This document shows positions 1 to 32,000 of a stretch of DNA of 32,000 nt, one piece after another. Numbering within the stretch: position 1 is the first letter of the stretch; each line of letters starts with the position of its first letter. The stretch comes from Acaryochloris marina MBIC11017. GTDB lineage: Bacteria > Cyanobacteriota > Cyanobacteriia > Thermosynechococcales > Thermosynechococcaceae. The notes below the pieces were generated by a model. That model searched no databases and was not told the origin of the DNA. It saw only the letters and a program-made list of their open reading frames with translations. The DNA is taken from contig NC_009925.1 in assembly GCF_000018105.1 (NCBI RefSeq), positions 2,130,001 to 2,162,000 of the forward strand, in the 5' to 3' direction. A program made the position numbers and the translations under genes.

Positions 1-1
1 A

Positions 2-1438
2 CCCCCATCCCAGGTCGTTCAGCCAGCACCTACTCCCTCACCAAAAATCGTCTCCACCAAACCCTCATCTCCTCCCCTCCAAATTGCCCAAAGCTCATCG
101 GGAATCAGTGATATTTTAGTGACCGTCGATGGTCTTTTCTTGCCGACGAAGAAGAGTAAGCCCAAAGTAAAAGTCAAGCGCAGCCGCAATAAAAAAGAGA
201 TCACATTCAAGATTTCGGGCACCACTATTGCCCCCCAACTAGCTAAGACCTTCACACCTGGATATCACGGTATCAAAGCCATGACTTTAAAGTCTGTTTC
301 TGATTCAGAAGCAGAGCTGCTATTAAAGGTAGACAAAGACAGTCCAGACTGGATGGCAAGCGTTAGTCGATTCAGTGGGATTGTACTCTTACCCAAAGGT
401 GGTCCCTCTGCCAATCGTTCAGCTCGCCGTCCCGGTACAACGGTCAGTTTAGTTTCACCGAATCGTTCCACCGCTCCAACCGCCTCAACGAGCCAAATCA
501 ATACGATTCGCCGTATAGACTTGGGTGGACGGCAACTCCTTGTCAAAGCCGATCAACCGATCTCATATACAACCCGCTGGTCGGGCAGAGCCTATCAAAT
601 TACGATTAATTCTGCCAAACTTGCAGATGACTTAAGAAAACCACGACTAGGCTCTGGCAGCCCTTTGTCAGACATTTCCGTTACAGAATCAGACCGCAAT
701 ACGGTTATCATCACGGCCAAACCCAGCACGAACGTCAGAGTCACCGGGGTTCAGAGACTATCAAATCAGTCGATTGCCCTCAACCTCCTCCGACCCGGTC
801 AACGCCCCATTACCCGTATTCCGAGTAATCCATTTCCCTCGTCAACAAAATCTCCTCCTCCTGTAACAGGACGTCCCGTTCGAGGTCGCAAAGTCATCGT
901 GATTGATCCTGGCCATGGCGGGCCTGACCCCGGTGCGATCGGCATTGGCGGCTTGCGGGAAACGAATGTGGTTTTGGATATTAGCTTAGAAGTTTCTCGC
1001 ATTCTTCAGCGTCAGGGCGTCGTCGTTTATCTCACCCGCACACGAGAAGTGGATGTTGATTTGCCTCCCCGAGTGAGGTTAGCGGAGAGAGTGCGGGCCA
1101 CTGCGTTTGTCAGTATCCATGCCAATGCCATTAGCATGAGCCGACCAGATGTGAATGGTCTAGAGACCTATCATGCGCCAGGGGCCCGTTTAGGAGCCCG
1201 CTTGGCTCGAACAGTGCACAACACCATCTTGCGCAGATTAAGGATGCCGGATCGCCGAGTTCGTCCGGCCCGCTTCTATGTGATTCGCAAAACCTCCATG
1301 CCAGCGATTCTGGTCGAAACGGGGTTTCTCACCGGTGCCCAAGACATTGTTAGGCTAAGAAATCCAGCCTGGCGTAAACAAATGGCCCAAGCTATTGCCC
1401 AGGGAATTCTCAACTATTTAAACGGTCGCTATAACTAG
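2..1438 (+). CDS. N-acetylmuramoyl-L-alanine amidase, AmiC-like (AMIN domains plus Amidase_3 domain); 5' end lies outside the window
   Basis: The reading frame of track ORF 119..1438 stays open back to nt 2 (PPSQVVQPAPTPSPK...), so the GTG at 119 is probably not the true start. The C-terminal half carries Amidase_3 hallmarks: VIVIDPGHGGPDPGAIG, FVSIHANA, GLETY, PAILVETGFLT. The upstream part looks like AMIN-type repeats (QLLVKADQPISYTT...ITINSAKL). Confidence 0.85.
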   Translation, partial: PPSQVVQPAPTPSPKIVSTKPSSPPLQIAQSSSGISDILVTVDGLFLPTKKSKPKVKVKRSRNKKEITFKISGTTIAPQLAKTFTPGYHGIKAMTLKSVSDSEAELLLKVDKDSPDWMASVSRFSGIVLLPKGGPSANRSARRPGTTVSLVSPNRSTAPTASTSQINTIRRIDLGGRQLLVKADQPISYTTRWSGRAYQITINSAKLADDLRKPRLGSGSPLSDISVTESDRNTVIITAKPSTNVRVTGVQRLSNQSIALNLLRPGQRPITRIPSNPFPSSTKSPPPVTGRPVRGRKVIVIDPGHGGPDPGAIGIGGLRETNVVLDISLEVSRILQRQGVVVYLTRTREVDVDLPPRVRLAERVRATAFVSIHANAISMSRPDVNGLETYHAPGARLGARLARTVHNTILRRLRMPDRRVRPARFYVIRKTSMPAILVETGFLTGAQDIVRLRNPAWRKQMAQAIAQGILNYLNGRYN

Positions 1439-2421
1439 GCAGTCAGTAAAGTTTTTGTGGTGGCAATATTCTGTCGGACCGCCTGGGCGGAAGTCTGCAA
1501 TGCCTGATAGTCCTCAGCAGATAAGTCTAGTTCCAATACCCTCGTTACACCTTGGCGACTTAAACAGGTGGGAACGCCCAAGAAAATATCGGAGAGACCA
1601 TATTGCCCATCCAGGTAAGCGGCAGCCGGTAAGATACGGGACCGATTAAATAGGATAGATTCCACCATCAAGGATGCAGAAGAAGCCGGAGCAAAATAGG
1701 CGCTACCGGCCTGCATGAGGCCAACAATTTCGGCTCCGCCATTGCGAGTGCGATCCACTAATTGCTGAATAGTTTCCTCATCCATCAATTCGGTGATCGG
1801 GATACCGCTAACGGTGGAATAGCGGGGCAGGGGCACCATCAGATCACCATGCCCTCCTAGCACCATGGCATGAACATTGGCAATCGAGACTTTGAGTTCT
1901 AGGGCAATAAAGGTTTCAAACCGGGCTGCATCTAAAACACCTGCCATGCCGATGACGCGTTCTGGTGACAATCCACTGGCCTGCCAAGCCAGATAGGTCA
2001 TCACGTCTAAAGGATTAGTAACCACCATCAAAATGGCGTTAGGCGACTGGGCAATTGCTTGGCGAGTAACATCGGTAATGATCTGGGCATTCACCTTGAG
2101 CAGATCGTCACGACTCATGCCTGGTTTGCGGGGGATGCCAGCTGTAATGACGATGATATCCGAGTTTTGGGTATCGGCATAATCTGCTGTGCCGATAATG
2201 GTGCGGTCATGGTGTTCGACACCACGTGCTTCCATTAAATCTAGGGCTAATCCTTGAGGGCGACCAGCTTGAATATCCAGCAGAACGACGTCAGCAATAT
2301 TCTTCTCGACAATGCGCTGTCCTAAGGTACTGCCAACATTGCCCGCTCCCACAATCGTGACGCGGGGGGCTTGGGTTCCCGGTAAGCAGGTGAGGTCCAT
2401 ACCTCTATTGTGGTCGGACAA
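1435..2421 (-). CDS. mdh: NAD-dependent malate dehydrogenase (LDH-like MDH family)
   Basis: Rossmann motif VTIVGAGNVGSTLGQ, ITAGIPRKPGMSRDDLL, VVTNPLD, GGHGDLMVPLPRYSTVSGIP. The start could instead be the internal ATG at 2400 (MDLTC...). Confidence 0.9.
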   Translation of the reverse strand: MSDHNRGMDLTCLPGTQAPRVTIVGAGNVGSTLGQRIVEKNIADVVLLDIQAGRPQGLALDLMEARGVEHHDRTIIGTADYADTQNSDIIVITAGIPRKPGMSRDDLLKVNAQIITDVTRQAIAQSPNAILMVVTNPLDVMTYLAWQASGLSPERVIGMAGVLDAARFETFIALELKVSIANVHAMVLGGHGDLMVPLPRYSTVSGIPITELMDEETIQQLVDRTRNGGAEIVGLMQAGSAYFAPASSASLMVESILFNRSRILPAAAYLDGQYGLSDIFLGVPTCLSRQGVTRVLELDLSAEDYQALQTSAQAVRQNIATTKTLLTA

Positions 2422-2461
2422 ATTGCGATCGCACTTAATCCGTAACCAATCGTTGAAATGA

Positions 2462-2671
2462 TTAGGCCGCTTCTAGCTGATCAACCCGGAGCCAAACCGT
2501 TGGCACAGGGACGCGAAACTGAATCTGGGCATAATCACCCTTAATTTCTAGTACTTCTCCGGTGCCCTCAAATACATAGGGCGGCAAGCGGCGATCGCTG
2601 GCCTTTGCCTCTACGCTATTCTCAAATTTTTCGGGAACGATACGGACTAGACTTCCTTTCTTTACAGCCAT
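2462..2671 (-). CDS. ndhO: NAD(P)H-quinone oxidoreductase (NDH-1) subunit O
   Basis: Track ORF 2462..2710, trimmed to the internal ATG at 2671, giving about 69 aa: [67 protein letters not shown]. Size and sequence pattern match my recollection of the NdhO family; this was not searched. Confidence 0.6.
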
Positions 2672-2923
2672 AATTGCGGGTAATTTTACCAAAGTGAGAG
2701 CCACCGTCATTGTAGTCGCTTTCCTCGCCCTGATCCTAACTTCAGTGATTCCCTCAACTGATCAAGCATTTGATGAAGTCGCAAGTTGGAGCCGTTTTCA
2801 CTACGCCCCAACCGTTCGCAAGAAATCATTACACTTAGAAGTCATAGCGGTTGTATTTACCCAATTGAGGGGAATCACACTGCCCTAAGAACACTGCCGA
2901 AGCCTTGAAGGAGCACTTTAAAG

Positions 2924-3391
2924 ATGGAAGAACTACTAGCCCCCATTGCGGGATTTTTTCAAAGCTTAGGCTTGCCTGAGCCGATCGTACATTGGGGACA
3001 CCCCACCATGATGGGCATTGTGGTGTTTGTAATGGGATCCTATGCCGGTGTGCAAGGCTGGCAAGGTCGGTTAGCCACTGACGAAGAAGTCGGTAGCAAA
3101 AAACGAGCTGCCCATGCCCAAGTGGTGCCTTGGATGTTTTTGTTTATCGTTTTGGGATATACCGGAGGCGTGCTGTCTTTGGTAATGCAGGAACAGCCAA
3201 TTTTCGAGAGCCCCCACTTCTGGTCGGGGACGGCTGTGATTGGTTTATTGACGACTAATGCTGTGCTGTCTCTCAGCAATTTTTGGGGAGAAACGAGTTT
3301 TCGCTCTGCCCATGCTTATATTGGAAGCTCTGCTCTAGTCCTACTAGTAGTCCACACGCTATTGGGCTTGAAACTCGGCTTGTCGTTTTAA
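2924..3391 (+). CDS. DUF4079-family integral membrane protein (cyanobacterial, about 4 TM helices)
   Basis: 155 aa with hydrophobic segments and conserved His positions (HWGHPTMMGIVVF, SPHFWSG, HAYIGSSALVLLVVHTLLG), typical of DUF4079 as I remember it. Confidence 0.55.
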   Translation: MEELLAPIAGFFQSLGLPEPIVHWGHPTMMGIVVFVMGSYAGVQGWQGRLATDEEVGSKKRAAHAQVVPWMFLFIVLGYTGGVLSLVMQEQPIFESPHFWSGTAVIGLLTTNAVLSLSNFWGETSFRSAHAYIGSSALVLLVVHTLLGLKLGLSF

Positions 3392-3413
3392 TCTAGTAAG
3401 GAATCATGATCAT

Positions 3414-3534
3414 TTAGCCCACCCTCCTTTCCTCTATCTATTGCAAGGAAACCACATCAATCTTGCAGCCAAGCACAAAGATGGAGTGGACCTTCCCCAT
3501 TTCGAGAGGGGTATCCAAAGAGAGGGTGGGTTAA
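3414..3534. repeat. 121-bp element bounded by a 13-bp imperfect inverted repeat (TTAGCCCACCCTC ... GAGGGTGGGTTAA)
   Basis: Arms at 3414-3426 and 3522-3534 are complementary except for one position, which is G:U-compatible in RNA. Inside are smaller hairpins: TGCAAG/CTTGCA around 3442-3468 and CCCC/GGGG around 3495-3511. The element lies 23 nt after the DUF4079 stop codon. Confidence 0.4.
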
Positions 3535-3648
3535 TGCCTAGAATTCAGGTTAATCTCAACAGACTTGATACCTTAGCAGTAGTAAGAGCAATGCACTGAT
3601 TGTGAAACAGCCATATAACCCCAAATAACTCATTATCTCAGGCAGAAC

Positions 3649-3924
3649 ATGACTCCCAGCGAAGTTTCACTCGGGCCGTGTCTGAAGACAAAACAGCGAT
3701 TGAGCCATATCTGTGATTGGCAGTTTCCCATTGAAAAATTTATTGTGGATTTTTACTTCAAAGGGTTAAAGCTAACGATAGACATTCAGGGACATCCCAC
3801 GAAGAGGAAGTTGCATCAATAAGAGGCCAAGCGATTAGAGTCTTTAGGGATATACTTTGTGGGGTTTGCTGAGGGACTGGCACAAACTCAGCCACCGCTG
3901 ATTTTTGAAGAGATTAAGAGGTGA
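3649..3924 (+). pseudogene. Decayed DUF559 (Vsr-like) endonuclease-domain gene with an in-frame TAA stop at 3820-3822
   Basis: Single-frame translation: MTPSEVSLGPCLKTKQRLSHICDWQFPIEKFIVDFYFKGLKLTIDIQGHPTKRKLHQ*EAKRLESLGIYFVGFAEGLAQTQPPLIFEEIKR. The layout follows DUF559 (FRRQ..yivDF.c...klviEvDG..H...D..R...L...G..vlRF). The E.DG core reads DIQG and the frame is interrupted. Both halves fall below the ORF-track size cut-off. Confidence 0.45.
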
Positions 3925-4042
3925 ATCTTGCAAAATTCACCCAAATCAGTCTTTGTTTGTAGGATATTAGGGAAACTCACCCTGCTCTCCAAGCCCCCCC
4001 AGGAGGGGATGGGGACACCAGACATGACTCAGGAGTGCATCC

Positions 4043-4516
4043 ATGGTTCACACGCCTCATTTGGTCAAAGCCTCCACTATTCAAGAGTCCCTTGAACAAC
4101 GTTTTCAACATCCCTTAAACGCTAATGCGATTCGACACACAAAATCGATTGGGGACTGGGTGGGACTTGAACGGCTGGGAGTTCATCTGGTCAGAGTAGA
4201 GCCGGGTAGGGACACCACGCAGTTTCACTACCATCACCAAGAAGAAGAATTTATTTATATCCTGTCGGGAAAAGGGATTGCCACCATTGGTGAATCTGAA
4301 TATGAAGTCGGTCCAGGCGACTTTATGGGGTTTACAGCCCCTTCCCAACCCCATAGTTTGTTTAATCCTTTTGACCAAGACTTGGTCTATTTGATGGGGG
4401 GAGAACGACGCCCTGTAGACATCTGTGACTATCCCAAACTACGGCAACGGTTAGTTCGTAATGGTGAGGACCGTCACCTATATAACTGGGATGATCTTCA
4501 GCCATTTGAAATCTAA
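4043..4516 (+). CDS. Cupin-domain protein
   Basis: Cupin motifs HYHHQEEEFIYILSGKG and GPGDFMGFTAPSQPHSL, 157 aa. The stop codon TAA is followed directly by the ATG of the next gene. Confidence 0.7.
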   Translation: MVHTPHLVKASTIQESLEQRFQHPLNANAIRHTKSIGDWVGLERLGVHLVRVEPGRDTTQFHYHHQEEEFIYILSGKGIATIGESEYEVGPGDFMGFTAPSQPHSLFNPFDQDLVYLMGGERRPVDICDYPKLRQRLVRNGEDRHLYNWDDLQPFEI

Positions 4517-6790
4517 ATGCAGGCGTTGAATGGGGCCATTCTCTGCATCGCTTGGATAGTCGGCTTACTCTCCACGGCTCATCCTTATAGCTGGCTGGGG
4601 TTGATTGGCTTAGGGCTAGGACTGATGGGAATGCGAGTTATCAGTTTGCGAGTTCCCTGGCCTCTTTTGTACCCCTGGCGACGAGGCCCAAGAGTGGCCT
4701 TTTGGTTATTGGCTTTGGCATGTGCGCTGTTTGCTAGCCTATATTTCTCCGTCCGCACCCCAACCCCAGGCTCAAGAGATATCAGTCGAATCGTCCCTGA
4801 AGTCTCGCGATCGCTAGTGACGGTTACAGGCAAAGTCGAAACCATGCCTCGCTTGACACGCAGTCAAACCGTTCAGTTTCAGCTTCAGGCGTTAAAACTA
4901 GAGGCAAAGCCAACTCAAAAAACGGTTCGTGGCTTACTTTATGTATCCTTACCTCCAAAGCAGGGACAAAAACTACATCCGGGGCAACGGGTAGAAGTGT
5001 CTGGCTATCTTTACAAACCTCGCCGTTCCGCTACCCCCCAAGGCTTTGATTTTGAAGATTATCTGACCCGCTCTGGTATTTTCGCAGGTTTGCGAGGTAA
5101 AACCGTTACGGTCAAGCAGTCTGGAGGCACTTGGGGTGGCTGGGCTGTGCGGCAGCGAATTGTGCGATCGCATGCCCGATTCCTGGGACCTGAAAAAGGT
5201 GCATTAGTCAGCGCTATGGTCTTAGGCCATCGTCGGGTCGATTTACCGTTCAACCTACGCAATCGCTTTGTCAAAGTTGGTTTAGCTCATACACTAGCCG
5301 CTTCAGGGTTCCATGTTTCCATCATTCTCGCGGGACTGCTAAAGGTCACAGGTCGCCTTTCGTCCCGAACTCAACTGATCAGTGGGCTGATCGGACTCAT
5401 CATTTTTATCTTCTTAAGCGGATTTGAGCCCTCGGTTTCCCGTGCGGTTTTAATGGGCATGGCAGGTTTGGCAGCCGTTACGGCCAACCGTAAGTTAAAT
5501 CCAGTTGGCGTATTGCTGGTAGTGGCCGTTGGACTGCTCGTCATCCAGCCCCAATGGATCTGGGATTTAGGATTTCAACTCAGCTTTTTAGCGACATTGG
5601 GGCTGATCGTGACGGTGCCACCCTTAACCCAGAAACTAGATTGGTTACCGCCTGCGATCTCATCCTTATTCGCAGTGCCCATTGCCGCTATGCTGTGGAC
5701 CTTGCCCTTACAGCTCTATCAGTTTGGAATCGCCCCGATTTATTGTTTGCTGGCCAATATTTGCACAACGCCGCTGTTGATTCTGCTAACAGCAGGTGGA
5801 TTTTGCAGCGGTATCGTAGCGGTAATGTGGCCTTTGGCAGGGGGGCTATTGGCTTGGCTGCTGGCGATACCTACCCAAGGGCTGATTTGGCTGGTCACTC
5901 AGATCAGCCTGTTACCGGGAGCCTCCTTAACCCTCGGGACCCTCTCCATTTGGCAATTGGTACTGCTCTATGGGCTGCTGGTATCGGCATGGCTCTTACC
6001 CGTTTGGAAGCAACGTTTACCGCTATTGATAACCTTGGCCTTAGGCATCATCATCCTGCCCATTTGGCATTATCAAGTCTATCGCTTCCAAATCACGATT
6101 TTTGACCGAGCCACACCACCGATGATGGTGATCCAGCAACCCGGATCGACACTGGTATTGAATAGTGGCGATCGCAACACCGCATCACAAACCCTCGTTC
6201 CTTTTTTGCAACGCCAGGGCATTGATCAAGTGGATCTGGCCTTAGCCACAGACTTACGATCTCGCTGGAGAGACGGATGGCCCGCGTTACTCCAGCAGGT
6301 CTCCCTAAAGAAGTTGATTCCCATCTCTTTAACCAACAACACCGCACTACAAGAGCAACTTCTTGGATCTCAGGTCCAACCGGGAAAGCTACGTTTCCTT
6401 CAAGTCGGTGAGCAACTGGTTCAAGACCAAACTCAAATTAGCGTCTTGCGTCACCAACCGACTCTGTTGCAGTTCACTATCAATCAACAAAACTGGCTGA
6501 TGGTTTCGGGTCGGTATCAAGGATTATTACCTTGGCTGCAAACGACCCAAGTCCCCTCGCCGCAAGTGCTATGGTGGTCCACAAAAGTTGATCTAGAAGC
6601 GATTCACCACTTGCAACCTCAAGTTCTTATTCTCACGTCTCGCAATATTGATGCCGAAAGCTTGAGCCAGTTAGAACGCCGAATCTCCAAAGTTTATTGG
6701 ACGCCCAGAGATGGGGCAGTGCAGTGGACTCGCGATCGCGGTTTTGAATCCACCTTCCCCCTTAGTGAAAATCCGGCTTCTCCCCTGTAG
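4517..6790 (+). CDS. comEC: ComEC/Rec2 DNA-internalization channel protein (OB/DUF4131, competence domain, degenerate MBL-fold domain)
   Basis: 757 aa, polytopic. The N-terminal part reads VTVTGKVETMP...GQRVEVSGYLYKP (OB fold). The competence-domain signature is VGLAHTLAASGFHVSIIL...FLSGFEPSVSRAVLM. The C-terminal about 240 aa follows the ComEC beta-lactamase-domain layout but lacks its metal ligands (see findings). Confidence 0.85.
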   Translation: MQALNGAILCIAWIVGLLSTAHPYSWLGLIGLGLGLMGMRVISLRVPWPLLYPWRRGPRVAFWLLALACALFASLYFSVRTPTPGSRDISRIVPEVSRSLVTVTGKVETMPRLTRSQTVQFQLQALKLEAKPTQKTVRGLLYVSLPPKQGQKLHPGQRVEVSGYLYKPRRSATPQGFDFEDYLTRSGIFAGLRGKTVTVKQSGGTWGGWAVRQRIVRSHARFLGPEKGALVSAMVLGHRRVDLPFNLRNRFVKVGLAHTLAASGFHVSIILAGLLKVTGRLSSRTQLISGLIGLIIFIFLSGFEPSVSRAVLMGMAGLAAVTANRKLNPVGVLLVVAVGLLVIQPQWIWDLGFQLSFLATLGLIVTVPPLTQKLDWLPPAISSLFAVPIAAMLWTLPLQLYQFGIAPIYCLLANICTTPLLILLTAGGFCSGIVAVMWPLAGGLLAWLLAIPTQGLIWLVTQISLLPGASLTLGTLSIWQLVLLYGLLVSAWLLPVWKQRLPLLITLALGIIILPIWHYQVYRFQITIFDRATPPMMVIQQPGSTLVLNSGDRNTASQTLVPFLQRQGIDQVDLALATDLRSRWRDGWPALLQQVSLKKLIPISLTNNTALQEQLLGSQVQPGKLRFLQVGEQLVQDQTQISVLRHQPTLLQFTINQQNWLMVSGRYQGLLPWLQTTQVPSPQVLWWSTKVDLEAIHHLQPQVLILTSRNIDAESLSQLERRISKVYWTPRDGAVQWTRDRGFESTFPLSENPASPL

Positions 6791-6824
6791 AATAGGCGTT
6801 AGACTAAACCAAAATCACCAACCT

Positions 6825-6911
6825 GGAGAGGTGGCAGAGTGGTTGAATGCGGCAGACTCGAAATCTGTTTTAGGGTCAAACCTAACGGGGGTTCGAATCC
6901 CCCCCTCTCCG
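6825..6911 (+). tRNA. tRNA-Ser, anticodon CGA (class II tRNA with long variable arm; CCA not encoded)
   Basis: Acceptor stem GGAGAGG (6825-6831) pairs with CCTCTCC (6904-6910), with discriminator G at 6911. D-loop is GCAGAGTGGTTGAATGC. Anticodon stem-loop is GCAGA-CTCGAAA-TCTGT. The T arm is GGGGG-TTCGAAT-CCCCC (6887-6903), and a roughly 20-nt variable arm is present. Confidence 0.9.
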
Positions 6912-7241
6912 TTCTATATCTAGCTGATAGCATACCCATTAAATAGGACTGAGATGTCTGCAGGCAGTGCTCTTAAGGGCATTGAGTGGCAATTTAAATG
7001 GGTTCAGACTAAAGAGCAGACCATCATCCTTGTAACAGATTTAAAAACAAATCGATTCATTAGCAATCGTTCTGATTGTATCTATCATGGCGACACCATC
7101 TTCCTTGGGCCCCTATCTCTCTAATCCAGTGCCCATAACGCATTCGCTATAATAGTATTGGCTTTTCACTCAACAAGCATAAACTGCTCCTGCAGCCACC
7201 AATCGAGGGTGTGATTTGCACCTGAAGTCAGGAGGTTTCTT

Positions 7242-8114
7242 ATGCAGATGCAATCAGGATATTTAGTCGGAGCACAGCAGCACACTCTTTACTATCGGGC
7301 TTGGTCCCCTGAACGCTCCCCTCAAGCTGTAGTAGCAATCGTCCACGGTCTTGGCAGTCACAGCAATACCTTCATCGATGCAGTCAATGCTTTAACTCTC
7401 CAGGGCCATGCTGTATATGGCCTAGATCTACGAGGGCATGGTCACTCTTCTGGGCAGCGAGGCTATATCAACCATTGGTCAGAGTTTAGAGCTGATTTCC
7501 ACATCTTCCTGCAATTCGTTAAGCACCGAAACCCTGACCTTCCTATCTTTGCCTGGGGACATAGTTTAGGGGGTTTGATTGTTCTGGATTACGTCCTACA
7601 TTCCCCCCAGCGATTGATGGGCATGATGATATCCGGTCTACCCATGAGAGTTGTCGGTATTTCACCTTGGAAGCTAGCGATAGCACGTCTTCTATCAAAG
7701 CTATGGCCACGGTTTTCACTGAATACTGGGATCGATCCAGAAAGCAATTCTCGAAATCCAGCCGTCCTGCTAGATCATTCTCAGGATTCACTGCAGCACA
7801 CGCAAGGAACAGCTCGGTTAGCCACTGAATTTCTCCGCATTCAAGCCGAATTACAAGCCCACGCAGCGAATCTCCGTCTACCGCTGTTGATGCTCCATGG
7901 CAGCAACGATCAGACCGCTTCTCTCTCCGAGAGCGTAGCCTTTTTTCAAAAGGTCGGAAGCAAGACCAAACAACATCTGGAATATCCAGGAGCCTTTCAC
8001 GACTTACACGCTGATCTGGATGCCCAAACAGTACTCGCTGATATGAGCCAATGGCTCCGTCAACAGCTAACTTCTTTTGAGAAAAACAAGGACCGACAGC
8101 TTATAGGCATATAG
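7242..8114 (+). CDS. Alpha/beta-fold serine hydrolase, lysophospholipase / monoacylglycerol-lipase type (Hydrolase_4-like)
   Basis: VVAIVHGLGSHS (oxyanion region), nucleophile elbow GHSLGG, C-terminal GAFHDLH. A strong SD, AGGAGG, sits 7 nt before the ATG. Confidence 0.75.
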   Translation: MQMQSGYLVGAQQHTLYYRAWSPERSPQAVVAIVHGLGSHSNTFIDAVNALTLQGHAVYGLDLRGHGHSSGQRGYINHWSEFRADFHIFLQFVKHRNPDLPIFAWGHSLGGLIVLDYVLHSPQRLMGMMISGLPMRVVGISPWKLAIARLLSKLWPRFSLNTGIDPESNSRNPAVLLDHSQDSLQHTQGTARLATEFLRIQAELQAHAANLRLPLLMLHGSNDQTASLSESVAFFQKVGSKTKQHLEYPGAFHDLHADLDAQTVLADMSQWLRQQLTSFEKNKDRQLIGI

Positions 8115-8255
8115 TTAGCCTTTTGTGGTCTCTTCCAAAGAGCGAATGAATTCACGAATGATATCGGTCTTGGTCCGTTGTGTCTTTTTCGCATAGCGGT
8201 CTAATATTTTTAGTTCATGCTCTGGAATTCTTATACAAAGCTGGTTCTGGGCCAT
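8115..8255 (-). CDS. Small ribbon-helix-helix (CopG/Arc-like) DNA-binding protein, 46 aa; absent from the ORF track because it is below the size cut-off
   Basis: Hand translation of the minus strand from ATG 8255 to TAA 8117-8115: MAQNQLCIRIPEHELKILDRYAKKTQRTKTDIIREFIRSLEETTKG. The pattern is a beta-strand (LCIRIPE), helix (ELKILDRYAKK) and helix (TKTDIIREFIRSL), as in RHH regulators and antitoxins. It is divergent from the acyl-CoA synthetase gene. Confidence 0.5.
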   Translation of the reverse strand: MAQNQLCIRIPEHELKILDRYAKKTQRTKTDIIREFIRSLEETTKG

Positions 8256-8509
8256 ATGTATAGATATATGCTATACTGCGATTGTACCTTAAAAATTGTC
8301 ATTCAACGCCACTAGAGCATGTTTTAAGGTTCCAATTCAATGAACGCGCTGTATTGATGCTATTCAGAATTATTCAAGCAGTGCTTCAGCATCGCTCACG
8401 CTCCTTGTTGCTGCAGGAGTAACAATTACACCGCGTAGCTTTGTCAGAAGCCATCTCACATCAATGAAAGCGCGAAATGGTTGAGGAGAACCAGCGCCGT
8501 TTGTGAGAG

Positions 8510-8530
8510 AGAGTCGTCATTAGCGACTCT
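8510..8530. promoter_or_regulatory. Perfect 7-bp inverted repeat AGAGTCG-N7-CGACTCT ending 8 nt before the acyl-CoA synthetase ATG; candidate operator or 5'-UTR hairpin
   Basis: Read directly from the sequence: arms at 8510-8516 and 8524-8530. Any function is inferred only. No SD is visible between the repeat and ATG 8539. Confidence 0.2.
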
Positions 8531-8538
8531 AGCTGATC

Positions 8539-10581
8539 ATGTTTACACCCCATGAGATTTACTGCCCACTCCCGCAGTCTGAACAGGGGCTCTTGGGACG
8601 AACCCTACCGTCACTACTCGATGAAGCCTGCGAGCGTCATCCGAACGCCCAAGCTTTTAATCATTGGACGAAAGAAGGCTGGGAACCTGTCTCATCACAG
8701 GCATTCCGTACAACCACAGAAGAAATCGCTTTGGGTCTAAAAGAACTTGGGCTAGAGGCTGGAGATCGCATGGCCGTACTCATGCACAGTGATGTCAACT
8801 TCTGCCTGGCTGATATGGGCAGTTTGTTGGCCCACCTGATTAACGTCCCTATTTATATGGGTGAAACCCCAGAAAATATGGTGTTTATTATGCAGCATAG
8901 TGGTGCAAAAGCCCTTATGCTGTCTGATTTACAGGTGCTGCAGCACATTGCTCCTTGCCTACATGAGCTATCTACGCTGAAATTCGTTATTGTTGCCAAT
9001 GGCATAGACTCCAAATTCGGCGAGGATTCTTCGATAGAGCTTCAGACTACTCTTCCAGATAGCATTCAACTTGTGTCTTTGCCTTCCTTGCGGATATGGG
9101 GACAAGAGCAATTATCAGACCAATCCCGGAAGCGGTTGCGAGCTGAGATTTCACCTGAAGATGTGGCCACCATAGTTTATGTTGCTGGTGCGACGGGACG
9201 TTGTCAGGCCTTTAGAAGCCAGGTATTACCCATTTTTCAGGCAGTGACATCCCTTAGACAGCGGCTACAGCATGGTGCTCCCTACCTGTGCGAACTTCCA
9301 AAAGGGGTAATGCTCACCCATGAAAATTTGGCAGGGGATGCACTGGCCGCGTTTAGCATTATGCCGGGTCTTCGAACTGGCCCCCAAGAAACAGTCCTTT
9401 CTTTTCTGCCACTCACCCATGTTTTTGCTCGCGTCATGCTGTATGGGCACCTGAACCATGGCCACACTGTTTATTTCACGACTCCCCAACGAATCGTCAA
9501 GCATATTCGGGAGATCAGGCCCACTATCTTATCGACCGTGCCCCGCCTTTTAGAAAAGGTCTATCAAAAGATTCTGGAGCGAGGCCATCACCTGCCCCAT
9601 TTCCAGCAGATGATTTTCCAGTGGGCGATCGATCTAGCGCATAGATACCAATTGGGTTGCCAGTCGCATGGACTCTATGATTGGAAACTTAAACTAGCAG
9701 ACCAGTTAGTGTATCGCCAGTGGCGCAACGGGTTTGGGGGACGGCTTAGGTATCTCCTCTGTGGGGGGGCTGCCCTCAAGTCAGAGTTAGCTACCGTTTT
9801 GTCTGCTGCAGGGATTCCGGTCCTACAAGGGTATGGCCTTACGCAAACGAGTGCTGTGCTTTGTGTGAATCGCGGGGAACTGAATCGAGCTGGCACGGTA
9901 GGAGTGCCTATTCCTGGTGTTGAAATTGAGATCGCACCCGATGGCGAAGTCTTGGCTAAAGCGCCCTATGTGATGAAAGGCTATTACAACAATCCAGTGG
10001 CAACCCAAGAAGCCATTGACGCAGAAGGTTGGTTTCATACCGGCGACTATGGGGAGATAACCGATGAAGGGTTCTTGACCATTACCGGTCAGAAAAAAAG
10101 TCTTTTTAAGTTATCAACTGGCAAGTATGTGGCCCCTGAACGTATTGAGCATCATCTCGTGCAATCCTCGTTAGTAGACTGGGCTTTGGCGGTGGGTAAC
10201 CAGCGCCCTTACTGTGGTCTGCTGATTTTCCCCAATCGACGGAGACTGCACAGACTGGCAAAGAAGCTGGGGGTCCATCTTCCTCTCAACGAGATCGTAG
10301 ACCATCCGCAGATTATCGCTGAATATCAATTACTGGTCGATGCGGCTAATCAGAAACTCCCGGTGTGGTCAAGGGTGAAACGCTTTCGTCTGATACCTGA
10401 AACACTCACTGTTAGGCATGGATTACTGACATCCTCTCGACAACCCGATCGGGAGGCCACCTGTGCGGCCTTTGCTGAGGAGATTGAAGCACTATATGGC
10501 GCTGTTGTGCCTGCGATAACCCAGCCAGTTTCTCCCACTATTCCACCAACATCTGCATCGCTGAGGTTGGAAGCTTCTTAG
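8539..10581 (+). CDS. Long-chain fatty-acid--CoA ligase (ANL/AMP-binding superfamily) with an atypical, interrupted P-loop
   Basis: ANL core motifs are present: LPLTHVFAR, GYGLTQTSAV, GWFHTGDYGEI, GQKKSLFKLSTGKYVAPERIE. The expected TSGTTGxPKG motif reads YVAGATGR-(32 aa)-PKGVMLTHENL. The 680-aa size is typical of the bacterial long-chain acyl-CoA / acyl-ACP synthetase class. Confidence 0.8.
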   Translation: MFTPHEIYCPLPQSEQGLLGRTLPSLLDEACERHPNAQAFNHWTKEGWEPVSSQAFRTTTEEIALGLKELGLEAGDRMAVLMHSDVNFCLADMGSLLAHLINVPIYMGETPENMVFIMQHSGAKALMLSDLQVLQHIAPCLHELSTLKFVIVANGIDSKFGEDSSIELQTTLPDSIQLVSLPSLRIWGQEQLSDQSRKRLRAEISPEDVATIVYVAGATGRCQAFRSQVLPIFQAVTSLRQRLQHGAPYLCELPKGVMLTHENLAGDALAAFSIMPGLRTGPQETVLSFLPLTHVFARVMLYGHLNHGHTVYFTTPQRIVKHIREIRPTILSTVPRLLEKVYQKILERGHHLPHFQQMIFQWAIDLAHRYQLGCQSHGLYDWKLKLADQLVYRQWRNGFGGRLRYLLCGGAALKSELATVLSAAGIPVLQGYGLTQTSAVLCVNRGELNRAGTVGVPIPGVEIEIAPDGEVLAKAPYVMKGYYNNPVATQEAIDAEGWFHTGDYGEITDEGFLTITGQKKSLFKLSTGKYVAPERIEHHLVQSSLVDWALAVGNQRPYCGLLIFPNRRRLHRLAKKLGVHLPLNEIVDHPQIIAEYQLLVDAANQKLPVWSRVKRFRLIPETLTVRHGLLTSSRQPDREATCAAFAEEIEALYGAVVPAITQPVSPTIPPTSASLRLEAS

Positions 10582-10618
10582 GGATTTATTCCTTCCTAAT
10601 TTATGGAGGTTTGCTGTT

Positions 10619-13003
10619 ATGTTGAAACCATTTCGGACCGCTGCTGTTCTCGGTGCAGGGGTGATGGGCACTCAAATTGCCGCCCATCTCGCCAATGCAG
10701 GTTTAGTGGTTTATCTCCTGGATCTGCCTGGGCCTGGCGTCCATAAAAACGCGATTGTAGAAGCTGCTTTCAAAAAAGGTCTGCAGCAAAAACCGCCGAT
10801 TTTCTTTACCGAAAAAACAGCCCGCCGCGTTCTTCTGGGCAACTTTGAGGATGACTGGCATCGCCTAACCCATGTGGATTGGGTGATTGAGGCGGTAGTC
10901 GAAAAGTTAGAGGTCAAGCAACAGCTGATGGCCCGTTTAGAAGGCCACATTCGCGATGATGCAGTGGTGTCAACCAATACCAGTGGGTTATCCATTCAAG
11001 CGATTACTGCAGGTCGCTCCGATTCGTTCCGACGACGATTTCTAGGAACACACTTTTTTAATCCTCCGCGTTACCTGAAGCTCTTGGAACTGATTCCCAC
11101 CATAGAAACGGATCCACAAATTGTGGAGCGGCTGAAGTGGTTTGGACATCTCCATCTGGGGAAAGGGGTCGTGGTCGCCAAAGATACCCCTAACTTTATC
11201 GGCAATCGGATTGGTGTGTTTATCAGTATGTTAGGCATCCGAGCCTTTACGGAACAGGGGTACACCATTGAAGAAATTGATACGCTCACAGGAACCCTGG
11301 TGGGTCGTCCTAAATCTGCAACCTTCCGAACTGCAGATATTGTGGGTCTCGATACCTTACTGTATGTAGCTGAAAATCTCTATCCTGCCATCCCCGACGA
11401 TGAAAATCGTGATGTTTTCCAGGTGCCAGAGATTCTGAGGCGCTTAGTTGAGGCAGGACATCTCGGGTCCAAAACGGGTCAGGGCTTCTATCAAAAAGTG
11501 GGTAAACATATTCTCTCCGTTAACCCACAGACCCTGGCATACGAAAAGGCCCAGTCTCTGCATCTAAGGAACTGGAAGGCCATTGCCAAAATAAAACCCC
11601 TTCCCGAACGCCTGCGAACCCTCTATCAAGATTCCGGTCGAGCGGGAACATTTTTCCGGCAAATGATGCTGAAGATCTTGAGCTACAGTGCCCATCGGAT
11701 TCCTGAAATTGCCGATCATCCCCTCGACATTGATCAGGCTATGCGCTGGGGATTTGGTTGGCAGTTGGGTCCCTTTGAAATCTGGGATGCAATTGGTTTC
11801 AGTCAGGTGATCCAAGATATGCAGGCCGCCGGGATTGTTGTACCCCAGTGGGTAGAGAAAATGCAGCTTGCCGAGATTGATAGCTTCTATCAAAACATTG
11901 GTCCTAACGGGGAGCGGTTTGTCTATCAACCCCTGCATGGCTATCTACCCACGGAAGGGCCTCAAGATGAATTGACGGTGGCCCAGTTCAAGACTGATCC
12001 AGCCCGAACACTGTGGCAGAACGCCGAGGCGGCTTTGCTTGATATTGGCGATGGTGTAACGCTGTTTGAGTTTCGCTCTAAGGGCAATACCCTCGGTCAA
12101 GTGGTAGTAGACGGTTTCTCAGAAGCCTTAGATATCGTTGAGGCGGGCGACTATCGCGGCTTGGTGATTGGTAATGACGGGGAGCATTTTTCTGCTGGGG
12201 CCAACCTAGCAGACATGATCAAGTTCTCGCACCAAGACAAGGTCAATGTCTTTACAGATTGTGAGCATGGTGCCATTGCCCATCTCCTCGATCAGTTTCA
12301 GGCCCTGATGCTGCGAATTCACTATTTTCCCAAGCCGATTGTGGCAGCGATTCGAGGGCGAATCTTAGGGGGTGGCTGTGAGCTGGTGATGGCTTCTCCC
12401 CATGTGGTGGTAGCGGCTGAGACCTACATTGGTTTGGTGGAACTCAGCGTCGGTCTTATCCCCGGTGCAGGTGGCATTATGACCATGGCGACTTGGGCTG
12501 CTGAACAGGCTGCCAGTGATGCCCCCAGAGATATTCAGCCGTTTTTAAAGCAGGCTTTTGAGCATATTGGTATGGCAAAGGTGGCAAGCAGCGCCCATGA
12601 AGCTCAAGCGTGGGGATATTTACCTCCAACAGCTCAGATTGTTATGAATAGCGATCGCCGTTTGTACGTCGCCAAGGAAGAAGTGTTGCGCCTAGATCAT
12701 GAGAGCTACGTCCCCCCACCCAAACGCAATGCAATCCAGGTGTTGGGCAAACCAGCCCGCGCCCTGTTTGAAACGGCGGCCTACCAGATGCAGCAAGGAG
12801 GCTATATCTCTGACTATGATCGCTTCCTCGCCAATCGGTTGGCCTATGTATTGACAGGCGGTGATCTGTCAGCACCAACGTTGGTCTCTGATGATTATCT
12901 GCTGGGCTTAGAACGTGACATGTTCTTACCCCTGTTCTCAGAGAAGAAAACTCAGGAACGGATTCTGCATACGTTGAAAACGAAAAAGTCTTTACGGAAT
13001 TAG
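10619..13003 (+). CDS. fadN: Bifunctional 3-hydroxyacyl-CoA dehydrogenase (N-terminal) / enoyl-CoA hydratase (C-terminal), FadN-type domain order
   Basis: N-terminal part: AVLGAGVMGTQIA Rossmann motif, EAVVEKLEVKQ, VSTNTSGLSI, THFFNPPRYLKLLELIP. C-terminal crotonase fold: GEHFSAGANLADM, GGGCELVMAS, GLVELSVGLIPGAGG. GGAGG SD lies 9 nt upstream. The gene starts 37 nt after the ligase gene. Confidence 0.85.
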   Translation: MLKPFRTAAVLGAGVMGTQIAAHLANAGLVVYLLDLPGPGVHKNAIVEAAFKKGLQQKPPIFFTEKTARRVLLGNFEDDWHRLTHVDWVIEAVVEKLEVKQQLMARLEGHIRDDAVVSTNTSGLSIQAITAGRSDSFRRRFLGTHFFNPPRYLKLLELIPTIETDPQIVERLKWFGHLHLGKGVVVAKDTPNFIGNRIGVFISMLGIRAFTEQGYTIEEIDTLTGTLVGRPKSATFRTADIVGLDTLLYVAENLYPAIPDDENRDVFQVPEILRRLVEAGHLGSKTGQGFYQKVGKHILSVNPQTLAYEKAQSLHLRNWKAIAKIKPLPERLRTLYQDSGRAGTFFRQMMLKILSYSAHRIPEIADHPLDIDQAMRWGFGWQLGPFEIWDAIGFSQVIQDMQAAGIVVPQWVEKMQLAEIDSFYQNIGPNGERFVYQPLHGYLPTEGPQDELTVAQFKTDPARTLWQNAEAALLDIGDGVTLFEFRSKGNTLGQVVVDGFSEALDIVEAGDYRGLVIGNDGEHFSAGANLADMIKFSHQDKVNVFTDCEHGAIAHLLDQFQALMLRIHYFPKPIVAAIRGRILGGGCELVMASPHVVVAAETYIGLVELSVGLIPGAGGIMTMATWAAEQAASDAPRDIQPFLKQAFEHIGMAKVASSAHEAQAWGYLPPTAQIVMNSDRRLYVAKEEVLRLDHESYVPPPKRNAIQVLGKPARALFETAAYQMQQGGYISDYDRFLANRLAYVLTGGDLSAPTLVSDDYLLGLERDMFLPLFSEKKTQERILHTLKTKKSLRN

Positions 13004-13044
13004 GAGACTCAACCTTAGCCCTCACAAGAGACGAGGTACATCAA

Positions 13045-14226
13045 ATGAATAACGCATATATCGTCAGTAGTGTCCGCACTGCCGTTGGCAAAGCCCCCAA
13101 AGGTGCACTGCACCATAGCCGCCCCGATGACTTGGGTGCCGTTGCTGTTAAGGGCGCACTAGATACCGTCCCCAAACTTGAGATCGATCAAGTTGATGAT
13201 CTGATAATCGGCTGTTCCTTCCCTGAAGCTGAACAGGGGTTCAACTTGGGGCGCGTGATTGCCCTGCGGGCAGGGCTTCCCCACTCCGTTGCTGGCTGCA
13301 CCGTGAATCGCTTTTGTTCGTCGGGGTTACAAACCATTGTTATGGCCACGCAAGCGATTATGACAGGTCAGGCAGAGGTGATCGTGGCTGGGGGAGCTGA
13401 ATCTATGAGTCTGATCCCGATGGGGGGACATTACCTGACGCCCAATCCAGATCTACTGTCTGAGATTCCTGAAGCCTATTTATCGATGGGGCTAACGGCA
13501 GAGAATGTGGCCGAAGAATTCCAGATTTCTAGAACTGATCAGGATGCTTTTGCCTTGCGATCGCATCAAAAAGCCCTGGCTGCCCTTGAGAAGGGACGGT
13601 TCAAAGACGAGATTATTCCCTTTATGGTCAAGGCAACCACCTTAGTAGAAGGACAACTCCACACCACCCAAACCGTGTTCGACGTCGATGAAGGCCCCCG
13701 TGCTGACACCAGCCTTGAAGCCTTAGCTCAGCTCAAGCCGGTCTTTAAGGTCGATGGTACCGTCACGGCGGGCACCTCTTCCCAAATGTCGGATGGGGCA
13801 GCAGCAACAGTTGTAATGAGTGAGCGTAAGGTCAGAGAATTGGCCCTTGCACCGCTAGGCCGAATGCTGGGCTACTCCGTGGTAGGGGTACCACCGGAAC
13901 TGATGGGTATGGGTCCAGTGGAGGCAGTACCCAAGGTACTGAAGCAGGTGGGGTTATCCCTCAGTGATATTGGCTTGATTGAGCTGAATGAAGCCTTTGC
14001 GGCCCAGGCCTTAGCGGTTATGCGAAAGCTAGGTTTGGATGAAGGCATTGTCAATGTGAATGGTGGTGCGATCGCACTTGGTCACCCATTGGGCTGCACA
14101 GGAGCAAAATTGACTGCCACCCTACTGCATGAGATGAAGCGTCGGGGCATTCGCTATGGTCTGGTGACTATGTGTGTTGGAGGCGGCATGGGTGCTGCAG
14201 GTGTCTTTGAAAACTTGATGTTGTAG
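13045..14226 (+). CDS. fadA: 3-ketoacyl-CoA thiolase (acetyl-CoA C-acyltransferase), degradative type
   Basis: [23 protein letters not shown], active-site Cys in [39 protein letters not shown]. The gene starts 41 nt after fadN. Confidence 0.9.
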
Positions 14227-14268
14227 TTGTTTTGCTGTCTATGCTCAATGCTTTGCACTGGCCCCCTA

Positions 14269-14410
14269 CCCCCCCAATCCTGGGGGGAAAGATGCATAGA
14301 CCTGAGACTTCGCTTTTCCTTCTCTCTGAGTGCTCTCATTAAGGCGTGCAGCACATACAGGGTAAAACTCCAGACTTCATACTCCCCCCAAAGTTGGGGG
14401 GCCGGGGGGG
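14269..14410. repeat. Two copies of a G/C hairpin motif, CCCCCAA-N3-TGGGGGG, in the fadA-fadE spacer
   Basis: Copy 1 lies at 14269-14287 (core cccccaaTCCtgggggg). Copy 2 lies at 14384-14401 (core cccccaaAGTtgggggg) and is followed by CCGGGGGGG to 14410. The arms are identical and the loops differ. Neither copy has a U-tract. Confidence 0.5.
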
Positions 14411-14509
14411 CAATGCAGGGCTAAACGGCTCAACTCTCTAGTCCAATTCTCCAACTGGATATGCCGATTGTCCTAAATCAAATATTCGTCTGTTGCCATG
14501 GAGGTTGTT

Positions 14510-16984
14510 ATGACTGTTATCAATACTGTGATGGCGGATGGCCGACCGGAGATCATCGCACTCGCCACCCTCTCCCTAATCATCCTATTGGGATATATCG
14601 GTGTCCCACTGTGGGGCTGGTCGCTATTCGCTGCTGCAGTCCTCAGCCTCAGCCATCCACCAATCTGGATATGGAGTCTGTTTCTCGTCGTAGCGCTGGT
14701 GTTCAATGTCCCTTGGCTTCGCCAAAAACTACTCACGTCCTTCGTCGTAAAAACACTCCAAAATCTCAAAATCTTTCCCAAAATTTCAGAGACGGAGAAA
14801 GCTGCAATCGAAGCGGGGAACGTCTGGGTCGATGGTGAATTTTTCGCCGGGAAACCCAATTTTGAACGCATCCTTAACGAACCTTATCCCCAACTCACCC
14901 TTGATATCCAAGCTTTTCTAGATGGCCCTGTTGAGCAAGTCTGCCGGATGGCCAGTGACTGGGAAATCTATCAGCGCCAGGATCTTCCGCCCGACGTCTG
15001 GACTTATCTCAAACAAGAGCGGTTCTTTGGCATGATGATTCCCGAAGAATACGGAGGGCTGGGCTTCTCGAATCTGGCCTATAGTGCTGTAATGGCCAAA
15101 CTGGCCTCCCGCTCCTTTACCCATGTGGCGACAGTTGGCGTTACCAACTCTCTGGGGCCTGCTAAACTTCTACTTCGCTATGGCACCAAGGAGCAGAGAC
15201 ATCACTATTTACCTCGCTTAGCCAGGGGTGAAGAGATCCCCTGCTTTGCCCTCACGGAACCCAAAGCTGGATCAGATGCGGCCAGCATTACGTCTAGTGG
15301 AGTGGTGTTTAAGGGGGAGGATGATCAGCTCTACCTCAAACTCAATTGGAACAAGCGCTATATTACCCTGGGTGCCATTGCAACCATCCTTGGCCTTGCC
15401 TTCCAACTTCACGACCCTAACAATCTTCTGGGTAAAGGGGAACACCCTGGTATTACCTGTGCTCTGATACCGACCGAAACATCTGGCGTCATTCATAACC
15501 GTCGCCACGATCCCATGGGCGTCCCCTTCTATAACTCACCGTTAGAAGGCCACGACGTCATTGTCCCGATTGGGCAGATCATTGGTGGCATTGAACAAGC
15601 AGGTCAGGGTTGGAAAATGATCATGCAGACCCTGGCAGCGGGTCGTGGGATTAGCTTCCCAGCCACTTGTACAGGGGTGACTAAACTGGTGGCTCGCGTA
15701 GCAGGTGCCCATGCTGTGGTCCGCAAACAGTTTGGTTTATCCATTGGCCGCTTTGAAGGGGTTGAAGAACCTCTAGCCCGGATTGGGGGATTCACTTACA
15801 TGATTGATGCGGCCCGCCTCTATACCTGTGGCGCAGTAGATCAAGGCGAACAGCCTGCGGTGGTATCCGCAATCGCAAAATCCCAAACCACAGAACTAGC
15901 TCGTCGCGTCGTACTGGATGGAATGGATATTCTGGGGGGAGCCGGGATTTGTCGAGGGCCACGAAACCTATTAGCCAATATCTACACGGCCATGCCAATT
16001 GCCATTACCGTGGAGGGGGCAAATATTCTGACGCGATCGCTGATGATATTTGGCCAGGGTGCGATTCGCAGTCATCCTTATATTTACGATGAGATTTTAG
16101 CCTTAGAGCAGTCGGATGTAGCTGCCTTTGATCAGGCTTTCTGGTCTCACCTTGGCCTGATCGTCCGTAACGGCGTTCGGGCTGGTCTGTTATGCCTGAC
16201 GCGAGGGCGGCTCACTCGTTCTCCTGTCCAAGGCGAAACGGCAATGTACTATCGCAAGTTAGCCTGGGCTGCAGCGACCTTTGCTAACTTCAGTGATTTA
16301 GCCATGCTGTCATTGGGGGGTTCTCTGAAGCGTCGAGAAAAACTCACTGGGCGCTTTGCAGACATGCTTGCCTGGATGTATCTGGGGTCAGCAACACTCC
16401 GGCGCTTTGAAGCTGAAGGACAACAGGTGAAGGATTTACCCTTAGTGCATTGGCCGATGCAGTATGCCTTTTCCCAAATTCAAAAGGCAGTTGAAGGCGT
16501 GATCTATAATCTCCCGATCCTAAGTGCTGGCCTGCGCCACCCCATTTTAGGGCTGTGGCGACTGAGTCCCCTTGGAACAGAGCCATCTGATGAATTGGGG
16601 CATCAGGTTTCTCAGATCCTATTGATGCCTGGGCCGGAACGGGATCGACTCACTCGTGATATTTATCTTCCCAATCACACTGAAGAAGCGGTGGGTCGCC
16701 TGGAAGAAGCTTTACGCTTATCAGTGCAGACAGCCTCTATCCTTAAAACCATTAAGAATGCCATAGCAAGAGGGCAACTTCCTCCATCCAAACCTTCGCA
16801 GCTGGTCGATAAAGCCCTTGAGGAAGGAATCATCAACACTCAAGAAGCCAGATCTCTCCAAAAAGCGGAAATCTCACGTAGCAATACCATTCAAGTGGAC
16901 TCATTTACATTAGAGGAGTATCAACAGAGAGATGCCATAGCTGTGGACTCACCAATTTTCAAACAGGTCGTAACAGGAAGTTAG
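14510..16984 (+). CDS. fadE: Large membrane-anchored acyl-CoA dehydrogenase, E. coli FadE type
   Basis: Track ORF starts at 14498, but that ATG overlaps a GGAGG (14500-14504) placed 5 nt before ATG 14510, so 14510 is preferred. The N-terminus has two hydrophobic helices followed by ISETEKAAIEAGNVWVDGEFFAGKPNF, which parallels E. coli FadE. The ACAD core reads FALTEPKAGSDA, with a long C-terminal extension; the protein is about 824 aa. Confidence 0.85.
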   Translation: MTVINTVMADGRPEIIALATLSLIILLGYIGVPLWGWSLFAAAVLSLSHPPIWIWSLFLVVALVFNVPWLRQKLLTSFVVKTLQNLKIFPKISETEKAAIEAGNVWVDGEFFAGKPNFERILNEPYPQLTLDIQAFLDGPVEQVCRMASDWEIYQRQDLPPDVWTYLKQERFFGMMIPEEYGGLGFSNLAYSAVMAKLASRSFTHVATVGVTNSLGPAKLLLRYGTKEQRHHYLPRLARGEEIPCFALTEPKAGSDAASITSSGVVFKGEDDQLYLKLNWNKRYITLGAIATILGLAFQLHDPNNLLGKGEHPGITCALIPTETSGVIHNRRHDPMGVPFYNSPLEGHDVIVPIGQIIGGIEQAGQGWKMIMQTLAAGRGISFPATCTGVTKLVARVAGAHAVVRKQFGLSIGRFEGVEEPLARIGGFTYMIDAARLYTCGAVDQGEQPAVVSAIAKSQTTELARRVVLDGMDILGGAGICRGPRNLLANIYTAMPIAITVEGANILTRSLMIFGQGAIRSHPYIYDEILALEQSDVAAFDQAFWSHLGLIVRNGVRAGLLCLTRGRLTRSPVQGETAMYYRKLAWAAATFANFSDLAMLSLGGSLKRREKLTGRFADMLAWMYLGSATLRRFEAEGQQVKDLPLVHWPMQYAFSQIQKAVEGVIYNLPILSAGLRHPILGLWRLSPLGTEPSDELGHQVSQILLMPGPERDRLTRDIYLPNHTEEAVGRLEEALRLSVQTASILKTIKNAIARGQLPPSKPSQLVDKALEEGIINTQEARSLQKAEISRSNTIQVDSFTLEEYQQRDAIAVDSPIFKQVVTGS

Positions 16985-17093
16985 GCAAACAGGGTCCAAG
17001 GCTTCAAACATGAGATCTACTGTCAGACCTCATGGAAGTTCAACCGTGAACCCAAGGTGTAAAGGTTTTTGAGCTTGTGAACAGGACTATGGC

Positions 17094-20045
17094 CTATTTA
17101 GCCTCCATCCAGTTAGCTCCAGTATGTACTTCAGCTACCAGGGGAATACTGAGGGGGAGTGCCGTCTCCATTGTGGTTTTGATTTGCGATCGCACATCGT
17201 CCACTTCATCCACAGGGACTTCCAACACTAATTCATCATGAACCTGCATCAGCAGTCGACTCTTATAGGGTTCAAGAGCAGCCTGGAGTTGAACCATGGC
17301 AATTTTAATTAGGTCAGCACTAGACCCTTGGATGGGAGCATTGGCTGCTGCCCGCAGCAGACCTCGATCATAGCTACTCATTTTGATATCGCTGAGATCG
17401 ACTTCTGCTAACTCTTCTAGAGCTTTACCGCGATATTTTTTCAAGCCCCGACTATCAAACTCAAAATAGCGTCGGCGTCCAAGAATCGTTTCCACATAAC
17501 CTTGGCTCACCGCTTCTCGCTCCATCCGCTGCAAATAGGCAAAAACCTCTGGATAGCGATCATAGAACCGCTGAATAAAGTCTTTGGCCTCGCTATATTT
17601 AACCCCAGCCTCACGGGCAAACCGATGGGGGCCCATGCCATAGATAACACCAAAGTTGATAATCTTCGCTAATCGTCGTTCCTCGGCTGCAATCTGATCT
17701 TTTTCCAACAGCAATTGGGCCGTCAGAGTGTGAACATCCTGACCATTCCGATAAGCCTCTAATAGCCGTGGCTCTTGGCTGAGGTGGGCAAGAATCCGCA
17801 GCTCAATTTGGGAATAATCCGCTGCCATCAGGATCCAGCTCGATTCGGGAATAAATGCGGCTCGGATTTGACGGCTAAATTCAGTCCGAATGGGAATATT
17901 CTGCAAGTTGGGATTCGAGGAAGACAGGCGTCCCGTCGCAGTCACCGCCTGATTAAAGTCCGTATGGATGCGGTGGGTATCGTCCCTAACCAGCATCGGC
18001 AACGCATCCACATAGGTGGATTTGAGTTTAGCTAAGGTTCGATACTCCAACAGCACATCGATAATCGGATGATCACCCTGCAGTTTTTCCAAAGTGGCGG
18101 CATCCGTAGAGTAGCCCAGCTTGGTCTTGCGGGACTTCTTAACATCCAGCTCTAGGCGGCCAAACAGGATTTCACTCAACTGCTTAGGGGAGCCTAAATT
18201 GAAGATTTCTCCGGCTAGCTCATACGCCCCGGCCTCCAATCGCTGGAGATCAGCCTCTAATTGGGTAGAGAGGGTTTGCAAATACTCTTGGTCAATGCGA
18301 ACGCCTGATGTTTCCATCACCGCCAACACCGCTTCCAAAGGCAGCTCTACTTCCTGAAATAGGCCATGCAATGAGGGAATCGCAGCCAGTTCAGCTTCCA
18401 GCTTCTCTCTTAGCTGATAGGTGGTGAATACATCTAATCCACAATATTCTGCTACTTGGGTAATGGACAAGTCGGCAATGGTTTGCCCTTTTTTGACCAA
18501 TTCCTTATAGCTTTTTGCCGTTATTTGCAGATAATTTCGAGAGAGATCCGTCAGGTTATGGCTACGTTCGGGATTTAGCACATAATTAGCCAGCATCGTG
18601 TCAAAAACAACGCCCTGAAGCTGAATTCCCTGGAACTGAAACACTAATCGATCAAATTTGGCATTTTGGAGCACCTTGGGATAGACATCACTTTCTAGAA
18701 TGGGGCGTAACCCTTCCAGGGCTGTCTCAAGATCTAAGTTGTCGCCCTCTTTATGGCCAACCGGGATATAGGCAATCGCCTGTTCCTCCCCCTGCCAACA
18801 ACAGCCAATACCGACGAGATGAGCATCTCGGGGGGAAAGGCTATCGGTTTCCGTATCCCAAGCCACAGGTTGATTGCCATCGGTGCACGATTCCAAAATC
18901 GTGATTAACTCTTTCAACTTGGCAGGCGTATCCACAATTCGAGGAACCAATTGAGGGGGTGGCGGCGTTTGGACAGCCTCAGTATCTTCAGCACTAAAAA
19001 ACCAGGTGTCATCTCCATCGTCTGTAACCGGAGATGCAGTAGGGGCAGGTGGGGCGATGGCTTCTCCCCCAAACTGCTTTTGTAGCTGGTTAATTTGGCG
19101 CAGGAAAGACTGAAATTCTAGCTTCTCCAGCACAGGAGACACCTTATCCGAGGTGAAACCTTTGAGTTCAAAGTCTTTTGGCCCCACCTTTAAAGGCACG
19201 TCCAAAACAATGCGAGCCATAAATTGAGAATGATAGGCAGCCTCTTTGCCCGTGATCAGTTTTTTCTGAACGGCTCCTTTAATCTGGTCAACCGAGGCAT
19301 AGATGTTGTCGAGGGTGCCGTACTCCGTCAGCAGCTTAACGGCAGTTTTATCGCCAATCCCCTTCACCCCCGGAATATTATCGGACGAGTCTCCACAGAG
19401 GGCTTTATAATCGACAATCTGCTCAACGGTAACGCCCATCTTTTCCTGGACTTCGGTGGGGCCAAAGGACCCTGGTGGGGCTCCACTCCGAGAGGCAGCA
19501 CTATAAATATTGCTCATATAGAGAATGCGAACCCGATCGTCAGGCTGAACCAGCTGAAATAAATCGCGATCACCGCTGAGGATCTTCACCTTAAATCCTT
19601 GCTGACTCGCCTGATAGGCCAACGTGCCTAGCACATCATCCGCTTCATACCCCGGCTCAACCACAATGGGCAAATCCATAGCGGTCAAAAGCTCTTGCAA
19701 ATTTTCTAGATCTGGGATGAAGTCTTCGGGGGTTTCGGCTCGGTTGGCTTTATAGGTTTCATCGGCTTTATGGCGAAAGGTCGGTCCCCCCAAGTCAAAG
19801 GCAATGGCTAAATAATGGGGTTTCTCGGTCTTCAGTAAATCCAGTAGGTTCTTAAGAAACCCATAACAGACACTCGTGGGAATCCCTGTGGAGGTTCGTA
19901 ATCCACCTTCTCGGCCTTTGGCAAAGGCATAGTAAGCCCGAAAGGCCAGGGAATGTCCGTCAACCAAAACCAGGGTGGGCTTGGAGTTTGCGCTTGCAGA
20001 AGACTGAAGTGCAGCGGGTGCTGGGGAAGTAGAGGTGGGAGTCAT
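17094..20045 (-). CDS. polA: DNA polymerase I (5'-3' exonuclease, 3'-5' exonuclease and polymerase domains)
   Basis: 983 aa. 5'-nuclease region: LVDGHSLAFRAYYA, GDSSDNIPGVKGIGDKTA. 3'-5' exonuclease region: VAWDTETDSL. Polymerase motifs: DYSQIELRILAH, RRLAKIINFGVIYGM, QVHDELVLE. Confidence 0.95.
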   Translation of the reverse strand: MTPTSTSPAPAALQSSASANSKPTLVLVDGHSLAFRAYYAFAKGREGGLRTSTGIPTSVCYGFLKNLLDLLKTEKPHYLAIAFDLGGPTFRHKADETYKANRAETPEDFIPDLENLQELLTAMDLPIVVEPGYEADDVLGTLAYQASQQGFKVKILSGDRDLFQLVQPDDRVRILYMSNIYSAASRSGAPPGSFGPTEVQEKMGVTVEQIVDYKALCGDSSDNIPGVKGIGDKTAVKLLTEYGTLDNIYASVDQIKGAVQKKLITGKEAAYHSQFMARIVLDVPLKVGPKDFELKGFTSDKVSPVLEKLEFQSFLRQINQLQKQFGGEAIAPPAPTASPVTDDGDDTWFFSAEDTEAVQTPPPPQLVPRIVDTPAKLKELITILESCTDGNQPVAWDTETDSLSPRDAHLVGIGCCWQGEEQAIAYIPVGHKEGDNLDLETALEGLRPILESDVYPKVLQNAKFDRLVFQFQGIQLQGVVFDTMLANYVLNPERSHNLTDLSRNYLQITAKSYKELVKKGQTIADLSITQVAEYCGLDVFTTYQLREKLEAELAAIPSLHGLFQEVELPLEAVLAVMETSGVRIDQEYLQTLSTQLEADLQRLEAGAYELAGEIFNLGSPKQLSEILFGRLELDVKKSRKTKLGYSTDAATLEKLQGDHPIIDVLLEYRTLAKLKSTYVDALPMLVRDDTHRIHTDFNQAVTATGRLSSSNPNLQNIPIRTEFSRQIRAAFIPESSWILMAADYSQIELRILAHLSQEPRLLEAYRNGQDVHTLTAQLLLEKDQIAAEERRLAKIINFGVIYGMGPHRFAREAGVKYSEAKDFIQRFYDRYPEVFAYLQRMEREAVSQGYVETILGRRRYFEFDSRGLKKYRGKALEELAEVDLSDIKMSSYDRGLLRAAANAPIQGSSADLIKIAMVQLQAALEPYKSRLLMQVHDELVLEVPVDEVDDVRSQIKTTMETALPLSIPLVAEVHTGANWMEAK

Positions 20046-20233
20046 GACCCTATTGTACGGATTTACAAGGCTTTATCCGTGATATACAAGACTTTCCACA
20101 CGATTCCTCATCCAACCCAGCATCTCGCTGCTCGCGCAAATGGGTCAAAGGAAAAACTGTTATGGGGAACAATAGGCTCAGCCTATGGCATTTCGTCACT
20201 TTCACAGCCCTATTTCCATCACAGCGAGCAACA

Positions 20234-20524
20234 ATGGCCCAACACAACCGTCTCACGTATCTTGGCAGTCTGATATTTGCTTCCTTACTCCTGATCAGCT
20301 GCCAAAATAAAGAGCTGGTTAGTCAGGAGAAATACAAACAGCTCAAGTTAGATATGTCCTATGAAGACGTCAAGAAAATTATGGGCAGTCCCGGCAAGGT
20401 AAAGAAGTTTCCAGGACAACCCTCCACAGAAACGACTTACGTCTGGAAACAAAAGAATTCTTCTTATCGCATTCTCGTAACGCTCAAAGATGGGAAAGTC
20501 GGCAGTCTAGTGGATATCAAGTGA
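20234..20524 (+). CDS. Small lipoprotein, DUF3862-like
   Basis: Track ORF 20162..20524 trimmed to ATG 20234 (MAQHNRLTYLGSLIFASLLLISC...). It has a signal peptide with lipobox LISC. The mature part, KYKQLKLDMSYEDVKKIMGSPG...YVWK...DGKV, resembles the DUF3862 pattern as I remember it. Confidence 0.5.
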   Translation: MAQHNRLTYLGSLIFASLLLISCQNKELVSQEKYKQLKLDMSYEDVKKIMGSPGKVKKFPGQPSTETTYVWKQKNSSYRILVTLKDGKVGSLVDIK

Positions 20525-20560
20525 AGTTCTAGAGACTGACACCCCTTACTTTTCCCAGCA

Positions 20561-20932
20561 ATGACTGATAAAAAGATGGCGCTAGTCGTCCAGATTTCAG
20601 CTTCACCTTACGATACAGACTACGACATGGCCTACGTTTACTGCTTTGATGAGGCCAAGAATTATTGTTTTTCCCTCTCAAGATTTCCTCATTCTGAGCA
20701 TATTGAGGTGATGATCGTTGACCAGCTAGTGAGTCACGTCGATGATTTGACAATATCTGTAACTCACAATTTGATGACAGCCACGTTGGATGAAAAGACA
20801 GCTATATCTCTGGATGGATATCATCACTATGACCTTCACTTTGAATTGACGCCCCCAGAGAGGACTCGCCTTATCAATAGCCTTCAGCAAATTTTTGCTG
20901 GAAAGTCAGGATTATCAATTGATATTCCTTGA
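20561..20932 (+). CDS. Hypothetical protein, 123 aa, no recognisable domain
   Basis: It is the only long ORF in this interval and does not overlap its neighbours. No motif was recognised. Confidence 0.4.
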   Translation: MTDKKMALVVQISASPYDTDYDMAYVYCFDEAKNYCFSLSRFPHSEHIEVMIVDQLVSHVDDLTISVTHNLMTATLDEKTAISLDGYHHYDLHFELTPPERTRLINSLQQIFAGKSGLSIDIP

Positions 20933-21015
20933 AAGATGGGAGCATTGGACTGACACAACACTCCCATATCCGAATTTGTACAGATAGTAGAAAACGAGCA
21001 GACAGCCGCGCCAGA

Positions 21016-22188
21016 TTAACCGTGGCTAGCCTTCATCTGTTCGTAAGCCCAGTCTAACCAAGGCGTCAAGGCTTCCAGATCCGCTGTATCGACTGTGGCT
21101 CCGCCCCAAATTCTCAGTCCTGGGGGCGCATCACGATAAGACCCGATATCATAAGCAACTCCCTCCTTATCTAGCAAGGTCGCTAATTGCTTTGCTCCTT
21201 TGGCCTGATCTTCGGCAGAGAGAGCCGTATACCAAGGATCCACGATTTTAAGACAAATAGACGTATTGGAGCGAGTAGCCGGATCGACGGCGAGGAAATC
21301 CACCCAATCTGTGCGGTCAACCCAGTTAGTGATTGCAGTCAGGTTTGCTTGAGAACGCGCGATCAATGCCGAGACTCCACCCAGGCTCTCAGCCCATTTC
21401 AGTCCATCCAAAGCATCTTCGACACAGAGCATAGAAGGAGTGTTGATGGTTGCACCAGTGAAAATCGCTGCATTCAGCTTGCCTTTTTTCGTTAACTGAA
21501 AAATCTTGGGAAGTGGCCATGCAGGTGAATAGGACTCCAATCGCTCGACTGCCCGAGGGCTCAAAACCAACATGCCGTGGGCCGCTTCTCCACCCATTAC
21601 CTTTTGCCAGGACCAAGTGACCACATCCAGCTTGGCCCAGGGAATATCCATGGCAAAGGTGGCGGACGTGGCATCTGCAATCGTGAGGCCCTGACGATTA
21701 TCTGGAATCCAGTCGCCGTTGGGAACTTTGACCCCGGAGGTGGTGCCATTCCAGGTGAATACGATGTCGCGATCGCAATCCAGTTGCGACAGATCCGGCA
21801 AATGGCCATATTCGGCCTTGGTGATTCGGCAATCCGACAGTTTTAACTGCTTTTGTACATCCGTCACCCAGCCAGACCCAAAGCTTTCCCAAGCCACCAT
21901 CTCTACACCGCGAGCACCGAGGAGGGACCACATGGCGATTTCTACCGCACCCGTATCGGAGGCGGGGACAATGCCGCAGAGATAGTCTTCAGGAATACCG
22001 AGAGTAGATTTGGTCCGATCAATCACCTCTTTCAGGCGGGCTTTGCCCGGACCAGACCGATGGGAGCGGCCCACCAACGCATTATTAAGAGCTTCCAGAC
22101 TCCAACCAGGGCGCTTGGAGCAAGGGCCTGACGAAAAGTAGGGACGTTGGGGGCGTTGGCTAGGTTGGGACGTCATATCAAATTCCAC
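21016..22188 (-). CDS. serC: Phosphoserine aminotransferase (class V aminotransferase, the roughly 380-aa actinobacterial/cyanobacterial SerC type)
   Basis: N-terminus reads [20 protein letters not shown]. Other matching stretches: [60 protein letters not shown]. The start could be ATG 22176 instead. Confidence 0.75.
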
Positions 22189-22377
22189 GTTGGGGGTAGG
22201 ACTATCGAAATGCAGCAGAACTTGAGTCGCTTGCCACAGGGGTTGCTAGAAGTAAATTAGTCTAAGCTGCTTCATCCGGGATCCAGCGTTCCGAATTATT
22301 TTTTTAAGATCCGGGAAGGCTCCACTAGTGCACTGGTAAACTTAAATCCTTCATTGGTCATATTCGGTTGATATCCT

Positions 22378-22671
22378 ATGCCGCCAGAGAACAGTCTTAA
22401 GGATCAACGTCATCCTCAACAAGATCGCGATCGCAACACCCTAAATCGCCTGCTCCGGGAAGAACCCAATGCACTGAACTGGGCTGAACTGGCCCGACTC
22501 CGCATTCGCTATGCCGGATTTCCGGGGAGTCGTGACATCCAAAAGGATCTGGATAAATTACTCGAAAAATGGGATGTCACCGAAGACCAACTTTTTGAGA
22601 AGACCCGTGAAATCCACGCTACCCAGAAAATTTACACCGTACGGACGAATAAAAAAGAAGACTGGACCTAA
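22378..22671 (+). CDS. DUF3288-family protein (cyanobacterial)
   Basis: DQRHPQQDRDRNTLNRLL...NWAELARLRIRYAGFPGSRDIQKDLDKLLEKWDVTEDQLFEKTREIH matches my memory of the DUF3288 signature (LAELARLRIRY.GFPGARDIQ). Confidence 0.6.
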   Translation: MPPENSLKDQRHPQQDRDRNTLNRLLREEPNALNWAELARLRIRYAGFPGSRDIQKDLDKLLEKWDVTEDQLFEKTREIHATQKIYTVRTNKKEDWT

Positions 22672-23174
22672 TGGCACCGCCCCTGAAGCTCTATCTCATT
22701 CGTCATGGAATTGCCGAAGAGCGACAGCCCCATCTCCCTGATCAGCAGCGGGCCTTAACCGCTAAAGGTCGACAGAAAACCCAGAAAGTGGCCCAGCGAC
22801 TACAAACGCTAGGAATCCATTTTGATGATTTGCAGACCAGTCCGCTAGTCCGTGCCCATCAAACCGCTGAGATTCTCCAACACCAAGGATTAGTCCCCCG
22901 CATCCATGTCTCCGATTTATTAAGTCCCGACGGCAACTGGCCAGACTGGCTCCAATGGCTACAGGATTGGCGAAACCCAGGTTTGACTCATTTAGCCTTG
23001 GTCGGGCATGAACCGAATCTGAGCACATGGGCGGAGATTTTAGTTTGGGGACAACCCCGTCAGCAACTGGTTGTGAAGAAGGCTGGTATGATTGGACTAC
23101 TCCTGCCTGAGCATCACAACCCTGTAGGGCAAAGCACCCTGTTTTGGTTGACTGCTCCAAAATTGCTGTTTTAG
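22671..23174 (+). CDS. sixA: Phosphohistidine phosphatase SixA (histidine-phosphatase superfamily)
   Basis: LYLIRHGIAEER, RALTAKGRQKT, TSPLVRAHQTAEIL and LVGHEPNLS. Its start overlaps the DUF3288 stop codon (TAATG). Confidence 0.7.
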   Translation: MAPPLKLYLIRHGIAEERQPHLPDQQRALTAKGRQKTQKVAQRLQTLGIHFDDLQTSPLVRAHQTAEILQHQGLVPRIHVSDLLSPDGNWPDWLQWLQDWRNPGLTHLALVGHEPNLSTWAEILVWGQPRQQLVVKKAGMIGLLLPEHHNPVGQSTLFWLTAPKLLF

Positions 23175-23260
23175 AGCCCATACCCTCCTTCGCCCTGCCC
23201 GGCTCCCCCTCAGTGCTTCCAGGCAGTTGGCGATCTATTCACCTTCATCTGAGAGACACT

Positions 23261-24397
23261 ATGGTCGCTTGTGAATTTCAACCCGGTTTAGAAGGAATTC
23301 CTGCTGCTCAATCCCAGATCAGCTTTGTGAATGGCCAAGTCGGTAAGTTGGAGTATCGCGGTGTTCCCATTGAAGCCCTCGCAGACAACAGCAGCTTCCT
23401 GGAAACGGCCTATCTATTGATTTGGGGGGAATTTCCCAAATCGGATGATCTAGACGCTTTTCAAGAAGAAATCACCCATCATCGCCGCATCAAATATCGC
23501 ATCCGAGACATGATGAAGTGTTTTCCCGAAAGCGGTCACCCGATGGATGCCCTACAGGCGTCAGCCGCAGCTCTAGGACTGTTCTATTCCCGACGGGCTT
23601 TAGATGATCCCATTTATATTCGTCGGGCCGTGGTGCGATTACTGGCAAAAATCCCAACGATGGTGGCAGCCTTTGAGCATATTCGCAAAGGTAATGACCC
23701 GGTGCGACCTCGGGATGATTTGAGCTATGCTGCCAACTTCCTCTACATGATGAATGAGCAGGAGCCGGACCCCTTTTTAGCCCAAATCTTTGACACCTGC
23801 TTGATCCTGCATGCCGAGCATACAATGAACGCCTCAACCTTCTCGGCTCGGGTCACCGCCTCTACCCTCACCGATCCCTATGCCATTGTGGCTTCAGCCG
23901 TGGGCACCTTAGCCGGGCCTTTACATGGGGGAGCCAACGAAGAAGTGATCACTATGCTGGCGGAGATCGGCTCGGTGGAGAATGTCCAGCCTTTCTTAGA
24001 AGAGAAGCTCGCCACCAAATCTAAAATTATGGGATTTGGGCATCGTGTCTATAAAGTGAAGGATCCGAGAGCAAAGATCTTACAGAAATTAGCCGAACAA
24101 TTGTTTGATAAAACCGGTGGCGATCCCTCCTATGAAATTGCCCTAGCGCTGGAAAAAGCAGTGGCCGAAAAACTGGGGAGTAAAGGGATTTATCCCAATG
24201 TTGATTTTTACTCTGGGCTGGTTTACCAAAAACTGGGAATTCCCACGGATTTATTTACACCTATCTTTGCGATCGCAAGAGTGGCTGGCTGGTTAGCCCA
24301 CTGGCGAGAACAGTTGGAAACGAACCGGATTTATCGCCCCAGCCAGGTTTATATCGGCGACCATAGTCTTGCTTATATCCCGCCAGAGAGCCGTTAG
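23261..24397 (+). CDS. gltA: Citrate synthase
   Basis: Track ORF 23144..24397 trimmed to ATG 23261 (MVACEFQPGLEGIPAAQSQISFVNG). The 39-aa extension overlaps sixA and does not look like citrate synthase. Motifs: LILHAEHTMNASTF, GPLHGGANE, MGFGHRVYK, NVDFYSG. Confidence 0.9.
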   Translation: MVACEFQPGLEGIPAAQSQISFVNGQVGKLEYRGVPIEALADNSSFLETAYLLIWGEFPKSDDLDAFQEEITHHRRIKYRIRDMMKCFPESGHPMDALQASAAALGLFYSRRALDDPIYIRRAVVRLLAKIPTMVAAFEHIRKGNDPVRPRDDLSYAANFLYMMNEQEPDPFLAQIFDTCLILHAEHTMNASTFSARVTASTLTDPYAIVASAVGTLAGPLHGGANEEVITMLAEIGSVENVQPFLEEKLATKSKIMGFGHRVYKVKDPRAKILQKLAEQLFDKTGGDPSYEIALALEKAVAEKLGSKGIYPNVDFYSGLVYQKLGIPTDLFTPIFAIARVAGWLAHWREQLETNRIYRPSQVYIGDHSLAYIPPESR

Positions 24398-24552
24398 AAC
24401 AGACATAGACTAGAATCAATCCTTTCCTTCAGCCCTTAGGGAAATGGATTTCGGAGCATGAAGTTATTCTCCTAGAAACTCGCCTAGGCGTATATACTGG
24501 TTTAGGCATCAAGAAACTTTACAAATCATAAATTCAGTAAGAATGGGCGGCA

Positions 24553-25671
24553 ATGAACCCAGGTATTGATCTTGAACAACGCTTTGTTGAAACTTTAATG
24601 GAATTGGGGTTAACCCCCGGTGTCGCCAAAACCATTTGGCTTCCGATCCCCATGTTGTTGATGATTATCGGCGCAACAGTGGGAGTCCTGGTTTCGGTTT
24701 GGCTAGAACGAAAAATTTCAGCGGCGGCTCAGCAACGGATTGGCCCCGAATATATTGGACCGCTGGGCATCCTAGCGCCAGTGGCAGACGGCATCAAACT
24801 CGTCTTTAAAGAAGACATTGTGCCAGCCAATACCGACCCCTGGCTTTTTACGTTAGGTCCCATCCTGGTCGTCATCCCTGTCTTTTTCTCCTATCTGATT
24901 GTCCCGTTTGGTCAGAATATTCTGATTACAGACCTAGGGATTGGCATCTTTTTCTGGATTGCCTTATCTAGCATTGCGCCAATCGGTCTGCTAATGGCGG
25001 GATATTCCTCCAATAACAAGTACTCTTTGCTGGGTGGACTCCGAGCTGCAGCCCAATCCATCAGCTATGAAATCCCACTGGCCTTAGCAGTCTTGGCTGT
25101 GGTGATGATGTCCAACAGCCTCAGCACCATTGACATTGTTAACCAGCAATCAGGCTATGGCATCCTCGGATGGAACGTTATTCGCCAGCCCATTGGGTTC
25201 ATGTTGTTTTGGATTGCAGCCTTGGCGGAATGTGAACGTCTCCCTTTTGACTTACCCGAAGCGGAAGAAGAATTGGTGGCCGGTTACCAAACCGAATATG
25301 CAGGCATGAAGTTTGCTCTGTTCTATTTGGGGTCCTACGTCAACCTCGTACTGTCCTCAATTCTGGTAGCGGTCCTCTACTTTGGCGGTTGGGACCTCCC
25401 CATTCCAGCAACCATGATTGCAGACTGGATTAATGTCGATCCCAACAATGCCATTTTTGAGTTAGTGACGGCTGGCCTAGGCTTGGTAATGACCCTGCTG
25501 AAAGCCTATTTCTTCCTGTTCCTAGCTATTTTGTTGCGCTGGACCGTTCCTCGAGTCCGTATTGACCAGCTTTTAGATTTTGGTTGGAAATTTTTACTGC
25601 CTGTGGGATTGGTGAACCTCCTTCTCACCGCCGGTCTGAAATTAGCGTTTCCTTTTGCCTTTGGTGGATAG
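24553..25671 (+). CDS. ndhA: NAD(P)H-quinone oxidoreductase subunit 1 (NDH-1 subunit A / NuoH homologue)
   Basis: [73 protein letters not shown]. Confidence 0.95.
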
Positions 25672-25742
25672 GCACAAGGTAAATTTTCTAAACTTAAAAC
25701 TAACGCCAGCCTTCATCTGCCGACATCTGAGAGTGAACATCC

Positions 25743-26345
25743 ATGCTCAAGTTTCTGAATCAAGTCACCAGTTACGGAAAAGAATCTTTCCAAGCGGCTC
25801 GTTACATTGGCCAAGGTCTAGCCGTGACCTTCGACCATATGAAGCGCCGTCCGATTACGGTGCAGTATCCCTATGAAAAGCTGATTCCTTCCGAGCGATT
25901 TCGCGGTCGGATTCACTTTGAATTTGACAAGTGCATTTCTTGCGAAGTCTGTGTTCGAGTATGCCCGATTAATCTGCCCGTGGTGGATTGGGAGTTCAAT
26001 AAGGAGATCAAGAAGAAGCAGCTCAAGCACTACAGTATTGACTTTGGGGTCTGTATTTTCTGTGCCAACTGTGTGGAATACTGTCCCACAAACTGTCTCT
26101 CGGTCACCGAAGAGTACGAGCTATCGACCTTCGATCGCCATGAGCTGAACTTCGATAACGTGGCGATGGGACGTTTACCCTACAAAGTGACGCAAGATCC
26201 AATGGTCACCCCTATTCGCGAGTTTGCTTACTTACCAGAATCAGAAATGGATGGTCATAACGTGGACCATACGGCACCCCGAGCTGGGCAAACCCCCGCC
26301 GAGATTGTCGCCAGCACACCGAAACCCGAAACCAAGGAGGGCTAA
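25743..26345 (+). CDS. ndhI: NAD(P)H-quinone oxidoreductase subunit I (2x[4Fe-4S] ferredoxin-type)
   Basis: Two cysteine clusters, [12 protein letters not shown] and [12 protein letters not shown]. The N-terminus MLKFLNQV...[13 protein letters not shown] is typical of NdhI. Confidence 0.95.
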
Positions 26346-26348
26346 TCA

Positions 26349-26945
26349 GTGAATCTTGCAGAAGGGGTTCAGCTCGTCTCCCTCATTCTTTTGTCTGTCA
26401 TGATGCTTGGAGCTGCTTTAGGAGTGGTTTTATTTGAGAGCATTGTTTACTCAGCGTTTACCCTAGGTGCAGTCTTTATCAGCATTGCGGGTCTTTACAT
26501 TTTGCTGAATGCGGACTTTGTATCGGCGGCCCAAATCCTGATCTATGTGGGTGCGGTCAACGTCCTCATTCTGTTTGCGATCATGCTGGTCAATAAAACT
26601 GAAGACTTTAAACCTCTACCCAGACGCTGGATTCGGAAAGTCTCTACCGCTTTTGTGTCCTTGGCTCTGTTTACCCTGCTGGCAACAATGGTCCTGCAAA
26701 CCAACTGGCCGGTAGATGTAGCCCTCGCCCCCCCTGCTTCATCAGTGGAAACCATTGGCATCCATTTCTTCACCGATTATTTGTTGCCCTTTGAATTGGC
26801 GTCCATTCTCTTGCTGATGGCCTTGGTCGGTGCAGTTGTCTTAGCCCGCCGGGAAACCATTATTGGTGAAGAAACTGCCATTGTGGGAGAAGAGCCAGCG
26901 CCAGTACTGGAATTACCAGAGCGTCCCAAAGAGCCTGTTGCTTAG
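26349..26945 (+). CDS. ndhG: NAD(P)H-quinone oxidoreductase subunit 6 (NuoJ homologue); GTG start
   Basis: 198-aa hydrophobic protein containing AAQILIYVGAVNVLILFAIML. It occupies the expected position between ndhI and ndhE. Confidence 0.9.
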   Translation: MNLAEGVQLVSLILLSVMMLGAALGVVLFESIVYSAFTLGAVFISIAGLYILLNADFVSAAQILIYVGAVNVLILFAIMLVNKTEDFKPLPRRWIRKVSTAFVSLALFTLLATMVLQTNWPVDVALAPPASSVETIGIHFFTDYLLPFELASILLLMALVGAVVLARRETIIGEETAIVGEEPAPVLELPERPKEPVA

Positions 26946-26989
26946 CGCTGAATCCGTTTTTAAGTCTTGGAGAATTTTAGAGAATCCCT

Positions 26990-27295
26990 ATGAACCTTGA
27001 GTTCTTTTTACTCTTAGCGGCTGCCCTATTTTGTATTGGCATCTATGGTCTAGTGACCAGCCGTAACGCAGTCCGGGTATTAATGTCAGTAGAGCTACTG
27101 CTGAATGCCGTTAATTTAAATTTAGTGTCCTTCTCCAACTTCTTGGATGGCCAAAACATTAATGGTCAGGTATTTACCGTATTTGTCATTACCATTGCGG
27201 CCGCCGAAGCGGCGGTTGGCTTGGCGATTATCCTCTCCATCTACCGCAACCGTGACACAGTCGATATGGAGCAGTTCAATTTGCTGAAGTGGTAG
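26990..27295 (+). CDS. ndhE: NAD(P)H-quinone oxidoreductase subunit 4L (NuoK homologue)
   Basis: 101 aa, with [32 protein letters not shown]...[11 protein letters not shown]. Confidence 0.9.
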
Positions 27296-27377
27296 CAGGC
27301 CGTCTTATCTTGGAGTCAAGAGTGGCGATCTCACTGCTGAGCTGATTATGCTTGAGATGTAGCGCATCGCAACCTGC

Positions 27378-27941
27378 ATGAGAGATCAGCTCAAAACCCA
27401 ACTGCAAATTTTAGGACTCTGTGCAGTCACACTGTGGAGCATCCAGCTTATCAATTGGTTGACGGGTGATTTACTGATTCAGTTTGGTATTCAACCCCGT
27501 AGCCTTGTTGGCCTACGGGGTATTCTATTTGCGCCTTTTCTACACGGCAACTTCAGACATCTAATCGCGAATACAGCTCCTTTTCTGGTCTTGGGCGGAT
27601 TGGTGATGGTCCGCCGGATTATGGACTTTTTCTCCGTCAGTCTGATTGTGATGGTGGTGGGTGGTCTAGGCACCTGGCTGATTGGCGGCAGTGATACCCT
27701 CCATATTGGGGCCAGTGGCTTGGTCTTCGGTTACCTGGGCTATCTGCTATTTCGGGGATACTTTGAGCGCAGTTGGCCGGCCATTACCCTGTCGGTGTTT
27801 GTGGCCATTGTCTATGGCAGTATGCTGTTTGGCTTGTTACCGACCATGCCCCATATTTCTTGGGAAGGCCACCTGTTTGGATTTATCGGGGGCGGACTAG
27901 CGGCGAAATGGCTGACCGCAAAACCCAAATCAGCAGCCTAA
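27378..27941 (+). CDS. Rhomboid-family intramembrane serine protease
   Basis: Six hydrophobic segments, FLHGNFRHLIANT, catalytic-type GASGLVFG and a distal HLFGFIGG. Confidence 0.75.
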   Translation: MRDQLKTQLQILGLCAVTLWSIQLINWLTGDLLIQFGIQPRSLVGLRGILFAPFLHGNFRHLIANTAPFLVLGGLVMVRRIMDFFSVSLIVMVVGGLGTWLIGGSDTLHIGASGLVFGYLGYLLFRGYFERSWPAITLSVFVAIVYGSMLFGLLPTMPHISWEGHLFGFIGGGLAAKWLTAKPKSAA

Positions 27942-28002
27942 TTGCCCCAAGAAGCTCACAAATAAGCGGTAGAATTATTAAGTAATTTTTCAAAATGTTA
28001 CT

Positions 28003-31000
28003 ATGCCTCGCCGCGCTAATGCTCCCAAACAAGAGAAGAAAGCAGCGGCCAGTCGTTCCTCTCCCAATGGTCGGGTCAAGAAAACAAAAATTCCCGCCGA
28101 CCATCGGATTCGAATTCGGGGAGCCCGTCAGCATAACCTCAAAAATATTGATTTAGACCTGCCCCGCGATCAGCTGATCGTCTTTACGGGCGTGTCGGGA
28201 TCGGGGAAATCTTCCCTGGCCTTTGACACCATCTTTGCGGAGGGGCAACGACGCTATGTGGAATCTCTCAGTGCCTATGCCCGCCAATTTTTAGGCCAGG
28301 TTGATAAGCCAGATGTGGATGCCATCGAGGGGCTGAGTCCCGCCATTTCCATCGACCAAAAATCCACCTCCCACAACCCCCGGTCCACGGTGGGGACAGT
28401 GACAGAGATTTATGACTACCTTCGCCTACTATACGGACGGGCAGGAGAACCCCACTGTCCCCATTGCGATCGCGCCATTACACCCCAAACCATTGACCAG
28501 ATGGTCGATCAGGTGATGGACCTACCGGAGAAAGCGCGGTTCCAAATTCTGGCCCCCGTAGTTCGCGGCAAAAAAGGCACCCATAAAAAGCTGCTGTCTA
28601 GTCTGGCTTCGGAGGGATTTGTCCGGGTGCGGGTAAATGGCGACGTGCGAGAACTGAGTGATGCCATCACCTTGGATAAAAACTTCAAGCACGACATTGA
28701 AGTAGTCGTAGATCGATTGGTGATGAAGCCGGGGATTGAAGAACGGCTTGCGGATTCCCTCTCCACCGGACTACAACGGGCTGAAGGCATCGTCATGGTT
28801 GACGTTCTGCCTGCCCCCACCGATAAGGTGGTGCCCATTACCCAGGCAAAATCCCTGAAGGTGGCAGAGGCAGAAGGCAGCTACGGTGACGAAACCCAAC
28901 CCAAACTCTTTGTCTTTTCCGAAAACTTTGCCTGTCCTGAGCATGGGGCAGTGATGGAAGAACTATCGCCTCGTTTGTTCTCCTTTAACTCTCCCTATGG
29001 GGCCTGTCCAGAATGTCACGGCTTGGGTAGTCTTAAAGTTTTTTCTGAAGATTTGATTGTCCCAGATCCCAATCTGCCCGTCTATGCCGCCATTGCTCCC
29101 TGGTCGGAGAAAGATAATACCTATTACTTCTCGCTGCTTTATAGCGTGGGCCAAGCCTTCGGGTTTGAGCTACAAACAAGCTGGGCTGATCTAACGGACG
29201 AGCAGCGCCATATCGTTTTACATGGCACCAAAGAACCCATCTATATGGAAGTGGATTCTCGCTATCGAGAATCGAAGGGCTATCACAAACGCTATGAGGG
29301 CGTGATTCCCCTGCTGGATCGGCATTATCGAGAAACCACCTCCGAGCAGTATCGGCAAAAGCTAGAAAAATATTTGATTCAGCAGTCCTGTGAAGTATGT
29401 GGGGGGCGGCGACTGAAACCAGAAGCCTTATCGGTACGGATGGGCCAATTCTGCCTGCCCGATCTGACCAGCGTTTCTATTCGCGACTGCCTGGAACGGA
29501 TTAATGCCATGACTTTGACTGCTCGCCAGGCCAAAATTGGGGAGCTAGTGCTCAAAGAAATTAAGGCCCGATTGCAGTTTTTGCTGGACGTGGGGCTGGA
29601 TTATCTAACTCTAGATCGAACAGCCATGACCCTATCGGGAGGAGAGGCCCAACGGATCCGTCTGGCAACTCAAATTGGTGCAGGGTTAACGGGGGTTCTC
29701 TACGTATTGGACGAGCCCAGTATTGGTTTGCATCAACGAGATAATCATCGGTTGCTGCAAACCCTAACCAAGCTGCGGGACCTCGGCAATACCTTGATTG
29801 TGGTGGAACATGACGAGGATACAATTCGAGCTGCAGACCACCTAGTGGATATCGGTCCAGCGGCGGGGGTGCATGGCGGCGATATTGTCGTGCAGGGGGG
29901 CTTAGAAGAACTGTTGGATAATGGCGAATCCTTGACGGGGGCTTACCTGTCTGGGAAGCGGGTGATTCCTACCCCGCCTGAACGTCGAGCCGGGAATGGT
30001 CGGGCGTTGCGCCTCCACAATGCCTATCGCAACAATCTCCAAAGCCTGGATGTGGAAATTCCCTTGGGCAAGCTGGTTTGTATTACCGGGGTATCAGGGT
30101 CGGGGAAATCGACGCTGATGAATGAATTGCTTTATCCGGCGTTGCAGCATCACTTGGGCTTTAAGGTACCGTTTCCGAATGAGTTGGACCGAGTGGCAGG
30201 TCTGAAGAGTTTGGATAAGGCCATCGTCATTGACCAATCCCCGATTGGTCGCACGCCTCGTTCCAATCCTGCCACCTATACGGGGGTGTTTGACGTGATT
30301 CGGAGCGTGTTTTCGGAAACGGTGGAAGCCAAGGCCCGGGGCTATAAGCCCGGTCGCTTTTCCTTTAACGTTAAGGGCGGGCGCTGTGAAGCCTGCGGTG
30401 GGCAAGGGGTTAATGTGATTGAGATGAATTTCCTGCCGGATGTTTATGTGCAGTGCGAGGTTTGTAAGGGGGCACGGTATAACCGGGAAACGCTGCAGGT
30501 GAAGTATAAGGGCAAGTCAATTGCCGATGTGCTGGCGATGACGGCGGAGGAAGCCCTGAAGTTTTGTGAGAATATCCCGAAGGCGGCAAATAAGCTGCAA
30601 ACGATGGTGGATGTGGGACTAGGGTATGTACGGCTGGGACAAACGGCTCCAACGCTGTCGGGTGGAGAAGCCCAGCGGTTGAAGTTGGCGACGGAGCTAT
30701 CCCGGCGGGCGACGGGTAAGACGCTGTATTTAATTGATGAACCGACGACGGGGTTGTCTTTTTATGATGTACACAAGTTACTGGATGTGTTGCAGCGGCT
30801 GGTGGATAAGGGCAATTCAGTATTGGTGATTGAGCATAATTTGGATGTGATTCGCTGCTCGGATTGGGTGATTGATTTGGGACCAGATGGGGGCGATCGT
30901 GGGGGTGAATTGGTGGCAACGGGGACGCCAGAAGCGGTTGCGAATGTCGCTGGGTCTTATACGGGACAATATCTTAAGCAGGTGCTAGCGCTTCATCCGC

Positions 31001-31023
31001 CAACCATTGCTGCTGACGCTTAA
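28003..31023 (+). CDS. uvrA: Excinuclease ABC subunit A
   Basis: [19 protein letters not shown], two Walker A motifs (GVSGSGKSS at the N-terminus and GVSGSGKST later), zinc modules CPHCDR and CEACGGQG...CEVCKG, and two LSGGE signatures. Confidence 0.95.
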
Positions 31024-31140
31024 ATCCGCTAATTCACGTATTAGAATACAGTTGCAATCTGATTATCCTGATTGCTCTTGATATAGAGCAAATTCAAGAG
31101 ATTAATTGTTGGCTTTTCAAGGGTCGGCCAGGAGCAATGA

Positions 31141-32000
31141 GTGGCAGCTAATTTCCAATACGATGTTTTTCTCAGCCACAGTGCCAAGAATAAAGATGTG
31201 GTCAGGAAGATTGCAGAGCGGCTCAAATCTGCTGGGGTAAAAGTCTGGTTCGATGAGTGGAGCATTCGACCTGGAGATAGCATTCCAGCCAAAATTGAGG
31301 AAGGGTTAGAACAGTCCCGAGTGTTGGTACTGTGCATGTCTGCTGAGGCATTTGGGTCGGATTGGGCACAGTTGGAGAGTTATACCTTTCGGTTTAAAGA
31401 CCCACTAAACAAGGACCGTCGCTTTATTCCCCTCCGATTAGATGACGCCACTATCAGAGGATCACTGGCACAGTTTAGCTATATCGATTGGCGTAGGCAG
31501 GATAGCTCTGAAGCATATGGCAAACTGCTGACAGCTTGTCAACCTTATCAAGACGCTCCGCTACCAGACCCAAAACAACTCACTCAAGACGAATTTAAGT
31601 TAAAAATTCTATCGCTCGGACACACTGACGCCGTCTGGAGCGTGGCCTTCAGCGCCGACGGTCGCCGCGCCCTCTCCGGCTCCAATGACAACACCGTGCG
31701 CCTGTGGGACGTCGATACCGGACAATCCCTCAGGGTCATGGAAGGACACACTGACTCCGTCAATAGCGTGGCCTTCAGCGCCGACGGTCGCCGCGCCCTC
31801 TCCGGCTCCTCTGACAGAACCGTGCGCTTGTGGGACGTCGATACCGGACAATCCCTCCGAGTCATGGAAGGACACACTGACTCCGTCCAGAGCGTGGCCT
31901 TCAGCGCCGACGGTCGCCGCGCCCTCTCCGGCTCCTATGACAGAACCGTGCGCTTGTGGGACGTCGATACCGGACAATCCCTCCGAGTCATGGAAGGACA
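31141..32000 (+). CDS. TIR-domain protein fused directly to WD40 repeats (no NTPase module between them); 3' end lies outside the window
   Basis: Not in the ORF track, because it has no stop codon within the window. GTG 31141 immediately follows an in-frame TGA (31138-31140) and lies 6 nt after GGAG (31131-31134). Translation: MAANFQYDVFLSHSAKNKDVVRKIAERLKSAGVKVWFDEWSIRPGDSIPAKIEEGLEQSRVLVLCMSAEAFGSDWAQLESYTF...RFIPLRLDD (TIR_2-like). After a roughly 25-aa linker come repeats of GHTDxVxSVAFSADGRRALSGSxDxTVRLWDVDTGQSLRVME. Confidence 0.8.
   Translation, partial: MAANFQYDVFLSHSAKNKDVVRKIAERLKSAGVKVWFDEWSIRPGDSIPAKIEEGLEQSRVLVLCMSAEAFGSDWAQLESYTFRFKDPLNKDRRFIPLRLDDATIRGSLAQFSYIDWRRQDSSEAYGKLLTACQPYQDAPLPDPKQLTQDEFKLKILSLGHTDAVWSVAFSADGRRALSGSNDNTVRLWDVDTGQSLRVMEGHTDSVNSVAFSADGRRALSGSSDRTVRLWDVDTGQSLRVMEGHTDSVQSVAFSADGRRALSGSYDRTVRLWDVDTGQSLRVMEG
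31618..32000 (+). repeat. Tandem 126-bp (42-codon) repeats encoding WD40 blades; three full units plus the start of a fourth
   Basis: Units start at 31618, 31744, 31870 and 31996 (each begins GGACACACTGAC). Units 2 and 3 differ at 3 of 126 nt by hand alignment. Confidence 0.9.

Follow-up and report, generated by a model that had tools for sequence, protein, structure and literature searches.

A conserved cyanobacterial cluster of lipase and beta-oxidation genes in Acaryochloris marina includes a degenerate acyl-CoA synthetase homologue

Reviews of 2023 and 2025 state that beta-oxidation genes are absent from cyanobacteria (PMC10114076, PMC11730487), a view that an earlier sequence-only reading of the locus analysed here had reported for model cyanobacteria. 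According to a KEGG survey, most, not all, cyanobacteria lack fadE, fadN and fadA (PMC8252387). Ho & Bryant (2019) described the fadD/fadN/fadA/fadE group of Chlorogloeopsis fritschii PCC 9212 (UYEDRAFT_05556-05553) as "beta-oxidation" genes (PMC6424891). Far-red light raises transcripts of these genes 8.6- to 11-fold, and in rfp mutants the increase reaches 15- to 70-fold; they go up under energy limitation as those of fatty-acid synthesis genes go down (PMC6424891). Their orthology to the A. marina genes was assigned by gene names and order, together with the presence of the cluster in strain PCC 6912. The cluster has thus been noticed before, and its genes are publicly annotated. The labelling experiments in which beta-oxidation was not seen were done on strains that probably do not possess the cluster, and they neither support nor refute the pathway (PMC8252387).

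The window, a stretch of 32,000 nucleotides, belongs to the chromosome of Acaryochloris marina MBIC11017, as exact protein matches confirm, and carries the cluster directly after a tRNA-Ser gene. Five open reading frames lie on the forward strand at 7242-8114, 8539-10581, 10619-13003, 13045-14226 and 14498-16984, with gaps of 37 nt between the ligase-like gene (acs) and fadN and 41 nt between fadN and fadA. Shine-Dalgarno sequences precede fadN (GGAGG, 10 nt 5' of the ATG) and fadA (GAGG, 9 nt 5' of the ATG). HIP1 palindromes (GCGATCGC) occur at 12651, 13557, 14068 and 16033; the window holds 15 copies against 0.42 expected, and their density inside the cluster is about that outside it. We found no compositional anomaly in the cluster, whose GC content matches the surrounding genome. 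All five genes show dN/dS values of 0.05-0.25 (0.08-0.25 against the closest relative, 0.05-0.15 against two deeper ones). The gene coordinates, gaps, ribosome-binding sites and HIP1 positions given in the sequence-only reading were all reproduced.

The three core enzymes match both Pfam and NCBIfam models. FadN (10619..13003, + strand; AM1_2148, ABW27162) is a bifunctional protein with an N-terminal 3-hydroxyacyl-CoA dehydrogenase (3HCDH_N, 5e-42; 3HCDH, 1e-22) and a C-terminal enoyl-CoA hydratase (ECH_1, 4e-16), and its top NCBIfam model is Staph_FadB (5e-194). Its key residues are S122, H145, E157, N196, E588 and E608; alignment to the FadB proteins of P. fragi and E. coli matched the catalytic His, the catalytic Glu and both crotonase Glu residues, and the set is invariant in 61/61 cyanobacterial orthologues. 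FadA (13045..14226, + strand; ABW27163) is a degradative 3-ketoacyl-CoA thiolase (Thiolase_N, 1e-73; Thiolase_C, 3e-48; TIGR01930, 465 bits against a cut-off of 240), with catalytic residues C91, N315, H347 and C377 that are invariant in all 58 cyanobacterial orthologues.

FadE (14510..16984, + strand; WP_238549211, with a shorter start in ABW27164) is a long acyl-CoA dehydrogenase of the E. coli type, in which a hydrophobic anchor at the N-terminus is followed by the ACAD core and the ACDH_C domain (ACDH_C, 1.4e-97, plus Acyl-CoA_dh_N/M/1). It scores 1046 bits with PRK09463 (cut-off 600) and 894 bits with the FadE_coli model, to which it aligns from residue 22. The anchor consists of two hydrophobic segments with hydropathy peaks at residues ~16-46 and 47-75, as expected from the E. 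coli FadE-like anchor proposed earlier. The ATG at 14510 is favoured as the start because a GGAGG lies at 14500-14504; it would give a protein of 824 aa, in agreement with RefSeq. The catalytic glutamate, E502 from this start and E506 in the 828-aa reading frame that opens with the ATG at 14498, aligns with the Glu of the ACAD9/VLCAD 'FEGTNEI' motif and is invariant in 50/50 cyanobacterial orthologues. Judged by these alignments to solved enzymes, every checked catalytic residue of FadN, FadA and FadE is intact in the cyanobacterial orthologues, which supports the functions predicted for these linked and conserved genes.

Upstream lies hyd (7242..8114, + strand; ABW27159), which encodes a cytoplasmic alpha/beta hydrolase of the monoacylglycerol-lipase/lysophospholipase type (Hydrolase_4, 2.4e-65), as had been noted before. 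Its closest solved homologue is the monoacylglycerol lipase of M. tuberculosis (1.4e-36), followed by human and yeast MGL. It possesses an HG oxyanion motif (H35) and a catalytic triad of S108 (in GHSLGG), D223 and H253; the triad is conserved in 46 of the 47 cyanobacterial orthologues. Of the 47 complete cyanobacterial clusters, 38 have hyd 5' of acs in the same orientation. A second lipase (DUF1400) adjoins the cluster in 19 loci, and in the two ~800-aa forms analysed with Pfam it is fused to the hyd domain.

The cluster is not a rarity among cyanobacteria: our phyletic profile places it in at least 64 species-level genomes of the phylum, from Nostocales, Leptolyngbya-like groups, Pleurocapsales, Elainellales and Acaryochloris. 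The order acs-fadN-fadA-fadE is colinear in all 47 loci that have enough sequence, of the 64 found. A neighbour-joining tree of FadN+FadA places the cyanobacteria in a single clade (100/100), whose sister group is Rhodothermales (100/100), which have the identical gene order; clades within the cyanobacteria are congruent with taxonomy. The cyanobacterial cluster thus probably derives from one ancestor shared with a Rhodothermales-type acs-fadN-fadA-fadE operon. The monophyly is consistent with a long residence of the genes in the phylum.

The remaining member of the conserved gene order, acs (8539..10581, + strand; AM1_2147, ABW27161), encodes an ANL "long-chain acyl-CoA synthetase" homologue. 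Pfam AMP-binding matches in two stretches (193 bits, 7e-57), followed by AMP-binding_C_3, and no NCBIfam model reached its cut-off. An AF2 model adopts the ANL fold (pLDDT 76.7) and matches the CAR A domain and luciferase in Foldseek at ~1e-31. Among the motifs listed in the sequence-only reading, GHSLGG, GAGVMG, HFFNPP, GGGCEL and CVGGGMG are present in the translations of the cluster, but the ANL adenylation motifs of acs are not intact. A 32-aa insertion (aa 221-252, nt 9199-9294) interrupts the P-loop between YVAGATG and LPKG; motif A5 reads GYGLTQ, with Q436 replacing Glu; in A8, G517-Q518 replace Asp-Arg; and in A10, Q635 replaces the catalytic Lys, while the A7 TGD is intact. In contrast, non-cyanobacterial syntenic orthologues retain YTSGTTGxPKG, GYGLTE, DRKK and TPTLK. 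The gene has a dN/dS of 0.10-0.14 and is therefore still under purifying selection. Based on these motifs, AM1_2147 most probably does not work as a classical adenylating enzyme; since it remains under selection although P-loop, A8 Asp-Arg and A10 Lys are gone, its role is probably a non-adenylating one, for instance binding of acyl groups or CoA, scaffolding, or the handling of thioesters. The earlier claim of a complete beta-oxidation set accordingly fails at one of its four activities: with the activation step in doubt, the gene set is not demonstrably complete.

We therefore favour, with moderate confidence, the interpretation that the cluster is a conserved cyanobacterial module for deacylating lipids and oxidising the released acyl chains through beta-oxidation. 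Hyd would release fatty acids from membrane or storage lipids that have already lost part of their acyl chains, with a contribution of the DUF1400 lipase in some lineages. If AM1_2147 is non-adenylating, acyl-CoA must come from another enzyme. The membrane-anchored, E. coli-type FadE would then oxidise the acyl-CoA, presumably passing electrons to the quinone pool independently of ETF (electron-transfer flavoprotein), as no ETF genes are linked; FadN would hydrate and dehydrogenate the product, and FadA would cleave it. The expected products are acetyl-CoA, NADH and reduced quinone. Induction may follow energy or carbon limitation, comparable to that of the Chlorogloeopsis orthologues upon a far-red shift. 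The cluster neighbourhoods contain no canonical acyl-CoA synthetase, ETF/ETF-QO, enoyl-CoA isomerase or dienoyl-CoA reductase, which leaves complete degradation of polyunsaturated cyanobacterial acyl chains uncertain.

A less probable alternative, to which we give perhaps one chance in four, is that AM1_2147 is an active, unusual long-chain acyl-CoA synthetase with a re-wired ATP site, and that the cluster alone turns free fatty acids into acetyl-CoA. The universal colinearity of acs with fadN, fadA and fadE, the purifying selection on it, the retained ANL fold, TGD and GYGLT motifs, and the co-induction of the Chlorogloeopsis orthologue (PMC6424891) are consistent with this idea. Moreover, the A10 Lys and a partial GxTGxPKG loop persist in ~30% of the homologues, and the KKxxFKLxxGKY block of the A8 hairpin is invariant in the family, including the lysines K519, K520, K524 and K529, which could substitute and let the protein retain activity. 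However, four conserved catalytic elements are altered together in the window protein. When the 150 nearest representatives drawn from 1.84 billion proteins are compared, these positions are near-invariant in the ~125 that are fully canonical, and degeneracy is confined to the ~22 most similar to the query. Among 120 close homologues, 119 lack the A8 Arg, 119 a canonical P-loop and 83 the A10 Lys, and P-loop insertions of 30-90 aa in several lineages are typical of relaxed constraint there. In acetyl-CoA synthetase, luciferase and 4CL, adenylation is lost when the A10 Lys is mutated.

It appears improbable that the cluster has a specialised or anabolic role, such as running beta-oxidation in reverse, providing precursors for PHA or secondary metabolites, or degrading one particular kind of lipid, for example hydrocarbons or glycolipids. 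Every reaction except the FadE step is reversible, numerous cyanobacterial natural products derive from fatty acids (PMC8252387), and the degenerate ligase could indicate an unusual entry substrate. Nevertheless, none of the 64 cyanobacterial loci has a PKS, NRPS, PHA-synthase or hydrocarbon gene linked to it; the conserved partners are lipases, the E. coli-type FadE represents a dedicated catabolic dehydrogenase family, and the sister clusters belong to heterotrophic Rhodothermales. The opposite responses of the orthologues and the fatty-acid synthesis genes to energy limitation (PMC6424891) likewise speak against it.

We consider it more improbable still that Acaryochloris carries the cluster as a relic, an accessory island that is decaying or can be dispensed with and has no current function. 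The flanks of the cluster differ among close relatives, a tRNA-Ser gene immediately precedes it, A. sp. 'Moss Beach' has it on a plasmid, as does A. marina S15 with two copies, and acs and fadN are frameshifted in these plasmid copies. These frameshifts could mean that the module is dispensable in Acaryochloris, or they could be long-read assembly errors. Against a relic stand the intact state of every reading frame in the window, the low dN/dS values and the full catalytic complement of the three core enzymes, and our search at the cluster found neither an att-like repeat nor an integrase. Finally, a recently acquired mosaic of Firmicutes (fadN-fadA) and Enterobacteria (fadE) genes, suggested by the top NCBIfam models, is scarcely credible, as it is contradicted by the single taxonomy-congruent FadN+FadA clade whose Rhodothermales sisters already combine the four gene types, by ~70% FadE identity across cyanobacterial orders, and by the GC content and HIP1 density. 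The pairing of Bacillus-type FadN-FadA with an E. coli-type FadE, which looked mosaic to the sequence-only reading, is thus not peculiar to A. marina.

Three further features lie between the genes of the cluster. A 46-aa CopG-family ribbon-helix-helix protein (8115..8255, - strand; ABW27160; RHH_1, 26.3 bits against a cut-off of 20.5) is a candidate local regulator, because its gene is oriented convergently to hyd and divergently to acs. Genes with 77-100% identity occupy the equivalent position in other Acaryochloris loci, a Xenococcaceae MAG and one further MAG; at the Xenococcaceae locus, the neighbouring acs is only ~50% identical and hyd has no qualifying match. A palindrome (8256..8277; GTATAG-N7-CTATAC on the RHH strand) abuts the RHH start codon and is the sole long invariant block in an alignment of the RHH-acs spacer from five Acaryochloris loci and the Xenococcaceae locus, suggesting a possible operator or promoter. 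The fadA-fadE spacer (14227..14509, + strand) contains two CCCCCC-N6-GGGGGG hairpins (~14270-14287 and 14384-14401) and has a predicted RNA fold of -97.8 kcal/mol (z = -2.57), with 0/200 shuffles equally stable.

Thus, A. marina and at least 60 other cyanobacterial species carry a lipase and beta-oxidation gene cluster of a kind that reviews have denied to the phylum.

The fad cluster of A. marina MBIC11017 lies in the main chromosome of this chlorophyll-d cyanobacterium, as its core-gene neighbours indicate (mdh, ndhO, comEC and tRNA-Ser(CGA) upstream; polA, gltA, ndhA-I-G-E and uvrA downstream). It starts about 330 nt after the tRNA (6824-6912) with hyd, which encodes a monoacylglycerol-lipase (MGL)-type hydrolase (7242-8114, plus strand). 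On the same strand follow acs, encoding a ligase-like ANL protein (AM1_2147; 8539-10581), fadN (AM1_2148; 10619-13003), fadA (13045-14226) and fadE (14510-16984), and 110 nt (16985-17093) separate the end of the cluster from the convergent polA. All ORFs of the sequence-only reading are present, with the spacers of 37 and 41 nt and the Shine-Dalgarno sequences that it gave. The ligase-like protein, FadN, FadA, the hydrolase and a small ribbon-helix-helix (RHH) protein match A. marina MBIC11017 proteins exactly (ABW27159 to ABW27164, including AM1_2147 and AM1_2148). Pfam and NCBIfam searches upheld each family assignment, and the quoted motifs occur in the translations, except that the ANL adenylation motifs of the ligase-like protein are degenerate (A3, A5, A8 and A10). 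What that reading observed is thus borne out, and its interpretation, a complete beta-oxidation set of mosaic make-up, holds only in part.

The cluster is widespread in the phylum. With each GTDB species represented by one genome, a FadN scan yielded 80 loci, 64 of them cyanobacterial, and the cluster is found in at least 64 cyanobacterial species-level genomes; FadE homologues sharing about 70% identity are present in Nostocales, Fischerella, Calothrix, Scytonema, Chlorogloeopsis, Leptolyngbya-like genera, Pleurocapsales, Kovacikia, Oculatella, Trichocoleus and Symploca. Many cluster-bearing species are benthic, symbiotic, facultatively heterotrophic or far-red-adapted. The order acs-fadN-fadA-fadE is colinear on one strand in all 47 cyanobacterial loci uncut by a contig end, and 38 of these also carry hyd upstream in the same orientation. 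When all ORFs of the 64 cyanobacterial loci and the window were clustered, the conserved set comprised these five genes only, plus a DUF1400 lipase in 19 loci; neither an ETF, a TetR/FadR regulator, an isomerase or a second ligase conserved near the cluster nor a linked reductase for unsaturated chains was found in this sample. Other common neighbours (purD, a histidine kinase and an HTH protein) are restricted to one clade and are therefore read as synteny by descent. Within 10 kb of the fad cluster lie genes for acetyl-CoA entry and NADH-linked and quinone-linked functions, with citrate synthase followed by ndhA-ndhI-ndhG-ndhE at 23144-27295 and malate dehydrogenase with ndhO at 1435-2710; this closeness is probably coincidental, since these flanks are not kept at other loci. 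Three ORFs without a Pfam match (390, 123 and 98 aa; 21016-22188, minus; 20561-20932, plus; 31041-31337, minus) also lie among the core genes.

Neither flank of the window cluster is shared with the locus of its closest relative, a MAG, which suggests that the cluster was inserted at its present site. Island integration at the adjacent tRNA-Ser gene was considered and rejected, as searches around the chromosomal cluster for an att-like direct repeat (tRNA 3' end), for further flanking repeats and for an integrase were all negative. The cluster does move within Acaryochloris: it is plasmid-borne in A. sp. 'Moss Beach' (pMB02, 7991-17442) and in A. marina S15, on plasmids of 210-277 kb and with two copies in S15, at 85-87% nucleotide identity. 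In the plasmid copies the acs frame breaks near aa 248, which lies within the P-loop insertion described below, and fadN is spread over two to five frames, with fadA and fadE intact; these frameshifts are due either to true decay or to indel errors in long reads. Across 6700-17300, scans for promoters and terminators gave sites no more frequent than in shuffled sequence, and an Rfam search for riboswitches or known leaders matched the tRNA alone.

The three enzymes of the core are intact by every alignment that we made. FadN carries 3HCDH_N (residues 8-190), 3HCDH (193-292) and ECH_1 (486-634) in Pfam, the dehydrogenase-then-crotonase order of the FadN type. Its best NCBIfam model is Staph_FadB (NF052272; 5e-194), with a score of 646.6 bits that stays below the cut-off of 999; as judged from these matches, FadN has the Staph_FadB architecture and represents a separate lineage. 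Its residues S122, H145, E157 and N196 (dehydrogenase) and E588 and E608 (crotonase) align to FadB structures and do not vary among the 61 cyanobacterial orthologues. FadA contains Thiolase_N/C and scores 465 bits with TIGR01930 (cut-off, 240); its Cys-Asn-His-Cys set (C91, N315, H347 and C377) is invariant in all 58 orthologues. FadE combines PF02771, PF02770, PF00441 and PF09317 (ACDH_C, 1.4e-97) and exceeds the PRK09463 cut-off (1046 versus 600 bits); its match to the E. coli-specific 'exception' model NF038187 (FadE_coli) is full-length but, at 893.8 bits, below the cut-off of 1300. E506, numbered from the upstream in-frame ATG 14498, lies opposite the catalytic Glu of ACAD9/VLCAD and is unchanged in all 50 orthologues. 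The start is likely ATG 14510, giving 824 aa, because GGAGG stands upstream at 14500-14504; RefSeq also starts the gene at 14510. The proposed E. coli FadE-like N-terminal anchor is recovered as two hydrophobic segments (Kyte-Doolittle windows above 1.6 centred on residues 25-37 and 56-66), with the FadE_coli model alignment beginning at residue 22, and membrane insertion is predicted. The fadA-fadE spacer (14227-14509) holds two CCCCCC-N6-GGGGGG hairpins followed by a G-run and folds more stably than each of 200 shuffles (z = -2.57); it may act in processing, stability or attenuation between the two cistrons, or may be a small inserted repeat.

This core shares features with both Bacillus and E. 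coli systems. Like the FadN(FadB)-FadA-FadE genes of B. subtilis and Staphylococcus, it encodes a dehydrogenase-then-hydratase protein, then a thiolase, then an acyl-CoA dehydrogenase; unlike them, it has no linked etfBA or TetR-type FadR, and its FadE matches the Bacillus FadE model at only 98 bits, being of the membrane-anchored E. coli type of about 820 aa with ACDH_C. With E. coli FadE it shares the N-terminal hydrophobic region, the ACAD core with its catalytic Glu and the C-terminal ACDH_C domain, although fadE is solitary and FadR-regulated in E. coli and part of an operon-like cluster here. No dedicated ETF is known for the former or linked to the latter; electron transfer by the C-terminal domain is suspected in E. 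coli (PMC9329746), which fits a phylum without a linked ETF.

The same alignment check gave the opposite result for the ligase-like protein, whose motifs are replaced. It has the two-domain ANL composition (AMP-binding plus AMP-binding_C_3 in Pfam) and reaches none of the NCBIfam cut-offs. Its AF2 model (pLDDT 76.7) matches the CAR A domain, luciferase, 4CL and FadD13 in Foldseek (2e-31; ~1e-31), with low confidence at the P-loop insertion, the A5 loop and the A8 hairpin; the structure prediction upholds the ANL fold and is neutral on activity. The A3 P-loop ([ST][ST]G[ST][TS]GxPKG) reads YVAGATG, 32 further residues (aa 221-252) and LPKG, and is canonical in only one of 120 close homologues. 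The A5 Glu of YGxTE is Gln (GYGLTQ; Q436), Glu being kept in 89 of the 120 and absent from the Acaryochloris clade. In place of the A8 Asp-Arg of the DRKK hinge stands G517-Q518 (Arg gone in 119, Asp in 112), and the A10 catalytic Lys of TPTxK is replaced in TSSRQPDR (Q635; Lys gone in 83). By contrast, the A7 TGD motif with the ribose-binding Asp is kept here (T501-G502-D503) and in 120/120 homologues. Thus, FadD15/ACSL-type synthetases resemble this protein in fold, AMP-binding plus AMP-binding_C_3 domains, TGD and A8 hairpin, and differ in having an uninterrupted P-loop and the A5 Glu, A8 Asp-Arg and A10 Lys.

As a control, we searched 1.84 billion representatives and examined the best 150: about 125 of these are canonical at all four motifs, with [DG]R in essentially all canonical ones, and only the ~22 nearest the query are degenerate. 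Since the degeneracy is restricted to these, the loss is specific to this clade, all named members of which are cyanobacterial; among the degenerate representatives the one name obtained was that of a 'Synechococcus sp.' MAG. Syntenic orthologues in Rhodothermales, Blastocatellia and a Clostridia MAG are canonical (YTSGTTGxPKG, GYGLTE, TGD, DRKK and TPTLK(V)(K/R)R), unlike the cyanobacterial proteins. The Nostocales protein differs from that of the window in having no P-loop insertion and likewise misses the A8 Asp-Arg and the A10 Lys. Different insertions of 30-90 aa also occur, at exactly the P-loop position, in several separate lineages (homologues P0144-P0155; that of P0152 is low-complexity and repetitive), and the P-loop appears to have turned into a tolerated insertion hotspot.

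Several features argue that the gene is not decaying: its ORF is intact in all species (the frameshifted acs copies being those on plasmids), dN/dS within Acaryochloris is 0.10-0.14, near the values for fadN, fadA and fadE, the 32-aa insertion is itself conserved, TGD and a KKxxFKLxxGKY block are both invariant, and the ANL fold is retained. In an alignment to firefly luciferase, the invariant K524 and G528 lie opposite the K-x-K-G of the hinge motif (K443 and G446, which act in the second half-reaction), and Q635 falls at the position of the adenylation lysine, K529. The pattern points to a loss of adenylation and to retention of the elements of the thioester conformation. The sequence-only reading had counted an acyl-CoA synthetase among a complete gene set; without a canonical P-loop and without the A5 Glu, the A8 Asp-Arg and the A10 Lys, adenylation by the linked ANL protein is improbable, and the set is not demonstrably complete. 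Alternatively, the protein may be an atypical but active ligase, a reading that the retained fold and TGD would accommodate and that the replaced residues at four motifs disfavour.

Free fatty acids in cyanobacteria are activated by acyl-ACP synthetase (Aas), which loads them onto ACP. We rejected, by reasoning, the possibility that the ligase-like protein is Aas (slr1609; cf. PMC10830646 on 'fadD'), because Aas must adenylate and the protein is without the adenylation residues; the canonical CoA-ligase type of the syntenic Rhodothermales orthologues also disfavours this identity. If adenylation was given up and the A8 thioester-conformation hairpin kept (KKxxFKLxxGKY opposite luciferase K443 and G446), thiol-to-thiol acyl transfer would be possible. 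We therefore mention, as a distinctly improbable idea, that the degenerate ANL protein might be an enzyme or adaptor of a new kind that joins the acyl-ACP pool to CoA-dependent beta-oxidation, either by moving acyl groups between thiols (for example from acyl-ACP to CoA) or by handing acyl-CoA to the membrane-bound FadE. If true, this would explain CoA-based degradation in a phylum built around acyl-ACP.

The upstream hydrolase is a Hydrolase_4 protein (PF12146, 2.4e-65) with an alpha/beta fold. It shares this fold, the HG motif and the GxSxG triad with M. tuberculosis Rv0183 and human monoacylglycerol lipases, which align full-length (1.4e-36 and ~1e-25). The Rv0183 alignment places the oxyanion HG at H35 and the triad at S108, D223 and H253; the triad is kept in 46 of 47 cyanobacterial orthologues, and each of the four residues in at least 46 of 47. 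In cyanobacteria its substrates would more plausibly be lyso-galactolipids or lysophosphatidylglycerol. The DUF1400 lipase of 19 loci lies just upstream of hyd and has a PAF-AH/PETase/chlorophyllase-like domain. In the Leptothoe/Adonisia/Leptolyngbya PCC 7375 clade its ORF reaches about 800-840 aa, and Pfam searches of two loci, L031 (4830-7346) and L049 (4883-7339), identified a DUF1400-type hydrolase fused to an MGL-type domain. The predicted fusion argues independently for joint action of the fad genes and lipid deacylation. Between hyd and acs, on the minus strand, lies the gene for the 46-aa RHH protein (PF01402, 26.3 bits; cut-off, 20.5), which with an adjoining palindrome occupies 8115-8277. 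The protein is 77-100% identical in other Acaryochloris loci, one Xenococcaceae MAG and one further MAG, far more conserved than the products of neighbouring genes, and an invariant palindrome (GTATAG-N7-CTATAC) stands directly at its start codon, making it a candidate autoregulated repressor of the cluster.

The literature has largely denied such genes to cyanobacteria. A 2023 FEMS review states that beta-oxidation gene sets were 'never reported' (PMC10114076), a 2025 paper that FadB, FadE and FadI are lacking (PMC11730487), and Figueiredo et al. (2021), from 129 KEGG genomes, found fadB in none and fadE, fadN and fadA lacking in 'most', and took the pathway to be absent (PMC8252387); because FadN stands in for FadB, a missing fadB is not decisive. 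Ho & Bryant (2019) listed UYEDRAFT_05556 to 05553 of C. fritschii PCC 9212 as fadD, fadN, fadA and fadE under 'b-oxidation', which agree with the window genes in name, order and cyanobacterial host; far-red light raised their transcripts 8.6- to 11-fold, and in rfp mutants the rise was 15- to 70-fold, a co-induction under limited photosynthesis (PMC6424891). That evidence is at the transcript level, and the lipase, the RHH gene and the degeneracy of 'fadD' went unremarked there (PMC6424891). Strain PCC 6912 has a syntenic cluster with proteins 45-74% identical to those of the window, and this trend recurred there in a 2024 study, which doubted the pathway (PMC10830646).

Most economically, the cluster is read as a true catabolic module that is switched on under limited photosynthesis. 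Acyl chains would be freed by the lipase(s), and acyl-CoA would be turned into acetyl-CoA by FadE, FadN and FadA; the entry step is not assigned to the linked ANL protein, since this protein probably cannot adenylate. A specialised or anabolic role is much less likely: the altered ligase-like protein could suit it, and the linked lipases speak against it. Less likely still is the view of the cluster as a relic, which the frameshifted plasmid copies would favour; the intact chromosomal ORFs and low dN/dS point the other way.

The origin of the cluster was addressed by the gene-tree test that the sequence-only reading had proposed. In a neighbour-joining tree of concatenated FadN and FadA (1174 columns, 100 bootstraps), the cyanobacterial proteins are monophyletic (100) and sister to Rhodothermales (100), with subclades that match taxonomy. 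Rhodothermales (L056, L057 and L059) share the acs-fadN-fadA-fadE order, the FadN-type enzyme and the E. coli-type FadE, with FadN, FadA and FadE 53-62% identical to those of the window. They differ in having tightly packed genes, no upstream lipase and a canonical ligase (YTSGTTGQPKG, GYGLTE, DRKK and TPTLKVRR) with one continuous AMP-binding match of 241 bits. The 'mosaic' is therefore older than the cyanobacterial clade and not peculiar to A. marina. Recent horizontal transfer of a mosaic cluster is contradicted by this tree; a search for compositional signs of recent transfer found none, composition and HIP1 density being ordinary, with 15 copies of HIP1 (GCGATCGC) in the window against 0.42 expected.

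The presence of the cluster is not new, as it is publicly annotated and was seen earlier in one transcriptome study. What is new is how widely it occurs and how strictly it is conserved together with a lipase, as well as its ancestry of the Rhodothermales type. The foremost novelty is that, in the cyanobacterial homologues examined, the 'acyl-CoA synthetase' has degenerated throughout the clade while still under selection. Annotations call for caution, as KEGG K01897 and the RefSeq name 'long-chain fatty acid--CoA ligase' are given to proteins without the catalytic lysine. With an intact FadN-FadA-FadE core and a lipase in at least 64 species-level genomes, 'no beta-oxidation genes', as stated in reviews and engineering papers (PMC10114076, PMC11730487), is true of model strains and not of the phylum; isotope-labelling and free-fatty-acid production strategies rest on that assumption. 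The question of whether cyanobacteria degrade fatty acids becomes two, namely what activates the fatty acid and what role the pseudo-ligase plays. For the organisms that carry it, the module would allow membrane lipid to be converted to acetyl-CoA, NADH and reduced quinone at limiting light.

Follow-up and report, generated by a model that had tools for sequence, protein, structure and literature searches.

Bases 31141-32000 of the 32,000-nucleotide stretch of Acaryochloris marina MBIC11017 DNA analyzed here (the window) correspond to codons 1-286 of AM1_2164, and the complete product of this gene is a bacterial Roco / AP-GTPase-type protein, in which the GTPase takes the role of a STAND module. 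The domains of AM1_2164 are arranged in the order TIR, 14 WD40 repeats, Roc GTPase, COR-like region, Cys4 zinc ribbon and DUF4365. The initial annotation had read the same bases as a TIR-WD40 fusion operating without an NTPase; however, a new NTPase-free class of TIR sensor is not what they encode. The predicted function of AM1_2164 is likely to be that of a single-gene, GTPase-gated cell-death or defense receptor that uses both an NADase and a nuclease as effectors. The features are listed in Table 1.

Gene identity and reading frame

The plus-strand frame read from the window sequence opens at GTG 31141 and remains open over 286 codons at position 32000. It was compared with the deposited protein P0124 (ABW27178.1 / WP_012162657.1), the 1409-aa product of AM1_2164 annotated in both GenBank and RefSeq, and all of the 286 residues were identical. 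The deposited protein begins with the same residue as the frame (MAANFQYD...), and the window covers about its first fifth. Since an in-frame TGA abuts the GTG, this codon is the sole possible start. The initial description of the sole plausible coding frame, namely a plus-strand frame with a GTG start, a GGAG and an in-frame TGA and open to the window edge, accordingly agrees with the sequence. A promoter and terminator scan of the spacer between uvrA and the TIR-encoding gene found none.

The gene had also been described as missed by the list of open reading frames. It is absent from that list, but the cause is trivial, as frames crossing the window edge are unlisted. The two minus-strand frames that are listed had been regarded as antisense shadows, and both do exist and lie antisense to the repeats. 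We classified them as non-genes because the opposite frame gives very strong WD40 matches and has 100% identity to an annotated protein. The peptide of the longer frame recurs in a metagenome-assembled genome (MAG) contig (L001), at the position where this contig flips into inverted repeat sequence.

Beyond base 32000, the MBIC11017 gene was read as the deposited protein and as the locus of a sister strain. This downstream extension recovered the 1409-aa protein, and the sister strain (AP026075.1; L078, positions 8001-12230), to which a 2-residue variant of the protein (P0241) led, carries one intact ORF of 1409 codons in the same gene order, with neither frameshift nor truncation. The identity between positions 23141-32000 of the window and the sister-strain locus is 99.93%. 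In both strains the neighborhood is syntenic and of a housekeeping nature, with ndh genes, a rhomboid gene and uvrA upstream and an FAD monooxygenase gene and psbA downstream, and no defense island was found around AM1_2164 in the window or in the sister-strain neighborhoods.

The gene might be a pseudogene in decay, or the repeats might have collapsed during assembly and produced an artefact. Short-read assemblies do break or mis-join in these repeats, as in the L001 MAG with its inverted copy and split 3΄ part. However, the ORF of 1409 codons is present on two complete A. marina chromosomes and differs between them at just 2 amino acids, and every one of the 14 repeats keeps an exact 42-aa register; we consider this explanation exceedingly improbable.

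Table 1. Features of AM1_2164 and its surroundings (nucleotide positions refer to the window, aa positions to the 1409-aa protein)
Feature	Position	Strand	Basis or remark
Shine-Dalgarno-like GGAG	31131..31134	+	6 nt 5΄ of start codon; direct sequence reading
In-frame TGA	31138..31140	+	Abuts start codon; direct sequence reading
AM1_2164 5΄ part, codons 1-286 of 1409	31141..32000	+	Window edge cuts gene; 286/286 identity
TIR domain, aa 9-130	31165..31530	+	Pfam TIR_2, AF2 model, fold match
Trp75, AbTir W204 position	31363..31365	+	Alignment; conserved by 90% or more of 48 homologues
Glu79 (GAG), NADase catalytic-glutamate position	31375..31377	+	AbTir alignment, family conservation
TIR-to-first-blade linker, aa 131-159 (about 25 aa)	31531..31617	+	Low-confidence, partly disordered in model
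WD40 repeats 1-3 of 14, 42 aa / 126 bp each	31618..32000	+	Tandem Repeats Finder, Pfam; G+C 0.63
Antisense ORF, 97 aa, within WD40 repeats, non-gene	31584..31877	-	Opposite strong WD40 frame
Antisense ORF, 122 aa, within WD40 repeats, non-gene	31609..31977	-	Peptide periodic (GIDVPQAHG...), mirrors sense repeats
Ras/Roc-type GTPase	aa about 755-915		G1-G5 motifs intact
COR-like region	about aa 916-1190		Predicted fold
Cys4 zinc ribbon	about aa 1196-1224
DUF4365, PD-(D/E)xK nuclease domain	aa 1282-1405		Pfam E 3.7e-25

TIR domain

The TIR module spans aa 1-135 of the full-length protein. In agreement with the initial assignment, the Pfam profile TIR_2 matched over its entire length (profile positions 1-122 of 122; E 4.6e-30, 105 bits vs a cut-off of 28). 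The AF2 model of the module had a pLDDT of 78.5 and its top PDB matches were all TIR domains, the best being the AbTir filament 7uxu (TM 0.67/0.78); SPARTA structures were also among the fold matches. The glutamate at codon 79, which had been proposed to lie at the catalytic position, aligned (E 4e-15) with the Glu of the AbTir motif 'DWTNYE', that is, E208, corresponding to the SARM1 E642 position, and was invariant across 48 aligned homologues. In AbTir, the E208A mutant is inactive, and the α-C tryptophan W204 has been linked to ADPR cyclisation (bioRxiv 10.1101/2022.05.07.491051). With Trp75 and Glu79 at active-site positions, the TIR domain of AM1_2164 likely belongs to the NADase-competent class, as predicted from its sequence. 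The best sequence and fold matches were to the TIR NADases AbTir, PdTIR and BtpA, which share with AM1_2164 the DW...E motif, the catalytic Glu and the α-C Trp; however, these proteins are small, pair a coiled coil with the TIR and in some cases are secreted as virulence factors, whereas the TIR of AM1_2164 heads a 1409-aa receptor-like protein.

As had been noted, the linker into the WD40 blades is short, the first repeat beginning at aa 160. The pLDDT of aa 138-160 was below 50 in the AF2 model, and an exact 41-mer from the linker had no match in metagenome contigs.

Trp75 also bears on the possibility that, in the same protein, the TIR is mainly a signal-producing cyclase rather than an executioner that depletes NAD+. 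Its product, a cADPR isomer, would switch on either the nuclease of AM1_2164 or a receptor from another locus. The AbTir W204 position is aromatic in cyclic-ADPR makers and is needed for cyclisation, and DUF4365 would already constitute a second, potentially lethal effector. However, cyclisation requires the aromatic residue but is not ensured by it, no ThsA-like, SLOG, Macro or SAVED domain was found in the protein, and no neighbor gene was conserved over 14 loci. We regard a predominantly cyclase role as improbable.

WD40 repeats

The blades reported to follow the TIR were confirmed by Pfam (three WD40 matches from about aa 160, E 2.1e-39) and by Tandem Repeats Finder, which detected an array at positions 31618-32000 with a period of 126 bp, 3.0 copies and 94% identity. 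The full protein contains 14 WD40 repeats (aa 160-747), 11 of which lie beyond the window; their number is sufficient for two 7-bladed propellers. The first 13 repeats have a mean identity of 88% at the amino-acid level (P0124) and 92% at the nucleotide level (sister-strain copy). Variation among the repeats is centered on repeat positions 4, 5, 7, 23 and 25, and both amino-acid differences between the two A. marina strains sit at repeat positions 5 and 7. Near-identical repeats varying at few positions are known from fungal NWD/HET-E proteins, which AM1_2164 resembles in this respect. The repeats of AM1_2164 are hypervariable and apparently recombining, a pattern typical of non-self sensors.

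GTPase, COR-like region and nuclease domain

The search for a hidden NTPase was extended beyond the window, and in the C-terminal 686 residues (aa 724-1409) Pfam gave above-cut-off matches to Ras (E 6.4e-22) and to Roc (E 4.3e-17). The GTPase motifs comprise the P-loop G760-x4-G765-K766-T767, the switch I residue T784, D810-F-G-G-Q814, R869-x-D871 and T898-S-A, the G4 motif being GRxD, not NKxD. The DUF4365 motif residues D1296, E1298, E1300, K1302 and Q1316-x-K1318 are conserved as well. Across 46 homologues, G1 (GxxxxGKT), the switch I Thr, DFGGQ, RxD, TSA and the nuclease motifs were invariant or nearly so. In TmuRE, another DUF4365 protein, QxK is the proposed active site (Q62/K64, predicted by alignment), and the double mutant served as an inactive control (PMC10810196).

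The AF2 model of the C-terminal part had a pLDDT of 81.6 and a pTM of 0.73, and its best PDB fold match was the LRR-Roc-COR structure of CtRoco (6hlu, E 5.9e-19, 515 aligned columns), with further matches to LRRK1, LRRK2 and MbRoco2 RocCORdC (4wnr, TM 0.61, target-normalised). No Pfam COR match was obtained at E ≤ 1 in the C-terminal 686 aa, and a phmmer search of the PDB gave no sequence match for the middle region. We accordingly term the region after Roc COR-like, on the basis of a predicted fold with a moderate TM (0.49 query-normalised, rmsd 6.5 Å).

Profile searches of aa 1-286 and aa 724-1409 detected no NACHT, NB-ARC or AAA_16-type match. The initial observation that a STAND NTPase module is lacking therefore holds as far as NACHT and NB-ARC are concerned, but an NTPase does exist, namely the Ras/Roc GTPase after the repeats, and the suggested TIR oligomerisation without an NTPase switch fails, as G1-G5 of this GTPase are intact. 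The apparently NTPase-free architecture arose because the window ends mid-gene, after residue 286 of 1409.

A two-module sensor-effector, with TIR oligomerisation driven solely by a ligand on the propeller, could be imagined from the part of the gene inside the window, which shows just TIR and WD40, and from a relative in Gemmatimonadales (L024), which stops at 457 aa, near a contig end. However, the protein encoded inside the window is, with 100% identity, the N-terminus of a 1409-aa protein with Ras/Roc, COR-like and DUF4365 regions, complete TIR-WD40 relatives run on into the GTPase in 14 cases, and short database entries are mostly contig-end partials. The chance that these two modules act on their own is negligible in our view, and for AM1_2164 the deposited 1409-aa protein with its Ras/Roc domain refutes it.

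Distribution of the family

The GTDB genomes yielded 77 relatives. In 14 complete ORFs among these, TIR and WD40 are followed by Roc and the COR-like region; 13 of the 14 end in DUF4365 and one in a second TIR. Full-length homologues among the matches listed numbered 120 (1088-1486 aa), some of about 1130 aa, such as P0121 and P0173, having a single propeller, and the part from the COR-like region to DUF4365 matched 499 clusters (50% identity) at E ≤ 1e-30. The distribution is patchy across phyla, and paralogues occur inside one genome. At the 14 full-length loci, no partner gene was conserved and synteny was limited to close relatives, which suggests a single-gene system.

A protein search with the TIR and linker as the query returned only matches of ≤290 aa, many of them contig-end partials. 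The short protein suggested by these matches was ruled out by the ORFs of the long loci and by the full-length homologue search. For the most part, the 'short' entries in the database represent genes that the repeats have interrupted at the end of a contig. The best GTDB genome match, an Acaryochloris MAG with 89% identity, is cut within the repeats and ends in an inverted mis-join. At the end of the L001 MAG contig the repeats are present as an inverted copy, and the 3΄ part of the gene is found on a separate 3.9-kb contig.

Comparison with known systems

Kaur et al. (2021, eLife 10:e70394, PMC8195603) count proteins that join AP-GTPase and COR to repeats and to a TIR or another effector among the predicted counter-invader systems, and their source data tabulate 'TIR+BetaPropeller+AP-GTPase'; the architecture, initially regarded as having no characterised counterpart, is therefore already on record. 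The A. marina accession was not found in the accessible part of the supplement text. These systems and AM1_2164 have in common repeats, a Ras-like AP-GTPase/Roc and TIR-type effectors in one polypeptide, as well as, for the family, an occurrence in cyanobacteria, Verrucomicrobia and others with possibly several paralogues per genome. However, the main text of Kaur et al. describes N-terminal LRRs and C-terminal effectors, whereas AM1_2164 has WD40 repeats, an N-terminal TIR and a C-terminal DUF4365, and their table marks no COR or REase for the above combination, whereas AM1_2164 has both a COR-like region and DUF4365.

Roco proteins (CtRoco 6hlu, M. barkeri Roco2, LRRK1 and LRRK2) resemble AM1_2164 in that Roc is followed by a COR-like fold and the repeats are N-terminal, and LRRK2 additionally combines an output enzyme with a WD40 propeller. 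However, AM1_2164 is distinguished by TIR and PD-(D/E)xK nuclease output domains in place of a kinase, WD40 repeats that precede Roc, a GRxD G4 and the lack of a Pfam COR match. STAND or NLR-like proteins (Avs, bNACHT and bacterial TIR-NLR) also combine an effector, an NTPase switch and a repeat sensor, but they use a NACHT/NB-ARC AAA+ module in the order effector-NTPase-repeats, whereas AM1_2164 uses a small Ras-like GTPase in the order effector-repeats-NTPase. The overall order effector-repeats-GTPase-COR-effector departs from characterised Roco and NLR proteins alike.

The effector families of AM1_2164 are also those of SPARDA (DREN/DUF4365-APAZ with a short pAgo) and SPARTA (TIR-APAZ with a short pAgo), in which target recognition induces oligomerisation and thereby activates both effectors. 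These systems sense through a guide RNA, in contrast to the WD40 repeats and GTPase of AM1_2164, which has no APAZ or Argonaute and carries both effectors on one chain. PADLOC matches to Aga_REase (in the homologue L007) cover the nuclease part only.

Membership in several defense systems was considered and rejected. For SPARDA/SPARTA, there is no APAZ, and the sister-strain neighbors are uvrA and the FAD monooxygenase gene, with no short Argonaute. For TIR-NLR, the PADLOC match covers the TIR part only, and the linker of about 25 aa leaves no STAND module. For Thoeris, ThsB matches were weak and partial, NCBIfam Thoeris ThcB4 scored 23.7 bits vs a cut-off of 220, and no ThsA-like gene adjoins in the window or in the sister-strain neighborhoods. 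For retron-TIR, the match was limited to the shared effector domain.

Proposed function

The initial placement in conflict and cell-death biology is in our judgment correct, and we infer the function itself as follows. The internally repetitive, hypervariable propellers would serve as the sensor for an invader- or stress-derived ligand, the binding of which would be coupled to the Roc-COR GTPase cycle. In CtRoco and LRRK2 this cycle controls the monomer, dimer or oligomer state; in CtRoco, GTP drives monomerisation (PMC11052575). The resulting assembly would gather TIR domains into composite NADase sites and DUF4365 domains into an active collateral nuclease, in a SPARDA-like manner; the SPARDA DUF4365/DREN nuclease is switched on by filament formation (PMC12205087). 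The infected cell might then be killed or arrested (abortive infection or regulated cell death). The identity of AM1_2164 as a Roco/AP-GTPase-type protein together with this sensor-GTPase-dual-effector mechanism, of which the latter is the inferred part, appears to us fairly probable. For the family as a whole, a single-chain, GTPase-gated immune or death receptor that fires NAD+ cleavage and a collateral nuclease together, with repeats diversifying by recombination, is a more tentative proposal, to which we would give slightly less than an even chance. The housekeeping neighborhood, the GRxD of G4, the lack of a Pfam COR match and a domain order unlike that of characterised Roco and NLR proteins count against the mechanism.

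A role other than an antiviral one should also be weighed. The protein could be a GTPase-regulated signaling factor or scaffold, or a cyanobacterial cell-death factor linked to stress or development, in which the TIR interacts and the WD40 repeats bind endogenous partners. Such a role would fit a housekeeping neighborhood that is syntenic in two strains and contains no defense island, and for Roco proteins of bacteria no physiological role is known to have been established. However, the invariant Glu79 and the conserved nuclease QxK argue for active effectors, and the hypervariability and apparent recombination of the repeats are typical of non-self sensors. Moreover, patchiness across phyla and intragenomic paralogues are hallmarks of conflict systems (PMC8195603). 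We consider a non-antiviral role unlikely.

Implications

Edge-cut ORFs and repeat-rich genes that break assemblies can mimic 'new architectures'. The idea itself has a precedent, since comparative genomics had already assigned the present architecture to the predicted conflict systems. In the searchable literature, we found no experimental study of AM1_2164 or of the TIR-WD40-Roc-COR-like-DUF4365 architecture. AM1_2164 is an annotated gene from a large family that unites a Roco-type GTPase switch with TIR and the SPARDA-type DUF4365 nuclease as effector domains and with hypervariable WD40 repeats. If the proposed function is true, it would be the first physiological function for bacterial Roco proteins, which are relatives of LRRK2, and would represent an NLR-like logic in which a small GTPase stands in for a STAND ATPase. 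AM1_2164 is thus a reasonable experimental entry to the roles of bacterial LRRK2-like Roco proteins, and also bears on the replacement of the STAND ATPase by a small GTPase in NLR-like immunity.

A TIR-WD40 reading frame severed by the window edge

The plus-strand frame that begins at GTG 31141 was found to be open throughout its 286 codons, as far as position 32000, where the window ends, as the initial annotation had proposed. Within this frame, Pfam identified a complete TIR_2 domain at aa 9–130 (E 4.6e-30; 105 bits, cut-off 28) and three WD40 repeats starting at approximately aa 160 (E 2.1e-39), which are encoded in the window by a tandem array with a 126-bp unit and 94% identity. The minus-strand ORFs at 31584–31877 and 31609–31977 are antisense to this array, again as described. 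The gene is indeed absent from the ORF track, solely because ORFs that run off the source end are left unlisted. Two further minus-strand ORFs were observed in the window: a 169-aa proline/serine-rich ORF that lies antisense inside uvrA (30410–30919) and is almost certainly a shadow, as are the two within the WD40 repeats, and a 390-aa ORF between polA and a histidine-phosphatase gene (21016–22188), for which no Pfam match was obtained at E ≤ 1e-5.

A protein search with the TIR domain and linker returned only proteins of at most 290 aa, many of which were flagged as partial, and a second search with a cyanobacterial full-length homologue as the query returned 120 full-length proteins of 1088–1486 aa. 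The match P0124 (ABW27178.1 / WP_012162657.1 / UniProt B0BZW8; 1409 aa) is identical to the window translation at 286 of 286 residues and corresponds to locus AM1_2164 on the 6,503,724-bp chromosome of Acaryochloris marina MBIC11017, annotated as 'WD-repeat protein' or 'TIR domain-containing protein'. In a sister strain (AP026075.1; L078), the gene is intact as a single 1409-codon ORF, which argues against a frameshifted or truncated full-length gene. Window positions 23141–32000 are 99.93% identical to this locus, and the upstream order is common to both (citrate synthase, ndhA/I/G/E, rhomboid, uvrA); in L078, an FAD monooxygenase gene and then two psbA genes follow downstream. The identity of P0124 and the intact sister-strain ORF therefore establish that 31141–32000 covers the first (5′) fifth of a gene already known.

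Features of AM1_2164 and of its start region (aa, protein coordinates; nt, window coordinates)
Feature	Position	Strand	Evidence or remark
GGAG	nt 31131–31134	+	precedes GTG start
In-frame TGA	nt 31138–31140	+	precedes GTG 31141
TIR	aa 1–135
WD40	aa 160–747		14 repeats in exact 42-residue register
GTPase	aa ~755–915		Pfam Ras E 6.4e-22, Roc E 4.3e-17
COR-like region	aa ~916–1190		predicted fold only
Zinc ribbon	aa ~1196–1224		CxxC...CxxC motif
DUF4365	aa 1282–1405		E 3.7e-25; D/E/E/K and QxK residues conserved

A Roco-type GTPase and a putative nuclease follow the repeats

The absence of a STAND domain (NACHT/NB-ARC) was upheld across the whole of AM1_2164, as judged from Pfam matches and the repeat register. 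However, the claim that the protein has no NTPase was an artefact of truncation: the sequence encoded beyond the window edge indicates that an NTPase switch is present, namely a small Roc/Ras GTPase C-terminal of the repeats. The GTPase motifs (G1 GxxxxGKT, switch-I Thr, DFGGQ, RxD and TSA) are invariant across 46 aligned homologues, and the GTPase therefore looks functional.

For the region that follows (aa ~916–1190), neither a Pfam match nor a PDB sequence match was obtained. We compared an AlphaFold2 model of aa 724–1409 (pLDDT 81.6, pTM 0.73) with PDB structures; the best matches were the C. tepidum Roco LRR-Roc-COR structure 6hlu (E 5.9e-19, 515 aligned columns), LRRK1, LRRK2 and M. barkeri Roco2 RocCORdC. 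These alignments span approximately three times the length of a GTPase domain, and the region is therefore named COR-like on the basis of its predicted fold. The C-terminal DUF4365 belongs to a domain known as the PD-(D/E)xK nuclease of SPARDA, in which Q62 and K64 are the active-site residues predicted by alignment and their joint replacement (Q62A/K64A) provided the inactive control (PMC10810196).

Putative active site of the TIR domain

The best PDB sequence matches of the TIR domain are bacterial NADase TIRs, namely AbTir (E 4e-15), PdTIR, BtTir and BtpA. The segment DW75AQLE79 aligns with DW204TNYE208 of AbTir, in which E208 is the key catalytic residue (E208A is inactive) and W204 is required for ADPR cyclisation (bioRxiv 10.1101/2022.05.07.491051). 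Across 48 family members, E79, encoded by GAG at 31375–31377, never varies, and W75 is conserved in at least 90%. Moreover, the best match of the TIR model (pLDDT 78.5) was the NAD-mimic-bound AbTir filament 7uxu (TM 0.67/0.78). Within the limits of sequence and predicted fold, these data therefore support the proposal that Glu79 is the NADase glutamate. Alternatively, the TIR domain might be a signal producer that makes a cADPR isomer, a reading favored by the presence of Trp75.

Variation among the WD40 repeats

The 14 repeats would suffice to form two seven-bladed propellers. Repeats 1–13 share a mean identity of 88% at the amino acid level (P0124) and 92% at the nucleotide level (L078), and variation among the 14 is concentrated at positions 4, 5, 7, 23 and 25 of the 42-aa unit. 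Between the two A. marina strains, just 2 of the 1409 residues differ, aa 250 (repeat position 7) and aa 332 (repeat position 5), both at hypervariable positions. Four of the six nucleotide differences in 8,860 aligned bases lie inside repeat 3 (31888, 31889, 31942 and 31944); they include a two-base change at 31888–31889 (Gln250 to Trp) and a synonymous AGA-to-CGC swap, a pattern that looks like exchange between repeats. The G+C content is approximately 0.47 in the TIR region, 0.63 in the WD40 block (window 31618–32000; L078 8478–10241) and 0.44–0.53 in the Roc/COR-like/DUF4365 regions; this jump could be due to amino acid composition, to biased gene conversion between repeats or to a repeat unit that is itself foreign. 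In fungal NWD/HET-E receptors, the WD40 repeats are highly conserved internally, and the near-identical units of AM1_2164 resemble them. As judged from these patterns, the repeats appear to behave in a sensor-like manner.

A widespread family of stand-alone genes

A complete TIR-WD40 ORF was present in 14 of 77 GTDB loci, and all 14 run on through a Roc-like GTPase and then a conserved middle region, ending in DUF4365 in 13 cases. In the remaining one, from Pyrinomonadaceae (L016 10001–13516), a second TIR at the C-terminus replaces DUF4365, which suggests that effectors are swapped at this position. The TIR-linker-WD40 head is likewise followed by a P-loop domain and an extended C-terminal region in Acidobacteria (L007, 1126 aa in total) and Blastocatellia (L002, 993+ aa). 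Immediately upstream of the L002 homologue lies a small gene pair (9124–9977), the second member of which resembles, by eye, a PemK/MazF-type toxin; such a pair was not seen at the other loci.

AM1_2164 is a stand-alone gene: its neighbours are housekeeping genes, and no neighbour was conserved across 14 distant loci. A query from the COR-like region to DUF4365 matched 499 clusters (50% identity) at E ≤ 1e-30 and 1617 at E ≤ 1e-10. The lengths of the matching proteins group near 570–750, 1110–1150 and 1370–1430 aa, which we interpret as none, one and two propellers. Members of the AM1_2164 family are found in Cyanobacteria, Acidobacteriota, Verrucomicrobiota, Planctomycetota, Desulfobacterota and others. 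An A. marina paralogue (P0236, 1449 aa) has the same layout of TIR, two propellers, GTPase and DUF4365; its head is 54% identical to that of AM1_2164, and its repeats, which are more diverged, are 61–65% identical.

At the end of an Acaryochloris sp. MAG contig (L001 10001–11348), six WD40 repeats are followed by the reverse complement of repeats, a mis-join in inverted orientation. A different contig, of 3.9 kb, carries the 3′ 838 codons of this gene (P0242). Because contigs break in the repeats in this way, many database entries for family N-termini are 'partial', and the family consequently resembles short TIR or TIR-WD40 proteins. Dozens of loci in Chthoniobacterales/Verrucomicrobiota (L025–L058 and others) carry ORFs of only ~100–150 aa that match the N-terminal ~100 residues of the AM1_2164 TIR at 70–79% identity, and a single genome can hold several (five loci in MAG JBBQCM01); these could be genes that encode a TIR alone, fragments of genes, or copies with a frameshift.

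Prior knowledge and a possible mechanism

Kaur et al. (2021) described AP-GTPase+COR conflict systems of prokaryotes that carry LRRs at the N-terminus and variable effectors, including TIR, and their source data include the architecture 'TIR+BetaPropeller+AP-GTPase', one example being NIM12946.1, an Aminicenantes protein of 1108 aa whose annotation names DUF4365 (PMC8195603). Comparative genomics had therefore already described this kind of architecture, contrary to the initial annotation, whose headline of an unknown architecture with no NTPase arose because the window cuts the gene. Its observation is confirmed and its interpretation partly supported; the TIR domain, Glu79, the WD40 repeats and the conflict-system flavour hold. 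New for this architecture are the predicted COR-like fold, the putative SPARDA-type DUF4365 with a conserved active site, and the apparent hypervariability of the repeats. In the literature searched, no experimental paper on the TIR-WD40-GTPase-DUF4365 architecture or AM1_2164 was found.

Two TIR domains together make up a TIR active site (bioRxiv 10.1101/2022.05.07.491051), filament formation activates the SPARDA DUF4365 nuclease (PMC12205087), and the oligomeric state of CtRoco shifts with GTP (PMC11052575). On these grounds, we infer that AM1_2164 most likely combines NLR-like receptor parts on a Roco-type GTPase. A ligand would bind the propellers, with the variable repeats as the sensor, and would alter the state of the GTPase, the COR-like region being the putative dimerisation module; this change would drive assembly and bring the effectors into proximity, and the resulting NAD+ cleavage and collateral nuclease activity would lead to cell death or arrest. 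Alternatively, the role of AM1_2164 might be non-antiviral, in regulated death or signalling. The AM1_2164 family is a good candidate for an immune receptor of bacteria that is gated by a GTPase and carries two effectors.
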